Assembly: GCA_016867815.1 (NCBI GenBank)
Contig: VGIR01000004.1
Location: 488-64,487 of the forward strand
DNA length: 64,000 nt
DNA from: a candidate division WOR-3 bacterium
GTDB lineage: Bacteria > Hydrothermota > Tepidihabitantia > Tepidihabitantales > Tepidihabitantaceae
Direction: 5' to 3'
The notes below the pieces were generated by a model. The model did no database searches. It worked only from the letters and a program-made list of their open reading frames with translations, and was not told where the DNA came from. Positions 1 to 64,000 of the stretch are shown in pieces (within the stretch, counting starts at the first letter, position 1; each line of letters opens with the position of its first letter). A program made the translations under genes and the position numbers.

Positions 1-216
1 TCCGCGCCACATCCTGTGCTTGAGCTTGCCCAAGAGAATCTCGATCCGAGGCCCACTTCGGCGCCCCGCTGGATGGAGTTCGTAGATGCGGCGTGTCCAA
101 TCATTGGGGAACCTCGCTATCAGACGCCCGGTATTCGCACCAAAGCAGTCAACGTATCTGAGCAAGGCGTCTTCAGTCCTTAGCACCTCAGGGTCGACAG
201 CGAATTCGTGGAGCAT
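1..216 (-). CDS. Partial CDS (N-terminal ~72 aa; 3' end lies beyond the window start). Putative partner gene of the upstream ATPase; function unknown.
   Basis: On the minus strand the ATG at ~216 starts 6 nt below the ATPase stop codon (223-225). It reads open to the window edge (MLHEFAVDPEVLRTEDALLRYVDCFGANTGRLIARFPNDW...). Absent from the ORF track only because it is truncated. Confidence 0.35.
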   Translation of the reverse strand, partial: MLHEFAVDPEVLRTEDALLRYVDCFGANTGRLIARFPNDWTRRIYELHPAGRRSGPRIEILLGKLKHRMWRG

Positions 217-222
217 GTCCGC

Positions 223-1932
223 CTAGAAGAGCTCGGCCGCCCGTTCGGCAAAGAAACCACCGGGCCAATCCACTGCAAGGTCGCCGTCAGGCGTTAGCGG
301 CATTTCGCGAACGACGCTCCCTTCGTTTGTCGGTTCGACGTAGACGACCTGCACGTCCTTCGTCGTAACACGAATGGCGCCCTTGCCATCAGTCGTTTCG
401 CGGATTCGACGTAGGATACGCAGGAGCAGATGCTCGCTGTGAGTCTCGACTATGAACGTATTCTCGCGTTCGCTCAGCGCCGCCTTGATGAACACGTCGC
501 CAAGCTCGGCCTGCAGTGCCGGGTGCAGGTGTATCTCCGGCTGCTCAATGACGATGGTCGCACCCCTAGAACCATAGGCCTCCGCGAGAACCGGCAGAAC
601 TTGGCTTATCCCCACTCCGATATCCCGATGGCTCACCAGAGTACCTGTGCGCTCGTCCGTCAGCTGCAGTTCGATGGCCGCCGGACCCTTCTCTCGTAGT
701 CGCTCCAGCGCAAGACGGATCTCAACTGGATCGTGATTCTGCGCCGAGAGTACCCGGGCGAGCGGCTCTACATCGTAGTAGGGATGCGCCTCAAGCCTGA
801 ACGGGGTCTGTAGCAGCCCTGAGCCAAGCCAGCGGTTCACAGCCTCGCGCACTTCTGAGTCAGTCCTGACTACGTCCCACGCAGATGCGCCGGAGGAATG
901 GTAGTTCGGGTCATACTCGCCATAAGTGATCAACCGCCTCGGAGGGTAGGCACGGAACGGGCCCAGGTACCGCATGCTGCCAAAGCCGCCAGCTATTCGC
1001 GCGTGCAGGTTTCTCACCATATCGTTCAGCTCTGCAAAGGGCACAGCCGGGATCCAATGCTCGGCAGTCTTCCGCAGGCTACAGATGTGCTGACGATAGG
1101 CTTCGTGGGACTCGGTTTCCTCACTCCAACTCAACGGGCCATCGCGACGCTCCTCGTAGTCAACGTCAGTGATGCCTCGTTCCTGTTTCCATTCTTCCCA
1201 CGTCACGTACCCCGGCAGCTCTCTGTCATCAGTCTGCAGAGTCGCTGTCAATTCACCGGCCGACTCCTGGCGGACCTTCACGGCGTCCCCGTCCTCACCG
1301 TGTAGCCGCTGTGCAACAAGCCCGGGGCACTTGGCGGCGATGCCGGTTACCTCAAACCACGGCCAGAAGTAGTCAGCCTCCATCTCCGCATAGACCTTAT
1401 CGTCTCCGGCCAAAGGGTAGTTCCCAGAGTCGGGGGTCTCCTCCTCAGTGAACACGTGGAGCTTCTCGGCTGCGCGCGTCCCGATTTGGGTCAACGCCAA
1501 GGGGGCATCGGAGCTCTCCCTGGTCAGCCGGATGCGTCCGCCTTCACTTTCAAGTGTGTATTCGCGGACGTACGGCTTCTTGTCGAATGCGAGTCGGACG
1601 CACACATTCCAGTCGTTGTCCAACAAGTGGCTCGCCTCGTCGGGCAGCGGCGGTTTCGCGAGCCGGAAGCCGAGCTCAACGTCGGCGTTCACGTCCCGCC
1701 TGAAAACGTACTGACGAAACCCGCCGAGGTCGACGTTGTCTCCGCCTATCTGAGTCGTGTGGGCGTCGAGGTTCTCCCTCGTGACGCCCTCATGGGCGAG
1801 TAGCAGCGCGTGTATGAGGCTGGACTTCCCGCCGCTGTTCGGCCCGAAGACCAGCGTGATGGGCTTGATAGGCAACCTCTGCGTGTCCCTGAATGCCTTG
1901 AACCCTCCAACCCGAAATTCCGTCAAGAACAC
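223..1932 (-). CDS. ABC-type AAA ATPase of the OLD/PtuA/AriA class (AAA_21-like N-terminus with a DUF3696-like C-terminal H-loop region). Candidate defence ATPase.
   Basis: Walker A GPNSGGKSS near the N-terminus. C-terminal ...TIVIEQPEIHLHPALQ... motif typical of AAA_15/AAA_21/DUF3696 ATPases. No Toprim or HNH domain inside the protein. A small downstream ORF follows on the same strand. Confidence 0.7.
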   Translation of the reverse strand: MFLTEFRVGGFKAFRDTQRLPIKPITLVFGPNSGGKSSLIHALLLAHEGVTRENLDAHTTQIGGDNVDLGGFRQYVFRRDVNADVELGFRLAKPPLPDEASHLLDNDWNVCVRLAFDKKPYVREYTLESEGGRIRLTRESSDAPLALTQIGTRAAEKLHVFTEEETPDSGNYPLAGDDKVYAEMEADYFWPWFEVTGIAAKCPGLVAQRLHGEDGDAVKVRQESAGELTATLQTDDRELPGYVTWEEWKQERGITDVDYEERRDGPLSWSEETESHEAYRQHICSLRKTAEHWIPAVPFAELNDMVRNLHARIAGGFGSMRYLGPFRAYPPRRLITYGEYDPNYHSSGASAWDVVRTDSEVREAVNRWLGSGLLQTPFRLEAHPYYDVEPLARVLSAQNHDPVEIRLALERLREKGPAAIELQLTDERTGTLVSHRDIGVGISQVLPVLAEAYGSRGATIVIEQPEIHLHPALQAELGDVFIKAALSERENTFIVETHSEHLLLRILRRIRETTDGKGAIRVTTKDVQVVYVEPTNEGSVVREMPLTPDGDLAVDWPGGFFAERAAELF

Positions 1933-2260
1933 GTGTACCTCCTCATGCGCCTCATCGTCTTATGTGACAGAGCACAGCAGCACAGGCCACAACCGGATCG
2001 ATCCTGGACAAGCCGAACAATGCAGTCCATCCTCGTACACCCGAACAACCGGAGGCTGCAGTACTCGTGCTGGATTATGGGTGATACCGAGACGGAGTCA
2101 AGCCGAGAGCGGCTGCGTGACTACTACCGGAAAGCAGAGTGGAGGGCGGACGCGATGACGGGGATTTCATCGCGGTGGAGGGCGCGGAAGTCGAGTAGGT
2201 ACTCGTCCTACTCGACCCTCCGAACACCGGCGGCCGATGGGGACAGCTGGCCTCTGGTCG

Positions 2261-3940
2261 CTAGCGGCTCAATCCCCGATACAGCGTGCCTTTGCGCACG
2301 CCCAGCCATTCCAGCGCTCCGTCGTCCCGGAAGACCGGACCGCCGTGGATGACGTCATGCTCCGGTCCGGGCCGTCCGTCGATGATTACGAACTCCTTCT
2401 TGCCCTCCCGGGCCCAGTGCGCCGTACGCCGGCTGTCCGGGCTGAACGCGAACCGGTCCAGGCCGGGATAGGCCGGCCCGGGAACGCCGTCGATCACGAC
2501 CCGGCGCTTGCCGCCGCTGTCCGCCTGGTAGGCCACGCGCCGGCTGTCCGGGCTGAAAACCATACTGCCCCAAGCGATCTCGTCGTACTTCGGTCCAGCC
2601 TGGCCATCCACCATCGCGAACTGCCCCGTGGCAGTCTTCACTCCGTAAGCCACGCGCCGGCTGTCCGGGCTGAAGACGCACCAGTCCCATACGTCCTCGT
2701 GCGCCGGGCCGGGCACGCCGTCGGTTACCAGGAACGCCTGCTCGCCCTGCAGCGCGAAGTAGACCACGCGACGGCCATCCGGGCTGAACGAGAGCCCGTC
2801 GATGAAGTCGTACGCCGGCCCGGGATTCCCGTCGACCACCGCACGCTGCTGCTGGCCATCTAGGACGGCGTAGGCGACTCGCCCGCCCTGCGGGCTGAAG
2901 ACCGGCGTTGAGACCTGCGCGTATTCCGGCCCGGCCAGCGTGTCAACCACCACGAGCCGCTTTGCGCCCTGGCGCGCCTGGTAGGCTGCGCGGGCCCCGT
3001 CCGGGCTGAATGCCAGACCCTCGATGAAGTAATACTCCCGACCGGCCTTGCCGTCGAGTACGACCCGCTGTTCCCCGACGTCGCCCGCAGCGTAGGCCAG
3101 CCGCCCGCCCACCGGGCTGAAAAGAAGCGGCCCAATGACCTCGTACTCCGCCCCGGGCAGGCTGTCGACCACGACCAGGTGCTTGTCACCCCGGCGCGCC
3201 TTGTACGCTACGTGCCGGCTGTCGGCACTGAACCGCTGATCGCTAATCTCGTCGTAGTCCGGGCCGGGCTTGCCGTCCACGACCAGGAACTGCCTGCCTT
3301 CGCGGCTCGCCCTGTACGCCACGCGTCGGCTGTCCGGGCTGAACAACGGCGCCGCACCCGCATCGTAGTCGTATTCCGGACCAGCAATGCCGTCGACCAC
3401 GACCCGCTGTTTCTCTTGGTCGAGAGCAACCCAGGCAATGCGCCGGCTGTCTGGGCTGAAAACCGTGAACAGCTCGCCCACGGCGCCGCACTTCGGCCCG
3501 GGCATGCCGTCCAGCACCACGCGCTGGCCATCACCGTCCTGCACGATACCCGCCACGTGCTTTCCGTCCTGGCTGAACGTGACCGTGAACGCGTAGACGT
3601 CGTCATACGCGGCCCCTGGCCGGCCGTCGATCACCAGGAATGCCTTGTTGTTCTTGATCCCGGTGAAGCAGAACCGCGCGCCATTCGGGCTGAACACCAG
3701 ATTGTTTTCGCGAACCGCATCCCACGTCCCGGGCAGCAGCTTGCCGTCGAGCCAGACGCTGTAACCGGAGTCGTCCGCTACGACGCAGGCAGCATGCAGT
3801 CCGTCCGCGCTGTAGGTGAAATCCTCGACCGGGTTCGGCAGCGCGCCGAGTACGGTCTCGGTCACGCTGCCCACCGCCTGCGCGCCGAGTGCCAGCGGTA
3901 ACAGGCTGGCTATCAGGACTGTGAATCGGACCAGTTTCAT
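2261..3940 (-). CDS. Secreted PD40 (WD40-like beta-propeller, TolB-like) repeat protein, paralog A.
   Basis: About 13 tandem ~39-aa repeats (V/IDGxPGPxYD....FSPDSRRxAY). Signal peptide MKLVRFTVLIASLLPLALGAQA begins at an internal ATG (3940) preceded by GGGAGA. The track ORF's longer N-terminal extension is spurious. Confidence 0.75.
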   Translation of the reverse strand: MKLVRFTVLIASLLPLALGAQAVGSVTETVLGALPNPVEDFTYSADGLHAACVVADDSGYSVWLDGKLLPGTWDAVRENNLVFSPNGARFCFTGIKNNKAFLVIDGRPGAAYDDVYAFTVTFSQDGKHVAGIVQDGDGQRVVLDGMPGPKCGAVGELFTVFSPDSRRIAWVALDQEKQRVVVDGIAGPEYDYDAGAAPLFSPDSRRVAYRASREGRQFLVVDGKPGPDYDEISDQRFSADSRHVAYKARRGDKHLVVVDSLPGAEYEVIGPLLFSPVGGRLAYAAGDVGEQRVVLDGKAGREYYFIEGLAFSPDGARAAYQARQGAKRLVVVDTLAGPEYAQVSTPVFSPQGGRVAYAVLDGQQQRAVVDGNPGPAYDFIDGLSFSPDGRRVVYFALQGEQAFLVTDGVPGPAHEDVWDWCVFSPDSRRVAYGVKTATGQFAMVDGQAGPKYDEIAWGSMVFSPDSRRVAYQADSGGKRRVVIDGVPGPAYPGLDRFAFSPDSRRTAHWAREGKKEFVIIDGRPGPEHDVIHGGPVFRDDGALEWLGVRKGTLYRGLSR

Positions 3941-3962
3941 TTCATGTCTCCCTAGTTTGGCG

Positions 3963-5444
3963 TCATCGTCCTGGCGGCAGTCGCACCCGGAACAGCGAAT
4001 CACTGCGCACCGCGAGCCACTCGAGCGCGCCGTCGGCACGGAACTCGGGGCCGCCCAGCAGCCGGTCATACTCCGCGCCGGGCAGGCCATCGACCACGAC
4101 CAGCGCCCGGTAGCCCCGGCCCGCCCGAAAGGCAAAGCGCCGGCTGTCTGGGCTGAAGACCGGCCGCGCGGCATCGTTGTACACCGTCCCGGGTTTGCCG
4201 TCGAGCACGGCGAACCAGCGGTCGACCGAGTCGTTGGCGCAATAGGCCAGATGCCGGCTGTCCGGGCTGAAGATAACGCTCTCATCCCGGATATCGTAGT
4301 ACTCCGCGCCGGGCAGGCTGTCATCAATCACCCGGGTCCGGTCGTTCTGCCAGGCAAGGACGGCCATGCGCCGGCTGTCCGGGCTGAAGACAGCCGGCTC
4401 GACACCGTCGTATGCCGGCCCGGGCACGCCGTCGCGCACCGTGAAAACCTTGTCTCCCTGCCGGGCCCGGTAGGCCAAGCTGCGGCTGTCCGGGCTGAAC
4501 ACCAAGTAATGCGCGTCCGCGTATTCCGGACCTTCCCGGCCGTCGACCACGACCCGGTACTGCTCGCCCCGGCGGGCGCAGTAGGCCATGCGCCGGCTGT
4601 CCGGGCTGAAGACCGGGCCGTCGGTGATCTCGTCGTACGCCGAACCGGGAGCAGTATCCTGCACAACAAACCACTTGTCGCCCCGGCGGGCCGAGTAAGC
4701 GAAGCTCCGGCCGTCCGGGCTGAAAACCGCCCCTTCCCGGCCGAGCGCGTCATACGCCGGCCCGGGCACCGAATCGACCACAATGAACTTTGCTTCGTCC
4801 TGCTCGGCGGAAAAGGCCAGGCGTCGGCTGTCCGGGCTGAAGACCAGTTCCCGGACACTCGTGTACTCCGGCCCGACCCGGCCGTCAATTACCACACGCC
4901 GGGCGCCTCTTTGCCAGAGGATGTACGCCGCGCGCCGGCTGTCCGGGCTGAAGATGAGCCCCCAGGCACCGTAGCCGCGCGGCCCGGCGACGCCGTCAAT
5001 CACCATCCACTGCCAGCTGCTGTCCCGCGCCGCGTAGCCGGTGCGCCGGCTGTCCGGGCTGAAGATCTGGTCGCCCAGCTCAATCTCATCGCATACCGGT
5101 CCGGGCCGGCCGTCGATCACGGCAAACGCCTTGCCGCCCTTCATGGCAATGTAAAGAGTATGTTGTCCGTCCGGGCTGAACGCGAGTTCACCGATCCAGA
5201 TCGAATCATAGATCCCGGCCTGCACTTTGCCGTCAAACCAGGCGCTCTGGCCGGAGTCGACCGCGACCACGCCTGCCGCGTGGCGCAGGTCCCGGCTGCG
5301 GACAATCTGGCCGACCAGCGCCGGAACCGGGCCGAGGAACTTCTCGGTCGCCTTCCCGGCCGGCCGCGCCCAGGTCAGAAAAGGGAGAAGACCGACGATC
5401 AACGCGCCGCGCAGACGAGGTCTCAAAGTCGATTCCTTTCGCAT
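3963..5444 (-). CDS. Secreted PD40 beta-propeller repeat protein, paralog B.
   Basis: Same repeat architecture as paralog A. Signal peptide MRKESTLRPRLRGALIVGLLPFLTWA at an internal ATG. Lies directly upstream of paralog A (23-nt gap). Confidence 0.75.
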   Translation of the reverse strand: MRKESTLRPRLRGALIVGLLPFLTWARPAGKATEKFLGPVPALVGQIVRSRDLRHAAGVVAVDSGQSAWFDGKVQAGIYDSIWIGELAFSPDGQHTLYIAMKGGKAFAVIDGRPGPVCDEIELGDQIFSPDSRRTGYAARDSSWQWMVIDGVAGPRGYGAWGLIFSPDSRRAAYILWQRGARRVVIDGRVGPEYTSVRELVFSPDSRRLAFSAEQDEAKFIVVDSVPGPAYDALGREGAVFSPDGRSFAYSARRGDKWFVVQDTAPGSAYDEITDGPVFSPDSRRMAYCARRGEQYRVVVDGREGPEYADAHYLVFSPDSRSLAYRARQGDKVFTVRDGVPGPAYDGVEPAVFSPDSRRMAVLAWQNDRTRVIDDSLPGAEYYDIRDESVIFSPDSRHLAYCANDSVDRWFAVLDGKPGTVYNDAARPVFSPDSRRFAFRAGRGYRALVVVDGLPGAEYDRLLGGPEFRADGALEWLAVRSDSLFRVRLPPGR

Positions 5445-5610
5445 ACATGTTCTTCCGAAGATCACACCGCATATTGTAGCAGGAAGGTAGAGCACTGTCA
5501 GGCGAAAACAGCCGCCGAGACTCCGCACTTGAGCCCACCACCAGGTCGGTGACCAGACCAGATCGGGAGTCAGAATCCTGCAGGTGGCCGAGCAACAGAA
5601 CGGACGCAGG

Positions 5611-7080
5611 CTAGTGCTGGAATGCGGACTGGAGGGCGGCGGCGATGATGGGAATCTCATCCTGGCGGAGGGTCCGGAAATCGAGCAGGTATTCGCCCTT
5701 CTCGACCCGGCCGAATACCGGTGGGCGATTGAGGCGCATCCGGCGGGCAAGCTCGTCCACGTGCACGGTCTTTGGCCGAACCGAAACCACGCGTGATTCG
5801 AGGCTCTCGGTGGCGAGCGACCCACCGCCGATTTCGGATAGCGCGGGCTTCACCTGGACTGCGGCCTTGTCCTTGAGCCTGGCCTGCACCTGACTCACAA
5901 GCGTCTCTGCCTCTTCCTGCATCTGCTGGGGAGTCTTGAGCAGGAGCTGGAACAGAGCGTGCTCCTTGACGACTCGCTCTTCGTCGAGGAAGAGCTCCAG
6001 GGTCCGTTCGAGCACGGCGTAGGTCAGCTTGCCGCAGCGCATGGCACGGGTGAGCGGGTGTTTCTTCAAGAGGTCGATGTACTTCTTCTTGCCGACGATG
6101 ATGCCTGCCTGCGACGCGGAAATCAGCTTGTCCCCGGAGAAGCAGATGACATCGGCTCCGGCTTTGACCGACTCCTGCACCAACGGTTCCTTGGGCAGGC
6201 CGTACTTCGAGAGGTCTATGAGCGCGCCGGAACCAAGGTCATCCACCACCAGCACCTTGGCCTCACGCGCCAGCCCGACCAGCTCTTCAAGTCCCACTTC
6301 CTTGGTGAACCCGGTAATCTTGTAGTTGGAAGTGTGGACCCGGAGCAGCAATGCCGTCTCGGACGTGATGGCATTCTTGTAGTCACGCAGGTGGGTACGG
6401 TTGGTTGTGCCTACCTCTACCATCTTGCATCCACTCTGCTGCATCACGTCGGGGATGCGGAATGCTCCGCCGATTTCGATGAGCTGGCCCCGCGAGACAA
6501 TCGCCTCCCTGCCCTTGGCCAGCCCCGAGAGGATGAGCAGCGTCGCGGCGCAGTTGTTGTTGACGACCATCGCCGCCTCGGCCCCGGTCAGCTCGCAGAG
6601 CAGCGGCTCGATGTGTCGATAGCGGCTGCCGCGCCTGCCAGTCTCAAGGTCGATTTCGAGGCTGGAGAAATGCTCGCTCACGTCGGCCAGCGCTTCCTGC
6701 GCGGCCTTGGACAACGGCGCGCGACCCAGCCCGGTATGCAGGATGACGCCGAGTCCGTTGATCGCCCGAGTCAGGGTCGGCTTGCGCTCGCGTTCAAGAC
6801 GCCGCTCTAGTTCGGTCTGGTCGTAGGCAACGCCCTCGCCAGCGTGAATCTTCTCCCGCAGTTCATCCAGGTAGACCCGTATCGTACGCACCGCCATTCG
6901 ACGGTGGACGTGAGACAGAACCGGCTTCAGTTCCTCACTCTCGAGCAGCTTGTCTACCGATGGCAGAGACCGAAAAGTGGCCCCGTGATCTAGTGGTCCA
7001 GTGTTCGAGTGTCCGGTCGGGAGTCCCGCACTTGACCTCTTGACCACTTGAGCACTAGACCGCTGCTGTTTCTTCTTCAC
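5611..7080 (-). CDS. selA: L-seryl-tRNA(Sec) selenium transferase (selenocysteine synthase).
   Basis: Full-length similarity to SelA (..FRSLPSVDKLL.., VVNNNCAATLLIL, VSRGQLIEIGGAFRIPDVM, HTSNY, FSGDKL...). GTG start at 7080 abuts the mcsB stop. The first ~35 codons are encoded by palindromic repeat element E1. Confidence 0.85.
   Translation of the reverse strand: MKKKQQRSSAQVVKRSSAGLPTGHSNTGPLDHGATFRSLPSVDKLLESEELKPVLSHVHRRMAVRTIRVYLDELREKIHAGEGVAYDQTELERRLERERKPTLTRAINGLGVILHTGLGRAPLSKAAQEALADVSEHFSSLEIDLETGRRGSRYRHIEPLLCELTGAEAAMVVNNNCAATLLILSGLAKGREAIVSRGQLIEIGGAFRIPDVMQQSGCKMVEVGTTNRTHLRDYKNAITSETALLLRVHTSNYKITGFTKEVGLEELVGLAREAKVLVVDDLGSGALIDLSKYGLPKEPLVQESVKAGADVICFSGDKLISASQAGIIVGKKKYIDLLKKHPLTRAMRCGKLTYAVLERTLELFLDEERVVKEHALFQLLLKTPQQMQEEAETLVSQVQARLKDKAAVQVKPALSEIGGGSLATESLESRVVSVRPKTVHVDELARRMRLNRPPVFGRVEKGEYLLDFRTLRQDEIPIIAAALQSAFQH
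6988..7062. repeat. Palindromic repeat element E1 (GTCNAGTG-type octamers x4, centre CGGGACTCCCG, inverted octamers x4), in-frame inside the selA 5' coding region.
   Basis: Read from the sequence; the plus and minus strands are near-identical. A homologous element sits in the lolD 5' region. Confidence 0.6.
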
Positions 7081-8120
7081 GGATGCACCAGCGTCTCTCG
7101 GACGAATGTGGCGCGGCGCTCGTCGCGTTCCGCCGCGGTCAGGTTCTCGCCCAGCAGCGCCTGCAGGTTCGCAGGACGGACAAGTATCATCAGCCGCGTC
7201 ACCTGCTCCAGGCTGATCTCGTTGACTATGCCAAGGGTGACTCCGAGCCTGAGGCCGGCAATCAGGTTTATCGCCTCGTCCGAAGAGAGGACGCGCGCGC
7301 CCCGCAACAGGCCAAGCGACCGGAAGACCTTGTCTTCGACCTCGACCCGCAGCTTCTTCATCAGGTACTCACGCGCCTTCCGCTCGTACAGAATCACCTG
7401 CCGACTGATGTCGGCGATCGTCTCGATGATCTCCCACTCGGTCTGGCCGACCGTCTTCTGGTTGGAAATCTGGAAGAAGTTGCCCTTGGTTTCAGTTCCC
7501 TCGCCGTACAGGCCGCGCACCGCGAGGCCGATATGGATGGCCCCGCGCAGCACCTTTTCGATCTCGCGGGTGATGACCAGCGCGGGGAGGTGCACGAGAA
7601 CCGAGGCCCGCATTCCGGTGCCGAGGTTGGTCGGGCACGCGGTCAGGAATCCGAACTCGGGCGAGAAGGCGTACTGAAGCTGGCTCTCCAGCTTCTCATC
7701 AAGAGCCGCCGCCGCAGTGAAGGCCTCGGGGAAATCGAGGCCGGATGCCATCACCTGGAACCGAAGGTGGTCTTCTTCGTTGATCATCAGGCTCGTGGCT
7801 TCATCGTTGCCGACGTAGAACCCGCGCTTTGCCTTGGAGGCGATGAAATCGGGCGAAGCGAGGTGACGCTCGATCAGGTACTGGCACTGCGGGTCGGCAA
7901 GCTGCTCGTTCTGGAGGAACTTGCCGTTCTCCAGGTAGCCGGTGTCGGTAAGCGCCCAGCGTACGACGTCAACGGTACGTTCGTGGTCGCGGGGCTCTGC
8001 CCGGTGGGTGAAGGGTACGTCGGCCAGGTTCCGCGCCAGCCGGACGCGGGTGGAGAGGACTACGTCAGCTTCCGGGCCGGAGGCCGCAAGCCACTTCCCG
8101 ACCGAACCGCCTGGACTCAT
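7077..8120 (-). CDS. mcsB: Protein arginine kinase (ATP:guanido phosphotransferase family).
   Basis: Phosphagen-kinase signature CPTNLGTGMRASV and an McsB-like N-terminus (VVLSTRVRLARNLADVPF). Confidence 0.8.
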   Translation of the reverse strand: MSPGGSVGKWLAASGPEADVVLSTRVRLARNLADVPFTHRAEPRDHERTVDVVRWALTDTGYLENGKFLQNEQLADPQCQYLIERHLASPDFIASKAKRGFYVGNDEATSLMINEEDHLRFQVMASGLDFPEAFTAAAALDEKLESQLQYAFSPEFGFLTACPTNLGTGMRASVLVHLPALVITREIEKVLRGAIHIGLAVRGLYGEGTETKGNFFQISNQKTVGQTEWEIIETIADISRQVILYERKAREYLMKKLRVEVEDKVFRSLGLLRGARVLSSDEAINLIAGLRLGVTLGIVNEISLEQVTRLMILVRPANLQALLGENLTAAERDERRATFVRETLVHP

Positions 8121-8133
8121 AGAAGCGGAGTAT

Positions 8134-8212
8134 CACCACCAAGGCACCAAGACACCAAGTCCGAGAACGGACTTCCTGTCCGGTCTGCTTTGTGCCTTTG
8201 TATCTTTGTGGC
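8134..8212. repeat. Palindromic repeat element E2 (ACCACCAAG GCACCAAG ACACCAAG, a 28-nt spacer, then CTTTGTGC CTTTGTAT CTTTGTGG) in the mcsA-mcsB intergenic region, ~22 nt upstream of the mcsB ATG.
   Basis: Read from the sequence. The arms differ from perfect complements by one systematic position per heptamer. Confidence 0.65.
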
Positions 8213-8220
8213 GGGCATCC

Positions 8221-8709
8221 TCACTCCCCTTCAGTTTTCCGGAGTTGGTCGCGCAGGGCCGCGGCCTTCTCGTAGTCTTCGTCCTGTATGGCGCCGGACA
8301 GCGCCTCGCGCAGCTTCTGGACGTTCATCTTCATCTGCGCCTGCTTGCGCCCTCCGCTCGCGGTCCTGCCGACGTGCTGCACCGCGTCGTGGATCCGTCT
8401 TATCAGCGGTACGAGCTGATCGTGAAATGACGTGTAACACTCGGCGCAGCCGAGCCGGGCCTGCCGTTTGAACTCGGCATAGGAGAGGCCGCAATTCGGG
8501 CAGATCAGCTTCGAATCGCCCTCATCGATGCGGTTCTTCAGCTCGGTGATGATCTCGGCTACGTTCGCCTTCAGCTTCTCGACTTCGGTGAACCCTCGCT
8601 GGCGGGCGCATTCGGGGCAGATGGTGATCTCCGTGACCTTGCCCTCCTTGTCGAGCTGGCTCACCTTCATTGTCGCCTCACCCTTGCCGCAGAGGTCACA
8701 TGCCTTCAT
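8221..8709 (-). CDS. mcsA: McsA-like activator of protein arginine kinase (zinc-ribbon plus UVR domain).
   Basis: MKACDLCGK...ICPECA...CPNCG...CAECY Cys pairs and a C-terminal UVR motif (EDYEKAAALRDQL). Start placed at the internal MKAC; the track ORF extends further upstream. Confidence 0.6.
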   Translation of the reverse strand: MKACDLCGKGEATMKVSQLDKEGKVTEITICPECARQRGFTEVEKLKANVAEIITELKNRIDEGDSKLICPNCGLSYAEFKRQARLGCAECYTSFHDQLVPLIRRIHDAVQHVGRTASGGRKQAQMKMNVQKLREALSGAIQDEDYEKAAALRDQLRKTEGE

Positions 8710-8732
8710 ATGGATGGAAAAACCGGAGGTCC

Positions 8733-8800
8733 GCCACAAGGGCACAAAGACCCGAAGAGGCCCCAGACTCTGGAACCTTCGGGACTTTGTGTTCTAGTGG
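8733..8800. repeat. Palindromic repeat element E3 (CACAAGG GCACAAAG ACCCGAAG, a 19-nt loop, then CTTCGGG ACTTTGTG TTCTAGTG) between lolD and mcsA.
   Basis: Near-perfect 15-bp inverted repeat. Belongs to the same heptamer family. Confidence 0.6.
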
Positions 8801-9573
8801 TTGGATTCCTCATCGAGCTTCCCTGCGGCGAGATGCAGCCGTCGCGTCGCCCGGTCCGCAACCGCCTGGTTGTGAGTCACGACCAGAATCGTCATCTTCC
8901 TTTCGTTGCTCAAGCGCACCATCAAGTCGACCAGGGCGGCCGCCGACGTCGTATCGAGGTTACCGGTCGGTTCGTCCGCCAGGATTACTGCCGGGTCGTT
9001 CACCAGCGCCCGGCCCATGGCGGCGCGCGCCTGCTCGCCGCCCGACAGCTCAGCCGGACGATGGGTCAGGCGGGAGGTGAACCCGATCTCCTCGAGTACT
9101 TTGTGCGCCCTGACCAACGCCTCGGCACGGGCAACACCCGCCACCAACAGCGGCATCGCCACATTCTCGAGAACCGTGAACTCGGAGAGCAGGTGGTGGA
9201 ACTGGAACACAAAGCCCAGTTTCCGGTTTCTCACCTCGTGCAGCTCCGACTCAGGGTAGCTGAAAACATCCAGTGAATCAAGCAGCACCCGGCCTCTGGT
9301 GGGCCGATCCAGAGCGCCGAGAACGTGCAGCAGGGTTGACTTGCCGGTGCCCGAAGGACCGAGAATGGCCACCAGGTCGCCGCGCTGCACTTCCAGATCG
9401 ACACCCCGCAGGATTTCAAGCCGCTCCGTCCCGGTTTCGAATACGCGCCAGACATCGGTCGCCTGAAGGACAGGCGTGTGGTCGAGTGGCGCCGTGGTCG
9501 AGTGGTCAAGTGCCGAACTCCCGGCCGAACACTGGTTCACTGGACCACTAGACCACTGCTTCTGCTCACTCAT
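8794..9573 (-). CDS. lolD: ABC transporter ATP-binding protein, LolD/FtsE/MacB family (lipoprotein release).
   Basis: Walker A GPSGTGKST, signature LSGGEQ, Walker B ILADEPTG. Its start overlaps the stop of the LolC/E-type permease by 8 nt. The N-terminal ~35 aa are encoded by repeat element E4, so the true start is uncertain. Confidence 0.75.
   Translation of the reverse strand: MSEQKQWSSGPVNQCSAGSSALDHSTTAPLDHTPVLQATDVWRVFETGTERLEILRGVDLEVQRGDLVAILGPSGTGKSTLLHVLGALDRPTRGRVLLDSLDVFSYPESELHEVRNRKLGFVFQFHHLLSEFTVLENVAMPLLVAGVARAEALVRAHKVLEEIGFTSRLTHRPAELSGGEQARAAMGRALVNDPAVILADEPTGNLDTTSAAALVDLMVRLSNERKMTILVVTHNQAVADRATRRLHLAAGKLDEESNH
9480..9560. repeat. Palindromic repeat element E4 (GTCTAGTG GTCCAGTG AACCAGTG, a centre, then CACTTGAC CACTCGAC CAC..CACTCGAC) inside the lolD 5' coding region.
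   Basis: Aligns with E1 in the same orientation and reading frame. Confidence 0.55.
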
Positions 9574-10789
9574 ACCTTATCGCCTCCAGCGGCACGAGCC
9601 TCGCTGCCTGCAGCGCCGGATAGATGGTGGCGGCAAAGGTAATAGCAATAGCCGAGATACAGACTAACGTCACATCCTGCACCATGACCTGCACCGGCAG
9701 GTTCTTGATGAAGTAGACGTCGCCGGGCAAAGAGACGAAGCGATACTTGTTCAGCAGCCAGCATGCGACCAGGCCGAAGACCGAACCCGTAACGGTACCG
9801 ATGATACCGATGAACCCGCCGGCCAGTATGAAGATGCGCGTCACGGTTGAGGACTTGGCCCCCATCGCTTTCAGGATACCTATCTCGCGGGTCTTGCGGA
9901 TGACCATCATCGTCAGCATGCCGATGATGTTGAACGCGGCAACCAGCACGATCAGCACCAGCACGATGAACGTAACGACCTTTTCCAGGCGCAAAGCGGT
10001 GAAGAGATTGCGGTTCTGCATTATCCAGTCGGTAGCGCGATACGGGTATCCAAGCTGCCGCGTGATGCGCCGCCCGATGCGGGCCGCAGCGTAGACGTCA
10101 CGCACGCGTAACTCGAACCCGGTAACCATTTTCTCCATGCCGAGGAACTGCTGGATTCCGGCCAGCGAAAGGTAGACGAAGCTCGAATTGTACTCGTACA
10201 TGCCGCAGTCGAAGATGCCGTTCACGACGAAGTACTTGGTGCGGGGCAGGAAGCCGAAGGCGGTCATCGTCCCGCCGAAGGGCGAAGCGAGGTTCAGCGA
10301 GTCACCGATGGAAAGCCCGAGTATACGCGCCAATTCGATGCCGATGACAACCCCGCTCGAGTCAAAGTCGAACTGCCCCTGGACAATGGTGCCGGATATG
10401 TCGGTGATATCGTCTTCGTACTCCGGATCGACGCCGCGAACCACGACACCCTCGACCCCGTTCTCGGTCCTTACCAACGTCTTGGCGTAGATGAACGGAG
10501 CGACCGACAGGACACCCGGAACCCGGGCAATCTCCTGCTGGAGCGAGTCGCCTCCGCCGGCCGGATACGGGATCGGCTCGAACGAATACTTGGCCACAAC
10601 CACATGCGGGGTAGCGCCGAGAATCCGATCCTTCAGCTCCTGGTGGAATCCGTTCTCGACCGAGAGAACGATGATGATTGCCGCAACGCCGACGAACACG
10701 CCACCCATCGCAATCGCGGTTATGCCGGAGAAAGTGCGCCTGCCCCTGCCGCGCAGGTACCGCCGCGCCATGAAGAGTTCGAATCTCAT
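9566..10789 (-). CDS. Lipoprotein-releasing system permease, LolC/LolE family (FtsX-like).
   Basis: N-terminus MRFELFMARRYLRGRGRR..., four TM segments and an FtsX-like C-terminus. Positioned in an operon with lolD. Confidence 0.8.
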   Translation of the reverse strand: MRFELFMARRYLRGRGRRTFSGITAIAMGGVFVGVAAIIIVLSVENGFHQELKDRILGATPHVVVAKYSFEPIPYPAGGGDSLQQEIARVPGVLSVAPFIYAKTLVRTENGVEGVVVRGVDPEYEDDITDISGTIVQGQFDFDSSGVVIGIELARILGLSIGDSLNLASPFGGTMTAFGFLPRTKYFVVNGIFDCGMYEYNSSFVYLSLAGIQQFLGMEKMVTGFELRVRDVYAAARIGRRITRQLGYPYRATDWIMQNRNLFTALRLEKVVTFIVLVLIVLVAAFNIIGMLTMMVIRKTREIGILKAMGAKSSTVTRIFILAGGFIGIIGTVTGSVFGLVACWLLNKYRFVSLPGDVYFIKNLPVQVMVQDVTLVCISAIAITFAATIYPALQAARLVPLEAIRYE

Positions 10790-10809
10790 GGTAGACGGAC
10801 CGGAGTCTT

Positions 10810-10888
10810 ACCACCAAGACACCAAGACACCAAGGTCGGAATCCGGCCGGCCGGAGAGATCTCTTTGTGCCTTTGTGCCTTTGTGGTG
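10810..10888. repeat. Palindromic repeat element E5 (ACCACCAAG ACACCAAG ACACCAAG, a 27-nt spacer, then CTCTTTGTG CCTTTGTG CCTTTGTGG) between lysS and the LolC/E gene, ~22 nt upstream of the permease ATG.
   Basis: Nearly identical to E2 in its arms. The distal context CTTGGTGGTRAKACTCCG..ATG is shared with mcsB. Confidence 0.65.
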
Positions 10889-10903
10889 AGAATCCTCACC
10901 GAA

Positions 10904-12451
10904 TCAGGATTCTTTCTGAGGCCGGAGTTGCGGAAAGAGAATCACGTCTCTGATGGTCGGTGAGTTCGTCAGCAGCATGGCAATCCGGTCAATCCCCAGT
11001 CCGAGGCCGCCGGTCGGCGGCATGCCGAACTCGAGCGCGGTGCAGTAGTCCTCGTCCACCGTCGCAAACTCCTCATTCAGAGCCACGCCCTCCTCGAACC
11101 GCTCCCGCTGCTCGGCCGGGTCGTTCAGCTCAGAGAACGCGTTGCCCAGTTCCATGCCGCATACCACCGGCTCGAACCGCTCGACCAGTTCCGGGTTGTC
11201 GCGGTGGCTCTTGGCCAGCGGCGTCGTCACCTTCGGATGGTCCATCACGAAGGTCGGGTCAATGATGTGGTCCTGTATCAGCTCGGAGAAGAGCTTGTCC
11301 AGCAGCTTGGCGCGGGAAATGTCCTCCGTGGTCTGAACGTTGAAGCGCGCCGCGACCTTCCTCAGCATCGGCATGGAGAGCTTCATCGGGTCCGTCTCAA
11401 TCCGCGCTGCCAGCGTGTCCACGAATTTCATCCGCTGCCAGGGTCTGCCGAAATCAACGATGTGGTCGCCGAACGGTAGCTCCGTCTTGCCGCAGACCTC
11501 CATGGCGAGGAACTTGAACAGCTCCTCGACCAGCGCGAGCACGTCATTGTAGTCGGCATAGGCCCAGTAGAGCTCCATCTGGGTGAACTCGGGATTGTGC
11601 GTCCGGTCCAGTCCCTCGTTGCGGAAATCCTTGCCGATTTCGAAGACCTTCTCCAACCCGCCGACGATCAGCCGCTTCAGGTACAGCTCGTCGGAAATCC
11701 GCATGAACATCTTCTGCTCGAGCACGTTGTAGAATGTCTCAAACGGACGGGCTGCGGCACCGCCGTAGATCGGCTGCAGAATCGGCGTCTCGACCTCGGC
11801 AAACCCGCGCTCGGAAAGGAACCGCCGCACGAGCCCGGTGATCTTGGTCCGATTCAGCAGCACCTGCCGCGACTCCTGATTGACAATAAGGTCAACGTAG
11901 CGCTGCCGATAGCGCATTTCGACATCTGTCAGACCGTGGAACTTCTCCGGCAGCGGATGTAGCGACTTTGTGAGGAGAACCAGTTCCTTCACGTTGACCG
12001 TCACCTCCCCGGTCTTGGTGCGGAACATCTCGCCCCGCGCTCCCACGAAGTCGCCTAGGTCGAGCAGACCAAGGTTCGCGAACGCCTGCTCGCCCAGGGT
12101 GTCCTTCCGCAGGTAGAGCTGCAGTCTCCCGGTTTCGTCCTGGATGTGGCCGAACTGGGTCTTCCCGTGCTCCCGCCGCGACATCAGCCTGCCCGCAACG
12201 CTCACTGCGAACAGGGGCGTGGGCAGAGGGGCTGTACCGGATTGCGGCGCTCCTGGCGCCGGAGACTGTCCCTGCCCGCTCAGATCCTCGAACTCCGCTA
12301 TCGCCTTCGCATTCGTGTGGGTCCGTTCCCACTTGTACGCGTAAGGATTGACACCGGCCTCGCGCAACTTCGCGAGTTTGCCGAGCCTGACTTCGCGGTC
12401 ATGGCCGCTGGTCTGAGTCGGTGGTTGTTGCTCCTGTGGGTTGTCGCTCAT
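10904..12451 (-). CDS. lysS: Lysine--tRNA ligase (class II).
   Basis: Class II aaRS motifs throughout (FRNEG, GGLGLGIDR...). About 505 aa with a typical OB-fold N-domain. Confidence 0.9.
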   Translation of the reverse strand: MSDNPQEQQPPTQTSGHDREVRLGKLAKLREAGVNPYAYKWERTHTNAKAIAEFEDLSGQGQSPAPGAPQSGTAPLPTPLFAVSVAGRLMSRREHGKTQFGHIQDETGRLQLYLRKDTLGEQAFANLGLLDLGDFVGARGEMFRTKTGEVTVNVKELVLLTKSLHPLPEKFHGLTDVEMRYRQRYVDLIVNQESRQVLLNRTKITGLVRRFLSERGFAEVETPILQPIYGGAAARPFETFYNVLEQKMFMRISDELYLKRLIVGGLEKVFEIGKDFRNEGLDRTHNPEFTQMELYWAYADYNDVLALVEELFKFLAMEVCGKTELPFGDHIVDFGRPWQRMKFVDTLAARIETDPMKLSMPMLRKVAARFNVQTTEDISRAKLLDKLFSELIQDHIIDPTFVMDHPKVTTPLAKSHRDNPELVERFEPVVCGMELGNAFSELNDPAEQRERFEEGVALNEEFATVDEDYCTALEFGMPPTGGLGLGIDRIAMLLTNSPTIRDVILFPQLRPQKES

Positions 12452-12524
12452 CGGGCAAGACTATATCCGTGTCAGAGGCGAAGTCAAACAGACGAAGAAG
12501 AGATCGACGCCGGGACAGGCACCT

Positions 12525-12552
12525 ACCACCAAGTCACAAAGACACAAAGATG
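12525..12552. repeat. Partial element E6 (CCACCAAG TCACAAAG ACACAAAG) upstream of lysS.
   Basis: Only one arm type is clearly present. Confidence 0.4.
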
Positions 12553-12588
12553 GATCTGGAAGCAGCCGCTACCGATGCACGCGCAAGG

Positions 12589-13407
12589 CTACTTCTTCTT
12601 GTGCCCGCTGGCAACGAGCCAGCTCCGCTCAACAACTCCCCAAACCGGATTGTCCGCATCGTGCTGCAGAAGCTCTCCATAGACACGCCAAGGCCGACTC
12701 CGACTCCAGAACTGCAGGCTCTGAACTATTCGGCGTTCGGCAGGCTGTGCACGCAGTCCAATCTCGCCCCCCGACTCAGTCCGGACCTGGTAGACAATGC
12801 CGCGCGGTCTGACGACGCGCCCTCCGACGGTGTCCCCTTCATCGAGCAGACGCTGGACCGATGCGGCGTCGGCGACGCCCGATATCTCGCGTTGCCACGC
12901 CGCGTAGTCCTCAAGCTTCCTGGGCTGGAACATAGTATCTACTTCCTCCGGCTTCAGCGGAAACCTGGGGAGGCACTGCTCGCCGCCAAACAGAGCGCCG
13001 ACCAAACCGGAGGCGCTCACCACGGTCTCCGGAGCGACATTGTCGCGTGGTCCGGAGAACAGAACCTGACGAACAACGAGCCAGTTGTCCGTACGAACGT
13101 ACCACACAAAGTCGTCCCTGGATGTCCCGTTTCGACGATCCTGGGCTTCGGCCCGCAGCACGTAGCAGTCCTGTTGTTCGACCGTCTCGACGCCGGCTAC
13201 ACAATATCGTTTGTAGCTGCAGCCGGAGTCAACCGCAGGATCGACTCTTGCCGGCTCCCAGGTCTTGACCACCCACCAGTCGCCCACTCGCCACCTGGGA
13301 GCAAAGTTCATCTTCCCGCCCGCGGTGAACTGCCGCGCGCATGCCGCGACAGCCAACGCGGTCAGGGCGACTCTCGTCCAACGCACGACACCAGTGTATA
13401 ACGACAC
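12589..13407 (-). CDS. Hypothetical secreted lipoprotein.
   Basis: Signal peptide with a lipobox (LAVAAC). No recognisable domain. Confidence 0.5.
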   Translation of the reverse strand: MSLYTGVVRWTRVALTALAVAACARQFTAGGKMNFAPRWRVGDWWVVKTWEPARVDPAVDSGCSYKRYCVAGVETVEQQDCYVLRAEAQDRRNGTSRDDFVWYVRTDNWLVVRQVLFSGPRDNVAPETVVSASGLVGALFGGEQCLPRFPLKPEEVDTMFQPRKLEDYAAWQREISGVADAASVQRLLDEGDTVGGRVVRPRGIVYQVRTESGGEIGLRAQPAERRIVQSLQFWSRSRPWRVYGELLQHDADNPVWGVVERSWLVASGHKKK

Positions 13408-13508
13408 AGACTGCTGTCAAACCACTTGTCGAGGGACAATCCCTAGCCGCCCGAGGAGGCTGGCCGCGAAGTTAGGCGCATGGCGAAGTCGGGATGATGA
13501 GACATGTT

Positions 13509-13760
13509 CGTATCACTATGCCGAGGGCGTTTTCGGTCCTATGTGCCTGAGGATTAGGGCGTTAGGCGGCATCGAGCCGAAATGACCCCCCCCGCCCCGG
13601 GGACTGCTCGGGGGATAGCCAGCCATGTCGTTTGTATCGCTGTATCGGACATCGTTCGGCAGACAGTCTCGGACACGGTCTGGGAGAGTCCTTGGTCCGT
13701 TGTCCCGGAGGCAGTGCGGCAAGCTGCGTGCATCGTTGCTTCGTGCGTCGTTTGGGGAAA
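13509..13760 (+). ncRNA. Conserved noncoding element, copy 1 (candidate sRNA, 5' leader or cis-regulatory element; not identified in any known family).
   Basis: About 230 nt that align at ~70% identity with 30006-30236 (shared blocks CCTATGTG..TGAGG..TTAGGC..CGAAATGACCCC, a CATCGTT/TCGNTGTA repeat block, CAGACAGTC, GAGAGTCCTTGGTCC). Lies in a 680-bp ORF-free divergent intergenic region. Strand not established. Confidence 0.3.
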
Positions 13761-13969
13761 AGCAGAGATAGTATGCAGCAGGCAGTAGACAGGACTGCCG
13801 GGCACGCAGACGGGCACGTCGTTCTGCACGTTGCTTCCGCCGCAATCCGGAACGCAGCCTGCGAGGCGGTTCGCGGGGTTGCGCCCGGAGTCATGTCCTT
13901 TTCCGTGACCCGAGTCCCACGATGAGAGGTCTTCCCGAATCCAGCCTGCGGCGTGAGTCCATCACCGGC

Positions 13970-13997
13970 TTGACATGGCGTACCGGGGCGATAGCAT
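13970..13997 (+). promoter_or_regulatory. Putative sigma70-type promoter (TTGACA-N16-TAGCAT) for the CARDB cargo gene.
   Basis: Read directly from the sequence, ~125 nt upstream of the ATG at 14121. Strong SD AAGGAGGT 7 nt before the ATG. Confidence 0.35.
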
Positions 13998-14120
13998 GAC
14001 CCGTTCACGGGCTGCGGTCCTTTGCAGCCGTGAGCGGCATACGCCGGCAGGCCGCGTGGCAAGGCTGTCTGCGGTGGCGACCGGCGGGTGCGCAACGCCA
14101 GTCAGCACGAAGGAGGTCGG

Positions 14121-16343
14121 ATGATTCAGGCAGTTCGCAAGGCAGTGACCGTGACAATGCTAGTCCTGCTGTTCGTTGCCGCTGGAGCATCGGCAGCGAC
14201 GTCGGAAGCGTCGGCGATCGAGAAGGCCAAGGCGGCAGCATACGCGGCCGCGTTCGACGCGCCCGGGGCTGACCCGCTCGAGTTGAGCGGCGGGCCGGAC
14301 GACTACGGGTACATCTTCAAAGACGAGACCGACAGCGGCGGTCCGGCCTACGACTGGATTGACACCGTCGGTGCAACCAGCCTGGATATCACGGGCGACG
14401 ATACATTCACTGTGGTCGCGCTGCCTTTCACCTTCTCGTTCTACGGCGCGGACTTTGACTACTGCCACCCCTCCACCAATGGCCAGATGGGGCTCGGCAG
14501 CGGCATCCGGGCCTACGCCAACTCCGAGCTTCCGACCACCAATCTCCCCGCCAGTCACCTGTGCCCCTACTGGGACGACCTGTACGTGGACACCAGCTCC
14601 AAGGTCCTCTACAAGACCGTGGGCACTGCCCCGAACCGGCAGTTCGCCGTCATCTGGGACAGCGTCCGCACGCTCAGCAGCAGCTATCGTCTCGTGTTCG
14701 AAGCCATCCTGGGTGAGTCAGACAACAGCATCACCTACCAGTACCGCTACCTGGACACGAACGCGCAGGGCCAGTCCGCCACAATCGGCGAACAGCAGGC
14801 CCAGACCGGCAACCGCTACCTGCAGTATTCGTACAACACGGCGTCGCTGACCGCCGGGCGCGCCATCAAGTTCTGGCGTCCGGAGATGACGGCCGACGTC
14901 GGCACTCACCGGATTGTCGCGCCCAACGGCGTCCACCTGATGGACACGATTCAGCCGGAGGCCGTCATCAAGAACTACGGGACTGCTGCCCAATCCAACT
15001 TCGGGGTCAGGCTCGACATCGGCACCGGCTATACCAGCACGGTGAACGTACCCGGTCCGGTTGCGCCCGGAGATACCGTCGTCGTCAACACGTTCACCCC
15101 CTGGGTCCCGACTGCCATGGGCCCGTACGCGGTCGCCTGCTCGACCCAACTCAGCGGCGACCTGTTCGAGAGGAACGACAAGGCGACCGCGAGCGCGATG
15201 ATTGTGAGCCTGGTCGAGCACTTTGAGCCGACCAACGGCGGCTACGTGCCGACTCCGGACTCGGGCCACTGGGCGTGGCGCGAACCGGCGTACCCGCGGC
15301 CGGCGCCGCCGTCGTCACCCAATGTGTGGACCATCCCGGACTCCGGTGCCTATCAGACATACGAAAGCAGCTACGTGGCATCCTGCAAGTACGTCGCCAC
15401 CCTGGACTCCCCGCAGGTCATGTTCGACCACCGGTTGTACGTCGAGCCGAACTTCGACGGCGGCAACGTATCCTACTCAACCGACCATGGCTCGACTTGG
15501 ACTGTCATCTTCCCGGACGGCACCCGGCCCTACGACTCTCTCCGTTCCGGGCAGTGGGGCTACACCGGCACCGTCCCCTGGGAACTGGCCACGTTCCGTG
15601 TCCCGGTCCTGCAGGACAGCGGGTTCAAGCTGCGCTGGAAGTTCATGACTGACCTTTCGGTCCAATACCAGGGCGGCTGGATGATTGACGACTTCGCCGG
15701 CATCGGCATCGCCAGGCTCGCGGCCGACGTCGGCGTCGTACAGACACTCGCGCCGGCCGAGTCGGTCTACTTCGGTGACACGATCGCCCCGCGTGCCGTA
15801 GTCCAGAACTTCGGTAGCGCGGAGCAGACGTTCGTGGTTCGGTTCTCGGTCGGCGACGGCTATGGGGACTCGGACTCGATGACGCTTGCTCCCGGCCTGA
15901 CGGACACGGTTGAGTTCGCGGACTGGACTCCGGAATCGCTCGGGACCTTCAGCGTCACCTGCTCGACCGAACTGGCCGGTGATATGGACCAGGCCAATGA
16001 CGCAGTCCATGGCTCGGCTACGGTCATGCCGTTCGTTGGGGTGGCCGAACAACCCCGCCTTGCCCGCGCCTTCTCACTGGACAATGCGCTGCCGAACCCG
16101 TTCACCGGCAGCACAACCATCCGTTTCGGCGTCACGCGCCGGGAGCAGGTGTGTGTGAGCGTCTACTCCGCCGCCGGTACGCTCGTTCGGACGCTCTGCA
16201 ACTCCGACCTGGTTCCGGGATACCACTCGCTTGCCTGGGACGGCCGGGACGCACGGGGGCACGCGGCCGGAGCCGGCGTGTACCTGATGCGGATGAAGAC
16301 CGACGTCTTCACCGCCACGCGCAAACTGGTCCTGCAGCGCTAG
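14121..16343 (+). CDS. Secreted CARDB-domain protein with a T9SS C-terminal sorting domain.
   Basis: Signal peptide MIQAVRKAVTVTMLVLLFVAAGASA. CARDB-like modules (..VIKNYGTAAQSNFGV..). C-terminus NPFTGSTTIRFGV...GVYLMRMKTDVFTATRKLVLQR matches the Por_Secre_tail/T9SS CTD pattern. Confidence 0.8.
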   Translation: MIQAVRKAVTVTMLVLLFVAAGASAATSEASAIEKAKAAAYAAAFDAPGADPLELSGGPDDYGYIFKDETDSGGPAYDWIDTVGATSLDITGDDTFTVVALPFTFSFYGADFDYCHPSTNGQMGLGSGIRAYANSELPTTNLPASHLCPYWDDLYVDTSSKVLYKTVGTAPNRQFAVIWDSVRTLSSSYRLVFEAILGESDNSITYQYRYLDTNAQGQSATIGEQQAQTGNRYLQYSYNTASLTAGRAIKFWRPEMTADVGTHRIVAPNGVHLMDTIQPEAVIKNYGTAAQSNFGVRLDIGTGYTSTVNVPGPVAPGDTVVVNTFTPWVPTAMGPYAVACSTQLSGDLFERNDKATASAMIVSLVEHFEPTNGGYVPTPDSGHWAWREPAYPRPAPPSSPNVWTIPDSGAYQTYESSYVASCKYVATLDSPQVMFDHRLYVEPNFDGGNVSYSTDHGSTWTVIFPDGTRPYDSLRSGQWGYTGTVPWELATFRVPVLQDSGFKLRWKFMTDLSVQYQGGWMIDDFAGIGIARLAADVGVVQTLAPAESVYFGDTIAPRAVVQNFGSAEQTFVVRFSVGDGYGDSDSMTLAPGLTDTVEFADWTPESLGTFSVTCSTELAGDMDQANDAVHGSATVMPFVGVAEQPRLARAFSLDNALPNPFTGSTTIRFGVTRREQVCVSVYSAAGTLVRTLCNSDLVPGYHSLAWDGRDARGHAAGAGVYLMRMKTDVFTATRKLVLQR

Positions 16344-16371
16344 TCAGCATCCGACAGCAGCAGTCGGCAGG

Positions 16372-16389
16372 GGCGGGCGCAAGCCCGCC
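16372..16389 (+). terminator. GC-rich GNRA-tetraloop hairpin (GGCGGGC GCAA GCCCGCC) immediately after the cargo-gene stop. Likely an intrinsic terminator without a U-tract.
   Basis: Perfect 7-bp stem with a GCAA loop. A near-identical hairpin follows the 27532-29889 gene. Confidence 0.4.
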
Positions 16390-16432
16390 TCTTGCTGGAC
16401 AGGTCGCGGGCTGTAGCCTACACTCTACAGAG

Positions 16433-16951
16433 ATGGGTCGCATCCTCTGTATAGACTACGGCGAGCGGCATACGGGCGTTGCGGTCTCTGACCCGACGCG
16501 AACCATCGCGCAAGCTTTGCCGACCATCCATCACTCGAGCAAACGCGAGCTGCTGGAAGCGCTTAGGCGGCTCATTGCCGAGCAGGAGGTGACTGAGGTC
16601 GTCATCGGCCTGCCGGTGGCTCAATCCGGCAAGCCGAGCCGTCGGTCCGAGCAGGTGCGGAGTTTCGCCGGGCAACTGAGGAAGGCAACCGGCCTGTCTG
16701 TGGCGACGTTCGATGAACGCTTCTCGACCGCCCGAGCGACCGAGGTGCTGGAGGAGATGTCGGGCGGCCGCGACCTCGCGCCCGGCAAGCGCGCAGCCAC
16801 CGGCCGGAACCGGAAGCGCCGCGAAGCCGTGGACCGGATAGCCGCGACCATCATCCTTGAAGACTACCTGGCTGAGATGGGGGACCGCACGAAGAACCCA
16901 GAATCCAGAGTCCAGAATCCAGAATCCAGAAGTACCGGAGCCGGGGCGTGA
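16433..16951 (+). CDS. ruvX: Holliday-junction resolvase-like protein YqgF/RuvX.
   Basis: MGRILCIDYGERHTGVAVSD... RNase-H-like YqgF motif. The C-terminal tail KNPESRVQNPESRST is encoded by an 11-bp tandem repeat (CAGAATCCAGA x3). Confidence 0.75.
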   Translation: MGRILCIDYGERHTGVAVSDPTRTIAQALPTIHHSSKRELLEALRRLIAEQEVTEVVIGLPVAQSGKPSRRSEQVRSFAGQLRKATGLSVATFDERFSTARATEVLEEMSGGRDLAPGKRAATGRNRKRREAVDRIAATIILEDYLAEMGDRTKNPESRVQNPESRSTGAGA

Positions 16952-17955
16952 AACCACCAGGATACCGGTGCACCAAGGTCCTGGTCCTGACCTCTTTGTG
17001 TCTCTGTGCCTTTATGGTGGGTCACCTCTCGTGTTCGAGCCGCGTGCCGTCGAACGGCCGGAAGGTCGAGGTGGTGGTGCGGCCCGGCCAGAGCGCCACG
17101 TCCATCGCCGACACCCTGGTTGTGAAGCAGGTCATCGGCTCCAAACCGCTGTTCCTGCTATACGCCTGGTACTACAACTACAATGCCCGCCTGCGCGCCG
17201 GCCGCTACCAGCTTTCCATCGGCACCGGCGAGCGGCGCGCGCTCCGGCTGCTGGCCGGCGAAGAGGCCGCGGTGACGATGGTCACGATTCCCGAGGGCTA
17301 CACCATGAACGAAATCGCAGCGGTGCTGGCGGAACGCGGGGTCTGCCCGGCCGACAGCTTCCTGAGCGCGTGCATGGATACGAGCCTGCTCCGGCAGTCC
17401 GGCGTGAGGGCGGCGACCGCCGAGGGCTACCTGTTTCCGGAGACCTATGAATTCCTCAGCGGCTCCGCGCCAGCCGATGTCGCGCGCAGGCTGATCCGCC
17501 AGTTCTTCTCGGTGTTCGCCGAACTCCACGACTCCTCACGCCTCCCTCCTGCCTCTTTCCTCACTCCCTCGCAGGTCGTGATACTCGCGTCCATCGTCGA
17601 GCGCGAAGCCAGGGTGCCGGAGGAGTTCCCGCGCATTGCCGGAGTATTCGCTAATCGCCTGCGCCGGCGCCTGCCGCTGCAGTCTTGTGCCACCGTCGAG
17701 TACCTGCTGCCGCAGCGCAAGGGACGGCTGTCGGTAGAGGACACGAAGATAGCGTCCCCGTACAATACCTATCTCCACGCCGGCCTGCCGCCCGGGCCGA
17801 TCTGCAATCCGGGCCGCCGCGCGCTGGCCGCCGCGCTCCATCCCGAGCGGAACGACTATCTCTTCTTTGTCGCCCGCGGCGACGGCACCCACCTCTTCTC
17901 CCGCACCGCGGCCGAGCACGCTGCGGCCTGCCGCCGCGTCCGCGACGGCGGCTAG
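16948..17955 (+). CDS. mltG: Endolytic murein transglycosylase MltG (YceG family).
   Basis: YceG-like domain (..VVVRPGQSATSIADTL..., NTYLHAGLPPGPICNPG). ATGA overlap with the ruvX stop. The N-terminal TM anchor is encoded within repeat element E7. Confidence 0.8.
   Translation: MKPPGYRCTKVLVLTSLCLCAFMVGHLSCSSRVPSNGRKVEVVVRPGQSATSIADTLVVKQVIGSKPLFLLYAWYYNYNARLRAGRYQLSIGTGERRALRLLAGEEAAVTMVTIPEGYTMNEIAAVLAERGVCPADSFLSACMDTSLLRQSGVRAATAEGYLFPETYEFLSGSAPADVARRLIRQFFSVFAELHDSSRLPPASFLTPSQVVILASIVEREARVPEEFPRIAGVFANRLRRRLPLQSCATVEYLLPQRKGRLSVEDTKIASPYNTYLHAGLPPGPICNPGRRALAAALHPERNDYLFFVARGDGTHLFSRTAAEHAAACRRVRDGG
16954..17020. repeat. Palindromic repeat element E7 (CACCAGG..CACCAAGG, a spacer, then CTCTTTGTG TCTCTGTG CCTTTATGG) at the ruvX/mltG junction. 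It encodes the MltG N-terminal hydrophobic segment and supplies an in-frame ATG.
   Basis: The right arm matches E5 at 27 of 31 nt. Confidence 0.5.
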
Positions 17956-17965
17956 CGGAAATGAA

Positions 17966-17993
17966 GCGGGGCGAAACGCCCGTTTCGCCCCGC
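17966..17993. terminator. Bidirectional intrinsic-terminator-like hairpin between convergent mltG and the 18013-19971 gene.
   Basis: Perfect inverted repeat GGGGCGAAACG-CC-CGTTTCGCCCC. Confidence 0.5.
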
Positions 17994-18012
17994 GACTTCC
18001 CGTTCGGTTCGG

Positions 18013-19971
18013 CTAGTTGACCAGCACGGCCCGGCCCGTGAGCCTGCGGTCCTGGGTCCTCAGCTCCACGAAGTAGGTGCCGCGCGAGAGCTTGTGCCCG
18101 CTGTCGTCTCTGCCGTCCCAGACCGCCGTCCCCGGCTCAAGCGCTGAGCGTGCCAGTAGCCGTACGATTCTGCCGGTCTTGTCGAGTATCCGCAGGTCGA
18201 CCGGCACCGACTCCGCTGTCTGCCAACGGATACTGGTGCTGTGGGTGAACACATTCGGCGTCACCGAGAGCCGGTCAGTCCCGACCGAGCGGGAGGTCTC
18301 GACGACGCCAAGCAGCCGGTAGACAGGCGGGCTGACAAACGACGCGACCACCTTGTCTTCGACCAGTATAGGCTCAAAGTAGGTGCCGCCGCTGTAGCCC
18401 GATGCCGAGACGGTCAGCGTGTACTCTCCGGCAGCCAGCCCCTTGATAAGGTACTCACCCCAGGTAGTCGTGTACGCCTGCCCGGTGCCTTTCGCGCCGG
18501 AGGCGGTAACCAGCACCCCACTGACCTCAGTCTGACTGACCCCTTCGTAGACAAAGCCCGAAATGCCGCCGCTTTCGACCGCAACCAGGGCGAAGTTGAT
18601 GTTCTCCGTGATCTGGCCCGCCTGAACGTGAACGCTCTCCGGATAGACCTGGTGGTAGTAGCCCCGCGCGCATGCCCGAACCAGGTACTTGCCCGCGCGC
18701 AGCTCCTGAATCAGGTAGTAGCCGTTTGAGTCCGACTTGGCGTGACCCTGACCGCGCGGACCCCAGGCAAACAGCTCTGCGTTCTTGATCGGCTCCTGGG
18801 TTGCGGAGTCGGTCACCGTTCCGGAGATGCGGCCTCTCTCGCCTTCCTCCGGCTCCAGGGCGAAGTCCACGTGCTGGGTTACCTGTCCGGAATCGACCAC
18901 GACCGTCTCCGGGGGCGCGGGCTTGAATCCTCGGGCACTGGCCATTACGTGGTAGTTACCAGGCGGCAGTTCGCCGATGTAGTAGTTACCTTCCATGTTG
19001 GTATTTGCCTGGCCGCGCCTCGGCCCCTCGGCGACGACCAGCGCGCCGAATATCGGCTTGCCGTTCACCTTGTTCGTCACCGTTCCGGCGACCGCGCCGT
19101 AGCCACCACCCACGGGCTCCAGCGCGAAGTTGATGCCGTCCGTAATCTGGCCGCCAACGACCAGGACCGACTCCGGATAGACCTTGGGCTTGAACCCCTG
19201 AGCCTGCGCGCAGACCCGGTACTTGCCCGCCGGCAGATTCTCTATCAGATACCCGCCCTGCTGGCAGGTATGTGCTTCGCCGCTGCCTTTCGGCCCGGTG
19301 GCAAACACCACCGCTCCCGGGATGGGCTCGCCGTTGCTGGCATTGGTGACCTTGCCGGAGATGCCGCCTTTCTCGCCGCCGGTGGGCTGCAGAGCGAAGT
19401 TGATGTTCTTTGTGATTTCGCCCGCAACCACAGTAACCGACTCCGGATACACGGACGATTCATACCCAGTGGCCGAGGCGGTGACGCGGTACCTGCCCGG
19501 TGGCAGTCCCGCGATCTGGTACCCGCCGCAGGCATACGAATGGGCCTCGCCGTCTCCGCTCGGACCGCGGGCAACGATGAGAGCGCCGGCAATCGGTTCC
19601 TCCGTAACCGCATCGGTCACCTTACCGGAGATCCCGCCCTTCTCACTGCCGAGCGGTTCCAGGGCGAAGTTGATGCCGTCGGTGACATGGCCCTCCTCCA
19701 CTACTACCGACTCCGGGTAGACCTTGGTCTTGAACCCGGTAGCCGAGGCATGGACCTGGTACTTGCCCGGCTGAATCTGAATCAGGTAGTGGCCGGTGCT
19801 GTCGGTGTAGGCTCCGCCATGGCCGGTGCACACCGCCGCACCCGCGATCGGCTGCCCGCTCTCGGCGTTGGTGACCTTGCCGCAGATACCGGTAAGTGCC
19901 AGCGCCGGTGTACCGGCGACCAGCGTCAGAACCGCAAACAGAACCAGAACACTCTTCATTGCCACCTCCAC
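18013..19971 (-). CDS. Secreted protein with ~7 carboxypeptidase-regulatory-like (CarbopepD_reg/Cna-B-like) repeats and a T9SS C-terminal sorting domain.
   Basis: Repeats GISGKVTDA.T.EPIAGA.V...G....HSYACGGYQI.GLPPGRYRV.ASA.GY.... Signal peptide. C-terminus ...GTYFVELRTQDRRLTGRAVLVN. Confidence 0.8.
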   Translation of the reverse strand: MEVAMKSVLVLFAVLTLVAGTPALALTGICGKVTNAESGQPIAGAAVCTGHGGAYTDSTGHYLIQIQPGKYQVHASATGFKTKVYPESVVVEEGHVTDGINFALEPLGSEKGGISGKVTDAVTEEPIAGALIVARGPSGDGEAHSYACGGYQIAGLPPGRYRVTASATGYESSVYPESVTVVAGEITKNINFALQPTGGEKGGISGKVTNASNGEPIPGAVVFATGPKGSGEAHTCQQGGYLIENLPAGKYRVCAQAQGFKPKVYPESVLVVGGQITDGINFALEPVGGGYGAVAGTVTNKVNGKPIFGALVVAEGPRRGQANTNMEGNYYIGELPPGNYHVMASARGFKPAPPETVVVDSGQVTQHVDFALEPEEGERGRISGTVTDSATQEPIKNAELFAWGPRGQGHAKSDSNGYYLIQELRAGKYLVRACARGYYHQVYPESVHVQAGQITENINFALVAVESGGISGFVYEGVSQTEVSGVLVTASGAKGTGQAYTTTWGEYLIKGLAAGEYTLTVSASGYSGGTYFEPILVEDKVVASFVSPPVYRLLGVVETSRSVGTDRLSVTPNVFTHSTSIRWQTAESVPVDLRILDKTGRIVRLLARSALEPGTAVWDGRDDSGHKLSRGTYFVELRTQDRRLTGRAVLVN

Positions 19972-20383
19972 TGGCTATGCCGCTGTCGGAGTACCGAACG
20001 ACCCCGGCCGCATCCGGGCAGGAGTCGTTCCTGTATTTTCGCCTGACCGGTTTGGATGTCAAGTCCGCGCTCCGCCCTGAATCCGACGATGAGCCACGGA
20101 GCACGCAGACAACTGAAGTATGCGGGGTGGAAACTCCGACCGACACCGGGACTGCGGGCTCACTGGCCTGTGAGAGCGCCCCAGTTCCTGTCGTGGAGAC
20201 ACTCGGCCGCTTGACACGATGGAACTCCAGGGCTAGGATTGTACGTTGATTGGTCGCAGGACCGTTGGCAGAGAAGGTTCTTGAACAGCCTGCAAGTCGT
20301 CGAGTTCGGTCTAGCCTGAAATCCGGTCTGCCGTCCGGCAGAGCCTGTACCGATTCCCCGCACGGCGAGCAAAGGAGTACACC

Positions 20384-22513
20384 ATGATGCTGCGCTTTTC
20401 CGCAAGGTCGCTCGCGACCCTGATTGCCGCGGTCGCGCTTCTCGCCGGCATTGCCGGCGCCGTTCCCGAACCCTGGGTCCACCCGGACGGGAGCATTCAC
20501 TATTACGACCCCATCAGCACGCCGAGCGGCCTGAACTGGAACTTCGCCTGGGATTCGGCGCTCGGGCATGGCGGCTACCTCGCCACCATCACGTCGCAGG
20601 CCGAGAACGATTTCGTCTTCAGCCTGGTCGACTCCAGCCAGTTCTGGCACACGCGCACATCGCGCCAGGTTGCCGGACCGTGGCTCGGCGGCACGCAGGA
20701 CTTCGGCTCATTCGAGCCGGACAGCGGCTGGCACTGGGTGACCGGCGAGTCGATGAACTACCGCAACTGGACTCCGGGCGAGCCGGACAACAACGGAGAC
20801 GAGAATGCTCTCCACTTCGGCGAGGCGCTGAACGCGCGCGTGCCGTCCTGGGATGACGTCAACCGCCTGGACGATTCGATCCGCGGATTCGTACGCGAGC
20901 TCTCTGCCGATTCGACCACGCTCGGCCTGCGCTACTGGGATTCCCCGGCCTGGGAAGGCTACACGCTGTTCGCAAACAACCAGGGCCGGGCCTTCTACCT
21001 GATCGACAACAAGGGCCGGCTGATCCACAGGTGGCGTGTTACCGACAAGACGGTCGGCGCGCTCTACCTGCTGGAAAACGGACTAGTTTCCCAGATCGGT
21101 AACTTGAACAACCCCCATTTCCTCAATGGCGGCCGCGTATCGCTCATCGACTGGGGCGGCAACAAGACCTGGTCCTTCGACTATTCGGACAGCCTGGTCT
21201 GCCTGCACCACGACGCCATCTGGCTGCCCAATGGAAACATGCTGGCGATTGCCTGGGAGCTCAAGACCCGGGCAGAGGCGATCGCGGCGGGCCGCGATAC
21301 GACCAAGCTGACCGCAAACAAGCTCTGGCCCGACCATATCATCGAAGTCGACCCGGCAACCGACAGCATCGTCTGGAAATGGCATGTCTGGGACCACCTC
21401 ATCCAGGACTACGACTCTACCAAGCAGAACTACGGGGTGGTCGGGGACCATCCTGAACTCATCGACCTGAACTTCACGGACGCGGTTTCGCCGATCGCGG
21501 CCGACTGGATACACTCCAACGCTCTCGACTACAACTCGGAGTTCGAGCAGATCCTGCTCAGCGCCCGCGACTTCAACGAAGTGTGGGTCATAGACCACAG
21601 CACAACGACCGATGAGGCGGCCGGTCACACCGGCGGGCGCTACGGCAAGGGCGGAGACCTGCTCTTCCGCTGGGGTAATCCTCGAACCTACCGCCGGGGC
21701 GACAGCACCAGCCAGATCTTCTACCATCAGCACCACTCGTCGTGGATCCCGAGCGGCCTGCCGGGCGCGGGCAATATCACGGTGTTTGACAACGGACTGC
21801 AACGGCCGGGATCGGCGTACTCGACCGCCATCGAGTTCATTCCGCCGGTTGATTCCACCGGCCACTACGCGGACCCTCCGCCCGGCGCACCCTACGATCC
21901 TTTCGGTCCGGCCTGGCAGTACGTCGCCGACCCGCCGACGTCCTTCTACTCGTCCCAGCTCAGCAGCGTCCAGCGACTACCCAACGGGAACACGCTGATT
22001 TGCGAGGGCAACAGCGGGCGGTTCTTCGAACTCGCACCGGATACCCAGGTAGTGTGGAAGTACACCAACCCTGTCACGGACACGCTGCCTAAGTACCAAG
22101 GCACGCCGCCGGCACAGAACACGGTCCACCGGTCGCCGCGCTATCCGCTCGACTACGCCGGACTGCAAGGTCACGACCTGACCCCGGGATACCCGGTGGA
22201 ACTCTACACCACCAAGCAGTACGTCGGCGTGAAGGAAGCTCCGCCGTCCGGCAGCGCTCCGGTCGGGCTGTCAGTCAGCCCCAATCCTTTCGGACCGCTC
22301 GCCCGAATCAGCTTTAATCTGCCGCGTGCCGTTTCGGCGGAACTCGGCATCTACTCGGCTGACGGTCGACTTGTGCGGACGCTGCCGGCCGTCAGCGGCT
22401 CCGTCTGGAACGGCGCCGACAACAACGGGAATCGCGTGGGCCGAGGTGTCTACTACTGCCGGCTGCAGGGACCGTCATTCGGCACGTCGGCGAAACTGGT
22501 GAAGAGCGAGTAG
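20384..22513 (+). CDS. Secreted C-type-lectin-like domain plus arylsulfotransferase (ASST)-like beta-propeller protein with a T9SS C-terminal sorting domain.
   Basis: N-terminal lectin-like region (WHWVTGESMNYRNWTPGEPDN). Central region matches ASST-family blocks (HHDAIWLPNGN, HSNALDY, FYHQHHSSW). C-terminus SPNPFGPLARISF...GVYYCRLQG...KLVKSE. Confidence 0.65.
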   Translation: MMLRFSARSLATLIAAVALLAGIAGAVPEPWVHPDGSIHYYDPISTPSGLNWNFAWDSALGHGGYLATITSQAENDFVFSLVDSSQFWHTRTSRQVAGPWLGGTQDFGSFEPDSGWHWVTGESMNYRNWTPGEPDNNGDENALHFGEALNARVPSWDDVNRLDDSIRGFVRELSADSTTLGLRYWDSPAWEGYTLFANNQGRAFYLIDNKGRLIHRWRVTDKTVGALYLLENGLVSQIGNLNNPHFLNGGRVSLIDWGGNKTWSFDYSDSLVCLHHDAIWLPNGNMLAIAWELKTRAEAIAAGRDTTKLTANKLWPDHIIEVDPATDSIVWKWHVWDHLIQDYDSTKQNYGVVGDHPELIDLNFTDAVSPIAADWIHSNALDYNSEFEQILLSARDFNEVWVIDHSTTTDEAAGHTGGRYGKGGDLLFRWGNPRTYRRGDSTSQIFYHQHHSSWIPSGLPGAGNITVFDNGLQRPGSAYSTAIEFIPPVDSTGHYADPPPGAPYDPFGPAWQYVADPPTSFYSSQLSSVQRLPNGNTLICEGNSGRFFELAPDTQVVWKYTNPVTDTLPKYQGTPPAQNTVHRSPRYPLDYAGLQGHDLTPGYPVELYTTKQYVGVKEAPPSGSAPVGLSVSPNPFGPLARISFNLPRAVSAELGIYSADGRLVRTLPAVSGSVWNGADNNGNRVGRGVYYCRLQGPSFGTSAKLVKSE

Positions 22514-22520
22514 TCCGACA

Positions 22521-23912
22521 GTGAACGCATCTCGACGTACCGTGAAGACACTGGTACTGGCCCTGCTGCCGGCACTGGCAATTGCCACGGTGACGTTCGA
22601 GCGCCGCTGGCACTGGTTCCGCGAAGACATCGGCCGCTCGGTGGCGCTGATGGCGGACGGCGGGTATCTGGTCTCTGGTGAAACCTGGGTGGACTCAACC
22701 TTGTACGGCATCGTCCTGGCGCGAACCGACTCCCTGGGCGACACGAATTCGGTACGTCACTTGCTGGGCGTTGCTCACGGCAGCGGCTACGTCTGTGCCC
22801 TGACAGGGGGGGACATCGTCGCTGCCGGCATTCGCAACGGCTCACGTTTTTTCGCGCAGGGCTTCGATCCCTCGGGTGACTCGATCTGGACCTACGATTC
22901 CCCGCACCGCGGCCTGCCGTTTGCACTCATGGCCACGAGCGATGGCGGATGCCTGATTGCCGGCCGGGATTCGATGCAGGACATGGGCCTCGTGCGGCTC
23001 GATTCCGCGGGCAGCGAAAAGTGGGTCCGTTCCTATGATGAACCCCGCGTCCAGGGTTCCACCACCAACGGTGTGGCCCAAACCCGGGACAGCGGTTTCA
23101 TACTCTGCGGCGACGCGACCGACTACATGGGTTCCTACGTCCGGCTGGTCCGGACCAGTTCAACCGGCGACACGCTCTGGACCCGCCTCTACTCGGGGCC
23201 CGTCGGACCCTCACTGGAGGCGGTCTGCGAAACCCCGGACCGCGGGTTTCTCGCCGTGGGCAACGAGTTCGACACCTTGCAGTCACTGGACGCAGCCTTT
23301 CTCCTGCGTACCGATTCCAACGGCACCATCATCTGGACCCGCAACATCCCGTTTCCCGGCGCCGGAACGCATGCCACGGCACTTCGCACCACCAGTGACG
23401 GTGGCTACATCCTCGCTGGTGCGGTCGATTGGGGTGACTCTTCACGGGCGTGGCTGGCCAGGCTCGACGCCGGGGCGGACACGGTCTGGACAAAGGTCTT
23501 GCCCGGCATTGGCAGGGAAAAGGCCGAGGACGTGTGGCAGACTCCGGATGGTGGCTACGTGATTGCCGGCACATCCGACTCCGCCGGCGGCAGCGTGTTG
23601 CTGGTGAAGACGGATTCTACCGGCCACGTGGATTACGGCGTCGCTGAGGACAACCAGGCCGTCGGCCGGCGCATGGGCCTGTCAATCACGCCCAACCCGA
23701 CCCGCGGCGCAGTCAGTGTAAGCTGGTCACTGCCCGCCAATTCCGCGGCCGACGTCAGCGTGTACGACATCACCGGCACCCACGTGTACTCGGCATCCGA
23801 AATCCGGGCTTCTTCATTCCGGCTCGGTCTTCGGTCACTACCGTCCGGCGTCTACCTGCTCCGACTCGAGTCCGGCCGCAGCAGCGCGACGAGGAAACTG
23901 GTTATCGAATAG
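22521..23912 (+). CDS. Secreted repeat (beta-propeller-like) protein of unknown function with a T9SS C-terminal sorting domain.
   Basis: Seven-fold repeated (T.DGGY.L.G......W..K.D..G..LW) units. C-terminus ITPNPTRGAVSVSW...GVYLLRLESGRSSATRKLVIE. Lies 7 nt after the previous cargo gene. Confidence 0.7.
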   Translation: MNASRRTVKTLVLALLPALAIATVTFERRWHWFREDIGRSVALMADGGYLVSGETWVDSTLYGIVLARTDSLGDTNSVRHLLGVAHGSGYVCALTGGDIVAAGIRNGSRFFAQGFDPSGDSIWTYDSPHRGLPFALMATSDGGCLIAGRDSMQDMGLVRLDSAGSEKWVRSYDEPRVQGSTTNGVAQTRDSGFILCGDATDYMGSYVRLVRTSSTGDTLWTRLYSGPVGPSLEAVCETPDRGFLAVGNEFDTLQSLDAAFLLRTDSNGTIIWTRNIPFPGAGTHATALRTTSDGGYILAGAVDWGDSSRAWLARLDAGADTVWTKVLPGIGREKAEDVWQTPDGGYVIAGTSDSAGGSVLLVKTDSTGHVDYGVAEDNQAVGRRMGLSITPNPTRGAVSVSWSLPANSAADVSVYDITGTHVYSASEIRASSFRLGLRSLPSGVYLLRLESGRSSATRKLVIE

Positions 23913-24579
23913 GCGGTCCGGCCGGCGCGTCGACCGGAGCCCGCGCCACCAGCACTACGAAGCTCGCCCCGCGCACGAAGCCGGGGCGGGCTTCTTCCAT
24001 GGAAACAGTCTCACCTGGTCCCTGGAAGAGAGTGGAGAGCGTATCCAGCAACTCAAAGCCCGCCTGCTCCGTCAATCGCCTGACGTCCTCGTAGCGATCG
24101 AAGTGTGCCCGGCTGAACAGCGGATGTCCTTGTCGCCTTCGCTCGACATAGCTCGCACCCCACCTGCCGTCGCGTTCGAGAATGGCGTTCACCAGGCGGC
24201 CGCCGGGCTTGAGCACGCGCCGGCACTCACGCAGCACCTTCGGCGGGTCGTTGAGGAACTCCCATGTAGTCAGCAGGAACACGGTGCCGAAACAGGCGGC
24301 CCGGAACACCAGTTCCTCTCCCTCCCCGTACAGCACTTCGACTCCCCGCCGCCGCGCCTTCTCGAGCAGCGCCGGTGACGGGTCGACGCCCAGCGGAATT
24401 CCCAGCGCCTGAGCGAATCGACCCGTGCCCACGCCGACTTCGAGCCACGGCTCGGGCAGTCCGGCCAGGAGCGGCCTCAGGGCTGCCAGCTCTATCTCGA
24501 ACGGCAGGCGACCCTTGCCGTCGTACCACGAGTCGTACCTGTCGGCCTGAGCCTCAAAAGGACTCGATTGCGGATCCAT
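23902..24579 (-). CDS. Class I SAM-dependent methyltransferase (Methyltransf_11/UbiE-like).
   Basis: Motif I LEVGVGTGRF and post-I VLKPGGRL. Start taken at the internal MDPQSS. Confidence 0.7.
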   Translation of the reverse strand: MDPQSSPFEAQADRYDSWYDGKGRLPFEIELAALRPLLAGLPEPWLEVGVGTGRFAQALGIPLGVDPSPALLEKARRRGVEVLYGEGEELVFRAACFGTVFLLTTWEFLNDPPKVLRECRRVLKPGGRLVNAILERDGRWGASYVERRRQGHPLFSRAHFDRYEDVRRLTEQAGFELLDTLSTLFQGPGETVSMEEARPGFVRGASFVVLVARAPVDAPAGPPIR

Positions 24580-24791
24580 CTCCTGGAAGGTCAGCACCTC
24601 ACAGCGCGGCGCATGGCGTTCAGCATCGCGCGGGCGAAGCACCCGGGGTCGCTGAAAGCGCACCGCGCCACTCTCGGCACGGATTTCCTTTCATCTGCCA
24701 CGGATTCCAGTATGCCGCGCCCGCGGCAACAATCAAGCCGGGGCCTCGCGCCGACTCCTTGACCCGCCCGGCTCGCCGGATATAGTAGCCC

Positions 24792-27014
24792 GTGCGGACT
24801 CCGAACCACCTCGGCCGCATGCCGCGCATAGATCCTGCTTCTCGACTTGGCATCGGGTTCGTGGCGCTGGCTGCGGTCCTCAGCTGCTATCCGTTCATCG
24901 CCCCGGGACATCCGGCTACGGTCGACGTGTGGCCGCATCTGGCGCGTCAGAGCATCGTCTACCAGGCGGTCAAAGAGGGCTTTTCGCCCTTCTACACTTT
25001 CATGTTCTACTGCGGATTCCCGGTGCTCAGGTTCTATTCACCCTTGTTCTACATGCTGGGCGGGCCTTTGACGCTGCTCACGTCCGGGAATCTACTGCTG
25101 GCCTTGCGCATCCTCCTTGTTCTGCTGCACCTGGCGAGCGCTCTCGCAATGTACCGGTTTCTGTGCTCCCGGGGGAATCGAGCGAGAAGTGAAGATGCGC
25201 CGCCAACACTCGGGCCGGCACTCGGCACCATCGTCTACATGGTAGTCCCCTGGCGAACGTTGTACCTTTCGGGCTGCGCCAACTACCCCCAGGCGCTGGT
25301 CTACCTGCTTCTGCCGCTTGCCTTTCTCGCGCTGGAGCGGATCCTGGAGGAAAGAAAGGAAGACGCGGAGAGCAATACGCGTCAGGCCCTGCTGCTTGGT
25401 CTCTGGGTCGGCCTGCTCTTCCTCAGTCACCTGGTGTATGCCATCTACACGCTCGTCTTTCTCGCCTTGTGGGCACTGGCCAAAGGTCCAGCTCGGGCCG
25501 TGGCCCGTTGGCGGCCGCTGGGCACGGCCATGCTGGCCGCCATTGGAGTCTCGGCTTTCTTCCTCGTCCCCTTCGCAGCCGAGCAGGCATCGCACCGATT
25601 TCCGATTGCCCACCTGAACCTGTCCGTGCCGGACTTAGTGGTCCTGCTCGGACTCAGGCCGCGGACAGGCGGATATGGAGGTGGGTACCTGGGATTGAGC
25701 GTAGTAGTGATGCTGCTCGTCAGCCTCGGCGCCATTCTCCTGCGGCGCCCCGAGCGCTTTCAACTGCCGGACCTGGTCGGCCTGGCAGCCAGCGTCTTTC
25801 TGACGTTCGCCCCGGCCCTGCTGAGAGACAAGCAGCACCTGATTACTACCGGGCTGCCACCGGAGCGCTTCCTTCTCTTCGTCATCTTCTTCGTGGCGCT
25901 GCTGATCCCGAGCGCGCATCGGCTCGTACGCGACGCCGTAGCCCGCAAACGAGGCTGGCCCGGTATGGTGTTTGCGGTCATTGCCGGAATCGTGATGTTC
26001 GACTGCCTGCGGTTCGTGCTACGCGTCTATTTCAGGCCCCCGAGCGAGTTCCGGGACGTGCGCGAGGAGCTGTACCCGATGGTCGCCAGCGAACCGCATG
26101 CCCGGCTTCTCGACGTGAACATCCCGACGGCCAGGGTCGACGATCCGCGCCGCGTAGTACGGATGCCCACAGTCGGCGTCGTCTATGGCGGGCTTCCATC
26201 TCCTCTCGGGCTACCTTACCACCAGTACGCGCCCCGGTCGATGCTCCATGCCTATGCCTGGGTTGATTTCGTAGCCGAAGACCTTGGTGCCCGGGAGTCA
26301 CCTCTCATCTCCGCCAACGCTCACAAGGCACTCGCGCTGATGGGTATCAGCCACCTCATTACCCTCCCGTCGCTGTTGAACGTCACCGATACCGGGCCCA
26401 CGCTCCTGCTGCTCAAGAATGAGATGGACTGGGACGACCGGTTTATGAGAGCCGGGCGCGAGCCTCCCCTGGCGTTGGGCCGAACCAATCAGAACCTTCT
26501 CCTGGCTGCGAGCCGAACCGCCCCGATGGCCCCGGATACGCTGGGCCGCAAACTCTCTTTCATCGTGGCGCGGAACTGGCGTCGACTGCTCGACACGCTG
26601 CAACTCGACGCGGCCACGCGCTCCCTCAACTTCATACCGGTTCCGGCGGGCTCCGGCCCCGAGTCATTGCCGGGCAAACCGGTGCTGGTGATTGACCGCA
26701 CGCGCATCCGCCATCCCGACGTCGCCGCCGGATTCTGGGCCAAATCGGACTGCTTCCTCCGCATAGCCGTCAGCTACTACCCGGAACTCGAGGTCCGGCT
26801 GGACGGCAAGCCGGTTCAGTTCTTTGAGACGGCCGACCACTTTACCTACATCCGTTGCCCGGCCGGACCCCACGTCCTGAGCGTCACGGCTCGCCTCGGA
26901 AGACTAAGAAGCGCGACCCGGCTACTTTCCCTCATCTCTCTGCCGGTAGTAGTAGTTCTCATTCTGCGGCGAAAGCGAGCGCAGCCGACAGACCCCCGGC
27001 AGGCAGAAACATGA
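24792..27014 (+). CDS. Large polytopic membrane protein (>=10 TM helices plus a C-terminal soluble domain). Possibly a YfhO/PMT-like glycosyltransferase.
   Basis: Hydropathy is evident from the sequence. No confident family assignment. Confidence 0.6.
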   Translation: MRTPNHLGRMPRIDPASRLGIGFVALAAVLSCYPFIAPGHPATVDVWPHLARQSIVYQAVKEGFSPFYTFMFYCGFPVLRFYSPLFYMLGGPLTLLTSGNLLLALRILLVLLHLASALAMYRFLCSRGNRARSEDAPPTLGPALGTIVYMVVPWRTLYLSGCANYPQALVYLLLPLAFLALERILEERKEDAESNTRQALLLGLWVGLLFLSHLVYAIYTLVFLALWALAKGPARAVARWRPLGTAMLAAIGVSAFFLVPFAAEQASHRFPIAHLNLSVPDLVVLLGLRPRTGGYGGGYLGLSVVVMLLVSLGAILLRRPERFQLPDLVGLAASVFLTFAPALLRDKQHLITTGLPPERFLLFVIFFVALLIPSAHRLVRDAVARKRGWPGMVFAVIAGIVMFDCLRFVLRVYFRPPSEFRDVREELYPMVASEPHARLLDVNIPTARVDDPRRVVRMPTVGVVYGGLPSPLGLPYHQYAPRSMLHAYAWVDFVAEDLGARESPLISANAHKALALMGISHLITLPSLLNVTDTGPTLLLLKNEMDWDDRFMRAGREPPLALGRTNQNLLLAASRTAPMAPDTLGRKLSFIVARNWRRLLDTLQLDAATRSLNFIPVPAGSGPESLPGKPVLVIDRTRIRHPDVAAGFWAKSDCFLRIAVSYYPELEVRLDGKPVQFFETADHFTYIRCPAGPHVLSVTARLGRLRSATRLLSLISLPVVVVLILRRKRAQPTDPRQAET

Positions 27015-27401
27015 TGAGATGGGGACCAGCACGATGGTGGTCCTGATGCTACTGGTTGCCTTCGGCCGGGCCGAGCCCCAACTCACCATGGCCTGTCACC
27101 GCGTCGACCACGCGGCCCCGCGGCTCGACGCGTGTCTCAACCCAAAGGACTTCCGAACGCGCTACGGCCCGTACCTGAAACAGGTAGCCGAACAGGAGTC
27201 ATGCTCGCCGTTCGACGGCTGCACTCGGACTCATGCAGGCGCATGAATGCGAGAACGTAGGGTACCGGACCGACATCCCGGGTCTGCCCTCGAACCCGGA
27301 ATCCGCCAACGTGGACCTCTAACCAGCGGACGACCGTGCCGCGCTGCGGCTGAAACTCAGACCATCTGCCGGCCGCACTCCACCCTCCCCGACAGCGGTG
27401 T

Positions 27402-27430
27402 TTGACACAAACAGTTTCCGCGTCTAGCAT
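27402..27430 (+). promoter_or_regulatory. Putative sigma70-type promoter (TTGACA-N17-TAGCAT) for the YVTN cargo gene.
   Basis: Read from the sequence. AAGGAG SD 5 nt before the ATG at 27532. Confidence 0.4.
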
Positions 27431-27531
27431 AGGCTGAATGAGCCGAACCCGACCGGTTCGTCCGTCGAACGCGGACATGTCGCGCGACGCGGTGCCCTGG
27501 AGTCCCGGTACTTGAACCAGAAGGAGATGAC

Positions 27532-29889
27532 ATGAACCGAACCGCAGTTCTCGCCGTCCTTTGCCTGCTCGTTGCGTACGCCGGCGCCCAGTTCCGGGAA
27601 ACCACTGTGCTGCTGCCCGATACGCTCGGTGGCGTCGGATACCCGGGTGCGATGGTCTACAACAGCGGCGCCAACCGCATCTACGCCGGCGGGACCGCGA
27701 GCGACGCGGTAGCCGTCATCGACGCGGCGACCGGCACGCGTGTCGCCCGGATCTCCACCCCACCCGGCGAGGGAATCTATGCGCTATGCTACAATCCGGC
27801 CAACAACAAGCTCTATGCCTCAACCAGCGTCAGCTCCGCCAAGCTGCTGGTCATCGACGGCGCGACGCACGCAGTGCTGGCAACGGTGCCTGTAGGCGGC
27901 TACGTCAACGCAATTCTAGTCAACCCGGCGACCGACCGAGTCTACTGCGTGAACTCGGGCGTGGACTCGGTTACAGTCATCGACGGAACCACCAACGGCG
28001 TCGTCACGACGGTGAAGGTAGGTGACTATCCGTACGCGCTCTGCGTCAACGCGACCAACAACAAGATCTACGTCGCAGGGAACTCCGACAGCTCAGTCAC
28101 CGTCATCGACGGCGCGACCAACAACGTCGTCGCCACTGTCCGGGTCGGCCGCGGCCCGATCGCGCTCTGCTGGAACTCGGGCGAGAATAAGGCGTACAGC
28201 GCCAACAGCACCGATGGCAGCGTCACCGTCATCGATGGCGCAACCAACAACGTCGTCGCCACTGTGGCGACCGGGACTCTAACCCGCGACGTCTGCTACA
28301 ACCCGACCAACAGCAAGGTATACGCTGCGGCAAATGGCACCAGCAAGCTCGTGGTCATAAACGGAGTGACCAACGCCATCGACACGTTCTTCACGGTCGG
28401 CCAAGCCTACGCGGTCGGATACAATCCAACCAGCAACAAGGCCTATTGCACCTGGCAGTACAGCCGTCGGGTCACCATCATTGACGGCACGGCCGATACC
28501 GTGCTCGGCACGGCCGACGTCGGCTACACGCCGGGGCCGGTCATCCACGCCGCGACGGGCAACCGGGTTTTCGTCTGCAACCGCGACGACAACAACCTGA
28601 GCATCGTGGATGGCGTGTCCGATTCGACCGTCGCGACCGCGTATGTCGGCTTCTACCCGTACGGCGCCTGCTATGATTCGCGGCAGAACCGGCTCTACGT
28701 GCCCAACGCGCATGGGCCGACGGTCGCGGTCGTGGACTGCGCGACGAACACCGTCGACGCCGAGGTGGCGGTCGGTCAGGATGTGAGTTCGGCCTGCTTC
28801 GACAGCGTGGACAACAAGATCTTCTGCGCCGTCTCCGGTTCGCAGCGGGTTGCGGTCATTAACGCGGCGACCGGTGCAGTAGTCGACTCGGTGCCGGTCG
28901 GCGGCAGGCCCTTTGGAATCCTGTACAATCAGGCGTCGGGCAAGGTCTACTGCTCCGACATCTATACCGACTCGCTGTTCGTCATCAACGCGGCGACCAA
29001 CGCGGTTCTGGCGCGAATGAGCCCCGGCAACAACCCTGTTGCACTTTGCCTCAGCACTGCCGGTAACAAGGTCTACGTCGCCACCCGTGACGACGACCAG
29101 GTCAGGGTTATCGATGGCGTCACGAATCTCGTTCTTGACTCGATACCGGTCGGCGACGGCCCCTACTTCCTCTGCTACAACGGCAATGACGACAAGGTGT
29201 ACGTCGCGAACTACGGCGACAGCACCGTATCGGTCATCGATTGCGCGGGCGACTCCGTCGTTGCCACCGTCAAGGTCGGCCGCTGGCCGTTCCGGTTGGC
29301 ATACAACCCCGACCACAACAAGGTCTACGTCGTCACCGGCTCTGGGAGCAGTGTCGCTGTGCTCGACGGCGCCGGCGACAGCATCATCACCAAGGTCAGC
29401 GTCGGCCAGAGTCCGCTAAGCGTCATCTACAGTGAACGCACCGGGCTTGCCTACGTCGGCGTCAGTGCGAGGAACATCGTGCTCATAGACGGTGCCACCA
29501 ACGAAGTGAGGAAGAACGTACCTTCCGGCGTCCGGGTCGAGGTCTTCGCCCTGAACCCGTCCGGCGGGCGGGTCTACGCCATCAGCCCGTACGGCTCGGA
29601 CATCACAGTTGTCGTTGACTCTCTGACCGGCATCGCGGAAGCGATGAGTGATGAACGAGCAACGATGAAAGCCGGTCCCACCATCGTCCGCGGCGTCTTC
29701 CTACTGGATGGGGACTGTCCCCGCACAGGGACCATCCCCAAAGCCGTCCTACTGGATGCATGCGGCCGCAGGGCAATTGATCTCAAGCCCGGCGCGAATG
29801 ACGTGCGTCGCCTCGCGCCCGGGGTATACTTCGTCCGGCGCCTGGCCGGCGACTACCGGGCTACCGAGAAGGTGGTCTTGCAGAAGTAG
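27532..29889 (+). CDS. YVTN-family beta-propeller repeat protein (~16 repeats) with a T9SS C-terminal sorting domain.
   Basis: Canonical 40-aa YVTN repeats (..NKIYVAN.GS.SVSVID..TN.VVATV.VG..P.GIA). Signal peptide. C-terminus GVYFVRRLAGDYRATEKVVLQK. Confidence 0.85.
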   Translation: MNRTAVLAVLCLLVAYAGAQFRETTVLLPDTLGGVGYPGAMVYNSGANRIYAGGTASDAVAVIDAATGTRVARISTPPGEGIYALCYNPANNKLYASTSVSSAKLLVIDGATHAVLATVPVGGYVNAILVNPATDRVYCVNSGVDSVTVIDGTTNGVVTTVKVGDYPYALCVNATNNKIYVAGNSDSSVTVIDGATNNVVATVRVGRGPIALCWNSGENKAYSANSTDGSVTVIDGATNNVVATVATGTLTRDVCYNPTNSKVYAAANGTSKLVVINGVTNAIDTFFTVGQAYAVGYNPTSNKAYCTWQYSRRVTIIDGTADTVLGTADVGYTPGPVIHAATGNRVFVCNRDDNNLSIVDGVSDSTVATAYVGFYPYGACYDSRQNRLYVPNAHGPTVAVVDCATNTVDAEVAVGQDVSSACFDSVDNKIFCAVSGSQRVAVINAATGAVVDSVPVGGRPFGILYNQASGKVYCSDIYTDSLFVINAATNAVLARMSPGNNPVALCLSTAGNKVYVATRDDDQVRVIDGVTNLVLDSIPVGDGPYFLCYNGNDDKVYVANYGDSTVSVIDCAGDSVVATVKVGRWPFRLAYNPDHNKVYVVTGSGSSVAVLDGAGDSIITKVSVGQSPLSVIYSERTGLAYVGVSARNIVLIDGATNEVRKNVPSGVRVEVFALNPSGGRVYAISPYGSDITVVVDSLTGIAEAMSDERATMKAGPTIVRGVFLLDGDCPRTGTIPKAVLLDACGRRAIDLKPGANDVRRLAPGVYFVRRLAGDYRATEKVVLQK

Positions 29890-29918
29890 ACGGCAGACAG
29901 TAGACAGCATACAGGGCA

Positions 29919-29940
29919 GGGGCGGGCGAAAGCCCGCCCC
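29919..29940 (+). terminator. GC-rich GNRA-tetraloop hairpin (GGGGCGGGC GAAA GCCCGCCCC) after the YVTN gene. A conserved terminator-like element.
   Basis: Perfect 9-bp stem. The flanking GACAGCA..CAGGG context is shared with the hairpin at 16372. Confidence 0.45.
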
Positions 29941-30005
29941 TGCGTCCTTCGATCTACTCGCCGTGACGATGTCCTAGGCTCGCTGCCGAGCGCGATTCTA
30001 CGACG

Positions 30006-30236
30006 CTGTAGAATAGCGCGGCAGCGGGCTTTCGGGCCTATGTGTTTGAGGCTCGAGGCCTTAGGCTTGAAGCTGACGAAATGACCCCTGTACCTGAGGG
30101 AATACCCCCTGCATCGTTCACATCGTTGTATCGTACATCGTTCCTCAGACAGTCGCAAACGTAGTCCCGGAAAGTCCTTCGTCCCTGGTCTCCAGAGCAG
30201 TCTGACCGGGAGTTCGAGGGCTTGCGTGCCGAACAG
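30006..30236 (+). ncRNA. Conserved noncoding element, copy 2 (homologous to 13509-13760).
   Basis: See copy 1. Sits in a 1.06-kb ORF-free gap and is followed by a perfect 9-10-bp hairpin at ~30276-30305. Confidence 0.3.
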
Positions 30237-30432
30237 CAGGGGATGCAGTTTGCCGGTCTGCAGTCCGGGTTCCTCTCCACTGAGTCCGGGCGTTTGCGGC
30301 CCGGACTGCCGCTGAGACAGCAGTCCAGATTGCGTGCGGGTCAGTCTCCAGACTTGCCTGCCGGGCTATGCGCGGAGGCAATGCAAACTGCAGAATGCAG
30401 ACATCAAAGTGCAGAATGGCGGACCCGAGGAT

Positions 30433-30455
30433 CACCACCAAGGCACCAAGGCACT
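30433..30455. repeat. Partial element E8 (CACCACCAAG GCACCAAG GCAC) in the 1-kb intergenic gap, followed by a 9-bp tandem repeat (GAATGACGA x3, ~30465-30500).
   Basis: Read from the sequence. Confidence 0.4.
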
Positions 30456-30794
30456 ACGATGGAGGAATGACGAAGTCCGAATGACGAATGACGATTGAAA
30501 CTCGAAGCCCGAGGGATGAAACCGCCGATGCACGCCGATGGACGCAAATAGGCGGACCTGGGTAGTTCAGAATCTAGAAACCAGAGGCAACGCGGCCAAA
30601 GGCCGCGAGTTTCCAAGCGAGCCTCTCAAGCAGCTCTTGACCGAGCTTTCGCACGTGCTGCCGAGGGATCTTCCCTTCGACCTTTTGGCACAGCTTTGAG
30701 CTGCGATTCCCCAGTTCCCATTTGGCAGTTTGCGGTGGAGGAGCGGACCCAAGGCTGAGTAGTCTGCGGGTTCCGTGGATAGCAGGCCGCGGGG

Positions 30795-30822
30795 TTGACA
30801 TCCTCGGTCACTGGACTAGAAT
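30795..30822 (+). promoter_or_regulatory. Putative sigma70-type promoter (TTGACA-N16-TAGAAT) for the TPR gene.
   Basis: Read from the sequence. GGAGGAG SD before the ATG at 30950. Confidence 0.4.
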
Positions 30823-30949
30823 CTCATTCTGAGCAGACCGTCTTGCGTGTAGACGGATACCCCTGGCGAGCGGCCGCGGTCCATGCGTGTGGCCGGGAAA
30901 TGCCGCACCCCGGGGTGGCATCAAGTCGAGAGTAGAGGAGACATCGTAG

Positions 30950-31864
30950 ATGAGCAGCAAATCCGACCGTTGGCATCGCAGGCCTGCAAAGCCTGACGCT
31001 GCCGAGGACCGCGGTCCGGGCGTGACGCCGCAGACAGCAGCGCACGGCGGGCAGCCATCCGCCGACACGCCGGTGCAGGAAGCAGAGGAGTGGTGCATGA
31101 AGGCGGTTGCCCTGCACCGGGAAGGCCGACTCGAGGACGCAATCCCTCTTTTCGATAAAGCGCTGGAGCTGAATCCCCGTGAAGCCCGAGGCTGGGCGGG
31201 CAAAGGTCTCTGTCTTGATGCGCTGGGCCGAGACGAAGAGGCGCTCGCCTGCTACAGCGAGGCACTCGCAGACGCCCCACGGGACGCCGAGGTCTGGTGG
31301 CTCAAGGGTGATGCCCTTGAAAGGCAGGGCCGGCACGAGGAGGCGCTGCGACACCTGGACAAGGCACTCGAGCTCGATCCCTGCCTGGCAAACGCGTGGA
31401 TCGACGAAGGACTGGCCCGCAAGGCTCTCGGCCGGTGCGATGAAGCGGTTCGCTGCTATGACCAGGCGCTGAAGCTGGACAGGCGCAGCCCGGAAGCCTG
31501 GTACAACAGAGGGAACGCCCTCTGTGCCCTGGGACGGTTTGAGGAGGGACTCCGCTGCTTCAGCGAGTCGCTGGTGCTCAACCCGCACGACGCGAGCGCC
31601 TGGAGCAACAAAGGCGTCTGCCTTGCCGGCCTGGGCCGCCACGAGGAAGCGGTCGCCTGCTTCGAAAAGGCCCTGCAGATCGACCCCTTGTACCCGGTGG
31701 CTTGGCGGGCAAAGGCAGTGGCACTGGAACGGCTTGGCCGGATAGCGGAAGCGGTCGAGGCGTACAAGCAGTTCATCACGCTTGCATCTGCCGACGATGC
31801 CGCGTCGGTCGAGGGCGTAGAGAAGCACGTTCGCGAGTTGGAGAGCGCATCGGCCGCATCGTAG
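30950..31864 (+). CDS. TPR-repeat protein (about 7 TPR units).
   Basis: Repeated W.AKG.AL..LGR.EEA..CYD.AL.LDP consensus. The long minus-strand ORF 30824-31828 is its antisense shadow. Confidence 0.75.
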   Translation: MSSKSDRWHRRPAKPDAAEDRGPGVTPQTAAHGGQPSADTPVQEAEEWCMKAVALHREGRLEDAIPLFDKALELNPREARGWAGKGLCLDALGRDEEALACYSEALADAPRDAEVWWLKGDALERQGRHEEALRHLDKALELDPCLANAWIDEGLARKALGRCDEAVRCYDQALKLDRRSPEAWYNRGNALCALGRFEEGLRCFSESLVLNPHDASAWSNKGVCLAGLGRHEEAVACFEKALQIDPLYPVAWRAKAVALERLGRIAEAVEAYKQFITLASADDAASVEGVEKHVRELESASAAS

Positions 31865-32122
31865 AGACGCGTCCCGGCGCGTTGACGGGCGACCGGGAAG
31901 GATGAGACGGGTCCAAGCCCTGGCAGAGAGGAGCCCGGGTTTCGAGGCGGGGGCGGGGACGGGGCTTCTCTCCAGCTTGACAGCAGGTTAATCCCGGCCA
32001 TCCTTGTATCGGGAATGATGACCTTCATCCGTGATGTGAGTTCTGCGTGGCGTCCCTGCGCGTGTCCGCAGGTTACCTCGAACATCGCTGAGTCGGCAGG
32101 GCGTCGAGCCGGAGAGTTCTAG

Positions 32123-33136
32123 TTGCCTGGCGAGTCCGGACCGACAAACCGGCCGTCCAGGAACTGGGACAAGGCAGCGGCGTTCGCGGCCGTGGCCGCC
32201 CTTTCGCCGATTGTCCTGCTGGTCCTGGAGCGCGGCATCCTGGCCAGGGCGCGCGCACTCCTCTCCGACACCAATGCCGCCGCAATCAGGCCGCCGGTGT
32301 CCTGGTTCGTGGTCCATGTCGATGTTGTCGCCTGGGCATGGGTGATCTTCTTCGTGGTACTGGCGTTCGTCTTTCTCCGCGATACGGGGTCGGAGGAAGA
32401 GGCGTTGGCCGTGTCGGAGGCATTCGACGACTACCCCGAGACGGAACCCCGGCCGGAGGTGGCGACGGCGGGTCCCCGCATTGCAGCACCACGGGCAGCA
32501 GCGGAGCCGTCGGCAGGGAGTCGCGACTCCGTGCCGGTGGTGCCGAACATGCCGCAGGCCCTGGCCTGGTTGAAGAAGGGTAACGAGTTGTACGCCTTGG
32601 GTCACGTCGAGCAGGCGATTGCCAATTTCGACAGTGCCATCAGGCTCAATCCGCGCCTCGCCGGTGCCTGGGCCGGCAAGGGGCTGGCCAGCAATGCCCT
32701 GGGTCAGTACCAGGAAGCGATCCGCTGCTATGATGAGTCGCTCCGACTCGATCCGCGGGATCCGGCAGTCTGGCACGACAAGGGTAACACGCTCTGCGCC
32801 ATCGGGCGGCTGGAGGGAGCACTCAACTGCTTCAACGAGACGCTGGTACTCGACCCGCGCGACGCGAGGGCGTGGAACAACAAGGGCATCTGTCTTGCCA
32901 GTCTGGGCCGCCCCGAGGAAGCGCTTCCCTGTTGCAGCAAGGCCACCGAGCTGGATCCTTCTTTCGCCGTGGCGTGGCACGCCAGGGCGGTCATAGAGGA
33001 ACGCCTGGGCCTGCTGCCGCAGGCAATCGCGACCTACAAGCGGTTCGTCACCCTCGCCCCGGAAGGCGAAGCAGTGGTCGAGAGAGTCCGGCGGCATGTG
33101 AGCGCGCTCGAAGCCGCTCCCAAGACAGAGGCCTGA
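32123..33136 (+). CDS. TPR-repeat protein with an N-terminal hydrophobic/TM region (paralog of 30950-31864).
   Basis: The same TPR consensus as the previous gene. N-terminal start uncertain. The antisense ORF 31988-33097 is rejected. Confidence 0.65.
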   Translation: MPGESGPTNRPSRNWDKAAAFAAVAALSPIVLLVLERGILARARALLSDTNAAAIRPPVSWFVVHVDVVAWAWVIFFVVLAFVFLRDTGSEEEALAVSEAFDDYPETEPRPEVATAGPRIAAPRAAAEPSAGSRDSVPVVPNMPQALAWLKKGNELYALGHVEQAIANFDSAIRLNPRLAGAWAGKGLASNALGQYQEAIRCYDESLRLDPRDPAVWHDKGNTLCAIGRLEGALNCFNETLVLDPRDARAWNNKGICLASLGRPEEALPCCSKATELDPSFAVAWHARAVIEERLGLLPQAIATYKRFVTLAPEGEAVVERVRRHVSALEAAPKTEA

Positions 33137-33492
33137 GCCGGTCGCCTGACCGGAGTTCCTTCAGTTCCCCGGATCACTGCCGCAATGCAGGCCAGACGAA
33201 TGCCGGCAGTGCGGCAACTCGCGGACGAGGCGGAGAAAGAAAAGCCGGAGTGGCGATGCCACCCCGGCGTCGGTTCGAAAGGCGTCGCTACCTGAGCAGC
33301 ACCAGTGGTTCGGTGACCACCTGGTTGCCGGCCGCTACCGTGCAGAGATAGAGACCGTTCCGGTTGCCGCGCAGGTCCAGCCGGGCGTTGTTTCCGGTCG
33401 TCGTCCGGCGGGCGCCGGCCCGCAGCTTGACCGGCGGGCGCGCCGCCGACATAATCTCTGGAGTGAATTCCATACCGAGAGGAGATTGAAGA

Positions 33493-34143
33493 ATGCTGAG
33501 GCAATTCGCGCTACTGCTGGGCGCCGCGCTGACACTGGCGGCGGCGCAGCCGGTGATACCGTACGATTCGCTGTTGGTAGACCGGGTAGGAATTGACGGC
33601 GTTATCGACAACGAGGAAGGGCCGGAGTACCCCGCTACCTACAAGGACAAGGCGTCGGGCATCACGGTTCACTGGGGATTCGACGACAGCCTGATCTACG
33701 TCGGGCTGGAGACCAAGAGCCGCGGCTGGCTGGCAATCGGGTTCGGTTCGGCCAGGATGGACAAGTCGAACATGATGATCGGCTACTTCACCGAGGATTC
33801 GACCGAGGTTATGAACCAGGTCGGGGCAAACTACGCCCACAACCGCTCAGCGCAGTCGGACAGCGCCATCCGCGAGGCCGAGATCGACCGTGACGAGGAG
33901 ACCGGCGTCACGGCCATGGAATTCTCCTACCCGCTGCGGTTTCCCGCCGGTGAGGCGCTGGCGGTTCCGGGCTTGGAGCCAGGCGGGGCGTACGACGTTA
34001 TCCTCGCCCAGAACACCAAGAGCATTTCGCTCCGCGCGAAGCATACCAACTACAGCACGCTGAAGGTGAAGTTGGCCGCCGGACCGCCTCCGCCACCGCC
34101 AACCCAGACGCAGGAACAGCCGGAGCCGGGGCCGCAGAAGTAG
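33493..34143 (+). CDS. Secreted DOMON-like domain protein with a Pro-rich C-terminal tail.
   Basis: Signal peptide. HWGFDDSLIYVGLE...GWLAIGFG...MIGY pattern resembles DOMON domains. GAGGAG SD. Confidence 0.5.
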   Translation: MLRQFALLLGAALTLAAAQPVIPYDSLLVDRVGIDGVIDNEEGPEYPATYKDKASGITVHWGFDDSLIYVGLETKSRGWLAIGFGSARMDKSNMMIGYFTEDSTEVMNQVGANYAHNRSAQSDSAIREAEIDRDEETGVTAMEFSYPLRFPAGEALAVPGLEPGGAYDVILAQNTKSISLRAKHTNYSTLKVKLAAGPPPPPPTQTQEQPEPGPQK

Positions 34144-34261
34144 GGCCTGCATTCGGGCGGAACCGGGCCGGGCAGAAGCGCGGATGCGGAAGGCGTCACC
34201 GGCGCTACGTTGTCTCCGCTACCTTGACTTTCCTGAGGGAGGAGCTATTGTTTCCCTCGCC

Positions 34262-35584
34262 ATGAGAAATCTCTTCGCAGCTATTCTGGCCGCCTTGGCG
34301 CTGACGGCCTGCGCCGGCGCTCCGGGCCGGCAGGTCGTGGCCGTGGTCAACGGCGAGAAGATCGCCGCCGCCGACGTCGAGGCGATGCTCCCCCAGAACC
34401 TTGACTCGGTGCGGGCCGACACGGTCAGGAAACAGGTCCTCGACAACATCATCACCCGGAAGCTGTTCGCCCAGGAGGCGAAGCGCGCGGGCATGGATAA
34501 GGATGCCGAGTACCAGGTAGAGCTGGAGCAGAAAGCGCTGGTGAACCAGCGGCTGTACGACACGATTACGGCTGCCGGCAACCGGTTGACCGAGGCCGAG
34601 CTGCAGGCGGCCTACAAGCTGCTGCAGGTCGAGGCGCACCTGAGAATGATCTCGGTCCCCGACGAGAGCGTGGCCCGCCGTCTGGCGGCCGAGCTGAACC
34701 AGGGAGCGGTCTTCGAATCGCTCGCCGTGAAGTACTCGAAACACCCCAGTGCGGTCAAGGGCGGGGACGCCGGTTTCGCTCCACTCCTCTACATCGACGA
34801 ACCGCTGCGGACCAGGGTGACGGTTCTGAAGCCGGGCCAGCGCACCGAGCCGACGCCGGTGTCGGGCGTGTGGCAGATTGCGGAGCTGCTGGAGACGAGG
34901 CCGGCAGACCCGGGCCCGCCGCCGCTCAGCCAGTACCGGCCGGAGTTCGAGCGGCGAGTGAAGCAGTTGCAGCGGCGGGAACTTGCGAACCGGTACATGG
35001 CCGACCTGCGGCAGCGCATCACTTACAACCCGGAAGGCCTCGATATCCTGTGCAAACCGATTGACGAGATGACCGAGGCCGACAAGGACGTGGCCGTTGC
35101 CTACAAAGACAAATCGAAGTACGTGAAGGTGACGAGACTGCTCCCCGTCGCGGCCCGGTTCACGCCGATGCTCGACTCGGCGACAAAGAAGTACGCGGTG
35201 CGCCGCTACATTGAAGAGGACCTGATGTACGAGGACGCGCTGCGCATGGGGCTGCAGAAGGCCCCGGAAATCGTGCGGCAGCTGGCGGTCAAGCGCGAGG
35301 ATGTGTTGTACAAGGCGCTGTTCAAGGCGGAGATCTCCGACAAGCTGAACGTATCCGATGCGGACGTGATGGACTATTTCCAGCAGAACCGCGAGAATCT
35401 AACGACCCCGGACACGAACCAGGTCGCGAACATGATTCGCAGCCGACTGCTGACCGAGCGCCGCGACGCCCGGATGCAGGAGTACGTGGCCGAGTTGAAG
35501 GCAAAGGCGAAGATAACGATCAACCAGGCGGCGCTCGCCGCCGTGAAGAAGCAAGCGACAGCAAGGGTCAATCCCAGGCAATAA
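34262..35584 (+). CDS. SurA-N-domain/parvulin-type peptidyl-prolyl isomerase lipoprotein.
   Basis: Lipoprotein signal MRNLFAAILAALALTAC. SurA N-terminal chaperone-like region and a PpiC-type domain. Confidence 0.65.
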   Translation: MRNLFAAILAALALTACAGAPGRQVVAVVNGEKIAAADVEAMLPQNLDSVRADTVRKQVLDNIITRKLFAQEAKRAGMDKDAEYQVELEQKALVNQRLYDTITAAGNRLTEAELQAAYKLLQVEAHLRMISVPDESVARRLAAELNQGAVFESLAVKYSKHPSAVKGGDAGFAPLLYIDEPLRTRVTVLKPGQRTEPTPVSGVWQIAELLETRPADPGPPPLSQYRPEFERRVKQLQRRELANRYMADLRQRITYNPEGLDILCKPIDEMTEADKDVAVAYKDKSKYVKVTRLLPVAARFTPMLDSATKKYAVRRYIEEDLMYEDALRMGLQKAPEIVRQLAVKREDVLYKALFKAEISDKLNVSDADVMDYFQQNRENLTTPDTNQVANMIRSRLLTERRDARMQEYVAELKAKAKITINQAALAAVKKQATARVNPRQ

Positions 35585-35593
35585 GGAGCGGCG

Positions 35594-36496
35594 ATGATAA
35601 ACCGATATCTACTGGTTCCGGCGGCGGTGCTGGCGGCAGCAGTTTTCCTGTCCGGCTGCGGCAACAGCAGTACTCAGAAGAGCGCGCCGGCCCTGACCGG
35701 GCCGGTGCTTGCCAGCGTGAACGGCGACAAGCTGACCGTGCCCGAGCTCGATTCGCTCTCACCCGAGGGGTTCGATGTCACCCGCGAGAACCTGCCCAAG
35801 ATTCTCGACAAGTGGGTCTCGAATACGCTGATGTACCAGGAGGCCGTGCGCCGCGGGGTAGAGAAGGAACCGCAGATACAGGCCCGCCTCAAGCGGCTCG
35901 AGCGCGACTACCTGGTCAACGAGCTCTTGGACCGGTTGACCGCCCCCGAACGTATTCAGCTGGGCCACGTAACGCAAAATGGAGTGGAGTTGGACAACAT
36001 CGGAAGCCAGGTCTTGGATTACTACAGAAAGCATAAGGAAGAGTTCAGTTACGAGGTGAAGATAACCCGCATCGTGCTGGCCGACAGCCTGATGGCCGTT
36101 CAGACGCTCGCGGAACTCCGGGCCGGGGCTGACTTCGCCAAGCTGGCCAAGGAATGGTCGCAGGACGTGGCACTCGAGGCCGGCCAGGAGTCGCGCTATT
36201 TCGCCCGGAACGTCGGCGACCCGCGGATGGGCGGCGACCCGGCCGTGGCCGAGGCCATCTTCGCGCTTTCGCCCGGACAGATCTCGGACGTCGTCCCGAG
36301 CCAGGAAGGCTACCAGATCATTAAGCTCGTGGATAAGAAGAAGGTGAAGGCGGACGTGACCTTCGCCGAGGCGAAGCCCGACATCGAGGCGATTCTCTTG
36401 TATCGTCGGAGCCAGGCGATTGTAGACAGCGTGCTCAGTGCCCTGCGCGCGACCGCGAAGATTGAGCTGAAGCCGGACGCGTATTTCGAGAAGTAG
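35594..36496 (+). CDS. PpiC/parvulin-type peptidyl-prolyl isomerase lipoprotein (PrsA/SurA-like).
   Basis: Lipobox LSGC. Parvulin domain (..FAKLAKEWSQD...GYQIIKL). Confidence 0.7.
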   Translation: MINRYLLVPAAVLAAAVFLSGCGNSSTQKSAPALTGPVLASVNGDKLTVPELDSLSPEGFDVTRENLPKILDKWVSNTLMYQEAVRRGVEKEPQIQARLKRLERDYLVNELLDRLTAPERIQLGHVTQNGVELDNIGSQVLDYYRKHKEEFSYEVKITRIVLADSLMAVQTLAELRAGADFAKLAKEWSQDVALEAGQESRYFARNVGDPRMGGDPAVAEAIFALSPGQISDVVPSQEGYQIIKLVDKKKVKADVTFAEAKPDIEAILLYRRSQAIVDSVLSALRATAKIELKPDAYFEK

Positions 36497-36517
36497 GGAG
36501 AAGTCGGGGTACAGAAA

Positions 36518-37828
36518 GTGGAAATGGCGAAGGGAGGAGTGCCGGCGGTCGTGACTTTGGCCTTGTGCCTTCTCACTTTCCACCCGGCGCACGCGGCTGA
36601 GCCGGCCGACAGCATCGTCGCCGTGGTCGGTGATGAGCTGATTCTCGCCAGCGAACTCAACCAGGCGGTGACTTTCCTGCGGCTGTCGCAGCCGGACACG
36701 ACCGCGTCGGAAGCCGCGCTGGAGGACCTGGCGCTGGGCCGCCTCATCGACGACCTCGTACTGGAGGAGCAGGCGCGGCGCGAGACAGTCGAGGCGGCGC
36801 CGTCGGAAGTCGCGGCCGAGGTGGATGGCAATATCGCCGCCGTTAAGGAGCGTTTCGGGGACGAGGAGCGGTACCGGGAGGCGCTGGCGGTCGAAGGCTA
36901 CACCGAGCGGGCACTGCGCCAGCGCTACGAAAGAGATGCGCGGCGCAAGCTGCTCGCCCGCAAACTGATGGAGAAAGCCGGGCTCACCCAGATCTACGTC
37001 TCGCCGAGCGAAGCCGAGCGCTTCTACAACGAGAACCGAGATTCCATCGCCCGGGTGCCGGGAAGAGTGGCCCTCGCCCACGTCCTGCTTGTCTTTGCGC
37101 CGGGCCCGGCCGCTGACTCCGCCGGTCAGCGCCGCATGACCGAGGTGATGGATGTGCTGGCGAGGGGTGGCGACTTCGCGACCGTTGCCGCTTCATTCTC
37201 CGACGACAAGCGGACAGCCGCCCGAGGCGGCGACCGTGGCTGGGTGGAGATAGCGCAGCTGCCCCCGGAGTTGATGATGGTTCTGTCGCAGCTGGAACCC
37301 GGTCAGACCTCGCCGCCGTTCCCGACCCGCGAAGGCTACATGACGGTGAAGTTCGAGCGCAAGGGCGAGGACCGCGTTCGCTTCCGGCAGATACTGATCC
37401 GCGTGCCGGTCACGCGTGGCGACACGGTCCGGGCGCGGACTCTCGCCAACTCAGTCCGCCGCAAGGCGCTCGAGGGAGTACCTTTCGACTCGCTCGCCCG
37501 GCAATACTCGCAGGACCCGGTGACTGCCGACTCGGGCGGCCGGCTGGGCGAGTTCCTGGTCGTCGGTCTCGCCCCGCCGTTCAACCAGGTCGTCGCCGGC
37601 ATGGACTCCGGTGACGTGAGCGAGCCGGTGCTCTCCGAGCACGGCTACCACATCATCAAGGTCTTGTCCAAGCAGCCGGAGCAGATTCTCTCCTACCTCG
37701 AACTGCAGGAGAACATCCGCAACTACCTCTATCAGCAGAAACTGGGCGAGCGGCTCGAGACCTACCTCGACCGCGTGCGCGGCAAGGTGTACGTCAAGCG
37801 ATTCCGTTCGACCGGCTCGTCAGGCTAG
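36518..37828 (+). CDS. surA: Periplasmic chaperone/PPIase SurA (two parvulin domains).
   Basis: Signal peptide. SurA N-domain followed by two PpiC-type domains (..GWVEIAQLPPEL.., ..GEFLVVGLAPPF..GYHIIKV). Confidence 0.7.
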   Translation: MEMAKGGVPAVVTLALCLLTFHPAHAAEPADSIVAVVGDELILASELNQAVTFLRLSQPDTTASEAALEDLALGRLIDDLVLEEQARRETVEAAPSEVAAEVDGNIAAVKERFGDEERYREALAVEGYTERALRQRYERDARRKLLARKLMEKAGLTQIYVSPSEAERFYNENRDSIARVPGRVALAHVLLVFAPGPAADSAGQRRMTEVMDVLARGGDFATVAASFSDDKRTAARGGDRGWVEIAQLPPELMMVLSQLEPGQTSPPFPTREGYMTVKFERKGEDRVRFRQILIRVPVTRGDTVRARTLANSVRRKALEGVPFDSLARQYSQDPVTADSGGRLGEFLVVGLAPPFNQVVAGMDSGDVSEPVLSEHGYHIIKVLSKQPEQILSYLELQENIRNYLYQQKLGERLETYLDRVRGKVYVKRFRSTGSSG

Positions 37829-37834
37829 CGCCAC

Positions 37835-39106
37835 ATGAAGCGTACGGCAATCGTCATGGCAGTAGTCATTCTGGCGCTGGCGGCGGCCCAGGCGCAGCCG
37901 GTCGCCTCGGATACGGCTTCGCGGGACGACGTCGTGCTGGCGGCAAGACAGGCGCTGGAAGCGGCGAGCCGGAATCTCGGCCGCACGCTCACGTTCGTCA
38001 TTGTGGCGGTTCTGGTCGCGGCCGCGCTGGCCGTGTGGCGGACATGGTCCCTGAGCCGGAAGGTCGCAAGGCTCGAGGACCTGCGGTCGTCGTGGGAAGG
38101 ACGATTCGCTGGTACCGCGGACGAAGTCCTGCGCTTGAAGCGGAAGCTGGCCGATTCCGAGAGCAGGGTCGGAAAGATCGAAGCAGACACGGCTGCCCTG
38201 CGGCCTGCAGAGCAGGATGCCGCAACCGCTCAGGTCGCGATGGTGCAGTCCGAGATGGTGGCGCTGCGCGAACGTCTTGACCGCGCCGAGGAGAACCTGG
38301 AGGCGGTCGCTGATCACACCGTCGTGACGAAGCAGGAACGCGCCGCCGTCGAGGAACTGGTCCGAAGCGCCATCGAAGAACGGGGCAGGGCGGAGGATCT
38401 GGCGAAGGCAGTGGCCGAAGAACGGGCAAGAATCGAGGAGCTGGTCAAGACGGCCGCCGGCGAGCGGGGCAAGGTCGGGGACCTCGCGCGCAGCGTCGTC
38501 GCCGAGCGGGCCCGGGTGGAGAGCGTGGCGCAGGCCGCCGCCGCCGACCGCGCCAAGACCGAGGGCCTGGTCAAGACCGCGGTCAAGGCGCAGTCAGCGG
38601 CTGAGGCCGGCGCGGCGCGGGCCGAGGCGGTGGCGCGGCGTACGGCAGCGGTCGATTCGCTGCGGGCCGGCGACCAGAGGCTGGATCAGCAGGCGTACCC
38701 GGCGGCGGTTCGGGCATACACGCTTTGTTTGGAATCTCTCGCCGGCGGGCCCTGGGACGAACCGGAGCTGCGATTCCACGCCCTGCACGGCCGTGCGCTT
38801 GCCAATCTGCGTCAGCGGGAGTTCGGTCGGGTGCTGTCCGACGCGGCCGAAATCGAGGGCGTAGGTTCCGACCGGGCACAAGGCGCCTCACGGCTTCTGT
38901 CCGGGGTCGCCCGGCTGTGGCAGGGCGACGTGCCGCGAGCCCTCAAAGACTTCGCCGACGCCACGGCGAGAGACGCGGGGGCGCGGGCGGCCATCGTTCA
39001 GGACGAAGACATCGCCGCCTGGGTCAAGGTCAACTCGAGGCGGGCAGCTCCGGTCAAGCAGTACATCCGGGAACTGGGCCGGGAACTGGAACAGCCCAGC
39101 CACTGA
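37835..39106 (+). CDS. Membrane-anchored coiled-coil protein with ~22-aa Glu/Arg/Ala-rich repeats and a TPR-like C-terminus. Function unknown.
   Basis: Signal/TM segments at the N-terminus. Repeats ER.R.EELVKTA..ERG...DLA..V. Confidence 0.55.
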   Translation: MKRTAIVMAVVILALAAAQAQPVASDTASRDDVVLAARQALEAASRNLGRTLTFVIVAVLVAAALAVWRTWSLSRKVARLEDLRSSWEGRFAGTADEVLRLKRKLADSESRVGKIEADTAALRPAEQDAATAQVAMVQSEMVALRERLDRAEENLEAVADHTVVTKQERAAVEELVRSAIEERGRAEDLAKAVAEERARIEELVKTAAGERGKVGDLARSVVAERARVESVAQAAAADRAKTEGLVKTAVKAQSAAEAGAARAEAVARRTAAVDSLRAGDQRLDQQAYPAAVRAYTLCLESLAGGPWDEPELRFHALHGRALANLRQREFGRVLSDAAEIEGVGSDRAQGASRLLSGVARLWQGDVPRALKDFADATARDAGARAAIVQDEDIAAWVKVNSRRAAPVKQYIRELGRELEQPSH

Positions 39107-39218
39107 CTTCCCGGACGACACCCAAGGGCAGAACCGGGCCGGATCGCTGAAGCCACCGGCAGCGCCTGGTGCTGCCACGGCTTGACTGGGGTGGCGCAGG
39201 GGCTAATCTTTAGGGCCT

Positions 39219-40697
39219 ATGCACTGGCTCCTGTGCGTGATCGGCCTCTCGGTGCGCGTCGCGTCGCTGCCGGGGTCGGCCTGGGGCGACAGCCTGCCCG
39301 GCCCGGCCCGCAGCGCGTTTTCGTTCGCGCAGCTTGCCAACAGCCGGTACTCCGTCCACTCCGGGTTTGATGACTCCCTGCCGGCGCAGGTAATGGCCAA
39401 CGTGCTCTGGGCGATGAGCCGCGCGCCGCAAGTCGGCAGTGGGTACCGGGAGTTCTACGTGGCTACGTCCAGCAATGTCTATCGCTACGACCCGCTAGCC
39501 CTCCGCCTGACTCTGCATCGGGCCGGTGACCATCGCTACAATTCCGGTTCGGCGTTTGAGGTGGGCGTCGCCGCCGACCGGGCGGAAGCAGCCGGCATGG
39601 CGATCCAGGCAGGGCTGCTCGCCGGAACTGCCTTCAGGGGCGGCGGGACGGAGGTGGTCAGCTGCCCGATGCAGTGGGCCGCAGACCACGCCGCCACCGC
39701 ATGGCTGCCGGGCCACCGGGTCCAGATGGTCAACGTTTTCGGCCGGGCCGCCGCTGGGCCGCTCGACACGCTGTGCGTCGCCTTCTCGTCGGATTCAAGC
39801 CTGCCACAGCCACATGTCGTCGGACCCGATACTTTCGAGGCGGTGATGGCCGACCTGCACCAGGATTCGTTGTTCAACTCCGTCGAGTTGTCGCAGGAGA
39901 ACGTTTCTCAGCTCTGCTGGGCCGCCTACGGCGTTACCCCGCATCTGACCTACAACCGCCGCCAGGGATTGACAGTGCCCAGCGCGATGGCGAGCTACTA
40001 CCTGACCGACCGCATCTACGTCGTCAGCGCCTACGAAGTCAGCCGGTATCACAACCGGCTTATGGTCGCGGCCGACGCGGCGAAGCGCGACCACCGTTTG
40101 GAGCGGGTCGCAGCCGGCGACCGCCGACCCCAGTTGCGGGCGGCCTCGGCGCGGATTCCCGGCAGCGCGCCGACCTACTTCGTCATCTGCGTTCCGGACA
40201 CGGGCTCCGGCCCGGTGATGATTGAGGCTGGCACTGCCGGATTCCAGCTGCTCGCGCAGGCACGGGCGCTCGGGCTTGCCGGGTTCCTGGTCGTGCCGCT
40301 CGACCGCACCGAACGGCGGGCAATTGCCTCGGCGCTCGGGCTGCCTTCCGGTCACGTCCCGGCGCTCGTGTTCGCCGTCGGTGAAGCTGAAGGTGTAACT
40401 GCCGACGGTGGGTCCGCTGCCGACGTCGTGACAATCGTCCGGGCGCAGTCGGCCATGCGCCGCGGCAGCCTGCGGGTCGAGTATCGGCTGAGCCGGGCAG
40501 GGCAGGTCCGCGCGGAAGTCTTCGACATGCTGGGAAGGCCGGTCAAGTTGCTCCTGACCGAACAGCAGACGTCCGGGTATCACGCCGTCGAGTGGGACGG
40601 CAGCGGCGAGGACGGCGTGCGCCTGAAGCGCGGCACCTACCTCGTCGTTATCATCTCCGGCGCGACCGTCGCCAAGCACAAAGTCAGTCTCGGCTAG
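39219..40697 (+). CDS. SagB-type dehydrogenase/nitroreductase-fold domain protein with a T9SS C-terminal sorting domain.
   Basis: Blocks resembling SagB/nitroreductase (..VGSGYREFYVATSSNVYRYDP.., ..IEAGTAGFQLLAQARALGLAGF..). C-terminus LRVEYRLSRAGQVRAEVFDMLGRPV...GTYLVVIISGATVAKHKVSLG. Confidence 0.6.
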   Translation: MHWLLCVIGLSVRVASLPGSAWGDSLPGPARSAFSFAQLANSRYSVHSGFDDSLPAQVMANVLWAMSRAPQVGSGYREFYVATSSNVYRYDPLALRLTLHRAGDHRYNSGSAFEVGVAADRAEAAGMAIQAGLLAGTAFRGGGTEVVSCPMQWAADHAATAWLPGHRVQMVNVFGRAAAGPLDTLCVAFSSDSSLPQPHVVGPDTFEAVMADLHQDSLFNSVELSQENVSQLCWAAYGVTPHLTYNRRQGLTVPSAMASYYLTDRIYVVSAYEVSRYHNRLMVAADAAKRDHRLERVAAGDRRPQLRAASARIPGSAPTYFVICVPDTGSGPVMIEAGTAGFQLLAQARALGLAGFLVVPLDRTERRAIASALGLPSGHVPALVFAVGEAEGVTADGGSAADVVTIVRAQSAMRRGSLRVEYRLSRAGQVRAEVFDMLGRPVKLLLTEQQTSGYHAVEWDGSGEDGVRLKRGTYLVVIISGATVAKHKVSLG

Positions 40698-40858
40698 AAG
40701 CCCCCGCTTCGCGCCATCTACCTCCGAAACCTCGAAGCCGGCCAGCGCCTACTTGACGCTCCAGACTCCGGGCTGTAGGCTTCTGATAAGGTGGATGCGT
40801 TGTCGCGCTGCGACCGTTTCGCGGACGTCCGGATACTGCCCGCAGCAGAGGTGTCCTG

Positions 40859-42469
40859 ATGCCGAGGCCGGAAAGGCTTGGCTTGCTGGTCTGCGAGTGC
40901 TTGCACCCGGCCGCAGTCGAGCTGGTGCGCGCCGCGCGGCTCGAGGACGTCCGGTTGATACCATTTCCCGGCGACTGCAGCAGACAACTTGACGGCTGGC
41001 AGGAGATTGAGCGGGCCGTGGCGACGCTGGGCGACTGCCAGCAGTTTCGCATGCTCGCCGGCGCTTGCGTCCCCGGCCCGGCCCCAGCCATCCTCGCCGG
41101 ACGGCAACTGCCGATCGTCCGATGCTTTGACGGCCTGCCCCGGGCTTTGTCTGATGCCGGGCGCGAGCGACTGGGGCTGCTGATCGAGAAGACGGCGCTG
41201 GAGTGGCGGCTGGAGTGTCAGCGGACGCGATTGAACGTCATCCTGTCCGGCGCCTACCGGCGGCTCACGGACTTCGGCATGGTGACGGAACTCGTGAGCG
41301 GGCTGGCCGGGACCCTGGCTGAGGAGAAGGTCGTGGACAGAGTGTTCGGCCTGTTCGCGGCGATGCTGGCGCCGACGACGATGGTCTTCGCTGCGCTGGA
41401 GGAAGGCAAGCTGCTCCGAATCTGGTCGCGGCCGGCGGGGTTCGGAGAATCCGAGGAGGTGAAACGACGGCTCGTGGCTTTCAGCCGCTCGCATGCCTGG
41501 ACAGAGAGCGGGGCTGGGTTTCGTTTGAGCCTGCGGCACCGGACCAGGACGCTCGGCGTGCTCGAAGTCGAGGGCGCCTCCTTCTCCGAGTACCGGGATC
41601 ACTACCTCGATCTGGCGCTGGTAGTTGCCCGGACAGGCGCGCTCGCTATCGCCGATGCCCGGCTGTACCGGGAGATGAAGGGGCCGAACCGATCCTACCT
41701 CGGATTCGCCGAGGACCTGCAGGACGCGCTCGCCGCCCGCAAGCGGGCCGAGGAGAAGCAGGCGCAGCTGATGAAACAGGTCGAAGCCGCCAACCTGGAA
41801 CTGGCCGCATTCGCACACACTGTGGCCCACGACCTGAAGAGCCCGCTCGGCGCCGTTCTTGGTTTCGCCGAACTCCTGACCGATGCAGCCGTGGAACTGA
41901 GCAGCAAGGATGTCCGCGAGTCGCTGCAGGCGGTCCACCACAGCGCACGCAAGATGAACAACATCATCGACGAACTCCTGCTGCTGGCCGAGGTGCGCGA
42001 GGCCGAAGTCGAGAAGCAGCCGGTCGAGATGGCCGCAATCGTGTCCGGCGCGCTGCAGCGTCTCTCGCACATGACGGCGGAGTATGCGCCGGAAATCGTG
42101 CTGCCTGACAGGTGGCCGCTAGCCCTCGCTCACGGGCCCTGGATTGAGGAAGTCTGGGCCAACTATCTGTCGAACGCGATGAAGTACGGCGGCAGGCCGC
42201 CGCGGCTGGAGCTGGGGGCCGACACTGCGGACGGCAAAGCCCGGTTCTGGGTCAGGGACAACGGGCCCGGACTGACACCGGAACAGCAGGCGCGACTCTT
42301 CATGCCTTTCACCCGGCTGCACCACGCGCGGGCTACCGGCTCGGGACTGGGGCTTTCCATCGTGCGCCGCATCATGGAAAAGCTCGGCGGCGAGGCCTGG
42401 GTTGAGAGCGAATCGGGCAGAAGCAGCAGATTCGGTTTCACGCTTCCGCATGTCCCCGCGTCTGACTAG
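40859..42469 (+). CDS. Cytoplasmic sensor histidine kinase (GAF-like sensory region, HisKA, HATPase_c).
   Basis: H-box AHDLKSPL; N, G1 and G2 boxes (NAMKYG, DNGPGL, GSGLGLSI). The kinase core is ~95% identical at DNA level to the next gene. Confidence 0.8.
   Translation: MPRPERLGLLVCECLHPAAVELVRAARLEDVRLIPFPGDCSRQLDGWQEIERAVATLGDCQQFRMLAGACVPGPAPAILAGRQLPIVRCFDGLPRALSDAGRERLGLLIEKTALEWRLECQRTRLNVILSGAYRRLTDFGMVTELVSGLAGTLAEEKVVDRVFGLFAAMLAPTTMVFAALEEGKLLRIWSRPAGFGESEEVKRRLVAFSRSHAWTESGAGFRLSLRHRTRTLGVLEVEGASFSEYRDHYLDLALVVARTGALAIADARLYREMKGPNRSYLGFAEDLQDALAARKRAEEKQAQLMKQVEAANLELAAFAHTVAHDLKSPLGAVLGFAELLTDAAVELSSKDVRESLQAVHHSARKMNNIIDELLLLAEVREAEVEKQPVEMAAIVSGALQRLSHMTAEYAPEIVLPDRWPLALAHGPWIEEVWANYLSNAMKYGGRPPRLELGADTADGKARFWVRDNGPGLTPEQQARLFMPFTRLHHARATGSGLGLSIVRRIMEKLGGEAWVESESGRSSRFGFTLPHVPASD
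41975..42215 (+). repeat. About 240-290 bp that are ~95% identical to 43810-44050 (the duplicated histidine-kinase core between the two adjacent kinase genes).
   Basis: Direct comparison of the two DNA segments and of the encoded peptides (LLLAEVREAEVEKQPVEMAAIVSGALQRLSHMT.EYAPEIVLP...GPWIEEVWANYLSNAMKYGGRPPRLELGA). Confidence 0.7.
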
Positions 42470-42508
42470 CGGCCTCACGCTGCCCAAACCGTCGGCGTCG
42501 GTGACCGG

Positions 42509-44341
42509 ATGATAGAGTCACGGACCGTGACTCCGATGACGCTCGTGTACGCGCTGGCGCTGGCCGCATACCTGTCGCTGGCCGTGCGGGTGCTCCGGCG
42601 CCGGCCGCGCACGCTGCTCCACTGGCTGTGTGCCGCCGTGCTCGTCGCGCTTGCTCTCTGGAGCGTCGAGGACATTGTCCACGGCATGCCGGACGCGCCA
42701 AGGGACCTGGTCTGGCTGTTCGGGTACGTCGGCTCGCTGGGCTGGGTCGGGTTTGCTAGCGTCTACCTCGCCTTCGCGATGGTGCTGACACGTCGGCTCA
42801 AGCTGCTGCGGTCCTGGCTGTTCTGGCCGGTGCTCGTCGTCCCGCCCGCGCTGATCATCTGCGCGCAGTTGGCCGGGAAGCTCACTGCCGACTACGACCG
42901 CAGCGTCTACGGTTGGAGGACGGTCTGGGCAAAAACCGCCTGGGTTCCGTCCTATTATGCGTACTACGGGCTGTATACGCTGGCAGCGCTCTTCCTGATA
43001 TTCAAGTTGTGGCAGTCGGCCAAGACCTACCGTGAACGGAGACAGACAGGCCTGATTCTCAGCACCAGCCTCATCACTCTCGTGCTCGGCACGGTCACCG
43101 ACGTCGTGCTGCCGCAGTTCACTTACCTCGGGATTCCCGACCTCGCCGGCGCGCTCTGTCTGATCTGGGCCGGCGGGCTCTACCTTGCGGTCACCCGCTA
43201 CGGGCTGATGTCGGTTACTCCCCAGCGTGCCGCCCGCGAGATCATTGCCACGATGGCCGACGCCCTGCTGCTCCTGACACCGGAGGGTGAGATCGCGATC
43301 GCGAACCAGGGCGCCGCCGACCTCTTCGGCAGAGAGATACAGGGACTGCGCGGGCAGAAGGCCGAGCAGTTCTTCGTCCTGCCCGACCTGTTCCGGCAGA
43401 CATTCATCCGGGTCGGTGATGGGGTTGCGTTGAGCGCGCTCGATCTCGAATGTCAAGGTCAAGGCGGCCGTATCGTCCCGGTCAGTGTATCGAGCCGGCT
43501 GATGCGGGACAAAGGCGGCGAAACCGTGGGCAGCGTCTGGGTTATCCGTGATGTCACCGCCCGGCACGAGGCCGAGCAGCGTCAGGCGCATTTGCTGCGG
43601 CAGGTCGAGGCCGCGAACCAGGATCTCGCCGATTTCGCGCACGTGGTGGCGCACGACCTCAAGAACCCGCTCTGCGCCGTGCTCGGTTTCGCCGGGCCGC
43701 TGACCGCCGCCGACGTCCGTTTGAGCGACAAGGACGTTTCCGAGTCGCTGCAGGCAATCGGCCAGAGCGCGAGGAAGATGAGCAGCATCATTGACGAACT
43801 CCTGCTGCTGGCCGAGGTGCGTGAGGCCGAAGTCGAGAAGCAGCCGGTCGAAATGGCCGCGATCGTGTCCGGCGCGCTGCAGCGCCTTTCGCACATGACG
43901 AAGGAGTATGCGCCGGAAATCGTGCTGCCCGAAACGTGGCCGGTAGCGCTCGGTCACGGGCCCTGGATTGAGGAAGTCTGGGCCAACTACCTGTCGAACG
44001 CGATGAAGTATGGCGGCAGGCCGCCACGGCTCGAACTCGGGGCCGCCGCGGCCGCAGGCGAGGTTCGTTTCTGGGTCAGGGACAACGGGCCCGGCCTGAC
44101 GCCGGAACAGCAGTCGCGACTCTTCATGCCTTTCACCCGGCTGCACCAAGTCCGCACCACCGGGCAGGGATTGGGACTCTCCATAGTGCGGCGCATCATG
44201 GAGAAACTCGGCGGCGAGACATGGATCGAAAGCGAGCCCGGCAGTGGCAGCAGGTTCGGGTTCACTCTGCCGGCCAGTATGTGTGCCGGACGTTGCACCG
44301 GCAGGCCGACAAAACTACAGGTTGACATCGATGAACAGTGA
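42509..44341 (+). CDS. Membrane sensor histidine kinase (~6-7 TM sensor, PAS-like, HisKA, HATPase_c).
   Basis: N-terminal multi-TM region, then the same kinase core as the preceding gene (AHDLKNPL...NAMKYGGRPPRLELGA...DNGPGL). Confidence 0.8.
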   Translation: MIESRTVTPMTLVYALALAAYLSLAVRVLRRRPRTLLHWLCAAVLVALALWSVEDIVHGMPDAPRDLVWLFGYVGSLGWVGFASVYLAFAMVLTRRLKLLRSWLFWPVLVVPPALIICAQLAGKLTADYDRSVYGWRTVWAKTAWVPSYYAYYGLYTLAALFLIFKLWQSAKTYRERRQTGLILSTSLITLVLGTVTDVVLPQFTYLGIPDLAGALCLIWAGGLYLAVTRYGLMSVTPQRAAREIIATMADALLLLTPEGEIAIANQGAADLFGREIQGLRGQKAEQFFVLPDLFRQTFIRVGDGVALSALDLECQGQGGRIVPVSVSSRLMRDKGGETVGSVWVIRDVTARHEAEQRQAHLLRQVEAANQDLADFAHVVAHDLKNPLCAVLGFAGPLTAADVRLSDKDVSESLQAIGQSARKMSSIIDELLLLAEVREAEVEKQPVEMAAIVSGALQRLSHMTKEYAPEIVLPETWPVALGHGPWIEEVWANYLSNAMKYGGRPPRLELGAAAAAGEVRFWVRDNGPGLTPEQQSRLFMPFTRLHQVRTTGQGLGLSIVRRIMEKLGGETWIESEPGSGSRFGFTLPASMCAGRCTGRPTKLQVDIDEQ

Positions 44342-44395
44342 GTTCCCGGAACTGCACACTTCTGACTTCGTTCTCTCCTTGTGCTATAATCCCGC

Positions 44396-45205
44396 ATGCG
44401 ATTCCTGATTGACGGTCTGGTACTTCTCGCCCTCGGTCTGAGCACGTATGCCGAGGCGAAGCGAGGCTTGTTCTTCGCCCTCTTCGATCTCATCCGAATC
44501 GTCATCGGGCTGGCACTGGGATTCGCCGCTTTCTCCCTGCTCCACCGGATGTCCGGCTCGTACCCGGCCGGCTTCGCCGCGTTCGGGGTCGCGGCCCTCA
44601 TCGGCATCTTCGGCGTGCGTGCCCTGCTGCATGCGCTGCGGTTGGACCCGGCCTGGGGCCGGCTGCCTGCGGCGCGCTTCCTGGGAGGTCTCCTCGGCCT
44701 GCTGCTCGGCTGTCTCATCAGCGCGGTGTTCGTGCCGGTCATCGGCCGTTCCGGCTGGGGACGTGAGGCGGTCCCGCGCTCGTCCCTGGCCCGGCCGTTC
44801 CTCGATGCCGCGCCCACGCTCTACTACGTTGCCGATGCCGTCAACCTGGACTTCCCGATGCTCAACGCCCGGGCGGTCAGATTCGAGGATGAAGGCCGGG
44901 GCGCCGAGGCGACACTGGTTGATCGTATCAACTACTCCCGGCTCGACGGCTCGACCTGCATCGAATGCGGGTCCGCGGTTCACTTCGACGGCTACTTCCG
45001 TCGCGTCGGCGTATCGGTCTCGCCGAGATTCACCTGTCCGCAGTGCGGCCGGATGTCGGACGGGTGCCAGACTTTCGAGGGATTCCACGAGATGTACGGT
45101 CGCTGCCCGACTGACGTTTGCCGGGAGATAGGCCCGATCGACTGCGGGGTGTGGCCCAACGGCCGGCCGGTGATGCCGTATGGCGTGTGCCCGATAGACG
45201 GCTAG
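44396..45205 (+). CDS. cvpA: CvpA-family membrane protein with a C-terminal Cys-rich (zinc-ribbon-like) domain.
   Basis: Four TM helices of the CvpA type. C-terminal CIECG...CPQCG...C..C motifs. A perfect TATAAT 5 nt upstream of the ATG suggests a leaderless transcript. Confidence 0.6.
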   Translation: MRFLIDGLVLLALGLSTYAEAKRGLFFALFDLIRIVIGLALGFAAFSLLHRMSGSYPAGFAAFGVAALIGIFGVRALLHALRLDPAWGRLPAARFLGGLLGLLLGCLISAVFVPVIGRSGWGREAVPRSSLARPFLDAAPTLYYVADAVNLDFPMLNARAVRFEDEGRGAEATLVDRINYSRLDGSTCIECGSAVHFDGYFRRVGVSVSPRFTCPQCGRMSDGCQTFEGFHEMYGRCPTDVCREIGPIDCGVWPNGRPVMPYGVCPIDG

Positions 45206-46149
45206 TCCATCGGTTCAGGCCGCTGACTCACCGGCCGCAAACCTCCAGCACCAAGCTCGGCGTAGACGCGATAGCGGGCGCCACGGCCAGCTGCCGGGTT
45301 GTCCTCAAAGCAATTGAACTGAGCTTCAAGAACCGCATCTCCGACTGAGCCGCCGCTCTCCTCAACACGCGAAGCCATTTGACTAGCCGGGCGCAGGACC
45401 GAATACTGCACTTAGAACACAACTTGGGGCGGTACTCCGGTGGTGACGTGAGTGACGGTGAGCCCGGCAGTGCCTCGGCCAATCCTTGGGACTGACCGGT
45501 GAATCGCACCGCAGGTAGCCTCGGCTGCAAGACCCGGGGCAAACCGGGCAGCGAACTCCACCGTAACGAGGAGGCAAACCTCGGGGCTGACCCGACCGGC
45601 CAGCTCCCCGGCTAAAAGGGAAGTTCACCAGCCGGTTGGTCCGGACGTTGCCCGGGAGATTGTGTGCGGGACGCCGGCCGGGTTTACCCGGAGGATTGCG
45701 CTGGAAGCAACGAGGGAATTAACCTCGCGGGCAATCGGTGGGGCAATCCCCGGGGCAGTCCCCCGGGCGGGGGTATCATTTCCCGGCCCCAAGCCCAAAG
45801 CCATAGGCCGCAAACAGATACGCCAGAGAGCCGTCTCCGCAGGATGATAAGAACCTGTCTCATCCGCGCCAAGGTCAGTTCCCGCTCGCCGCACTGCGAT
45901 AGCATGGCCACCGTCTTCCAATTCCCTGCAGAGCGCCGGCCCCTGCTGGATAGTCTAGAGAGGGATCTACTGCTCCAGCGGTGTTCAATTCAAGTCGGCG
46001 CTCCCGTTCACAATGGACATCGCGAGCCTGCTTCCACAAGGTCAATAGCGTGTCAGCTCGGCGACAGGCTGTCGCTTCACGGTGACTGATTCCACTCTGT
46101 CCATCTGCTAGGTCCCGCAATATCGGCCCTTGGCCGACTGGCATGCGGC

Positions 46150-47112
46150 ATGCAATCCAGTGCGGTGTGGAACAGTGGCAGACGCGGACTCCGCAGGAAG
46201 CACCTCGGGAGTTTCCGTGCACCAGAAGGCAGAGGAGGTAGTGTGGGACTGACAGAAACTGGATCCGAGCGCTTCCGGGCAGTACCGTTCCCAATCCAAA
46301 GGCGGCTCGTCGTCGACGCCGGGCGGCATGCGCGACGGATGAGCCTCGTCCACGGGTTGCTGGAGTTCGACATCACGCTGGTTCGGAGGCGTCTGCAGGC
46401 GGAGCGGGAGCGCACCGGCGAGCGGCCGTCGCTGACTGCCTACATGGCGGCATGCCTTGGCCGGGCCGTGGCTGCCGACCGCTCGGTGCAGGCATACCGG
46501 GACTGGCGGAATCGGCTGGTCATCTTTGATGATGTCGATATTGCCCTGATGGTTGAGATGCGCACCGCTGCCGGTTCGTTCCCCGTGGTTCACGTTGTGC
46601 GAGCGGCCGACAAGCGGAGTCTCCGCCAGATCGACGCGGAAATCCGCGAACTGCGCACCGGTCGGCAGGATCACATCGGGCTGGGGTACGGACGGGGCGC
46701 GAGGTTGTTCGCGCGACTGCCGCGGTTCGTGCGCGATCTCGTCTACCGCTACTACAAGGCCGAACCGTGTCGCTGGAAGCAACAGGGCGGCACCGTAGGT
46801 CTGACCGCCGTCGGGATGCTCGGGCAAGGTGGTGGCTGGGGCATTCACTGCTCCAACAGCAACCTGAGCGTCTGCACCGGTGGCATCACCGAGAGGCCGG
46901 TCTACATCGACAACGTCCTGACGAGACGCGAGTTCCTGTGCGTGACCGTGGCCTTCAATCACGACATCGTTGACGGCGGACCGGCGGCACGGTTCGTGAC
47001 CCTTTTCAGGCGGCTGGTTGAGACCGCGGCGCTGCTGAGTCCTGAGGCGGAGGCTCCGATTCATGACCGGGCCGCCAGGCACGAGTTGGCGGTCACGGTC
47101 CAATCGGCCTGA
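46150..47112 (+). CDS. 2-oxoacid dehydrogenase E2 catalytic-domain-like (CAT-fold) acyltransferase. No lipoyl or E1/E3-binding domain.
   Basis: A FNHDIVDGGPAARF catalytic H-x-x-x-D-G motif and the preceding ..RAVPFP..RR.VA.... block match E2 catalytic domains. The true start is probably internal. The antisense ORF 46108-47133 is rejected. Confidence 0.55.
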   Translation: MQSSAVWNSGRRGLRRKHLGSFRAPEGRGGSVGLTETGSERFRAVPFPIQRRLVVDAGRHARRMSLVHGLLEFDITLVRRRLQAERERTGERPSLTAYMAACLGRAVAADRSVQAYRDWRNRLVIFDDVDIALMVEMRTAAGSFPVVHVVRAADKRSLRQIDAEIRELRTGRQDHIGLGYGRGARLFARLPRFVRDLVYRYYKAEPCRWKQQGGTVGLTAVGMLGQGGGWGIHCSNSNLSVCTGGITERPVYIDNVLTRREFLCVTVAFNHDIVDGGPAARFVTLFRRLVETAALLSPEAEAPIHDRAARHELAVTVQSA

Positions 47113-47153
47113 CGGGGCAGCGGCGGCGGACACGGCCGGTGCGGTTCGACGGC

Positions 47154-47181
47154 TTGACAGTGTCCAGCCGAGTTATATAAT
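47154..47181 (+). promoter_or_regulatory. Sigma70-type promoter (TTGACA-N16-TATAAT) for the sigma54-activator gene.
   Basis: Perfect -35 and -10 hexamers ~40 nt upstream of the ATG at 47219. GAAGGGAGAG SD. Confidence 0.5.
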
Positions 47182-47218
47182 CCAGCGTGACTTGCCGCCG
47201 AATGCGAAGGGAGAGTAG

Positions 47219-48589
47219 ATGAGAGAGAGAGACAGCAGGGGTCTCCGGCCGCTGGTGTACGTGGTCGATGACGAACCGCTGGTGGCCAGAGCGCTGTCCG
47301 CTATGCTGCGACAGGCCGGCTGTGAGGCGACCGTGTTCGACACGGGCCCGGCCGCGCTGGCGGCGCTGAACCAGGTCCGGCCGCAGCTGGTGATGCTGGA
47401 CCTGGCCATGCCGGAGATGGATGGCATCGAGACGCTGCGCCGCATCCGCCTGGCCGCACCTGACCTGCCCGTGGTGATGGTGTCGGGCCATGGGACAATC
47501 CGCGCCGCGGTGGACGCACTTAGACTCGGCGCCTTCGACTTCCTGGAAAAGCCGGTTGACCAGGAACGGATGGAAGCTGCGCTTGCCCGGGCGCTGGAAT
47601 GCTCGCAGTTGCGGCGCCAGGTGAGCGTGCTGCGGGCGGAGCTCGGGGAGCGGTTCCGGATGGTCGGCAGCTCAGGGGCGCTGGACCAGGTGAAGGACCT
47701 CGTAGGCCGGGCCGCGCCGACCGCGGCTGGGGTGCTGATTACCGGCGAGACCGGCGTGGGCAAAGAGCTGGTGGCGCGGGCGATTCACCTGCAGAGCCCG
47801 CGGCAGGCTGAGCCGTTTGTGGCACTCAACTGCGCCGCGATTCCCAAGGAGTTGATTGAAAGCGAGTTGTTCGGGCACGAGCGGGGCGCGTTCACCGGCG
47901 CCGAGGCCGCGCGCAAAGGCAAGCTGCAGGAGGCCGACAAGGGCACGCTGTTCCTGGACGAGGTCGCCGACATGAGTCTCGCAGCGCAGGCCAAGTTGCT
48001 TCGTTTTCTCGAGCATCCTGAGGTCGAGAGGCTGGGCTCGAACGAAAAGCACCTGCTGGACGTGCGGGTACTTGCCGCCACCAACAAGAACCTCGCGGCG
48101 TCTATCAAGGACGGCTCTTTCCGCGAGGACCTTTTCCACCGCCTGAACGTTGTGAGTATCAAAGTCCCGGCGCTGCGCGAGCGCCCGGAAGACATTGAGC
48201 AGTTGACCGCGTTCTTCCTCGAACGGTTCTGCCGGCAGTACAACCGGGTGCTGGCTCTTGCCCCGGAATGCCCGGCCGTTCTGCGCGACTACCACTGGCC
48301 CGGAAACGTGCGCGAGCTGCGCAACCTGATGGAGCGGGTAGCCGTGCTGGCCAGGACTAACCCGGTCGAGCCGGACGAGCTGCTGGCGTTCATTGGTCTC
48401 GAGACTCAGGTGCGCCATGACGGAACACTGAAGGCTACCTTGGACCGGGCCGAGCGCGAGGCCGTAGAAGGGGCGCTGGCTGCCGAAGAAGGCGTTGTTA
48501 GCGCGGCAGCGCGGAGGCTCGGCGTGGAGCGCGCCAGCCTGTACCGGATCATGAAGCGGCACGGCATCGCTCACGAGACGGCCGACTGA
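47219..48589 (+). CDS. Sigma54-dependent Fis-family response regulator (REC, AAA+ sigma54-interaction and HTH domains), NtrC-like.
   Basis: Receiver D54-like (VMLDLAMPEMDG). GETGVGKE Walker A, ESELFGHERGAFTGA GAFTGA motif, arginine finger, C-terminal HTH. Confidence 0.85.
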   Translation: MRERDSRGLRPLVYVVDDEPLVARALSAMLRQAGCEATVFDTGPAALAALNQVRPQLVMLDLAMPEMDGIETLRRIRLAAPDLPVVMVSGHGTIRAAVDALRLGAFDFLEKPVDQERMEAALARALECSQLRRQVSVLRAELGERFRMVGSSGALDQVKDLVGRAAPTAAGVLITGETGVGKELVARAIHLQSPRQAEPFVALNCAAIPKELIESELFGHERGAFTGAEAARKGKLQEADKGTLFLDEVADMSLAAQAKLLRFLEHPEVERLGSNEKHLLDVRVLAATNKNLAASIKDGSFREDLFHRLNVVSIKVPALRERPEDIEQLTAFFLERFCRQYNRVLALAPECPAVLRDYHWPGNVRELRNLMERVAVLARTNPVEPDELLAFIGLETQVRHDGTLKATLDRAEREAVEGALAAEEGVVSAAARRLGVERASLYRIMKRHGIAHETAD

Positions 48590-48692
48590 GAAACCGGGCC
48601 GACGTGCCCGGCCGTCGCCTGCCTCCACCTGCGCCGATTGCGGCCCGGTCGACGGCGCGCTCTCTCGTGGCTTCCATATCGACTCAAGGGCT

Positions 48693-48780
48693 AGTCAATC
48701 CAGCTTGACGGCCTTGTGCGTGAGCTTGGCGCCCGTGCTCTTGATGCGGTAGAGGTGAGTGCCTTGTTCGACGCGGCGCG
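48693..48780 (-). pseudogene. Orphan 3' fragment encoding the last ~30-35 aa of a T9SS C-terminal sorting domain (...GRPVHAQLTRRVEQGTHLYRIKSTGAKLTHKAVKLD*). Remnant of a cargo gene.
   Basis: Translation of the minus strand ends in a typical CTD tail (G.Y.YRIK....K.V.L). It has no start or N-terminal domain, and it overlaps the 3' end of the ABC-2 permease in another frame. Confidence 0.35.
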
Positions 48781-49596
48781 TCAACTGGGCGTGGACGGGA
48801 CGTCCGCTCGGCGCGGGCCAGGGCGGCGGACCCGCATCCGGAGGAAGTAGACCACCAGCGCCGCGGCGAGGAAGGCGCCGCCGTAGAGCAGGCTGCCGAG
48901 CAAGGCCTGGCCGACGCCGTGGTGGGTGAACGCCGCGGTCATGCTCAACTGCGACGGGTAGAAGGCGGGCAGCCGGCGGATGATGACCTGGTTTTGCGCG
49001 CCCGCGTAGTAGACCGGGTTCTGGAGCCAGGCCGCGTCGATGTTGGCCAAGAGGGCGATGAAGAGCACTCCTTCGAGCTCGCGGCGGAAGATGGCGCCGA
49101 TGAGGAGGCCGTAGCAGCCGTAGACGAACCCGGCCAGGGCAAAGCCGGCGATGACGAGGACGAGCCGTTCGGGCTCGAAGAAGAGCGGCAGGAGCTCGGC
49201 AACGAAGGCGCCGATGATGATGGTAACAATGAGGAGCACGGCGAGCTTGGCCGCGATGAGCTCAAGCGGGCGATAGCCGCAGAGGACGAGCCGACGGTTG
49301 GTCTCGACGTTCTTCTGGACAAGGCCGAGCGCGAGGAACGCGGTGAGCAGGCCGACCGCGGCGGTACCGATGAAGATGAGGTTGGTGCTGCGCTCGCTGA
49401 CCTGAACGAACGGGTTGCCCGGGATGGAGGCGAGCTTGAACGCGATCTTGGTGGTCCTGGTGGTCAGGACGACCAGTGTGTCGAAGAGCGCCGGGATGAT
49501 GAAGAGCATCAAGAGGGCGACGCGGTTGCGGGCGAGCTCCTGTCCGGTAAGCGCGAGCGCGGTACCGAAGCGGCGGGCAGAGGAGCCGCGCTTCAT
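48781..49596 (-). CDS. ABC-2 type transporter permease.
   Basis: Six predicted TM helices. Start overlaps the ATPase stop (4 nt). Confidence 0.75.
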   Translation of the reverse strand: MKRGSSARRFGTALALTGQELARNRVALLMLFIIPALFDTLVVLTTRTTKIAFKLASIPGNPFVQVSERSTNLIFIGTAAVGLLTAFLALGLVQKNVETNRRLVLCGYRPLELIAAKLAVLLIVTIIIGAFVAELLPLFFEPERLVLVIAGFALAGFVYGCYGLLIGAIFRRELEGVLFIALLANIDAAWLQNPVYYAGAQNQVIIRRLPAFYPSQLSMTAAFTHHGVGQALLGSLLYGGAFLAAALVVYFLRMRVRRPGPRRADVPSTPS

Positions 49597-50231
49597 CTCG
49601 TGGCCTCCGGTTCGAGTCGACCGGCGACGATACGGTAGAGCGAGTCGAACCGGGCGCGGTCCTGGACGAAGTGCGACACCACGAGCACGGCCCGCTTTCT
49701 CTCCCGCAGTTCGGCGGTGAGTTCCCAGAAGTGGAGGTAGGTCTCCCAGTCGAAGCCGGAGTAGGGCTCGTCGAGGACGAGGATGTCGGGGTCATGTAGG
49801 TAGGCGATGGCGAGGTTCAGTTTCTGGCGGGTGCCGCCGCTCAAGTGGTTGACCATGGTGTCGGCGTAGCGCTCGAACTTGAGCTGGCCGAGCAAGACCT
49901 GCATGCGCTTTGGCCAGTCGGCGCGGCCGTAGGCAGCGGCGAAGTAGCGGAAGTTCTCGCGCACGGTGAGCGTTTCGAAGACGAGCATCTCCTGCGGGCA
50001 ATGGCCGACGCGGCCGGACATGACGACCGTGCCGGCGTCGGGCCTGAGGCGGCCGACAATGATGTTGAGGAGGGTGCTCTTGCCCGAGCCGTTCTCGCCG
50101 GTGACGCCGGCTATTTCGCCGGGAGCGAGGCTGAGGCTCGCGTCCAAAAGAACGCGGTTGCGTCCGAACGACTTGGCCACGTTCCGGGCGAAGAGGAGCG
50201 GCCGCGTCGCCGGGTCAGTCGAAGAGGGCAT
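49593..50231 (-). CDS. ABC transporter ATP-binding protein.
   Basis: Walker A GENGSGKST, signature LSGGTRQK, Walker B ILVLDEP. Confidence 0.85.
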   Translation of the reverse strand: MPSSTDPATRPLLFARNVAKSFGRNRVLLDASLSLAPGEIAGVTGENGSGKSTLLNIIVGRLRPDAGTVVMSGRVGHCPQEMLVFETLTVRENFRYFAAAYGRADWPKRMQVLLGQLKFERYADTMVNHLSGGTRQKLNLAIAYLHDPDILVLDEPYSGFDWETYLHFWELTAELRERKRAVLVVSHFVQDRARFDSLYRIVAGRLEPEATR

Positions 50232-51114
50232 ATTCGTCTAACAGCGGCACTTCGGTGCGGAGCGTGGTCCCTGAGTGTTCGATGCGGGCTACGGCGCGGC
50301 CGGTGAACTTGACCCCGCGCGGGTTGCGGGTGATGCGGCGCAGAAGCGGCCCGGAGATAAACTCGGACTCGACCGCGGCGCTTTCGTGGACGACATCGAG
50401 TTCCACGCCGAGGCCGGGCCCGGTTGCGTTCAGGCGATAGCGGGAGGGGCACGCGATGCCGAGTTCCGGCGAAGGCCGCCACTCGGACGGCTCGACCTTA
50501 ACATCAGTCGCGACGATCACGCGCTCGCCGATCCGGAGGACAAGTCGCGGCCAGGCGCCGGCGGGACCGGATGCAACGGTGTAGGTCAGATCGCAGTAGG
50601 AATCATGGGCGCGGCCCCAGAAGAGCGTGCGGACAGGGACGGACGGCGGGAGTACGGTCGAGCGGAGATAGTCGTCGTAGCCCCGCACGTTCGAGGCGAC
50701 AATCGTCCTGCCCCGGAGTTGAACCTCACCCTGGACCATGGCGCCGAGCATTACCGGTTGCCAGAGCACAGTGCCGCGGCGCGCGGCAATCGCGAGGCCG
50801 GGGTCGGTCAGCGGCCGGGCCGTGTACTCAAGCCGGACTGAGGCGTCGGGCAGGTTGACGGCGACGGATGCGGCGGCCGGGCTGAACGTGAGCCGGCCGG
50901 CGGGGAAGTCGATGGTGGGAGTAGCGCCGCCGCTGACCTCTGCCGGCAGGCGGCCGGACCACTTCACCGGCTCATCGGTCCCGGCGCGGCGGAGGTGGAG
51001 CGCGAGTTCGGATGTGCGGGTGCCGAGGAATGCGACCTGGGCAAAGTAGCCGAAGAAGTAGTCGCCGGCTTCGGTCAGGAAGTCGAAGTACCACTTCTCC
51101 AACTGGTAGAGCAT
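50215..51114 (-). CDS. Hypothetical protein (~300 aa, soluble beta-rich; family unassigned, possibly a lipocalin/CrtC-like fold). Start at the internal MLYQLEKWYFDF.
   Basis: ATGA overlap with the upstream radical-SAM gene's stop. 17-nt overlap with the downstream ABC ATPase start. Confidence 0.5.
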   Translation of the reverse strand: MLYQLEKWYFDFLTEAGDYFFGYFAQVAFLGTRTSELALHLRRAGTDEPVKWSGRLPAEVSGGATPTIDFPAGRLTFSPAAASVAVNLPDASVRLEYTARPLTDPGLAIAARRGTVLWQPVMLGAMVQGEVQLRGRTIVASNVRGYDDYLRSTVLPPSVPVRTLFWGRAHDSYCDLTYTVASGPAGAWPRLVLRIGERVIVATDVKVEPSEWRPSPELGIACPSRYRLNATGPGLGVELDVVHESAAVESEFISGPLLRRITRNPRGVKFTGRAVARIEHSGTTLRTEVPLLDEYALFD

Positions 51115-52283
51115 CAGAAGAACGAGGGGGCCCGGTCGGTCAGTTCGCTTCCCCGGTAAGGGCCGGGATGCGGGCCGAGACACCGGCTGTCGCGGCGCGC
51201 GTAGGTGCCGTAGAGTGCCATGTTGCCGGCGCGGCAGCCGCCGGCGCAGGCCGACTTGTACGCGCAGGGCTCGCACTCTTCAGGCGTGCTCTTGAACTCG
51301 ACGAGGGCCGGGTTGGAGAAGCGACCGTGGTAGATGGTCCAGATGTCTTGCTCGGCAATGTTGCCGAGCGGGATGTCAACGATGAACGGGCAGGGCTGGA
51401 CCGATCCGTCGACCTTCACGGTCAGGACGAAGTTGCCGCCGGAGCAGGCGTTGCCGGTCAGCTCGTAGAAGCGGCGGACGAAGCGGGCGTGGTCCGGGTT
51501 CTCTTCGAGCAGTGCCCAGTGCTTGACGTCGGCCCAGGTTCGGGCCGGCACCTGGAGCGGGTCGTCTTTCATCTGCGGTGTGTATTGGTAGAAGATGGCG
51601 TGGGCGTCGAGCGCGCCACGGGCAAAGCGGTCGATCTGGCGGCAGTGCGCGGCGTTCAGGCTGTGGACCGCGCTGAAGGTGTAGACCCGGATGCCGGCGG
51701 CGCGCAGGTTGCGGATGCCCGCGACGGTGCGCGCATGGGAGCCAGGGCTGCCGGTGAACTCGTCGTGGGTCGCCGGGTCGTGGGAGATGAGTGAAACGAT
51801 GCCGGCGTCGAGCCCGGCCGCAGCGAGCTCGCGGCAGAGCGCAGGTTCGGCGGTCGTGCCGTTGGTATAGAGCGTCACGAACGGCGAGCGGGCCCGATGC
51901 TTGGCCGCGCGCACGATTTCCGCGATGCCGGGCATGAGCAGCGGCTCGCCGCCGAGCAGTTCGACCCTGACCCCGCACCCGCTGATGTCGTCGAGCAGGC
52001 GGTCTACCTGGTCGCGAGGCAGCTCCTTCTTCCCGGCCGGCACGTAGCACATGCGGCAGGAGAGGTTGCAGTAGTTGTTCAGTTCGACCTTGAGCGAGTA
52101 GAGGTAGGCGCCGACCAGTCGCCGGGCGGAGCGGGCGTAGAGCTGGGCAGCGGGCGGTGTCGTGGGCAGGCTGCCGAAGAGGTCGAGCAGGCGGAACTGG
52201 ACCCGGGTGATGGTGCGGTTCTTCTGCCGGCACCAGCGGTCGAGCGGCGCGTTCGTCGTGATGGGGCGGCCGTAGTCGAGCAT
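51114..52283 (-). CDS. Radical SAM enzyme with a C-terminal SPASM domain.
   Basis: CNLSCRMCY (CxxxCxxC). C-terminal CEPCAYKSACAGGCRAGN...C cluster typical of SPASM/twitch auxiliary Fe-S domains. Start at the internal MLDYGRP, 2 nt after the upstream stop. Confidence 0.8.
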   Translation of the reverse strand: MLDYGRPITTNAPLDRWCRQKNRTITRVQFRLLDLFGSLPTTPPAAQLYARSARRLVGAYLYSLKVELNNYCNLSCRMCYVPAGKKELPRDQVDRLLDDISGCGVRVELLGGEPLLMPGIAEIVRAAKHRARSPFVTLYTNGTTAEPALCRELAAAGLDAGIVSLISHDPATHDEFTGSPGSHARTVAGIRNLRAAGIRVYTFSAVHSLNAAHCRQIDRFARGALDAHAIFYQYTPQMKDDPLQVPARTWADVKHWALLEENPDHARFVRRFYELTGNACSGGNFVLTVKVDGSVQPCPFIVDIPLGNIAEQDIWTIYHGRFSNPALVEFKSTPEECEPCAYKSACAGGCRAGNMALYGTYARRDSRCLGPHPGPYRGSELTDRAPSFF

Positions 52284-52285
52284 GT

Positions 52286-53971
52286 TCAGCGCGTATTGGG
52301 TTCGATACCCAGTTCGTTGCGCATGATCGCGACGATGAAGTCCTGCCACTTCAGCACGCTCTCGGAAGGGAAGGTGAGCTGATAGAGCCGGCCGGCTGCG
52401 GCGTCGTAGAGCTGGAGCTTGCGGTTACTTTCGGTCGTGACCGAGCGGACCGCTGCGAGGTCGATTATGCGCGCACCGTTCGTTCCCTGGATGCCGAGGG
52501 AGCGGCGGCCGAGGGTCAGCCAGCCGGTGAGCACGGACTTGAGTTCGGTGCCGGTCTCTTCCCAGAGCTCGGCTGAGTCGGCGGCAGCGATGAGTCCTTC
52601 AGGGCCGGCAAGGTCGGCGGCCCTAATGCGAATCCGGTCGTAGACCGCGGCCAGCGGCATATCAAATGCCGCGTCGGCTTCAGACCAGCCGATAGAGTAC
52701 TCCGGGCTGATGGTGAAGGAGCGGCCGCAGTCAGGGCAGTTCAAACCGGCCGGCCCGGAGAGAGCGAGCGGACGGAAACTGCGGCAGGACGGGCAGCGGT
52801 ATACAATCTTGGTGAGTCCTGAGTTCAGTCTCCGGCTCAGGCAGCGGCGGCCCGAGTCGTCGGGCTCGATGAGCGAGCGGAGATGTCGCTCGAGCGCCCC
52901 GGTGTCGGCTCCGGGGCGCACCTTCACCGGCGCGCCGATTGCGAGTTCGACACGCGCGCGGCGCAGGTTCGATCCCCAGCGCGGCCAGGCGAGGTAGTTG
53001 CCCGAGATCCGTACCGGCACGATCGGTACATCCGGAAAATGGACGAAGAGGTTGAGCACCTCGGGCTTCCACGCCTGGGTAAGGCCGCTCCACGACCGCT
53101 CGCCTTCGGGGAAGACGCCGACGACTGCTGCTCCTTTCAGGCGCGCGGCAATCGCGCGAGCGGCGCTCACATCGTTCAGGTAGCGTTTCTTCGGAATGCA
53201 GAGGAACCTGCGAAATAGCGCGCCGAGCCGGGGACTGCGGAACATCTCGTACGTGGTGATGAAGTGGACCGGGAACCCGGCGCCGGCGCCGATGAAGGAA
53301 GGGTCGAGGTAGTTCCGGTGGGCCGCGATGATGAAGAACGGCGGCGCAAGCGGCAGGTTCTCCTTCCCGCGAATGCGGAGGTCGAACAGCACCCAGCAGA
53401 CCAGCCGAAAGAACGGGAGCAGGATGAACCCGAGGCGCGGGACGAGGAGCGGCGTGCGCCGGCAGTAGTTGCGCCAGGCGGTCCCGAAGCGGCGGTCGAG
53501 CGCGCGCTCTTCGAGGGCGATGTAGCCGGCCTCGGCCGCGACAAAGGCAGGCAGGACGATCAAGAGCAGGGACAGCGAGCGTACCAGCAGGCCGACGCCG
53601 ACGAAGAAGAGGGTGAAGAAGAGGTAGATCGGGTGGCGCCAGACCGCGTAGAGCCCGGCCTGGATGAGCCGGTCGGGCGGGAGGGCCGAGACCGGCATCG
53701 CCCGGCCGAAGTGCCGGAACTGGACGATCGAGGTGCCGAGCATCAGACCCGAGCTGACGACGATGAGTCCGCCTACGACGGTCCAGAACCATGTGAAGGC
53801 GATGTGCCAGCCCAATCGTCGGTCGAGAAAGAGCGCGCTTGCCAAGAGCAGCGCGGGCAGCACGAGCCAGAAAAGGACGATGTAGACGGCGAGCAGCAGG
53901 CCCCGGCGGATGCTACATCTCCCCGAGGTGAGAGTAGACGGTCGTCCGGAGCGGTTCGTCGACAGCAGCAC
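52286..53971 (-). CDS. Fusion protein with an N-terminal PEMT/ICMT-family membrane SAM-dependent lipid methyltransferase, a PlsC-type (lysophospholipid) acyltransferase domain, and a C-terminal Cys-containing domain.
   Basis: RHPIYLFF...EE.AL...FG..WRNYCRRTP matches the ICMT/PEMT motifs. AAHRNYLD (HxxxxD) and FPEGERS match LPLAT/PlsC motifs. About 5 TM helices. The 5' end overlaps the upstream rSAM by ~59 nt, so the start may be a non-ATG codon further in. Confidence 0.7.
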   Translation of the reverse strand: MLLSTNRSGRPSTLTSGRCSIRRGLLLAVYIVLFWLVLPALLLASALFLDRRLGWHIAFTWFWTVVGGLIVVSSGLMLGTSIVQFRHFGRAMPVSALPPDRLIQAGLYAVWRHPIYLFFTLFFVGVGLLVRSLSLLLIVLPAFVAAEAGYIALEERALDRRFGTAWRNYCRRTPLLVPRLGFILLPFFRLVCWVLFDLRIRGKENLPLAPPFFIIAAHRNYLDPSFIGAGAGFPVHFITTYEMFRSPRLGALFRRFLCIPKKRYLNDVSAARAIAARLKGAAVVGVFPEGERSWSGLTQAWKPEVLNLFVHFPDVPIVPVRISGNYLAWPRWGSNLRRARVELAIGAPVKVRPGADTGALERHLRSLIEPDDSGRRCLSRRLNSGLTKIVYRCPSCRSFRPLALSGPAGLNCPDCGRSFTISPEYSIGWSEADAAFDMPLAAVYDRIRIRAADLAGPEGLIAAADSAELWEETGTELKSVLTGWLTLGRRSLGIQGTNGARIIDLAAVRSVTTESNRKLQLYDAAAGRLYQLTFPSESVLKWQDFIVAIMRNELGIEPNTR

Positions 53972-55097
53972 TGCCGGCGCCCGGCAACGGGCTGATACGG
54001 TCGGCCACGCACACCGGGGTCAGGCGGCCGTTGCGGATGGTGGCGTCCGGGCAGTGGTAGCACATCTGAACCGCGTTCCTTTCGGCATTGAACGTCGGCG
54101 GCTCCTGCAGAACGATGTAGTGGAGCCGGATGTCCCCGGCGCCGCGGCTGTCGCGCATCAGGGCGATGAAGCGGCCGACCCGGCCGGGATGGAGCAGCAG
54201 TTCGAGGAGAATCGAACCGTAGAAGGAGAACGAGACCCTTTCCGGCCGGGTGGTCATCCCGAACGCGTAGCGGCCGTTGATGACGCGGAACGCCCACCGG
54301 AGCAGCCGGTTGAGCTGGGGCGAGAGTCCGAACGTTTCGCCGGTGCGGGCGTTGATGTTGTAGAAGTAGATGAGCCAGCTCACGTCGTCATCGCTGAGGC
54401 TGGTCGGCAGGTAGGTGACCGGCTCTACCTTGAGGTCTTGTGCGATGGTGCGGTACTCGGTCAGCATCTCAGAGCCGAAGCCGTGGCCATGGGTGGGGCT
54501 GCGACCCGCGTCGCGCGGAAGCGTCACGAGCACACCGTCAAAGAAGCGGAAGCGCGACCAGCGGCGCATCACCTGAGAAATGGTGCCGCTCGACTCGGGG
54601 TAGACCGTGACCGCGAGAGCGGCCCAGAGCCGGCGCGACTCGGCCATGCCGAGCAGCCGCTCGCAGTCGGCATCGGGATCGGGGCGGACATGCGTTTGAC
54701 CGCAGTCAACGTGGAACGCGATGCGGTCCAGCCCGGCGGTGACGAGCGCGTCCAAGTACTCGTCCCCGTCCGGTTCGAGCAGACGAAGCCCGTTGGTCAG
54801 CATTTCGCAGTAGAGGTTTTGCCTCCTGATGTAGCGGATGATCTGGGGCAGGTCGGGGTGGAGCGTGGGCTCGCCACCGAGGATGCTGATGGTCTCCAAT
54901 CGGCGCTTGGACAGCCCGAGGTCGATCTCGGCGCGGATCTGGTCGAGCGTCTTGTCCGGGGCGCGGAAGCGATTGTAGCAGGCGCGGCAGCCGAGATTGC
55001 AGCGCAGCGTGGGCTCGAGCACGAGGTGCGGTATTTCGCCAAGCGGCAGCTTCATCGGCCTGATGCCGTTGCCGGGCCGCATCTGCCTGACGTTCAC
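53913..55097 (-). CDS. Radical SAM enzyme (second) with a partial C-terminal Cys motif (CYHCPD...C).
   Basis: CNLGCRACY CxxxCxxC near the N-terminus. The true start is probably the internal ATG (MRPGNG.. or MKLPLG..). Confidence 0.75.
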   Translation of the reverse strand: MNVRQMRPGNGIRPMKLPLGEIPHLVLEPTLRCNLGCRACYNRFRAPDKTLDQIRAEIDLGLSKRRLETISILGGEPTLHPDLPQIIRYIRRQNLYCEMLTNGLRLLEPDGDEYLDALVTAGLDRIAFHVDCGQTHVRPDPDADCERLLGMAESRRLWAALAVTVYPESSGTISQVMRRWSRFRFFDGVLVTLPRDAGRSPTHGHGFGSEMLTEYRTIAQDLKVEPVTYLPTSLSDDDVSWLIYFYNINARTGETFGLSPQLNRLLRWAFRVINGRYAFGMTTRPERVSFSFYGSILLELLLHPGRVGRFIALMRDSRGAGDIRLHYIVLQEPPTFNAERNAVQMCYHCPDATIRNGRLTPVCVADRISPLPGAGSAAVDEPLRTTVYSHLGEM

Positions 55098-55330
55098 TCT
55101 GGCTTCCTCGCGCCCAGAGAGTAGTGATCCGGCCGGTGGGAGTCAAGCAATGGAGCGGGCCCAAGCGACCGACTCTTGCGCCTCCAGAGCATGACGGGTG
55201 TTCTGCAGCTTGAATGCCAGGCAGTGAGACATACAAGTTGCGTCACCAATGAAGAGCGAGGTCCGGGACTTGTCTCTCAATGGTGACGTTGAGTCGCTGT
55301 TCGGACACATCCCGGCGGCGTCCGGGCGGC

Positions 55331-55356
55331 TGGAACCGGAAGGGCGGGACGCGAAT
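55331..55356 (-). terminator. GC-rich hairpin (GGGCGGG...CCCGCCC) just downstream of the giant-gene stop on the minus strand.
   Basis: 7-bp GC stem with a ~12-nt loop. No U-tract. Confidence 0.3.
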
Positions 55357-55384
55357 GCGCCCCGCCCGTGAGATCCGTACAGCC

Positions 55385-58300
55385 CTAGTGTATCTTAGTG
55401 GCCTTGCGGGTGAGGACTGTGCCTTCGCTCTCCATTCGCCAGAAGTAGATGCCCGGAGCCACGCTCCGGCCCGAGTTGTCGCGTCCGTCCCAAGCCAGGG
55501 TATAGGTGCCAGGGGCGAGGGACTTGGGCCCGGAGAGGGTTCGGACGAGGGTGCCGGTGACGGAGCGGACGGTGACGTTCACTCGGGTCCGGCGCGGGAG
55601 GCTGAGCCTGATGGTAGCACATCCGCGCATCGGGTCAGGCCGTGGCCGTTCCAGCGCGAGCACCCTGGGCAGGACTTGCAGTTCGGCCACGCCGGTGTAG
55701 GTCTCGACGAAGACCGAGTCATGGATTGCGTCGTTCGTCGGGTCCATGTCGGTTGCGAGCGTCGTGGCGCACAGGGTTGGGAACGTTCCGGGTGCGAAGG
55801 CGGTCCAGGCTGCGAAGTCGAGCGTGTCTGTCTGCCCGGCAGTCAGCGTGACCGACACCGTGTCAGCGAAGCCGGCGCCGACCGCGAACCGTACGTTGAA
55901 CATCTCCGCGGTGGTACCGAGATTCTCGACCACGGCCCGCGGCACAACAGTTGCGCCGGAGTCGACCGTGTCCCGCGGTGCCAGAAGTTGGGTGCAGGCG
56001 ACGTCGCGCACGCGCACGGTCACCAGACCCGGCAATGTATCGTTGGCCCGGTTGTTGTCGCCGGAAAGCGCGGTGGAACAGCGGACCCCGTTGTCGCCGC
56101 GCGCCGTCGCCGTCCACGTCGCGAAGCTCACCGAAGCTGAGTCGCCCGCCGCGAGATTGGTAACGTTCTGGGTATCCGCGTAGGCGCCGATGCGGAAGAC
56201 GACCGGGAAAGATGTCGCTCCTGTCCCGTAGTTTCTGACCCGCGCCTGCGGGTTGACCGCCGCGCCGGAATCAACGGTGTCGGTCGGCGCTACGATGGCA
56301 GTAACGCCGACGTTGAGCACTCGCACCGTCACTGCGCCGGACAGTGTGTCGTTGGTGTCGACCTGGTCGCCCGTAAGGTCGGTGGAGCAGCGCACGGACA
56401 ACAGGCCGCGCGGTGAAGCCGTCCAGTTTGCGAAGTTCACTTCAATCGAATCGCCGGGCGCAAGGTCGGTGACGGTCTGGGTGTTGGTGTAGTTCGGAAA
56501 GAGGGATACCGGTGAGGGGTTCGAGCCGGCGCCGGTACGGTTCATCCTCGCGCTGATGGATTTGTTGCCGGTGGCCGGCTCGACCGGGATGGTAGCGGCA
56601 GACGTGCCGGCGCTCCGGCCACTCTTCAGGTTCGCACCAATGGACATGGTTATCGGGAACGTCGCGGCGGTGTTGCCGTGATTCCGTACCCGGGCCTTCG
56701 GGGTGATGCTCGCACCCGAGTCGACCGTGCCGGCCGGTGCGACGATGGCCGTCACGCCGACATTGGTCACCCGTACCGCCACCGAGCCGGAGAGCGTGTC
56801 ATTGGCGCGGTGCTCGTCTCCGGCGAGCGCGGTGGAACAGCGAGTCGCATGGGTGCCGCGCTGCAGCGCGGTCCAGTTAGTGAATGAGACAAGGACCGAG
56901 TCACCGGCCGCAAGGTTCGATACAGTCTGGGTGTTGGAGTAGAACGAGCCAATACTGAAGTAGACCGGGAACGAGGCGGCGGACGATCCATAGTTCCTGA
57001 CCCTGGCCTGGGGCGTGACAGTGGTGCCCGAATCGAGCGTCCCGGTCGGTGCGACAATCGCGGTAACGCCGACGTCCAAAGTGGGCGGAGGCACGACAGT
57101 GACAAGGCCAGATAGCGTATCGTTTGTCTGCACCTGGTCATTGGCCAGGCCGGTCGAGCAGCGTTTGACATGGGTGCCAAGCTGCAGCGCGCTCCAACCA
57201 AGGAAGGTCACCTGAGCCGAGTCGCCGGCCGCGAGGTTCGTGACGGTCTGGGAGTCGGAGTAGAACGAGCCGATGCGGAAAGTGACCGGGAAAGTGGCGG
57301 CAGCCGTGCCGTAGTTCCTCACCCGGGCCTTTGGCGCAACGACCGTGCCCGAATCGACGGTGTCGACGGGCGCGGTGATCGCGAAGACACCGACATTCGT
57401 GACACGTACAGCTACCGAGCCGGAGAGCGTGTCGTTGGCGTGATTCTGGTCATTGGTGAGGTCGGTGGAGCAGCGAGTGACGTGGGTGCCGCGCTGCGTC
57501 GCGGTCCAATTGGTGAACGAGACCAGCGCCGAGTCACCAGCCGCGAGGTTGGTGACCGTCTGCGTGTTGGTGTAGAAGGAGCCGATGCGGAAGGTGGTTG
57601 GGAATGTGGCGGCGCCGGTGCCGTAGTTCCTCACCTTGGCCTGCGGGGTTACGGTCGTGCCGGAATCGAGCGTACCGGTCGGGGCCACGATTGCGGTAAC
57701 ACCGACATTGAGCACGCGCACCGTCACCGAACCGGAGAGCGTGTCGTTAGCGGGATACTGGTCGCCAACCAGCGCCGTAGAACAGCGCGTTGCGTGCGTG
57801 CCGCGTTGCGTCGCGGTCCAGTTCGTGAATGAGACAAGGGCCGAGTCGCCGGCAGCCAGATTGGTGACGTTCTGGGTGTTGGAGTAGAAGGAGCCGACCC
57901 GGAACGTGACCGGGAACGTAGCGGCGCCGGTGCCGTAGTTCCGCGCTCTGGCTCTTGGTGTCACGACCGTGCCCGAGTCGATGGTGCCGGTCGGCGCGAC
58001 CAACGCGGTCATGCCGACATTGATGACCCGCACGGTGACGGAGCCAGCCAGCGTGTCGTTCGTCTTGTCCTGGTCGCCGGTCAGCGCGGTGGAGCAACGG
58101 GTAGCGTGGGTGCCGCGTTGCGTCGCGATCCAGTTCGTGAACGACACCAGCAGGGAGTCGCCGGGCGCGAGGTTGGAGACATTCTGGGTATTGTTGTAGA
58201 AGGAACCGATCTTGAACGTGACCGGAAAGGTGACAGAACCGGTGCCGTAGTTCCTGACTCTGGCTCTCGGCGTCACGACCGTGCCCGAGTCAACCGTGCC

Positions 58301-61300
58301 GATAGGCGCGACAATCGTTGTGACGCCAACGTTGGTGACCCGCACTGTAACGGACCCCGGCAGCGTGTCGTTGGCTTTGTTCTGGTCGCCGGCGAGCGCG
58401 GTGGAGCAGCGAGTGGCGTGGGTGCCGCGTTGCGTCGCGGTCCAGTTGGTGAGCGATACCAGCACGGAGTCTCCGGGCGCCAGGTTACTGACATTCTGGG
58501 AGTTGTTGTAGAACGAACCGATCTTGAAGAAGGCCGGGAACGAAACCGCATCGGTGCCGTAGTTCCTGACTCTGGCCTGAGGCGCAACGGTCGTGCCGGA
58601 GTCGACCGTGCCGGTCGGGGCGACAATAGCTGTTACACCGACATCGGTTACTCGAACCTTCACCGTCCCGGACAGCGTATCGTTAGTGTGTACCTGGTCG
58701 CCCGCAAGTGCGGTGGAGCAGCGCGTGGTGTGCGTGCCGCGTTGCGTGGCGGTCCAGTTGCTGAACGAGACCACAGTCGAATCACCGGCCGCGAGGTTCG
58801 TCACGGTCTGGGAATTGGAGTAGAAGGAACCGATCTTGAAGAAGGCCGGGAACGAAGCCGGATCGGTGCCGTAGTTCCTGACTTTGGCCTGAGGCGCAAT
58901 GGTCGTGCCGGAGTCCACGATGCCGGTGGGTGCGACGATGGCGGTTATCCCGACATTCGTCACCCGCACCTTCACGGAACCGGACAGCGTGTCGTTGCTG
59001 TGCACCTGGTCGCCGGCGAGGTCGGTGGAGCAGCGCGTGATGTGCGTGCCGCGTTGTACTGCGGTCCATGCGGCGAACGAAACCAGGGTTGAGTCACCGG
59101 CCGCAAGGTCGGTGACGTTCTGCGAATTGGAGTAGAAGGCGCCGATGCGGAAGAAGACGGGGAACGAAGCAGGGCCGGTGCCGTAGTTCCTGACCCGGGC
59201 CTGGGGCGTGACCGACGTGCTGGAGTCAACAGTGCCGATGGGCGCGACGATTGCGGCCACGCCGACATTGGTTACGCGCACCATCACGGTGCCGGCCAGG
59301 GTGTCGTTGGCGCGGTACTGGTCGCCGGAGAGGTCGGTCGAGCAGCGCACGGACAAGAGGCCGCGCGGCGCAGCAGCCCAGTTGGTGAAGCTGACCAGGA
59401 GTGAGTCACCGGCCGCAAGGCTGGTAACCGTCTGGGTGTTGGTGTAGCCGGTGCCGATGCGCATCGTGACCGGGAAGGTGGCGGCGGACGTGCCGTAATT
59501 CTTGACGCGGGCCTGGGGTGTTACCGTCGTACCGGAGTCGACGGTGCCCGTGGGCGCGAGGATTGCGGTCACCCCGACATTGGTGACTCGCACGGTCACG
59601 GAACCGGACAGCGCGTCGTTTGTGGGGACCTGGTCGCCGGTGAGGGCGGTGGAGCAGCGGGTGGCGTGGGTGCCACGCTGCGTGGCGGTCCAGTTTGTGA
59701 ACGACACCGAGGCCGAGTCCCCGGCCGCAAGGCTCGTGACATTCTGGGTGTTGGAGTAGAACGAGCCGATGCGGAAGGTCACCGGGAATGTCGCCGCTGC
59801 CGTGCCGTAGTTCTTCACCCGGGCCTGCGGGGTGACGGTCGTACCGGAGTCGATTGTGCCCGTGGGTGCAACAATTGTGGCCACACCGACATCGGCTACC
59901 CGCACCATCACGGTGCCCGCCAGTGTGTCGTTAGTGTGGTACTGGTCGCCGGAGAGGTTGGTCGAGCAGCGCACAGACAGCAGGCCGCGCGGTGCCGCCG
60001 TCCAGTTGATGAAGTTGACCAGGAGCGAGTCGCCGGCAGCGAGGCTGGTGACCGTCTGGGTGTTGGTGTAGCCGGTGCCGATACGCAGCGTTACCGGGAA
60101 AGTGGCTGCTGCCGTGCCGCAGTTCTTCACCCGGGCCTTTGGGGTGACGACTGCACCCGAATCGACCGTGCCGGTGGGTGCGACAATCGCGGTTACGCCG
60201 ACGTCAGTTACCCGCACCGTGACCGAGCCGGCGAGCGTGTCGTTGGTGTGGTTCTGATCGCCCGAGAGGTTGGTCGAGCAGCGCGTGACGTGGGTGCCCC
60301 GCTGAGTTGCGGTCCAGTTGGTGAACGATACCAGCGCCGAGTCACCGGCCGCCAGGTTGGTTACCGTCTGAGTATTGGAGTAGAAGGAGCCTATCCGGAA
60401 GGTGACAGGGAATGTTGCCGCTGCCGTGCCGTAGTTCCTGACCCTGGATTGCGGAGCAACGGTCGTGCCGGAATCGATTGTACCGGCGGGGACGACGATG
60501 GCGTTGACACCGACATCGAGCACCCGCACCGTCACCGTACCGGGCAGCGTGTCGTTACTGCGCAGTTGGTCACCGGCGAGGGCGGTGGAGCAGCGGGTAG
60601 CGTGGGTGCCGCGCTGCACTGCGGTCCAGTTGGTGAAGCTGACCTGAACTGAGTCGCCGGCGGCAAGACTCGTCACGGTCTGCGTGTTTGTGTAGAACGA
60701 GCCGATGCGGAAAGTTACCGGGAACGTGGCCGCTGCCGTACCGTAGTTCTTCACCCGGGCCTGCGGGGTGACCACGGTGCCCGAGTCGACGGTACCCGTG
60801 GGCGCGAGGATTGCGGCCACCCCGACATCGGTGACTCGCACGGTCACGGAACCGGAAAGCGCATCGTTGCCGGGGACCTGGTCGCCGGTGAGGGCGGTGG
60901 AACAGCGGGTGGTGTGCGTGCCGCGCTGCGTAGCGGTCCAGTTCGTGAATGACACCAGGGCCGAGTCACCAGCCGCGAGGTTGGTGACGGTCTGCGAGTT
61001 GGAGTAGAAAGAACCGATCTTGAAGTAGACGGGGAAAGTCGCGGTGGATGTACCTGAGTTCTTCACGCGAGCCTGCGGTGTCACGGTAGTGCCGGAGTCG
61101 ATGGTGCCGGTGGGCGAGACAATCGCGGTCACGCCGACGTTGGTCACCTTGACCGTCACGGAACCCGATAGTGCGTCGTTGGCGAGGTTCTGGTCACTTG
61201 TCAGGGCGGTCGTGCAGCGAGTGGTGTGCGTTCCGCGCTGCGTCGCGGTCCAACTGGTGAATGACACCAGGGCCGAGTCCCCCGGCGCGAGGTTGATGAC

Positions 61301-63988
61301 ATTCTGGGAGTTGTTGTAGAAGGAGCCGATGCGGAAGGTCACCGGGAAAGTGGCGCTCACGTTGCCGAAGTTCTTGACCCTGGCCTGCGGGGTGATGGCT
61401 GCGCCGGAGTCCACCGTCCCGACAGGCGCGACAATCGCGGTAACGCCGACGTCCATCACCACAGGAATGCGCACTGTCACCAGTCCGGAGAGGGTATCAT
61501 TGCCCGGCACCATGTCGCCGGAGAGACCGGTGGAGCAGCGTTTAACGTGCGTCCCGCGCTGCAGCACATTCCAGGAGGTGAAGGAGACCAGCGCCGAGTC
61601 GCCGGCCGCGAGGCCGGTAACGGTCTGAGTGTTGTTGTAGAACGAGCCGATGCGGAAAGTCACCGGGAATGTCGCCGCTGCCGTGCCGTAGTTCTTCACC
61701 CGGGCCTGCGGGGTTACGGTTGTGCCGGAGTCGACCGTGTCGGGCGGCACGACAATCGCCCTAACGCCTACGTTGACCACGCGCACCGTCACCGAGCCGG
61801 AGAGCGTGTCGTTGCCCGGGACCTGGTCGCCGGTGAGCGCGGTGGAGCAGCGGGTGGCGTGGGTGCCGCGCTGCACTGCGGTCCAGTTCGTGAAAGAGAC
61901 CAGCGCCGAATCGCCGGCAGCGAGATTGGTGACCGTCTGGGTGTTGGAGTAGAACGAGCCGATCCTGAAGAACACCGGGAACGTCGCTGCACCGGTGCCA
62001 TGGTTCTTCACCCGAGCCTGTGGCGTGATGGCTGTCCCGGAGTCCACCGTGCCGATGGGCGCGACGATCGCCGTCACGCCGACGTTGGTCACCCGTACCG
62101 TGACGGAACCTGAGAGCGCATCGTTGCCGGGGACCTGGTCGCCCGAAAGGGCGGTGGTGCAACGGGTGGTATGGGTGCCGCGCTGCAATGCAGTCCAGTT
62201 GGTGAAAGAGACCAGCGCCGAGTCACCCGGCGCGAGGTTGGTGACTGTCTGTGTGTTGGTATAGAAGGAGCCGACCTTGAACGTCACAGGGAATGTAGCC
62301 GAACCGGTGCCGTAGTTCTTGACCCGCGCTCGCGGCGTGACGACCGTGCCCGAGTCAACCGTGCCGATAGGCGCGACAATCGCGGTGACACCGACATTGG
62401 TGACACGCACGGTGACGGAGCCAGGCAGTGTGTCGTTGGCCTTGTTCTGGTCGCCGGTGAGCGCGGTTGAGCAACGGGTAGCGTGGGTGCCGCGTTGCGT
62501 CGCGGTCCAGTTCGTGAACGACACCAGCAGGGAGTCGCCGGGCGCGAGGTTGGAGACATTCTGGGTGTTGTTGTAGAAGGAACCGATCTTGAACGTGACG
62601 GGGAACGACGCACCGGACGAGCCAAAGTTCTTGACCCGGGCTTTGGGAGCTATGACAGTTCCGGAGTCGATGGTCCCGGTGGGCGCGGTGATCTGGGTTA
62701 CACCGACATCCGTACGGATGATTCGGGCCCGGGCATACACCCCGACATTGTAGTCCGGGATGCTGACCGGCGTGTCGCTCGATATGCCGGTCGCGTTCCA
62801 CGCCAGGTGCGTGGCCGCAAAGTAGTTGATGGTGCCGGTCTTGGAATCGGAGACGTCGTCAATTGCCCGGACAAAGACTGTGTCGGTCGTGTTGTTGGTG
62901 ATGTAAGGTTCGCCTTCGGTCATGTCGAAGACGATGTTGTTGTTCGGGAACGAGCGGTCGACTCTTGGGTAGCGCCAGGTACGGAAGTTCTTCTGCCAAT
63001 TGGGGGACGAGGGACGGCCGACGCCCAGGCGGATGCCGATCTTGTCCCGGGCTGCATGGGTTATCTTCACGCGGCCGAGCATGGTTGGCGAGTAGCCGAT
63101 GAGGTCATCGAGGTAGTACCCGACCTGATGGGAGAGTACTATGTGCCGGGCCGCCACGTACGACATCCAGCAGTACCCGGACTGGCCCCAGCCCGTGCCC
63201 CAGGAATTGATGATCTTGAAGGCGCCGGTCCCGTCGTTCGTGGTCATGGTGTCGTTGTAGCCGACGATGGTTATGGCGTGGCTGCCGCGGTCGCCGCCGT
63301 AGGTATCGGCCACGCAGTACTTGTAGCCATAGTTGTGAACGTTGTCGAAATTGGAGTAGACCTCGATGCCGATGACCGTTGTATAGCCACTGTCGAGCCG
63401 CCGTTTGGCCTGCTTGATTCCGTTGGTGTCGGTCATCCAGAACCAGTGGGCGGTGCCGCCGCGGAACGGTATGGCCCGGGAATAGGCCGATTCGGATGGC
63501 CAGGATGTGTAATCGTTCTGGTTGTAAGGGCAGTCGGCCATGGTCGCGCAGCCCTGCTCATTGATGAGAGAGAAGGCGGTGGACGTACTCGACCCCAGGT
63601 CGTCGCCGCCGTTTATCTGGTTGTAGATGAACTTCGGGCTGAACTGGTGGCTGGTCTGGCCCAGGTCCCACTGGTGTTCGATCCATTCGTAGTGGGTCTT
63701 CTGGTAGTAGCCGACCGCCCACGCGGTACACGAACCCTGGGATCCCTGGTTCCCGACCGGCGGCATCTGACCGGACAAGTCAACCGATACAGCGAGGCGG
63801 GGAGGCACGCTCGGAACGATCGTGTCCTGGACCATCCACGGAACCGTGCGCGGATCCTCGCGGATCAGGCCACACGGATGCAGCTCGGGGGAATCCGAGC
63901 CACGTTGCCCCACGGCCGAACTCTGCCGGTTGGAGTTCGGCAGGGTCTGGGCCAGGACAGGGCTGAAGAGAACCGCACCAAGCAGCAT
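55385..63988 (-). CDS. Giant (2867 aa) secreted papain-family (C1A) cysteine peptidase with ~22 tandem CARDB repeats and a T9SS C-terminal sorting domain.
   Basis: Signal peptide MLLGAVLFSPVLA. C1 motifs QGSQGSCTAWAVGYY (Cys), HAITIVGY (His) and NSWGTGWGQSGYCWM (Asn). ~104-aa repeats (VGVTAIVAPTGTVDSGT.VTPQARVKNYGTAAATFPVTFRIGSFYSNTQTVTNLAAGDS.LVSFTNWTA.QRGTH..RCST.L.GDQ...ND.LSGSVTV). C-terminus ...GIYFWRMESEGTVLTRKATKIH. Confidence 0.85.
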   Translation of the reverse strand: MLLGAVLFSPVLAQTLPNSNRQSSAVGQRGSDSPELHPCGLIREDPRTVPWMVQDTIVPSVPPRLAVSVDLSGQMPPVGNQGSQGSCTAWAVGYYQKTHYEWIEHQWDLGQTSHQFSPKFIYNQINGGDDLGSSTSTAFSLINEQGCATMADCPYNQNDYTSWPSESAYSRAIPFRGGTAHWFWMTDTNGIKQAKRRLDSGYTTVIGIEVYSNFDNVHNYGYKYCVADTYGGDRGSHAITIVGYNDTMTTNDGTGAFKIINSWGTGWGQSGYCWMSYVAARHIVLSHQVGYYLDDLIGYSPTMLGRVKITHAARDKIGIRLGVGRPSSPNWQKNFRTWRYPRVDRSFPNNNIVFDMTEGEPYITNNTTDTVFVRAIDDVSDSKTGTINYFAATHLAWNATGISSDTPVSIPDYNVGVYARARIIRTDVGVTQITAPTGTIDSGTVIAPKARVKNFGSSGASFPVTFKIGSFYNNTQNVSNLAPGDSLLVSFTNWTATQRGTHATRCSTALTGDQNKANDTLPGSVTVRVTNVGVTAIVAPIGTVDSGTVVTPRARVKNYGTGSATFPVTFKVGSFYTNTQTVTNLAPGDSALVSFTNWTALQRGTHTTRCTTALSGDQVPGNDALSGSVTVRVTNVGVTAIVAPIGTVDSGTAITPQARVKNHGTGAATFPVFFRIGSFYSNTQTVTNLAAGDSALVSFTNWTAVQRGTHATRCSTALTGDQVPGNDTLSGSVTVRVVNVGVRAIVVPPDTVDSGTTVTPQARVKNYGTAAATFPVTFRIGSFYNNTQTVTGLAAGDSALVSFTSWNVLQRGTHVKRCSTGLSGDMVPGNDTLSGLVTVRIPVVMDVGVTAIVAPVGTVDSGAAITPQARVKNFGNVSATFPVTFRIGSFYNNSQNVINLAPGDSALVSFTSWTATQRGTHTTRCTTALTSDQNLANDALSGSVTVKVTNVGVTAIVSPTGTIDSGTTVTPQARVKNSGTSTATFPVYFKIGSFYSNSQTVTNLAAGDSALVSFTNWTATQRGTHTTRCSTALTGDQVPGNDALSGSVTVRVTDVGVAAILAPTGTVDSGTVVTPQARVKNYGTAAATFPVTFRIGSFYTNTQTVTSLAAGDSVQVSFTNWTAVQRGTHATRCSTALAGDQLRSNDTLPGTVTVRVLDVGVNAIVVPAGTIDSGTTVAPQSRVRNYGTAAATFPVTFRIGSFYSNTQTVTNLAAGDSALVSFTNWTATQRGTHVTRCSTNLSGDQNHTNDTLAGSVTVRVTDVGVTAIVAPTGTVDSGAVVTPKARVKNCGTAAATFPVTLRIGTGYTNTQTVTSLAAGDSLLVNFINWTAAPRGLLSVRCSTNLSGDQYHTNDTLAGTVMVRVADVGVATIVAPTGTIDSGTTVTPQARVKNYGTAAATFPVTFRIGSFYSNTQNVTSLAAGDSASVSFTNWTATQRGTHATRCSTALTGDQVPTNDALSGSVTVRVTNVGVTAILAPTGTVDSGTTVTPQARVKNYGTSAATFPVTMRIGTGYTNTQTVTSLAAGDSLLVSFTNWAAAPRGLLSVRCSTDLSGDQYRANDTLAGTVMVRVTNVGVAAIVAPIGTVDSSTSVTPQARVRNYGTGPASFPVFFRIGAFYSNSQNVTDLAAGDSTLVSFAAWTAVQRGTHITRCSTDLAGDQVHSNDTLSGSVKVRVTNVGITAIVAPTGIVDSGTTIAPQAKVRNYGTDPASFPAFFKIGSFYSNSQTVTNLAAGDSTVVSFSNWTATQRGTHTTRCSTALAGDQVHTNDTLSGTVKVRVTDVGVTAIVAPTGTVDSGTTVAPQARVRNYGTDAVSFPAFFKIGSFYNNSQNVSNLAPGDSVLVSLTNWTATQRGTHATRCSTALAGDQNKANDTLPGSVTVRVTNVGVTTIVAPIGTVDSGTVVTPRARVRNYGTGSVTFPVTFKIGSFYNNTQNVSNLAPGDSLLVSFTNWIATQRGTHATRCSTALTGDQDKTNDTLAGSVTVRVINVGMTALVAPTGTIDSGTVVTPRARARNYGTGAATFPVTFRVGSFYSNTQNVTNLAAGDSALVSFTNWTATQRGTHATRCSTALVGDQYPANDTLSGSVTVRVLNVGVTAIVAPTGTLDSGTTVTPQAKVRNYGTGAATFPTTFRIGSFYTNTQTVTNLAAGDSALVSFTNWTATQRGTHVTRCSTDLTNDQNHANDTLSGSVAVRVTNVGVFAITAPVDTVDSGTVVAPKARVRNYGTAAATFPVTFRIGSFYSDSQTVTNLAAGDSAQVTFLGWSALQLGTHVKRCSTGLANDQVQTNDTLSGLVTVVPPPTLDVGVTAIVAPTGTLDSGTTVTPQARVRNYGSSAASFPVYFSIGSFYSNTQTVSNLAAGDSVLVSFTNWTALQRGTHATRCSTALAGDEHRANDTLSGSVAVRVTNVGVTAIVAPAGTVDSGASITPKARVRNHGNTAATFPITMSIGANLKSGRSAGTSAATIPVEPATGNKSISARMNRTGAGSNPSPVSLFPNYTNTQTVTDLAPGDSIEVNFANWTASPRGLLSVRCSTDLTGDQVDTNDTLSGAVTVRVLNVGVTAIVAPTDTVDSGAAVNPQARVRNYGTGATSFPVVFRIGAYADTQNVTNLAAGDSASVSFATWTATARGDNGVRCSTALSGDNNRANDTLPGLVTVRVRDVACTQLLAPRDTVDSGATVVPRAVVENLGTTAEMFNVRFAVGAGFADTVSVTLTAGQTDTLDFAAWTAFAPGTFPTLCATTLATDMDPTNDAIHDSVFVETYTGVAELQVLPRVLALERPRPDPMRGCATIRLSLPRRTRVNVTVRSVTGTLVRTLSGPKSLAPGTYTLAWDGRDNSGRSVAPGIYFWRMESEGTVLTRKATKIH
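55900..62650 (-). repeat. Tandem ~312-bp (104-codon) coding repeat array (~21-22 units, highly similar at DNA level) inside the giant gene.
   Basis: Periodicity is visible in the plus-strand shadow ORFs spaced ~312 nt apart and in the protein repeats. One or two units carry a divergent insert. Confidence 0.8.
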
Positions 63989-64000
63989 GAGCCAACGGGC

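What the first reader, a model, noticed from the sequence alone, without database searches (positions are those of the whole stretch)
55385..63988. Giant T9SS-sorted papain-family (C1) peptidase carrying ~22 near-identical CARDB repeats
This single 8.6-kb gene encodes signal peptide, C1A peptidase (Cys/His/Asn motifs intact), 22 tandem CARDB units and a T9SS CTD. The repeats are highly similar at DNA level (~312-bp period), implying recent expansion or ongoing concerted evolution, and they make the locus assembly-fragile. C1 peptidases delivered by T9SS on a long CARDB stalk are not a described virulence or nutrition factor class (gingipains are C25). This is likely a surface-anchored or secreted protease held away from the cell.
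Basis: partly seen in the sequence, partly recalled or inferred. Interest (0 to 1): 0.55.

Follow-up and report, generated by a model that had tools for sequence, protein, structure and literature searches.

The report
Long-stalked surface cysteine protease of WOR-3
This is a real 2,877-residue secreted papain-type protease from an uncultured WOR-3 bacterium. Its active head sits on a rod of 22 old, diverged Ig-like (CARDB) domains, and the number of domains ranges from 2 to 27 in related genomes. It is an unusual but understandable variant of a modular surface enzyme.

Summary
The gene is real. The ORF at 55385-63988 (minus strand) runs off the window; the true start is 30 nt further on and the product is 2,877 aa. 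It is already deposited as a WOR-3 "hypothetical protein" (MBM3330497.1).

Confirmed:
- A Sec-type leader.
- Exactly 22 CARDB units of 104 aa (312 bp).
- A roughly 100-aa C-terminal beta-sandwich domain.

Not confirmed:
- The units are not near-identical. DNA identity averages 71% and peaks at 83%, median dS is 0.97, and dN/dS is 0.21.
- Units 1-5 have positional orthologues in another species. The array is therefore old and conserved, not recently expanded or homogenised.
- It is not an assembly artefact. Five contigs encode the identical protein.
- The C-terminal domain passes FlgD_ig but falls below the T9SS type A cut-offs, although relatives pass them. T9SS machinery in WOR-3 was not tested.

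New findings:
- Orthologues carry 2, 3, 6, 7, 10, 16, 21, 22 or 27 units.
- A short paralogue sits directly upstream in several of the related genomes.
- The head module belongs to a very large uncharacterised family with many kinds of tail.

This is of moderate interest.

The parts
63950..64000 (-). Sec-type signal peptide, residues 7-23 of the full protein. Codons 1-6 and the ATG lie 30 nt beyond the window end. Predicted cleavage is VLA|Q between residues 23 and 24.
   Evidence: No in-frame stop up to the window edge. The full N-terminus MKNAVCARWLMLLGAVLFSPVLA-Q was read on the identical contig L004, with a GGGAGG ribosome-binding site upstream. The signal peptide was judged by reading the sequence; no predictor was run.
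63884..63949 (-). Low-confidence, probably disordered linker (full-protein residues 24-45).
   Evidence: AlphaFold pLDDT is below 50 for residues 18-43. This stretch is not conserved in the 42-sequence alignment.
63107..63883 (-). Conserved N-terminal segment (LHPCGLIREDPRTVPW) plus the papain-fold C1A catalytic domain (full-protein residues 46-304).
63728..63730 (-). Codon of the catalytic Cys97. The partner codons are Gln91 at 63746-63748, His247 at 63278-63280 and Asn271 at 63206-63208.
   Evidence: Coordinates checked. All four residues are invariant in 42 homologues. They align with the GSC, GGHA and NSWG motifs of xylellain.
62711..63106 (-). Beta-sandwich domain fused to the protease (full-protein residues 305-436). 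Together with the C1 domain it forms the conserved 'head' module.
55697..62710 (-). Array of 22 tandem CARDB Ig-like units, abutting with no linkers (full-protein residues 437-2774).
   Evidence: Pfam CARDB 292 bits. All 22 units are hit by an HMM built from the units themselves. TRF period is 312 bp.
56315..56764 (-). Unit 20, which carries a 46-residue low-complexity loop insertion.
   Evidence: Unit alignment. Analogous insertions of unrelated sequence occur in the third-from-last unit of orthologues L006 and L017.
55388..55696 (-). C-terminal beta-sandwich domain of about 100 aa, of FlgD_ig / T9SS-CTD type. It is the presumed sorting or anchoring tag. The stop codon TAG is at 55385-55387.
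   Evidence: FlgD_ig 40.5 bits against a cut-off of 27; TIGR04183 17.1 bits against 23; PF18962 17.2 bits against 27. Model pLDDT is 93. The best fold matches are the PorZ and PorU CTDs and FlgD.

Best explanation
The gene encodes a surface-displayed or secreted papain-type (C1A) cysteine endopeptidase of an uncultured WOR-3 (Caldifarciminota) bacterium.

SHOWN
- A Sec leader.
- A short conserved N-terminal segment followed by a catalytically intact C1 domain fused to a beta-sandwich. Together these form the 'head'.
- 22 abutting CARDB Ig-like domains.
- A 100-residue C-terminal beta-sandwich of the FlgD_ig / T9SS-CTD superfamily.

INFERRED
- After Sec export, the C-terminal domain directs the protein across the outer membrane by a CTD-dependent (T9SS-like) route and tethers it there.
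- The C-terminus is then next to the cell and the protease head sits at the far end of a rod. The rod would be roughly 80-100 nm long, assuming about 4 nm per Ig-like domain (my own estimate).
- The enzyme would then digest proteins beyond the cell's own surface layers, or on particles, to feed the cell.

HISTORY OF THE STALK
- The stalk is not a recent repeat expansion. Its units are old and individually under purifying selection as strong as that on the catalytic head.
- Stalk length changes slowly, by gain and loss of internal units. Orthologues carry from 2 to 27 units.
- A short-stalk paralogue (2 units in this genome and in UBA2258) lies immediately upstream, so the cell probably displays the same kind of head at two different heights.
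For: REAL GENE
- The window is identical (0 mismatches in 20,088 nt) to a second JGI contig.
- The exact 2,877-aa product is recorded on 5 contigs and in GenBank and UniRef.
- Two Logan contigs are 100% identical over the last 7 units.
- A further JGI contig with frameshifts encodes fragments that match units 1-8 and 12-22 of this protein, in the same order.

ACTIVE PROTEASE
- Pfam C1 scores above its cut-off. Gln91, Cys97, His247 and Asn271 are invariant in 42 homologues.
- Head dN/dS is 0.14 against the UBA2258 orthologue.

OLD, CONSTRAINED STALK
- Between units, median dS is 0.97 and dN/dS 0.21; third-position identity is 54%.
- Orthologous units 1-5 have dN/dS 0.11 at dS 0.61.
- Positional orthology is seen with arrays of 27 and 21 units.

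VARIABLE LENGTH
- 27, 22, 21, 16, 10, 7, 6, 3 and 2 units occur in related genomes and metagenome contigs.
- The heads of the downstream genes of the tandem pairs, which carry 3 to 27 units, form one clade in an NJ tree.

SORTING TAG
- The same C-terminal domain type ends at least four unrelated proteins in this window. One of them (22521-23912) has a canonical Por_Secre_tail at 45.9 bits.
- 28 of 32 family CTDs hit TIGR04183 at E<=0.01, with a best E of 5e-13.
- Orthologues L009 and L016 (78-79% head identity) end in a bona fide Por_Secre_tail instead, at 35-39 bits.
- The best fold matches of the CTD model are the CTDs of the T9SS proteins PorZ and PorU.
- T9SS attaches cargo to the cell surface through A-LPS (PMC8754138, PMC12704123).
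Against: - This protein's own CTD is below the curated T9SS cut-offs (17 bits against 23 and 27). By sequence profile it is closer to flagellar FlgD (E 1e-7) than to PorU (3e-4) or PorZ (5e-3).
- Reviews describe T9SS as specific to the FCB superphylum, or as rarely if ever found outside Bacteroidetes (PMC12398890, PMC5837995). NCBI taxonomy does not place WOR-3 in the FCB group.
- No T9SS component lies in the 72-kb contig, and the rest of the genome could not be searched.
- The strong constraint on each unit (dN/dS 0.11) is more than a passive spacer would seem to need, so the units may bind something.
- There is no experimental evidence for activity, location or tethering.
- The rod geometry was not modelled.
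Confidence: 0.6

Rival explanations
1. Multivalent adhesin-protease. The CARDB units are binding modules rather than spacers. They would give high-avidity attachment to a polymeric or particulate substrate or to another cell, and the head would act on what is bound. The protein may be released rather than tethered.
For: Each unit is under purifying selection as strong as that on the catalytic head (dN/dS 0.11 against 0.14; 0.21 among units). Many surface positions are invariant across the 21 similar units, including DSG, GDS, RC.T and ND motifs. Pfam defines CARDB as a cell-adhesion-related domain. The same head is fused elsewhere to cohesin, Calx-beta, Kelch, RCC1 and beta-helix tails that are typical binding modules.
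Against: No ligand is known for CARDB. Copy number runs freely from 2 to 27 among close relatives, which suits a length-setting role as well as an avidity role. The conserved residues may simply be fold or interdomain contacts. This reading is not mutually exclusive with the stalk model.
Confidence: 0.25
2. The C-terminal FlgD_ig-type domain is not a T9SS signal. WOR-3 would use it for something else, such as a different outer-membrane export or anchoring system, or as a plain structural or binding domain.
For: The domain is sub-threshold for TIGR04183 and PF18962 but above threshold for FlgD_ig. The profile matches FlgD best in the PDB. T9SS is not described for WOR-3. No T9SS gene is in the contig.
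Against: The domain is strictly C-terminal on unrelated proteins in the same window. Close orthologues swap it for a canonical Por_Secre_tail. 28 of 32 relatives hit TIGR04183. The best structural matches include the PorZ and PorU CTDs. All scores against flagellar FlgD equivalog models are far below their cut-offs (26.8 bits against 230).
Confidence: 0.3
3. The array was recently expanded or is being homogenised: near-identical units that expand and contract quickly and make the locus unstable.
For: The period is regular at 312 bp with no linkers. One 61-bp exact match between units 1 and 15, and a few matches of 31-60 nt, may be small gene-conversion tracts. Unit number differs among species.
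Against: Mean DNA identity is 71% and the maximum 83%. Median dS is 0.97 and the minimum 0.50. Same-position units in other species are more similar than any units within the array. Arrays from four lineages all show the same mean internal identity of about 73% or lower. Five contigs encode the identical product.
Confidence: 0.05
4. The array is an assembly artefact: a collapsed, expanded or chimeric join of CARDB repeats from several genes or strains.
For: k=31 Logan contigs break inside unit 16 at a 32-nt exact repeat. One JGI contig carries the gene with several frameshifts.
Against: Artefactual repeats would be identical, whereas these differ by 17-49%. The longest exact repeat is 61 bp, shorter than a read. 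The frame is intact over 8.6 kb. The sequence is identical in separate contigs. Units are collinear with arrays of 27 and 21 units in other species.
Confidence: 0.03

Closest known systems
The 726-750-aa WOR-3 'C1 peptidase - 2 CARDB - FlgD_ig/T9SS CTD' proteins (for example P0001 from UBA2258 and P0021, which NCBI names 'T9SS type A sorting domain-containing protein')
   Same: The head is the same at 68-84% identity, as are the last two CARDB units and the CTD. One such gene lies directly upstream of this one.
   Different: They have 2 CARDB units where this protein has 22. The first ancestral unit has been multiplied: unit 1 keeps its head end and unit 21 its tail end. None has been characterised.
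Xylellain, the C1A cysteine protease of Xylella fastidiosa (PDB 3OIS)
   Different: It is a single-domain protein with no beta-sandwich, stalk or C-terminal sorting domain.
Cwp84 of Clostridioides difficile (PDB 4CI7, 4D59)
   Different: It comes from a Gram-positive organism and is anchored by cell-wall-binding repeats (my own knowledge). It has no CARDB array or CTD, and it has a long propeptide.
Gingipains RgpB and Kgp, and other T9SS type A cargo proteases
   Same: The plan is the same: Sec leader, protease, Ig-like domain(s), then a C-terminal beta-sandwich sorting domain. Surface attachment is through the C-terminus (PMC8754138, PMC5837995).
   Different: Gingipains belong to family C25, not C1, and occur in Bacteroidota. 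They have one Ig-like domain or haemagglutinin domains rather than a 22-unit array. Their CTDs pass TIGR04183, whereas this one does not.
Fibrillar adhesins and giant repeat-stalk surface proteins (concept in PMC8877628)
   Same: A functional domain sits at one end, a long run of tandem Ig-like stalk domains follows, and an anchor lies at the other end. Stalk copy number varies between relatives.
   Different: Here the distal functional domain is a protease rather than an adhesive domain, and the stalk units are much more diverged from each other than in many such proteins.

Membership tests
Papain family, MEROPS C1A / Pfam PF00112 | Sequence matches the family model above its curated cut-off | tested here: met
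   41.5 bits against a cut-off of 20.7, covering profile positions 13-205 of 220. Scanning the whole protein gave 37 bits.
Papain family, MEROPS C1A / Pfam PF00112 | Catalytic Cys-His dyad with the oxyanion Gln and the orienting Asn, in family order | tested here: met
   Gln91, Cys97, His247 and Asn271 are invariant in 42 homologues. They align with the corresponding xylellain motifs. Codons were verified.
Papain family, MEROPS C1A / Pfam PF00112 | Papain two-lobe fold | tested here: met
Papain family, MEROPS C1A / Pfam PF00112 | I29-type inhibitory prodomain (typical of the family, not obligatory) | tested here: not met
Papain family, MEROPS C1A / Pfam PF00112 | Thiol-dependent, E-64-sensitive peptidase activity | not testable with these tools
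   This needs the expressed protein.
CARDB, Pfam PF07705 | Repeated match to the domain model | tested here: met
   292 bits in total, with 11 stretches passing on their own. All 22 units are hit (122-183 bits) by an HMM built from these same units, so this count is not independent.
T9SS type A cargo | N-terminal Sec (SPI) signal peptide | tested here: met
   MKNAVCARW-LMLLGAVLFSPVLA|Q was read on L004. This is by inspection only; no signal-peptide predictor was available.
T9SS type A cargo | C-terminal domain reaching the curated cut-off of TIGR04183 / PF18962 | tested here: not met
   17.1 bits against 23, and 17.2 bits against 27.
T9SS type A cargo | C-terminal domain homologous to, and interchangeable with, recognised T9SS CTDs | tested here: inconclusive
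   28 of 32 relatives hit TIGR04183 at E<=0.01. Orthologues L009 and L016 carry a true Por_Secre_tail. The best fold matches are the PorZ and PorU CTDs, but FlgD scores equally well.
T9SS type A cargo | Genome encodes the T9SS machinery (PorK/L/M/N, Sov/SprA, PorV, PorU, PorZ) | not testable with these tools
   Only about 72 kb of this genome could be reached, and it holds none of these genes. No seed sequences or taxon-restricted search were available. The literature search found nothing on WOR-3 and T9SS.
T9SS type A cargo | CTD removed by PorU and the cargo linked to A-LPS | not testable with these tools
   This is an experimental question.
Flagellar FlgD (hook cap) | Full-length match to FlgD equivalog models | tested here: not met
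   The best score is 26.8 bits against a cut-off of 230, and only the Ig-like subdomain matches. The Pfam FlgD_ig domain itself is met at 40.5 bits against 27.

The most novel reading that the evidence does not exclude
WOR-3 (Caldifarciminota) is a phylum outside the FCB group as NCBI classifies it. It may run a CTD-dependent, T9SS-like sorting pathway whose commonest tag is a FlgD_ig-type variant of the T9SS C-terminal domain. Within that system, the number of CARDB units would act as an evolvable molecular ruler that sets how far a papain-type head is held from the outer membrane. Tandem short (2-unit) and long (up to 27-unit) paralogues would give the cell proteolytic layers at different heights.
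Probability: 0.3. Interest if true: 0.55.

Novelty: new variant of a known kind. Interest (0 to 1): 0.35.

Why it matters
WOR-3 is almost entirely uncultured, and genome surveys of it do not discuss peptidases or secretion. This locus gives three testable handles.

1. Many unrelated proteins in this genome share one C-terminal tag that grades into the T9SS type A CTD. This points to CTD-dependent surface sorting in a phylum where T9SS is not described.
2. The head (C1 domain plus beta-sandwich) belongs to a very large uncharacterised family. It has about 12,000 representative clusters at E<=1e-3, fused to many different tails. These may be a major class of environmental extracellular proteases.
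3. Related genes range from 2 to 27 stalk units, with each unit under strong constraint. This is a natural series for asking what stalk length does for a surface enzyme.

None of this overturns current ideas. It extends known designs to a new lineage and a new extreme.

Tried and rejected
- Looking up P0032 and P0132 to fetch the 29.4-kb frameshifted JGI contig failed; neither is on record. The full-length protein could not be looked up by the look-up of encoding contigs. I used the listing of cluster members instead.
- A word-indexed search with two CARDB units returned only 10 short fragments and none of the giant proteins, so it said nothing about other arrays. The genome and metagenome locus scans answered that question instead.
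- Literature searches for WOR-3 with T9SS, for FlgD_ig as a sorting tag, for T9SS in candidate phyla, and for papain/C1/CARDB with T9SS found nothing relevant.
- I considered fishing for T9SS machinery but dropped it. No seed sequences were available, hit lists cannot be restricted by taxon, and only about 20 kb around a looked-up gene can be read.
- Phase variation by slipped-strand mispairing was rejected because the units are too diverged.
- The antisense ORFs of 220-328 aa inside the array were rejected as genes because they have a mirror-image GC pattern.
- The NCBIfam hits to 7alpha-HSDH and SctQ, and the Pfam hits to DUF6406, CBM_56 and DUF4694, are short sub-threshold matches inside the repeats. 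I disregarded them.
- The promoter and terminator scan gave one sigma70-like site in the right place, but no more sites than chance predicts, and no terminator after the gene.
Full report
WHAT IS THERE

The window holds one ORF at 55385..63988 on the minus strand, 2,867 codons long. At 65% GC a stop-free run of this length has a probability of about 1e-32. Its GC3 is 0.82, like neighbouring genes. The 220-328-aa ORFs on the opposite strand have their GC peak at codon position 1, so they are antisense shadows.

The reading frame is still open at the window edge. A JGI contig matches the window with 0 mismatches over 20,088 nt. On it the gene starts 30 nt further upstream, behind a GGGAGG ribosome-binding site, and the product is 2,877 aa beginning MKNAVCARWLMLLGAVLFSPVLA|Q. 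Residue numbers below refer to this full protein.

The exact sequence is already public as MBM3330497.1, 'hypothetical protein FJY68_01440 [candidate division WOR-3 bacterium]' (UniRef A0A937XC51). It is recorded on five contigs, the longest 72,268 nt.

ANATOMY

- Residues 1-23 read as a Sec signal peptide (by inspection).
- Residues 24-45 are predicted to be disordered.
- Gln91, Cys97, His247 and Asn271 are invariant in 42 homologues, and their codons were verified.
- There is no I29 prodomain. A conserved segment of about 35 residues, LHPCGLIREDPRTVPW..., precedes the domain and may act as a short prosegment. This is an inference from the longer alignments to zymogen structures.
- Residues 305-436 form a confident beta-sandwich that travels with the protease in all relatives. 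The two-domain plan resembles the Cwp84 protease plus lectin-like domain.
- Residues 437-2774 are 22 CARDB units with no linkers between them.
- Residues 2775-2877 are a beta-sandwich C-terminal domain with model pLDDT 93.

THE REPEATS ARE NOT NEAR-IDENTICAL

- Pairwise DNA identity averages 71% and peaks at 83%. Protein identity averages 69% and peaks at 86%. TRF reports 74% matches.
- The longest exact repeat in the gene is 61 bp.
- Between units, median dS is 0.97 and the minimum 0.50, dN/dS is 0.21, and third-position identity is only 54%.
- Against the orthologue in WOR-3 bacterium UBA2258 (27 units), units 1-5 and 9 match the same-position units at 87-91%, and the last two units match their counterparts at 80-82%. 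That is more than they match any unit of their own array, where the maximum is 86%. The same holds for several units of a 21-unit metagenomic orthologue.
- Orthologous units 1-5 show dN/dS 0.11 at dS 0.61. The head shows dN/dS 0.14 at dS 0.60.

The array therefore predates these species. It is not being homogenised, and each unit is as constrained as the enzyme itself.

IT IS NOT AN ARTEFACT

- Artefactual repeats would be identical. These are not.
- Separate contigs agree base for base.
- A further JGI contig with frameshifts encodes fragments that match units 1-8 and 12-22 of this protein, in the same order.
- Only k=31 Logan contigs break. They break in unit 16, exactly where a 32-nt exact repeat lies at 57798 and 62487. 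'Assembly-fragile' is therefore true only for small-k assemblers.

RELATIVES

- The head has 393 relatives at E<=1e-5 in the 90%-clustered database, mostly from WOR-3. The typical form is 726-750 aa: head, 2 CARDB units and CTD.
- Comparison shows that unit 22 is the ancestral second CARDB. Unit 1 keeps the head end and unit 21 the tail end of the ancestral first CARDB. The expansion therefore happened inside the first unit.
- In species-representative genomes and metagenome contigs, orthologues have 27, 22, 21, 16, 10, 7, 6, 3 or 2 units.
- The heads of the downstream genes of these tandem pairs, which carry 3 to 27 units, group together in a neighbour-joining tree (no bootstrap support was computed).
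- In this genome and in L006-L010, L016-L020, L024 and L027, a second copy of the head lies directly upstream on the same strand. Up to three tandem copies occur.
- In an exhaustive HMMER search the head matches 11,981 representative clusters at E<=1e-3 and 1,157 at E<=1e-30. Lengths reach 4,026 aa. The long ones I sampled carry other tails: cohesin, Calx-beta with ASH-type Ig domains, beta-helix, and RCC1 with fn3.

The giant CARDB form is thus one variant of a very large, modular and uncharacterised family.

THE C-TERMINAL DOMAIN AND THE T9SS CLAIM

Against the claim:
- This protein's domain passes FlgD_ig (40.5 bits against 27) but not TIGR04183 (17.1 against 23) or PF18962 (17.2 against 27).
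- A profile of 32 family CTDs matches FlgD best in the PDB (E 1e-7), then the CTDs of PorU (3e-4) and PorZ (5e-3).
- No T9SS gene lies in the reachable 72 kb.
- Reviews restrict T9SS to the FCB superphylum or essentially to Bacteroidetes (PMC12398890, PMC5837995).
- NCBI taxonomy does not place WOR-3 (Caldifarciminota) in the FCB group.
- I found no paper on T9SS in WOR-3.

For the claim:
- Foldseek ranks the PorZ and PorU CTDs first, with FlgD level with them.
- 28 of the 32 family CTDs hit TIGR04183 at E<=0.01, with a best E of 5e-13.
- NCBI names some orthologues 'T9SS type A sorting domain-containing protein'.
- Two orthologues with 78-79% head identity end in a Kelch propeller plus a bona fide Por_Secre_tail at 35-39 bits.
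- Within this window, a 463-aa protein (22521-23912) has a canonical Por_Secre_tail at 45.9 bits. Three other unrelated proteins end in FlgD_ig-type domains.

The domain therefore behaves as an interchangeable C-terminal sorting tag related to T9SS CTDs. I could not search the whole genome for the machinery. 'T9SS-sorted' is plausible (about 0.6) but unproven.

MECHANISM

Shown: a leader, an intact C1 active site, an old and constrained 22-domain Ig-like array, and a C-terminal tag shared with other exported proteins.

Inferred:
- Sec export is followed by CTD-dependent passage of the outer membrane and tethering by the C-terminus, as for T9SS cargo (PMC8754138, PMC12704123).
- This would place the protease at the tip of a rod. 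I estimate the rod at 80-100 nm, assuming about 4 nm per domain; this is not computed.
- The likely role is extracellular protein digestion at a distance from the cell surface.
- The short upstream paralogue would provide the same chemistry close to the surface.

The main rival is that the units are binding modules giving avidity. The strong constraint on each unit favours some interaction surface, and the two readings are compatible with each other.

VERDICT

- The evolutionary reading (near-identical, recent, unstable) is wrong.
- The T9SS label is a reasonable but untested extrapolation.
- The thing itself is a new variant of a known design, already deposited but uncharacterised.
- Interest is moderate. 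The value lies in the natural 2-27-unit stalk series, and in the hint of CTD-dependent sorting in WOR-3.

Noticed in passing
L004:1-736 (just beyond window coordinate 64000, same strand as the giant gene): A 728-aa paralogue (C1 head, 2 CARDB units, FlgD_ig CTD) ends 328 nt upstream of the giant gene. The same tandem arrangement recurs in L006-L010, L016-L020, L024 and L027, with up to three copies. A sigma70-like site (TTGACG-16-TAGAAT) lies in the gap at L004:909-936.
   Followed up: partly
window 22521-23912 (+), 14121-16343 (+), 20384-22513 (+), 39219-40697 (+): Four other proteins in the window end in the same class of C-terminal domain. They are a 463-aa protein with a canonical Por_Secre_tail (45.9 bits), a CARDB protein, an arylsulfotransferase and a nitroreductase-domain protein; the last three carry FlgD_ig-type tails, weak or faint in two of them. 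This suggests a proteome-wide sorting tag in a WOR-3 genome.
   Followed up: partly
window 56315-56764 (unit 20): The third-from-last CARDB unit has a 46-residue low-complexity loop insertion. The 27-unit and 21-unit orthologues (L006, L017) also have an insertion in that unit, but with unrelated sequence. It may be a hinge or a processing site.
   Followed up: partly
window 55697-62710 (whole array): The motif D-[ST]-[AILVMT], known to me as the Bacteroidota general O-glycosylation motif, occurs 45 times in the array against 14 +/- 3.5 in shuffles. It sits at two conserved positions per unit (GDSA/L and NDT/AL). Each unit also has one conserved unpaired Cys (R-C-S-T). The array contains only 6 Glu but 118 Asp.
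   Followed up: partly
window 63947-63949 (residue 24): The predicted signal-peptidase cut would expose an N-terminal Gln, as in the 'Bacteroidetes Q-rule' (PMC5837995). The UBA2258 orthologue also has Gln after its predicted site.
   Followed up: no
L009:2466-6005 and L016:9968-13432: Orthologues with 78-79% head identity have a different tail: 3 CARDB units, a Kelch beta-propeller and a canonical Por_Secre_tail. This shows that both the tail and the tag are swapped within the clade.
   Followed up: yes
window 49593-55082 (minus strand, downstream of the giant gene): This is a cluster of two radical SAM proteins (one with a SPASM domain), a PEMT-acyltransferase fusion, an unannotated 299-aa protein, an ABC ATPase and a 271-aa protein. 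It may be a modification or export cassette. No link to the protease is evident.
   Followed up: no
window 18013-19959 (-): A 648-aa protein made almost entirely of CarboxypepD_reg repeats, another tandem beta-sandwich repeat protein in the same contig.
   Followed up: no
JGI contig of 29,429 nt (proteins P0032, P0123, P0122, P0132): Another assembly of the same locus splits the giant gene into at least three ORFs through frameshifts and small indels, while keeping the unit order. This could be a noisy assembly or a decaying allele. The contig could not be fetched.
   Followed up: partly
window 57170-57832, 58106-59092, 59666-60652 (+): Long antisense ORFs of 220-328 aa recur with the repeat period. 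Their GC pattern (0.81, 0.55, 0.55) mirrors the real gene, so they are shadows. An annotation pipeline could miscall them.
   Followed up: yes
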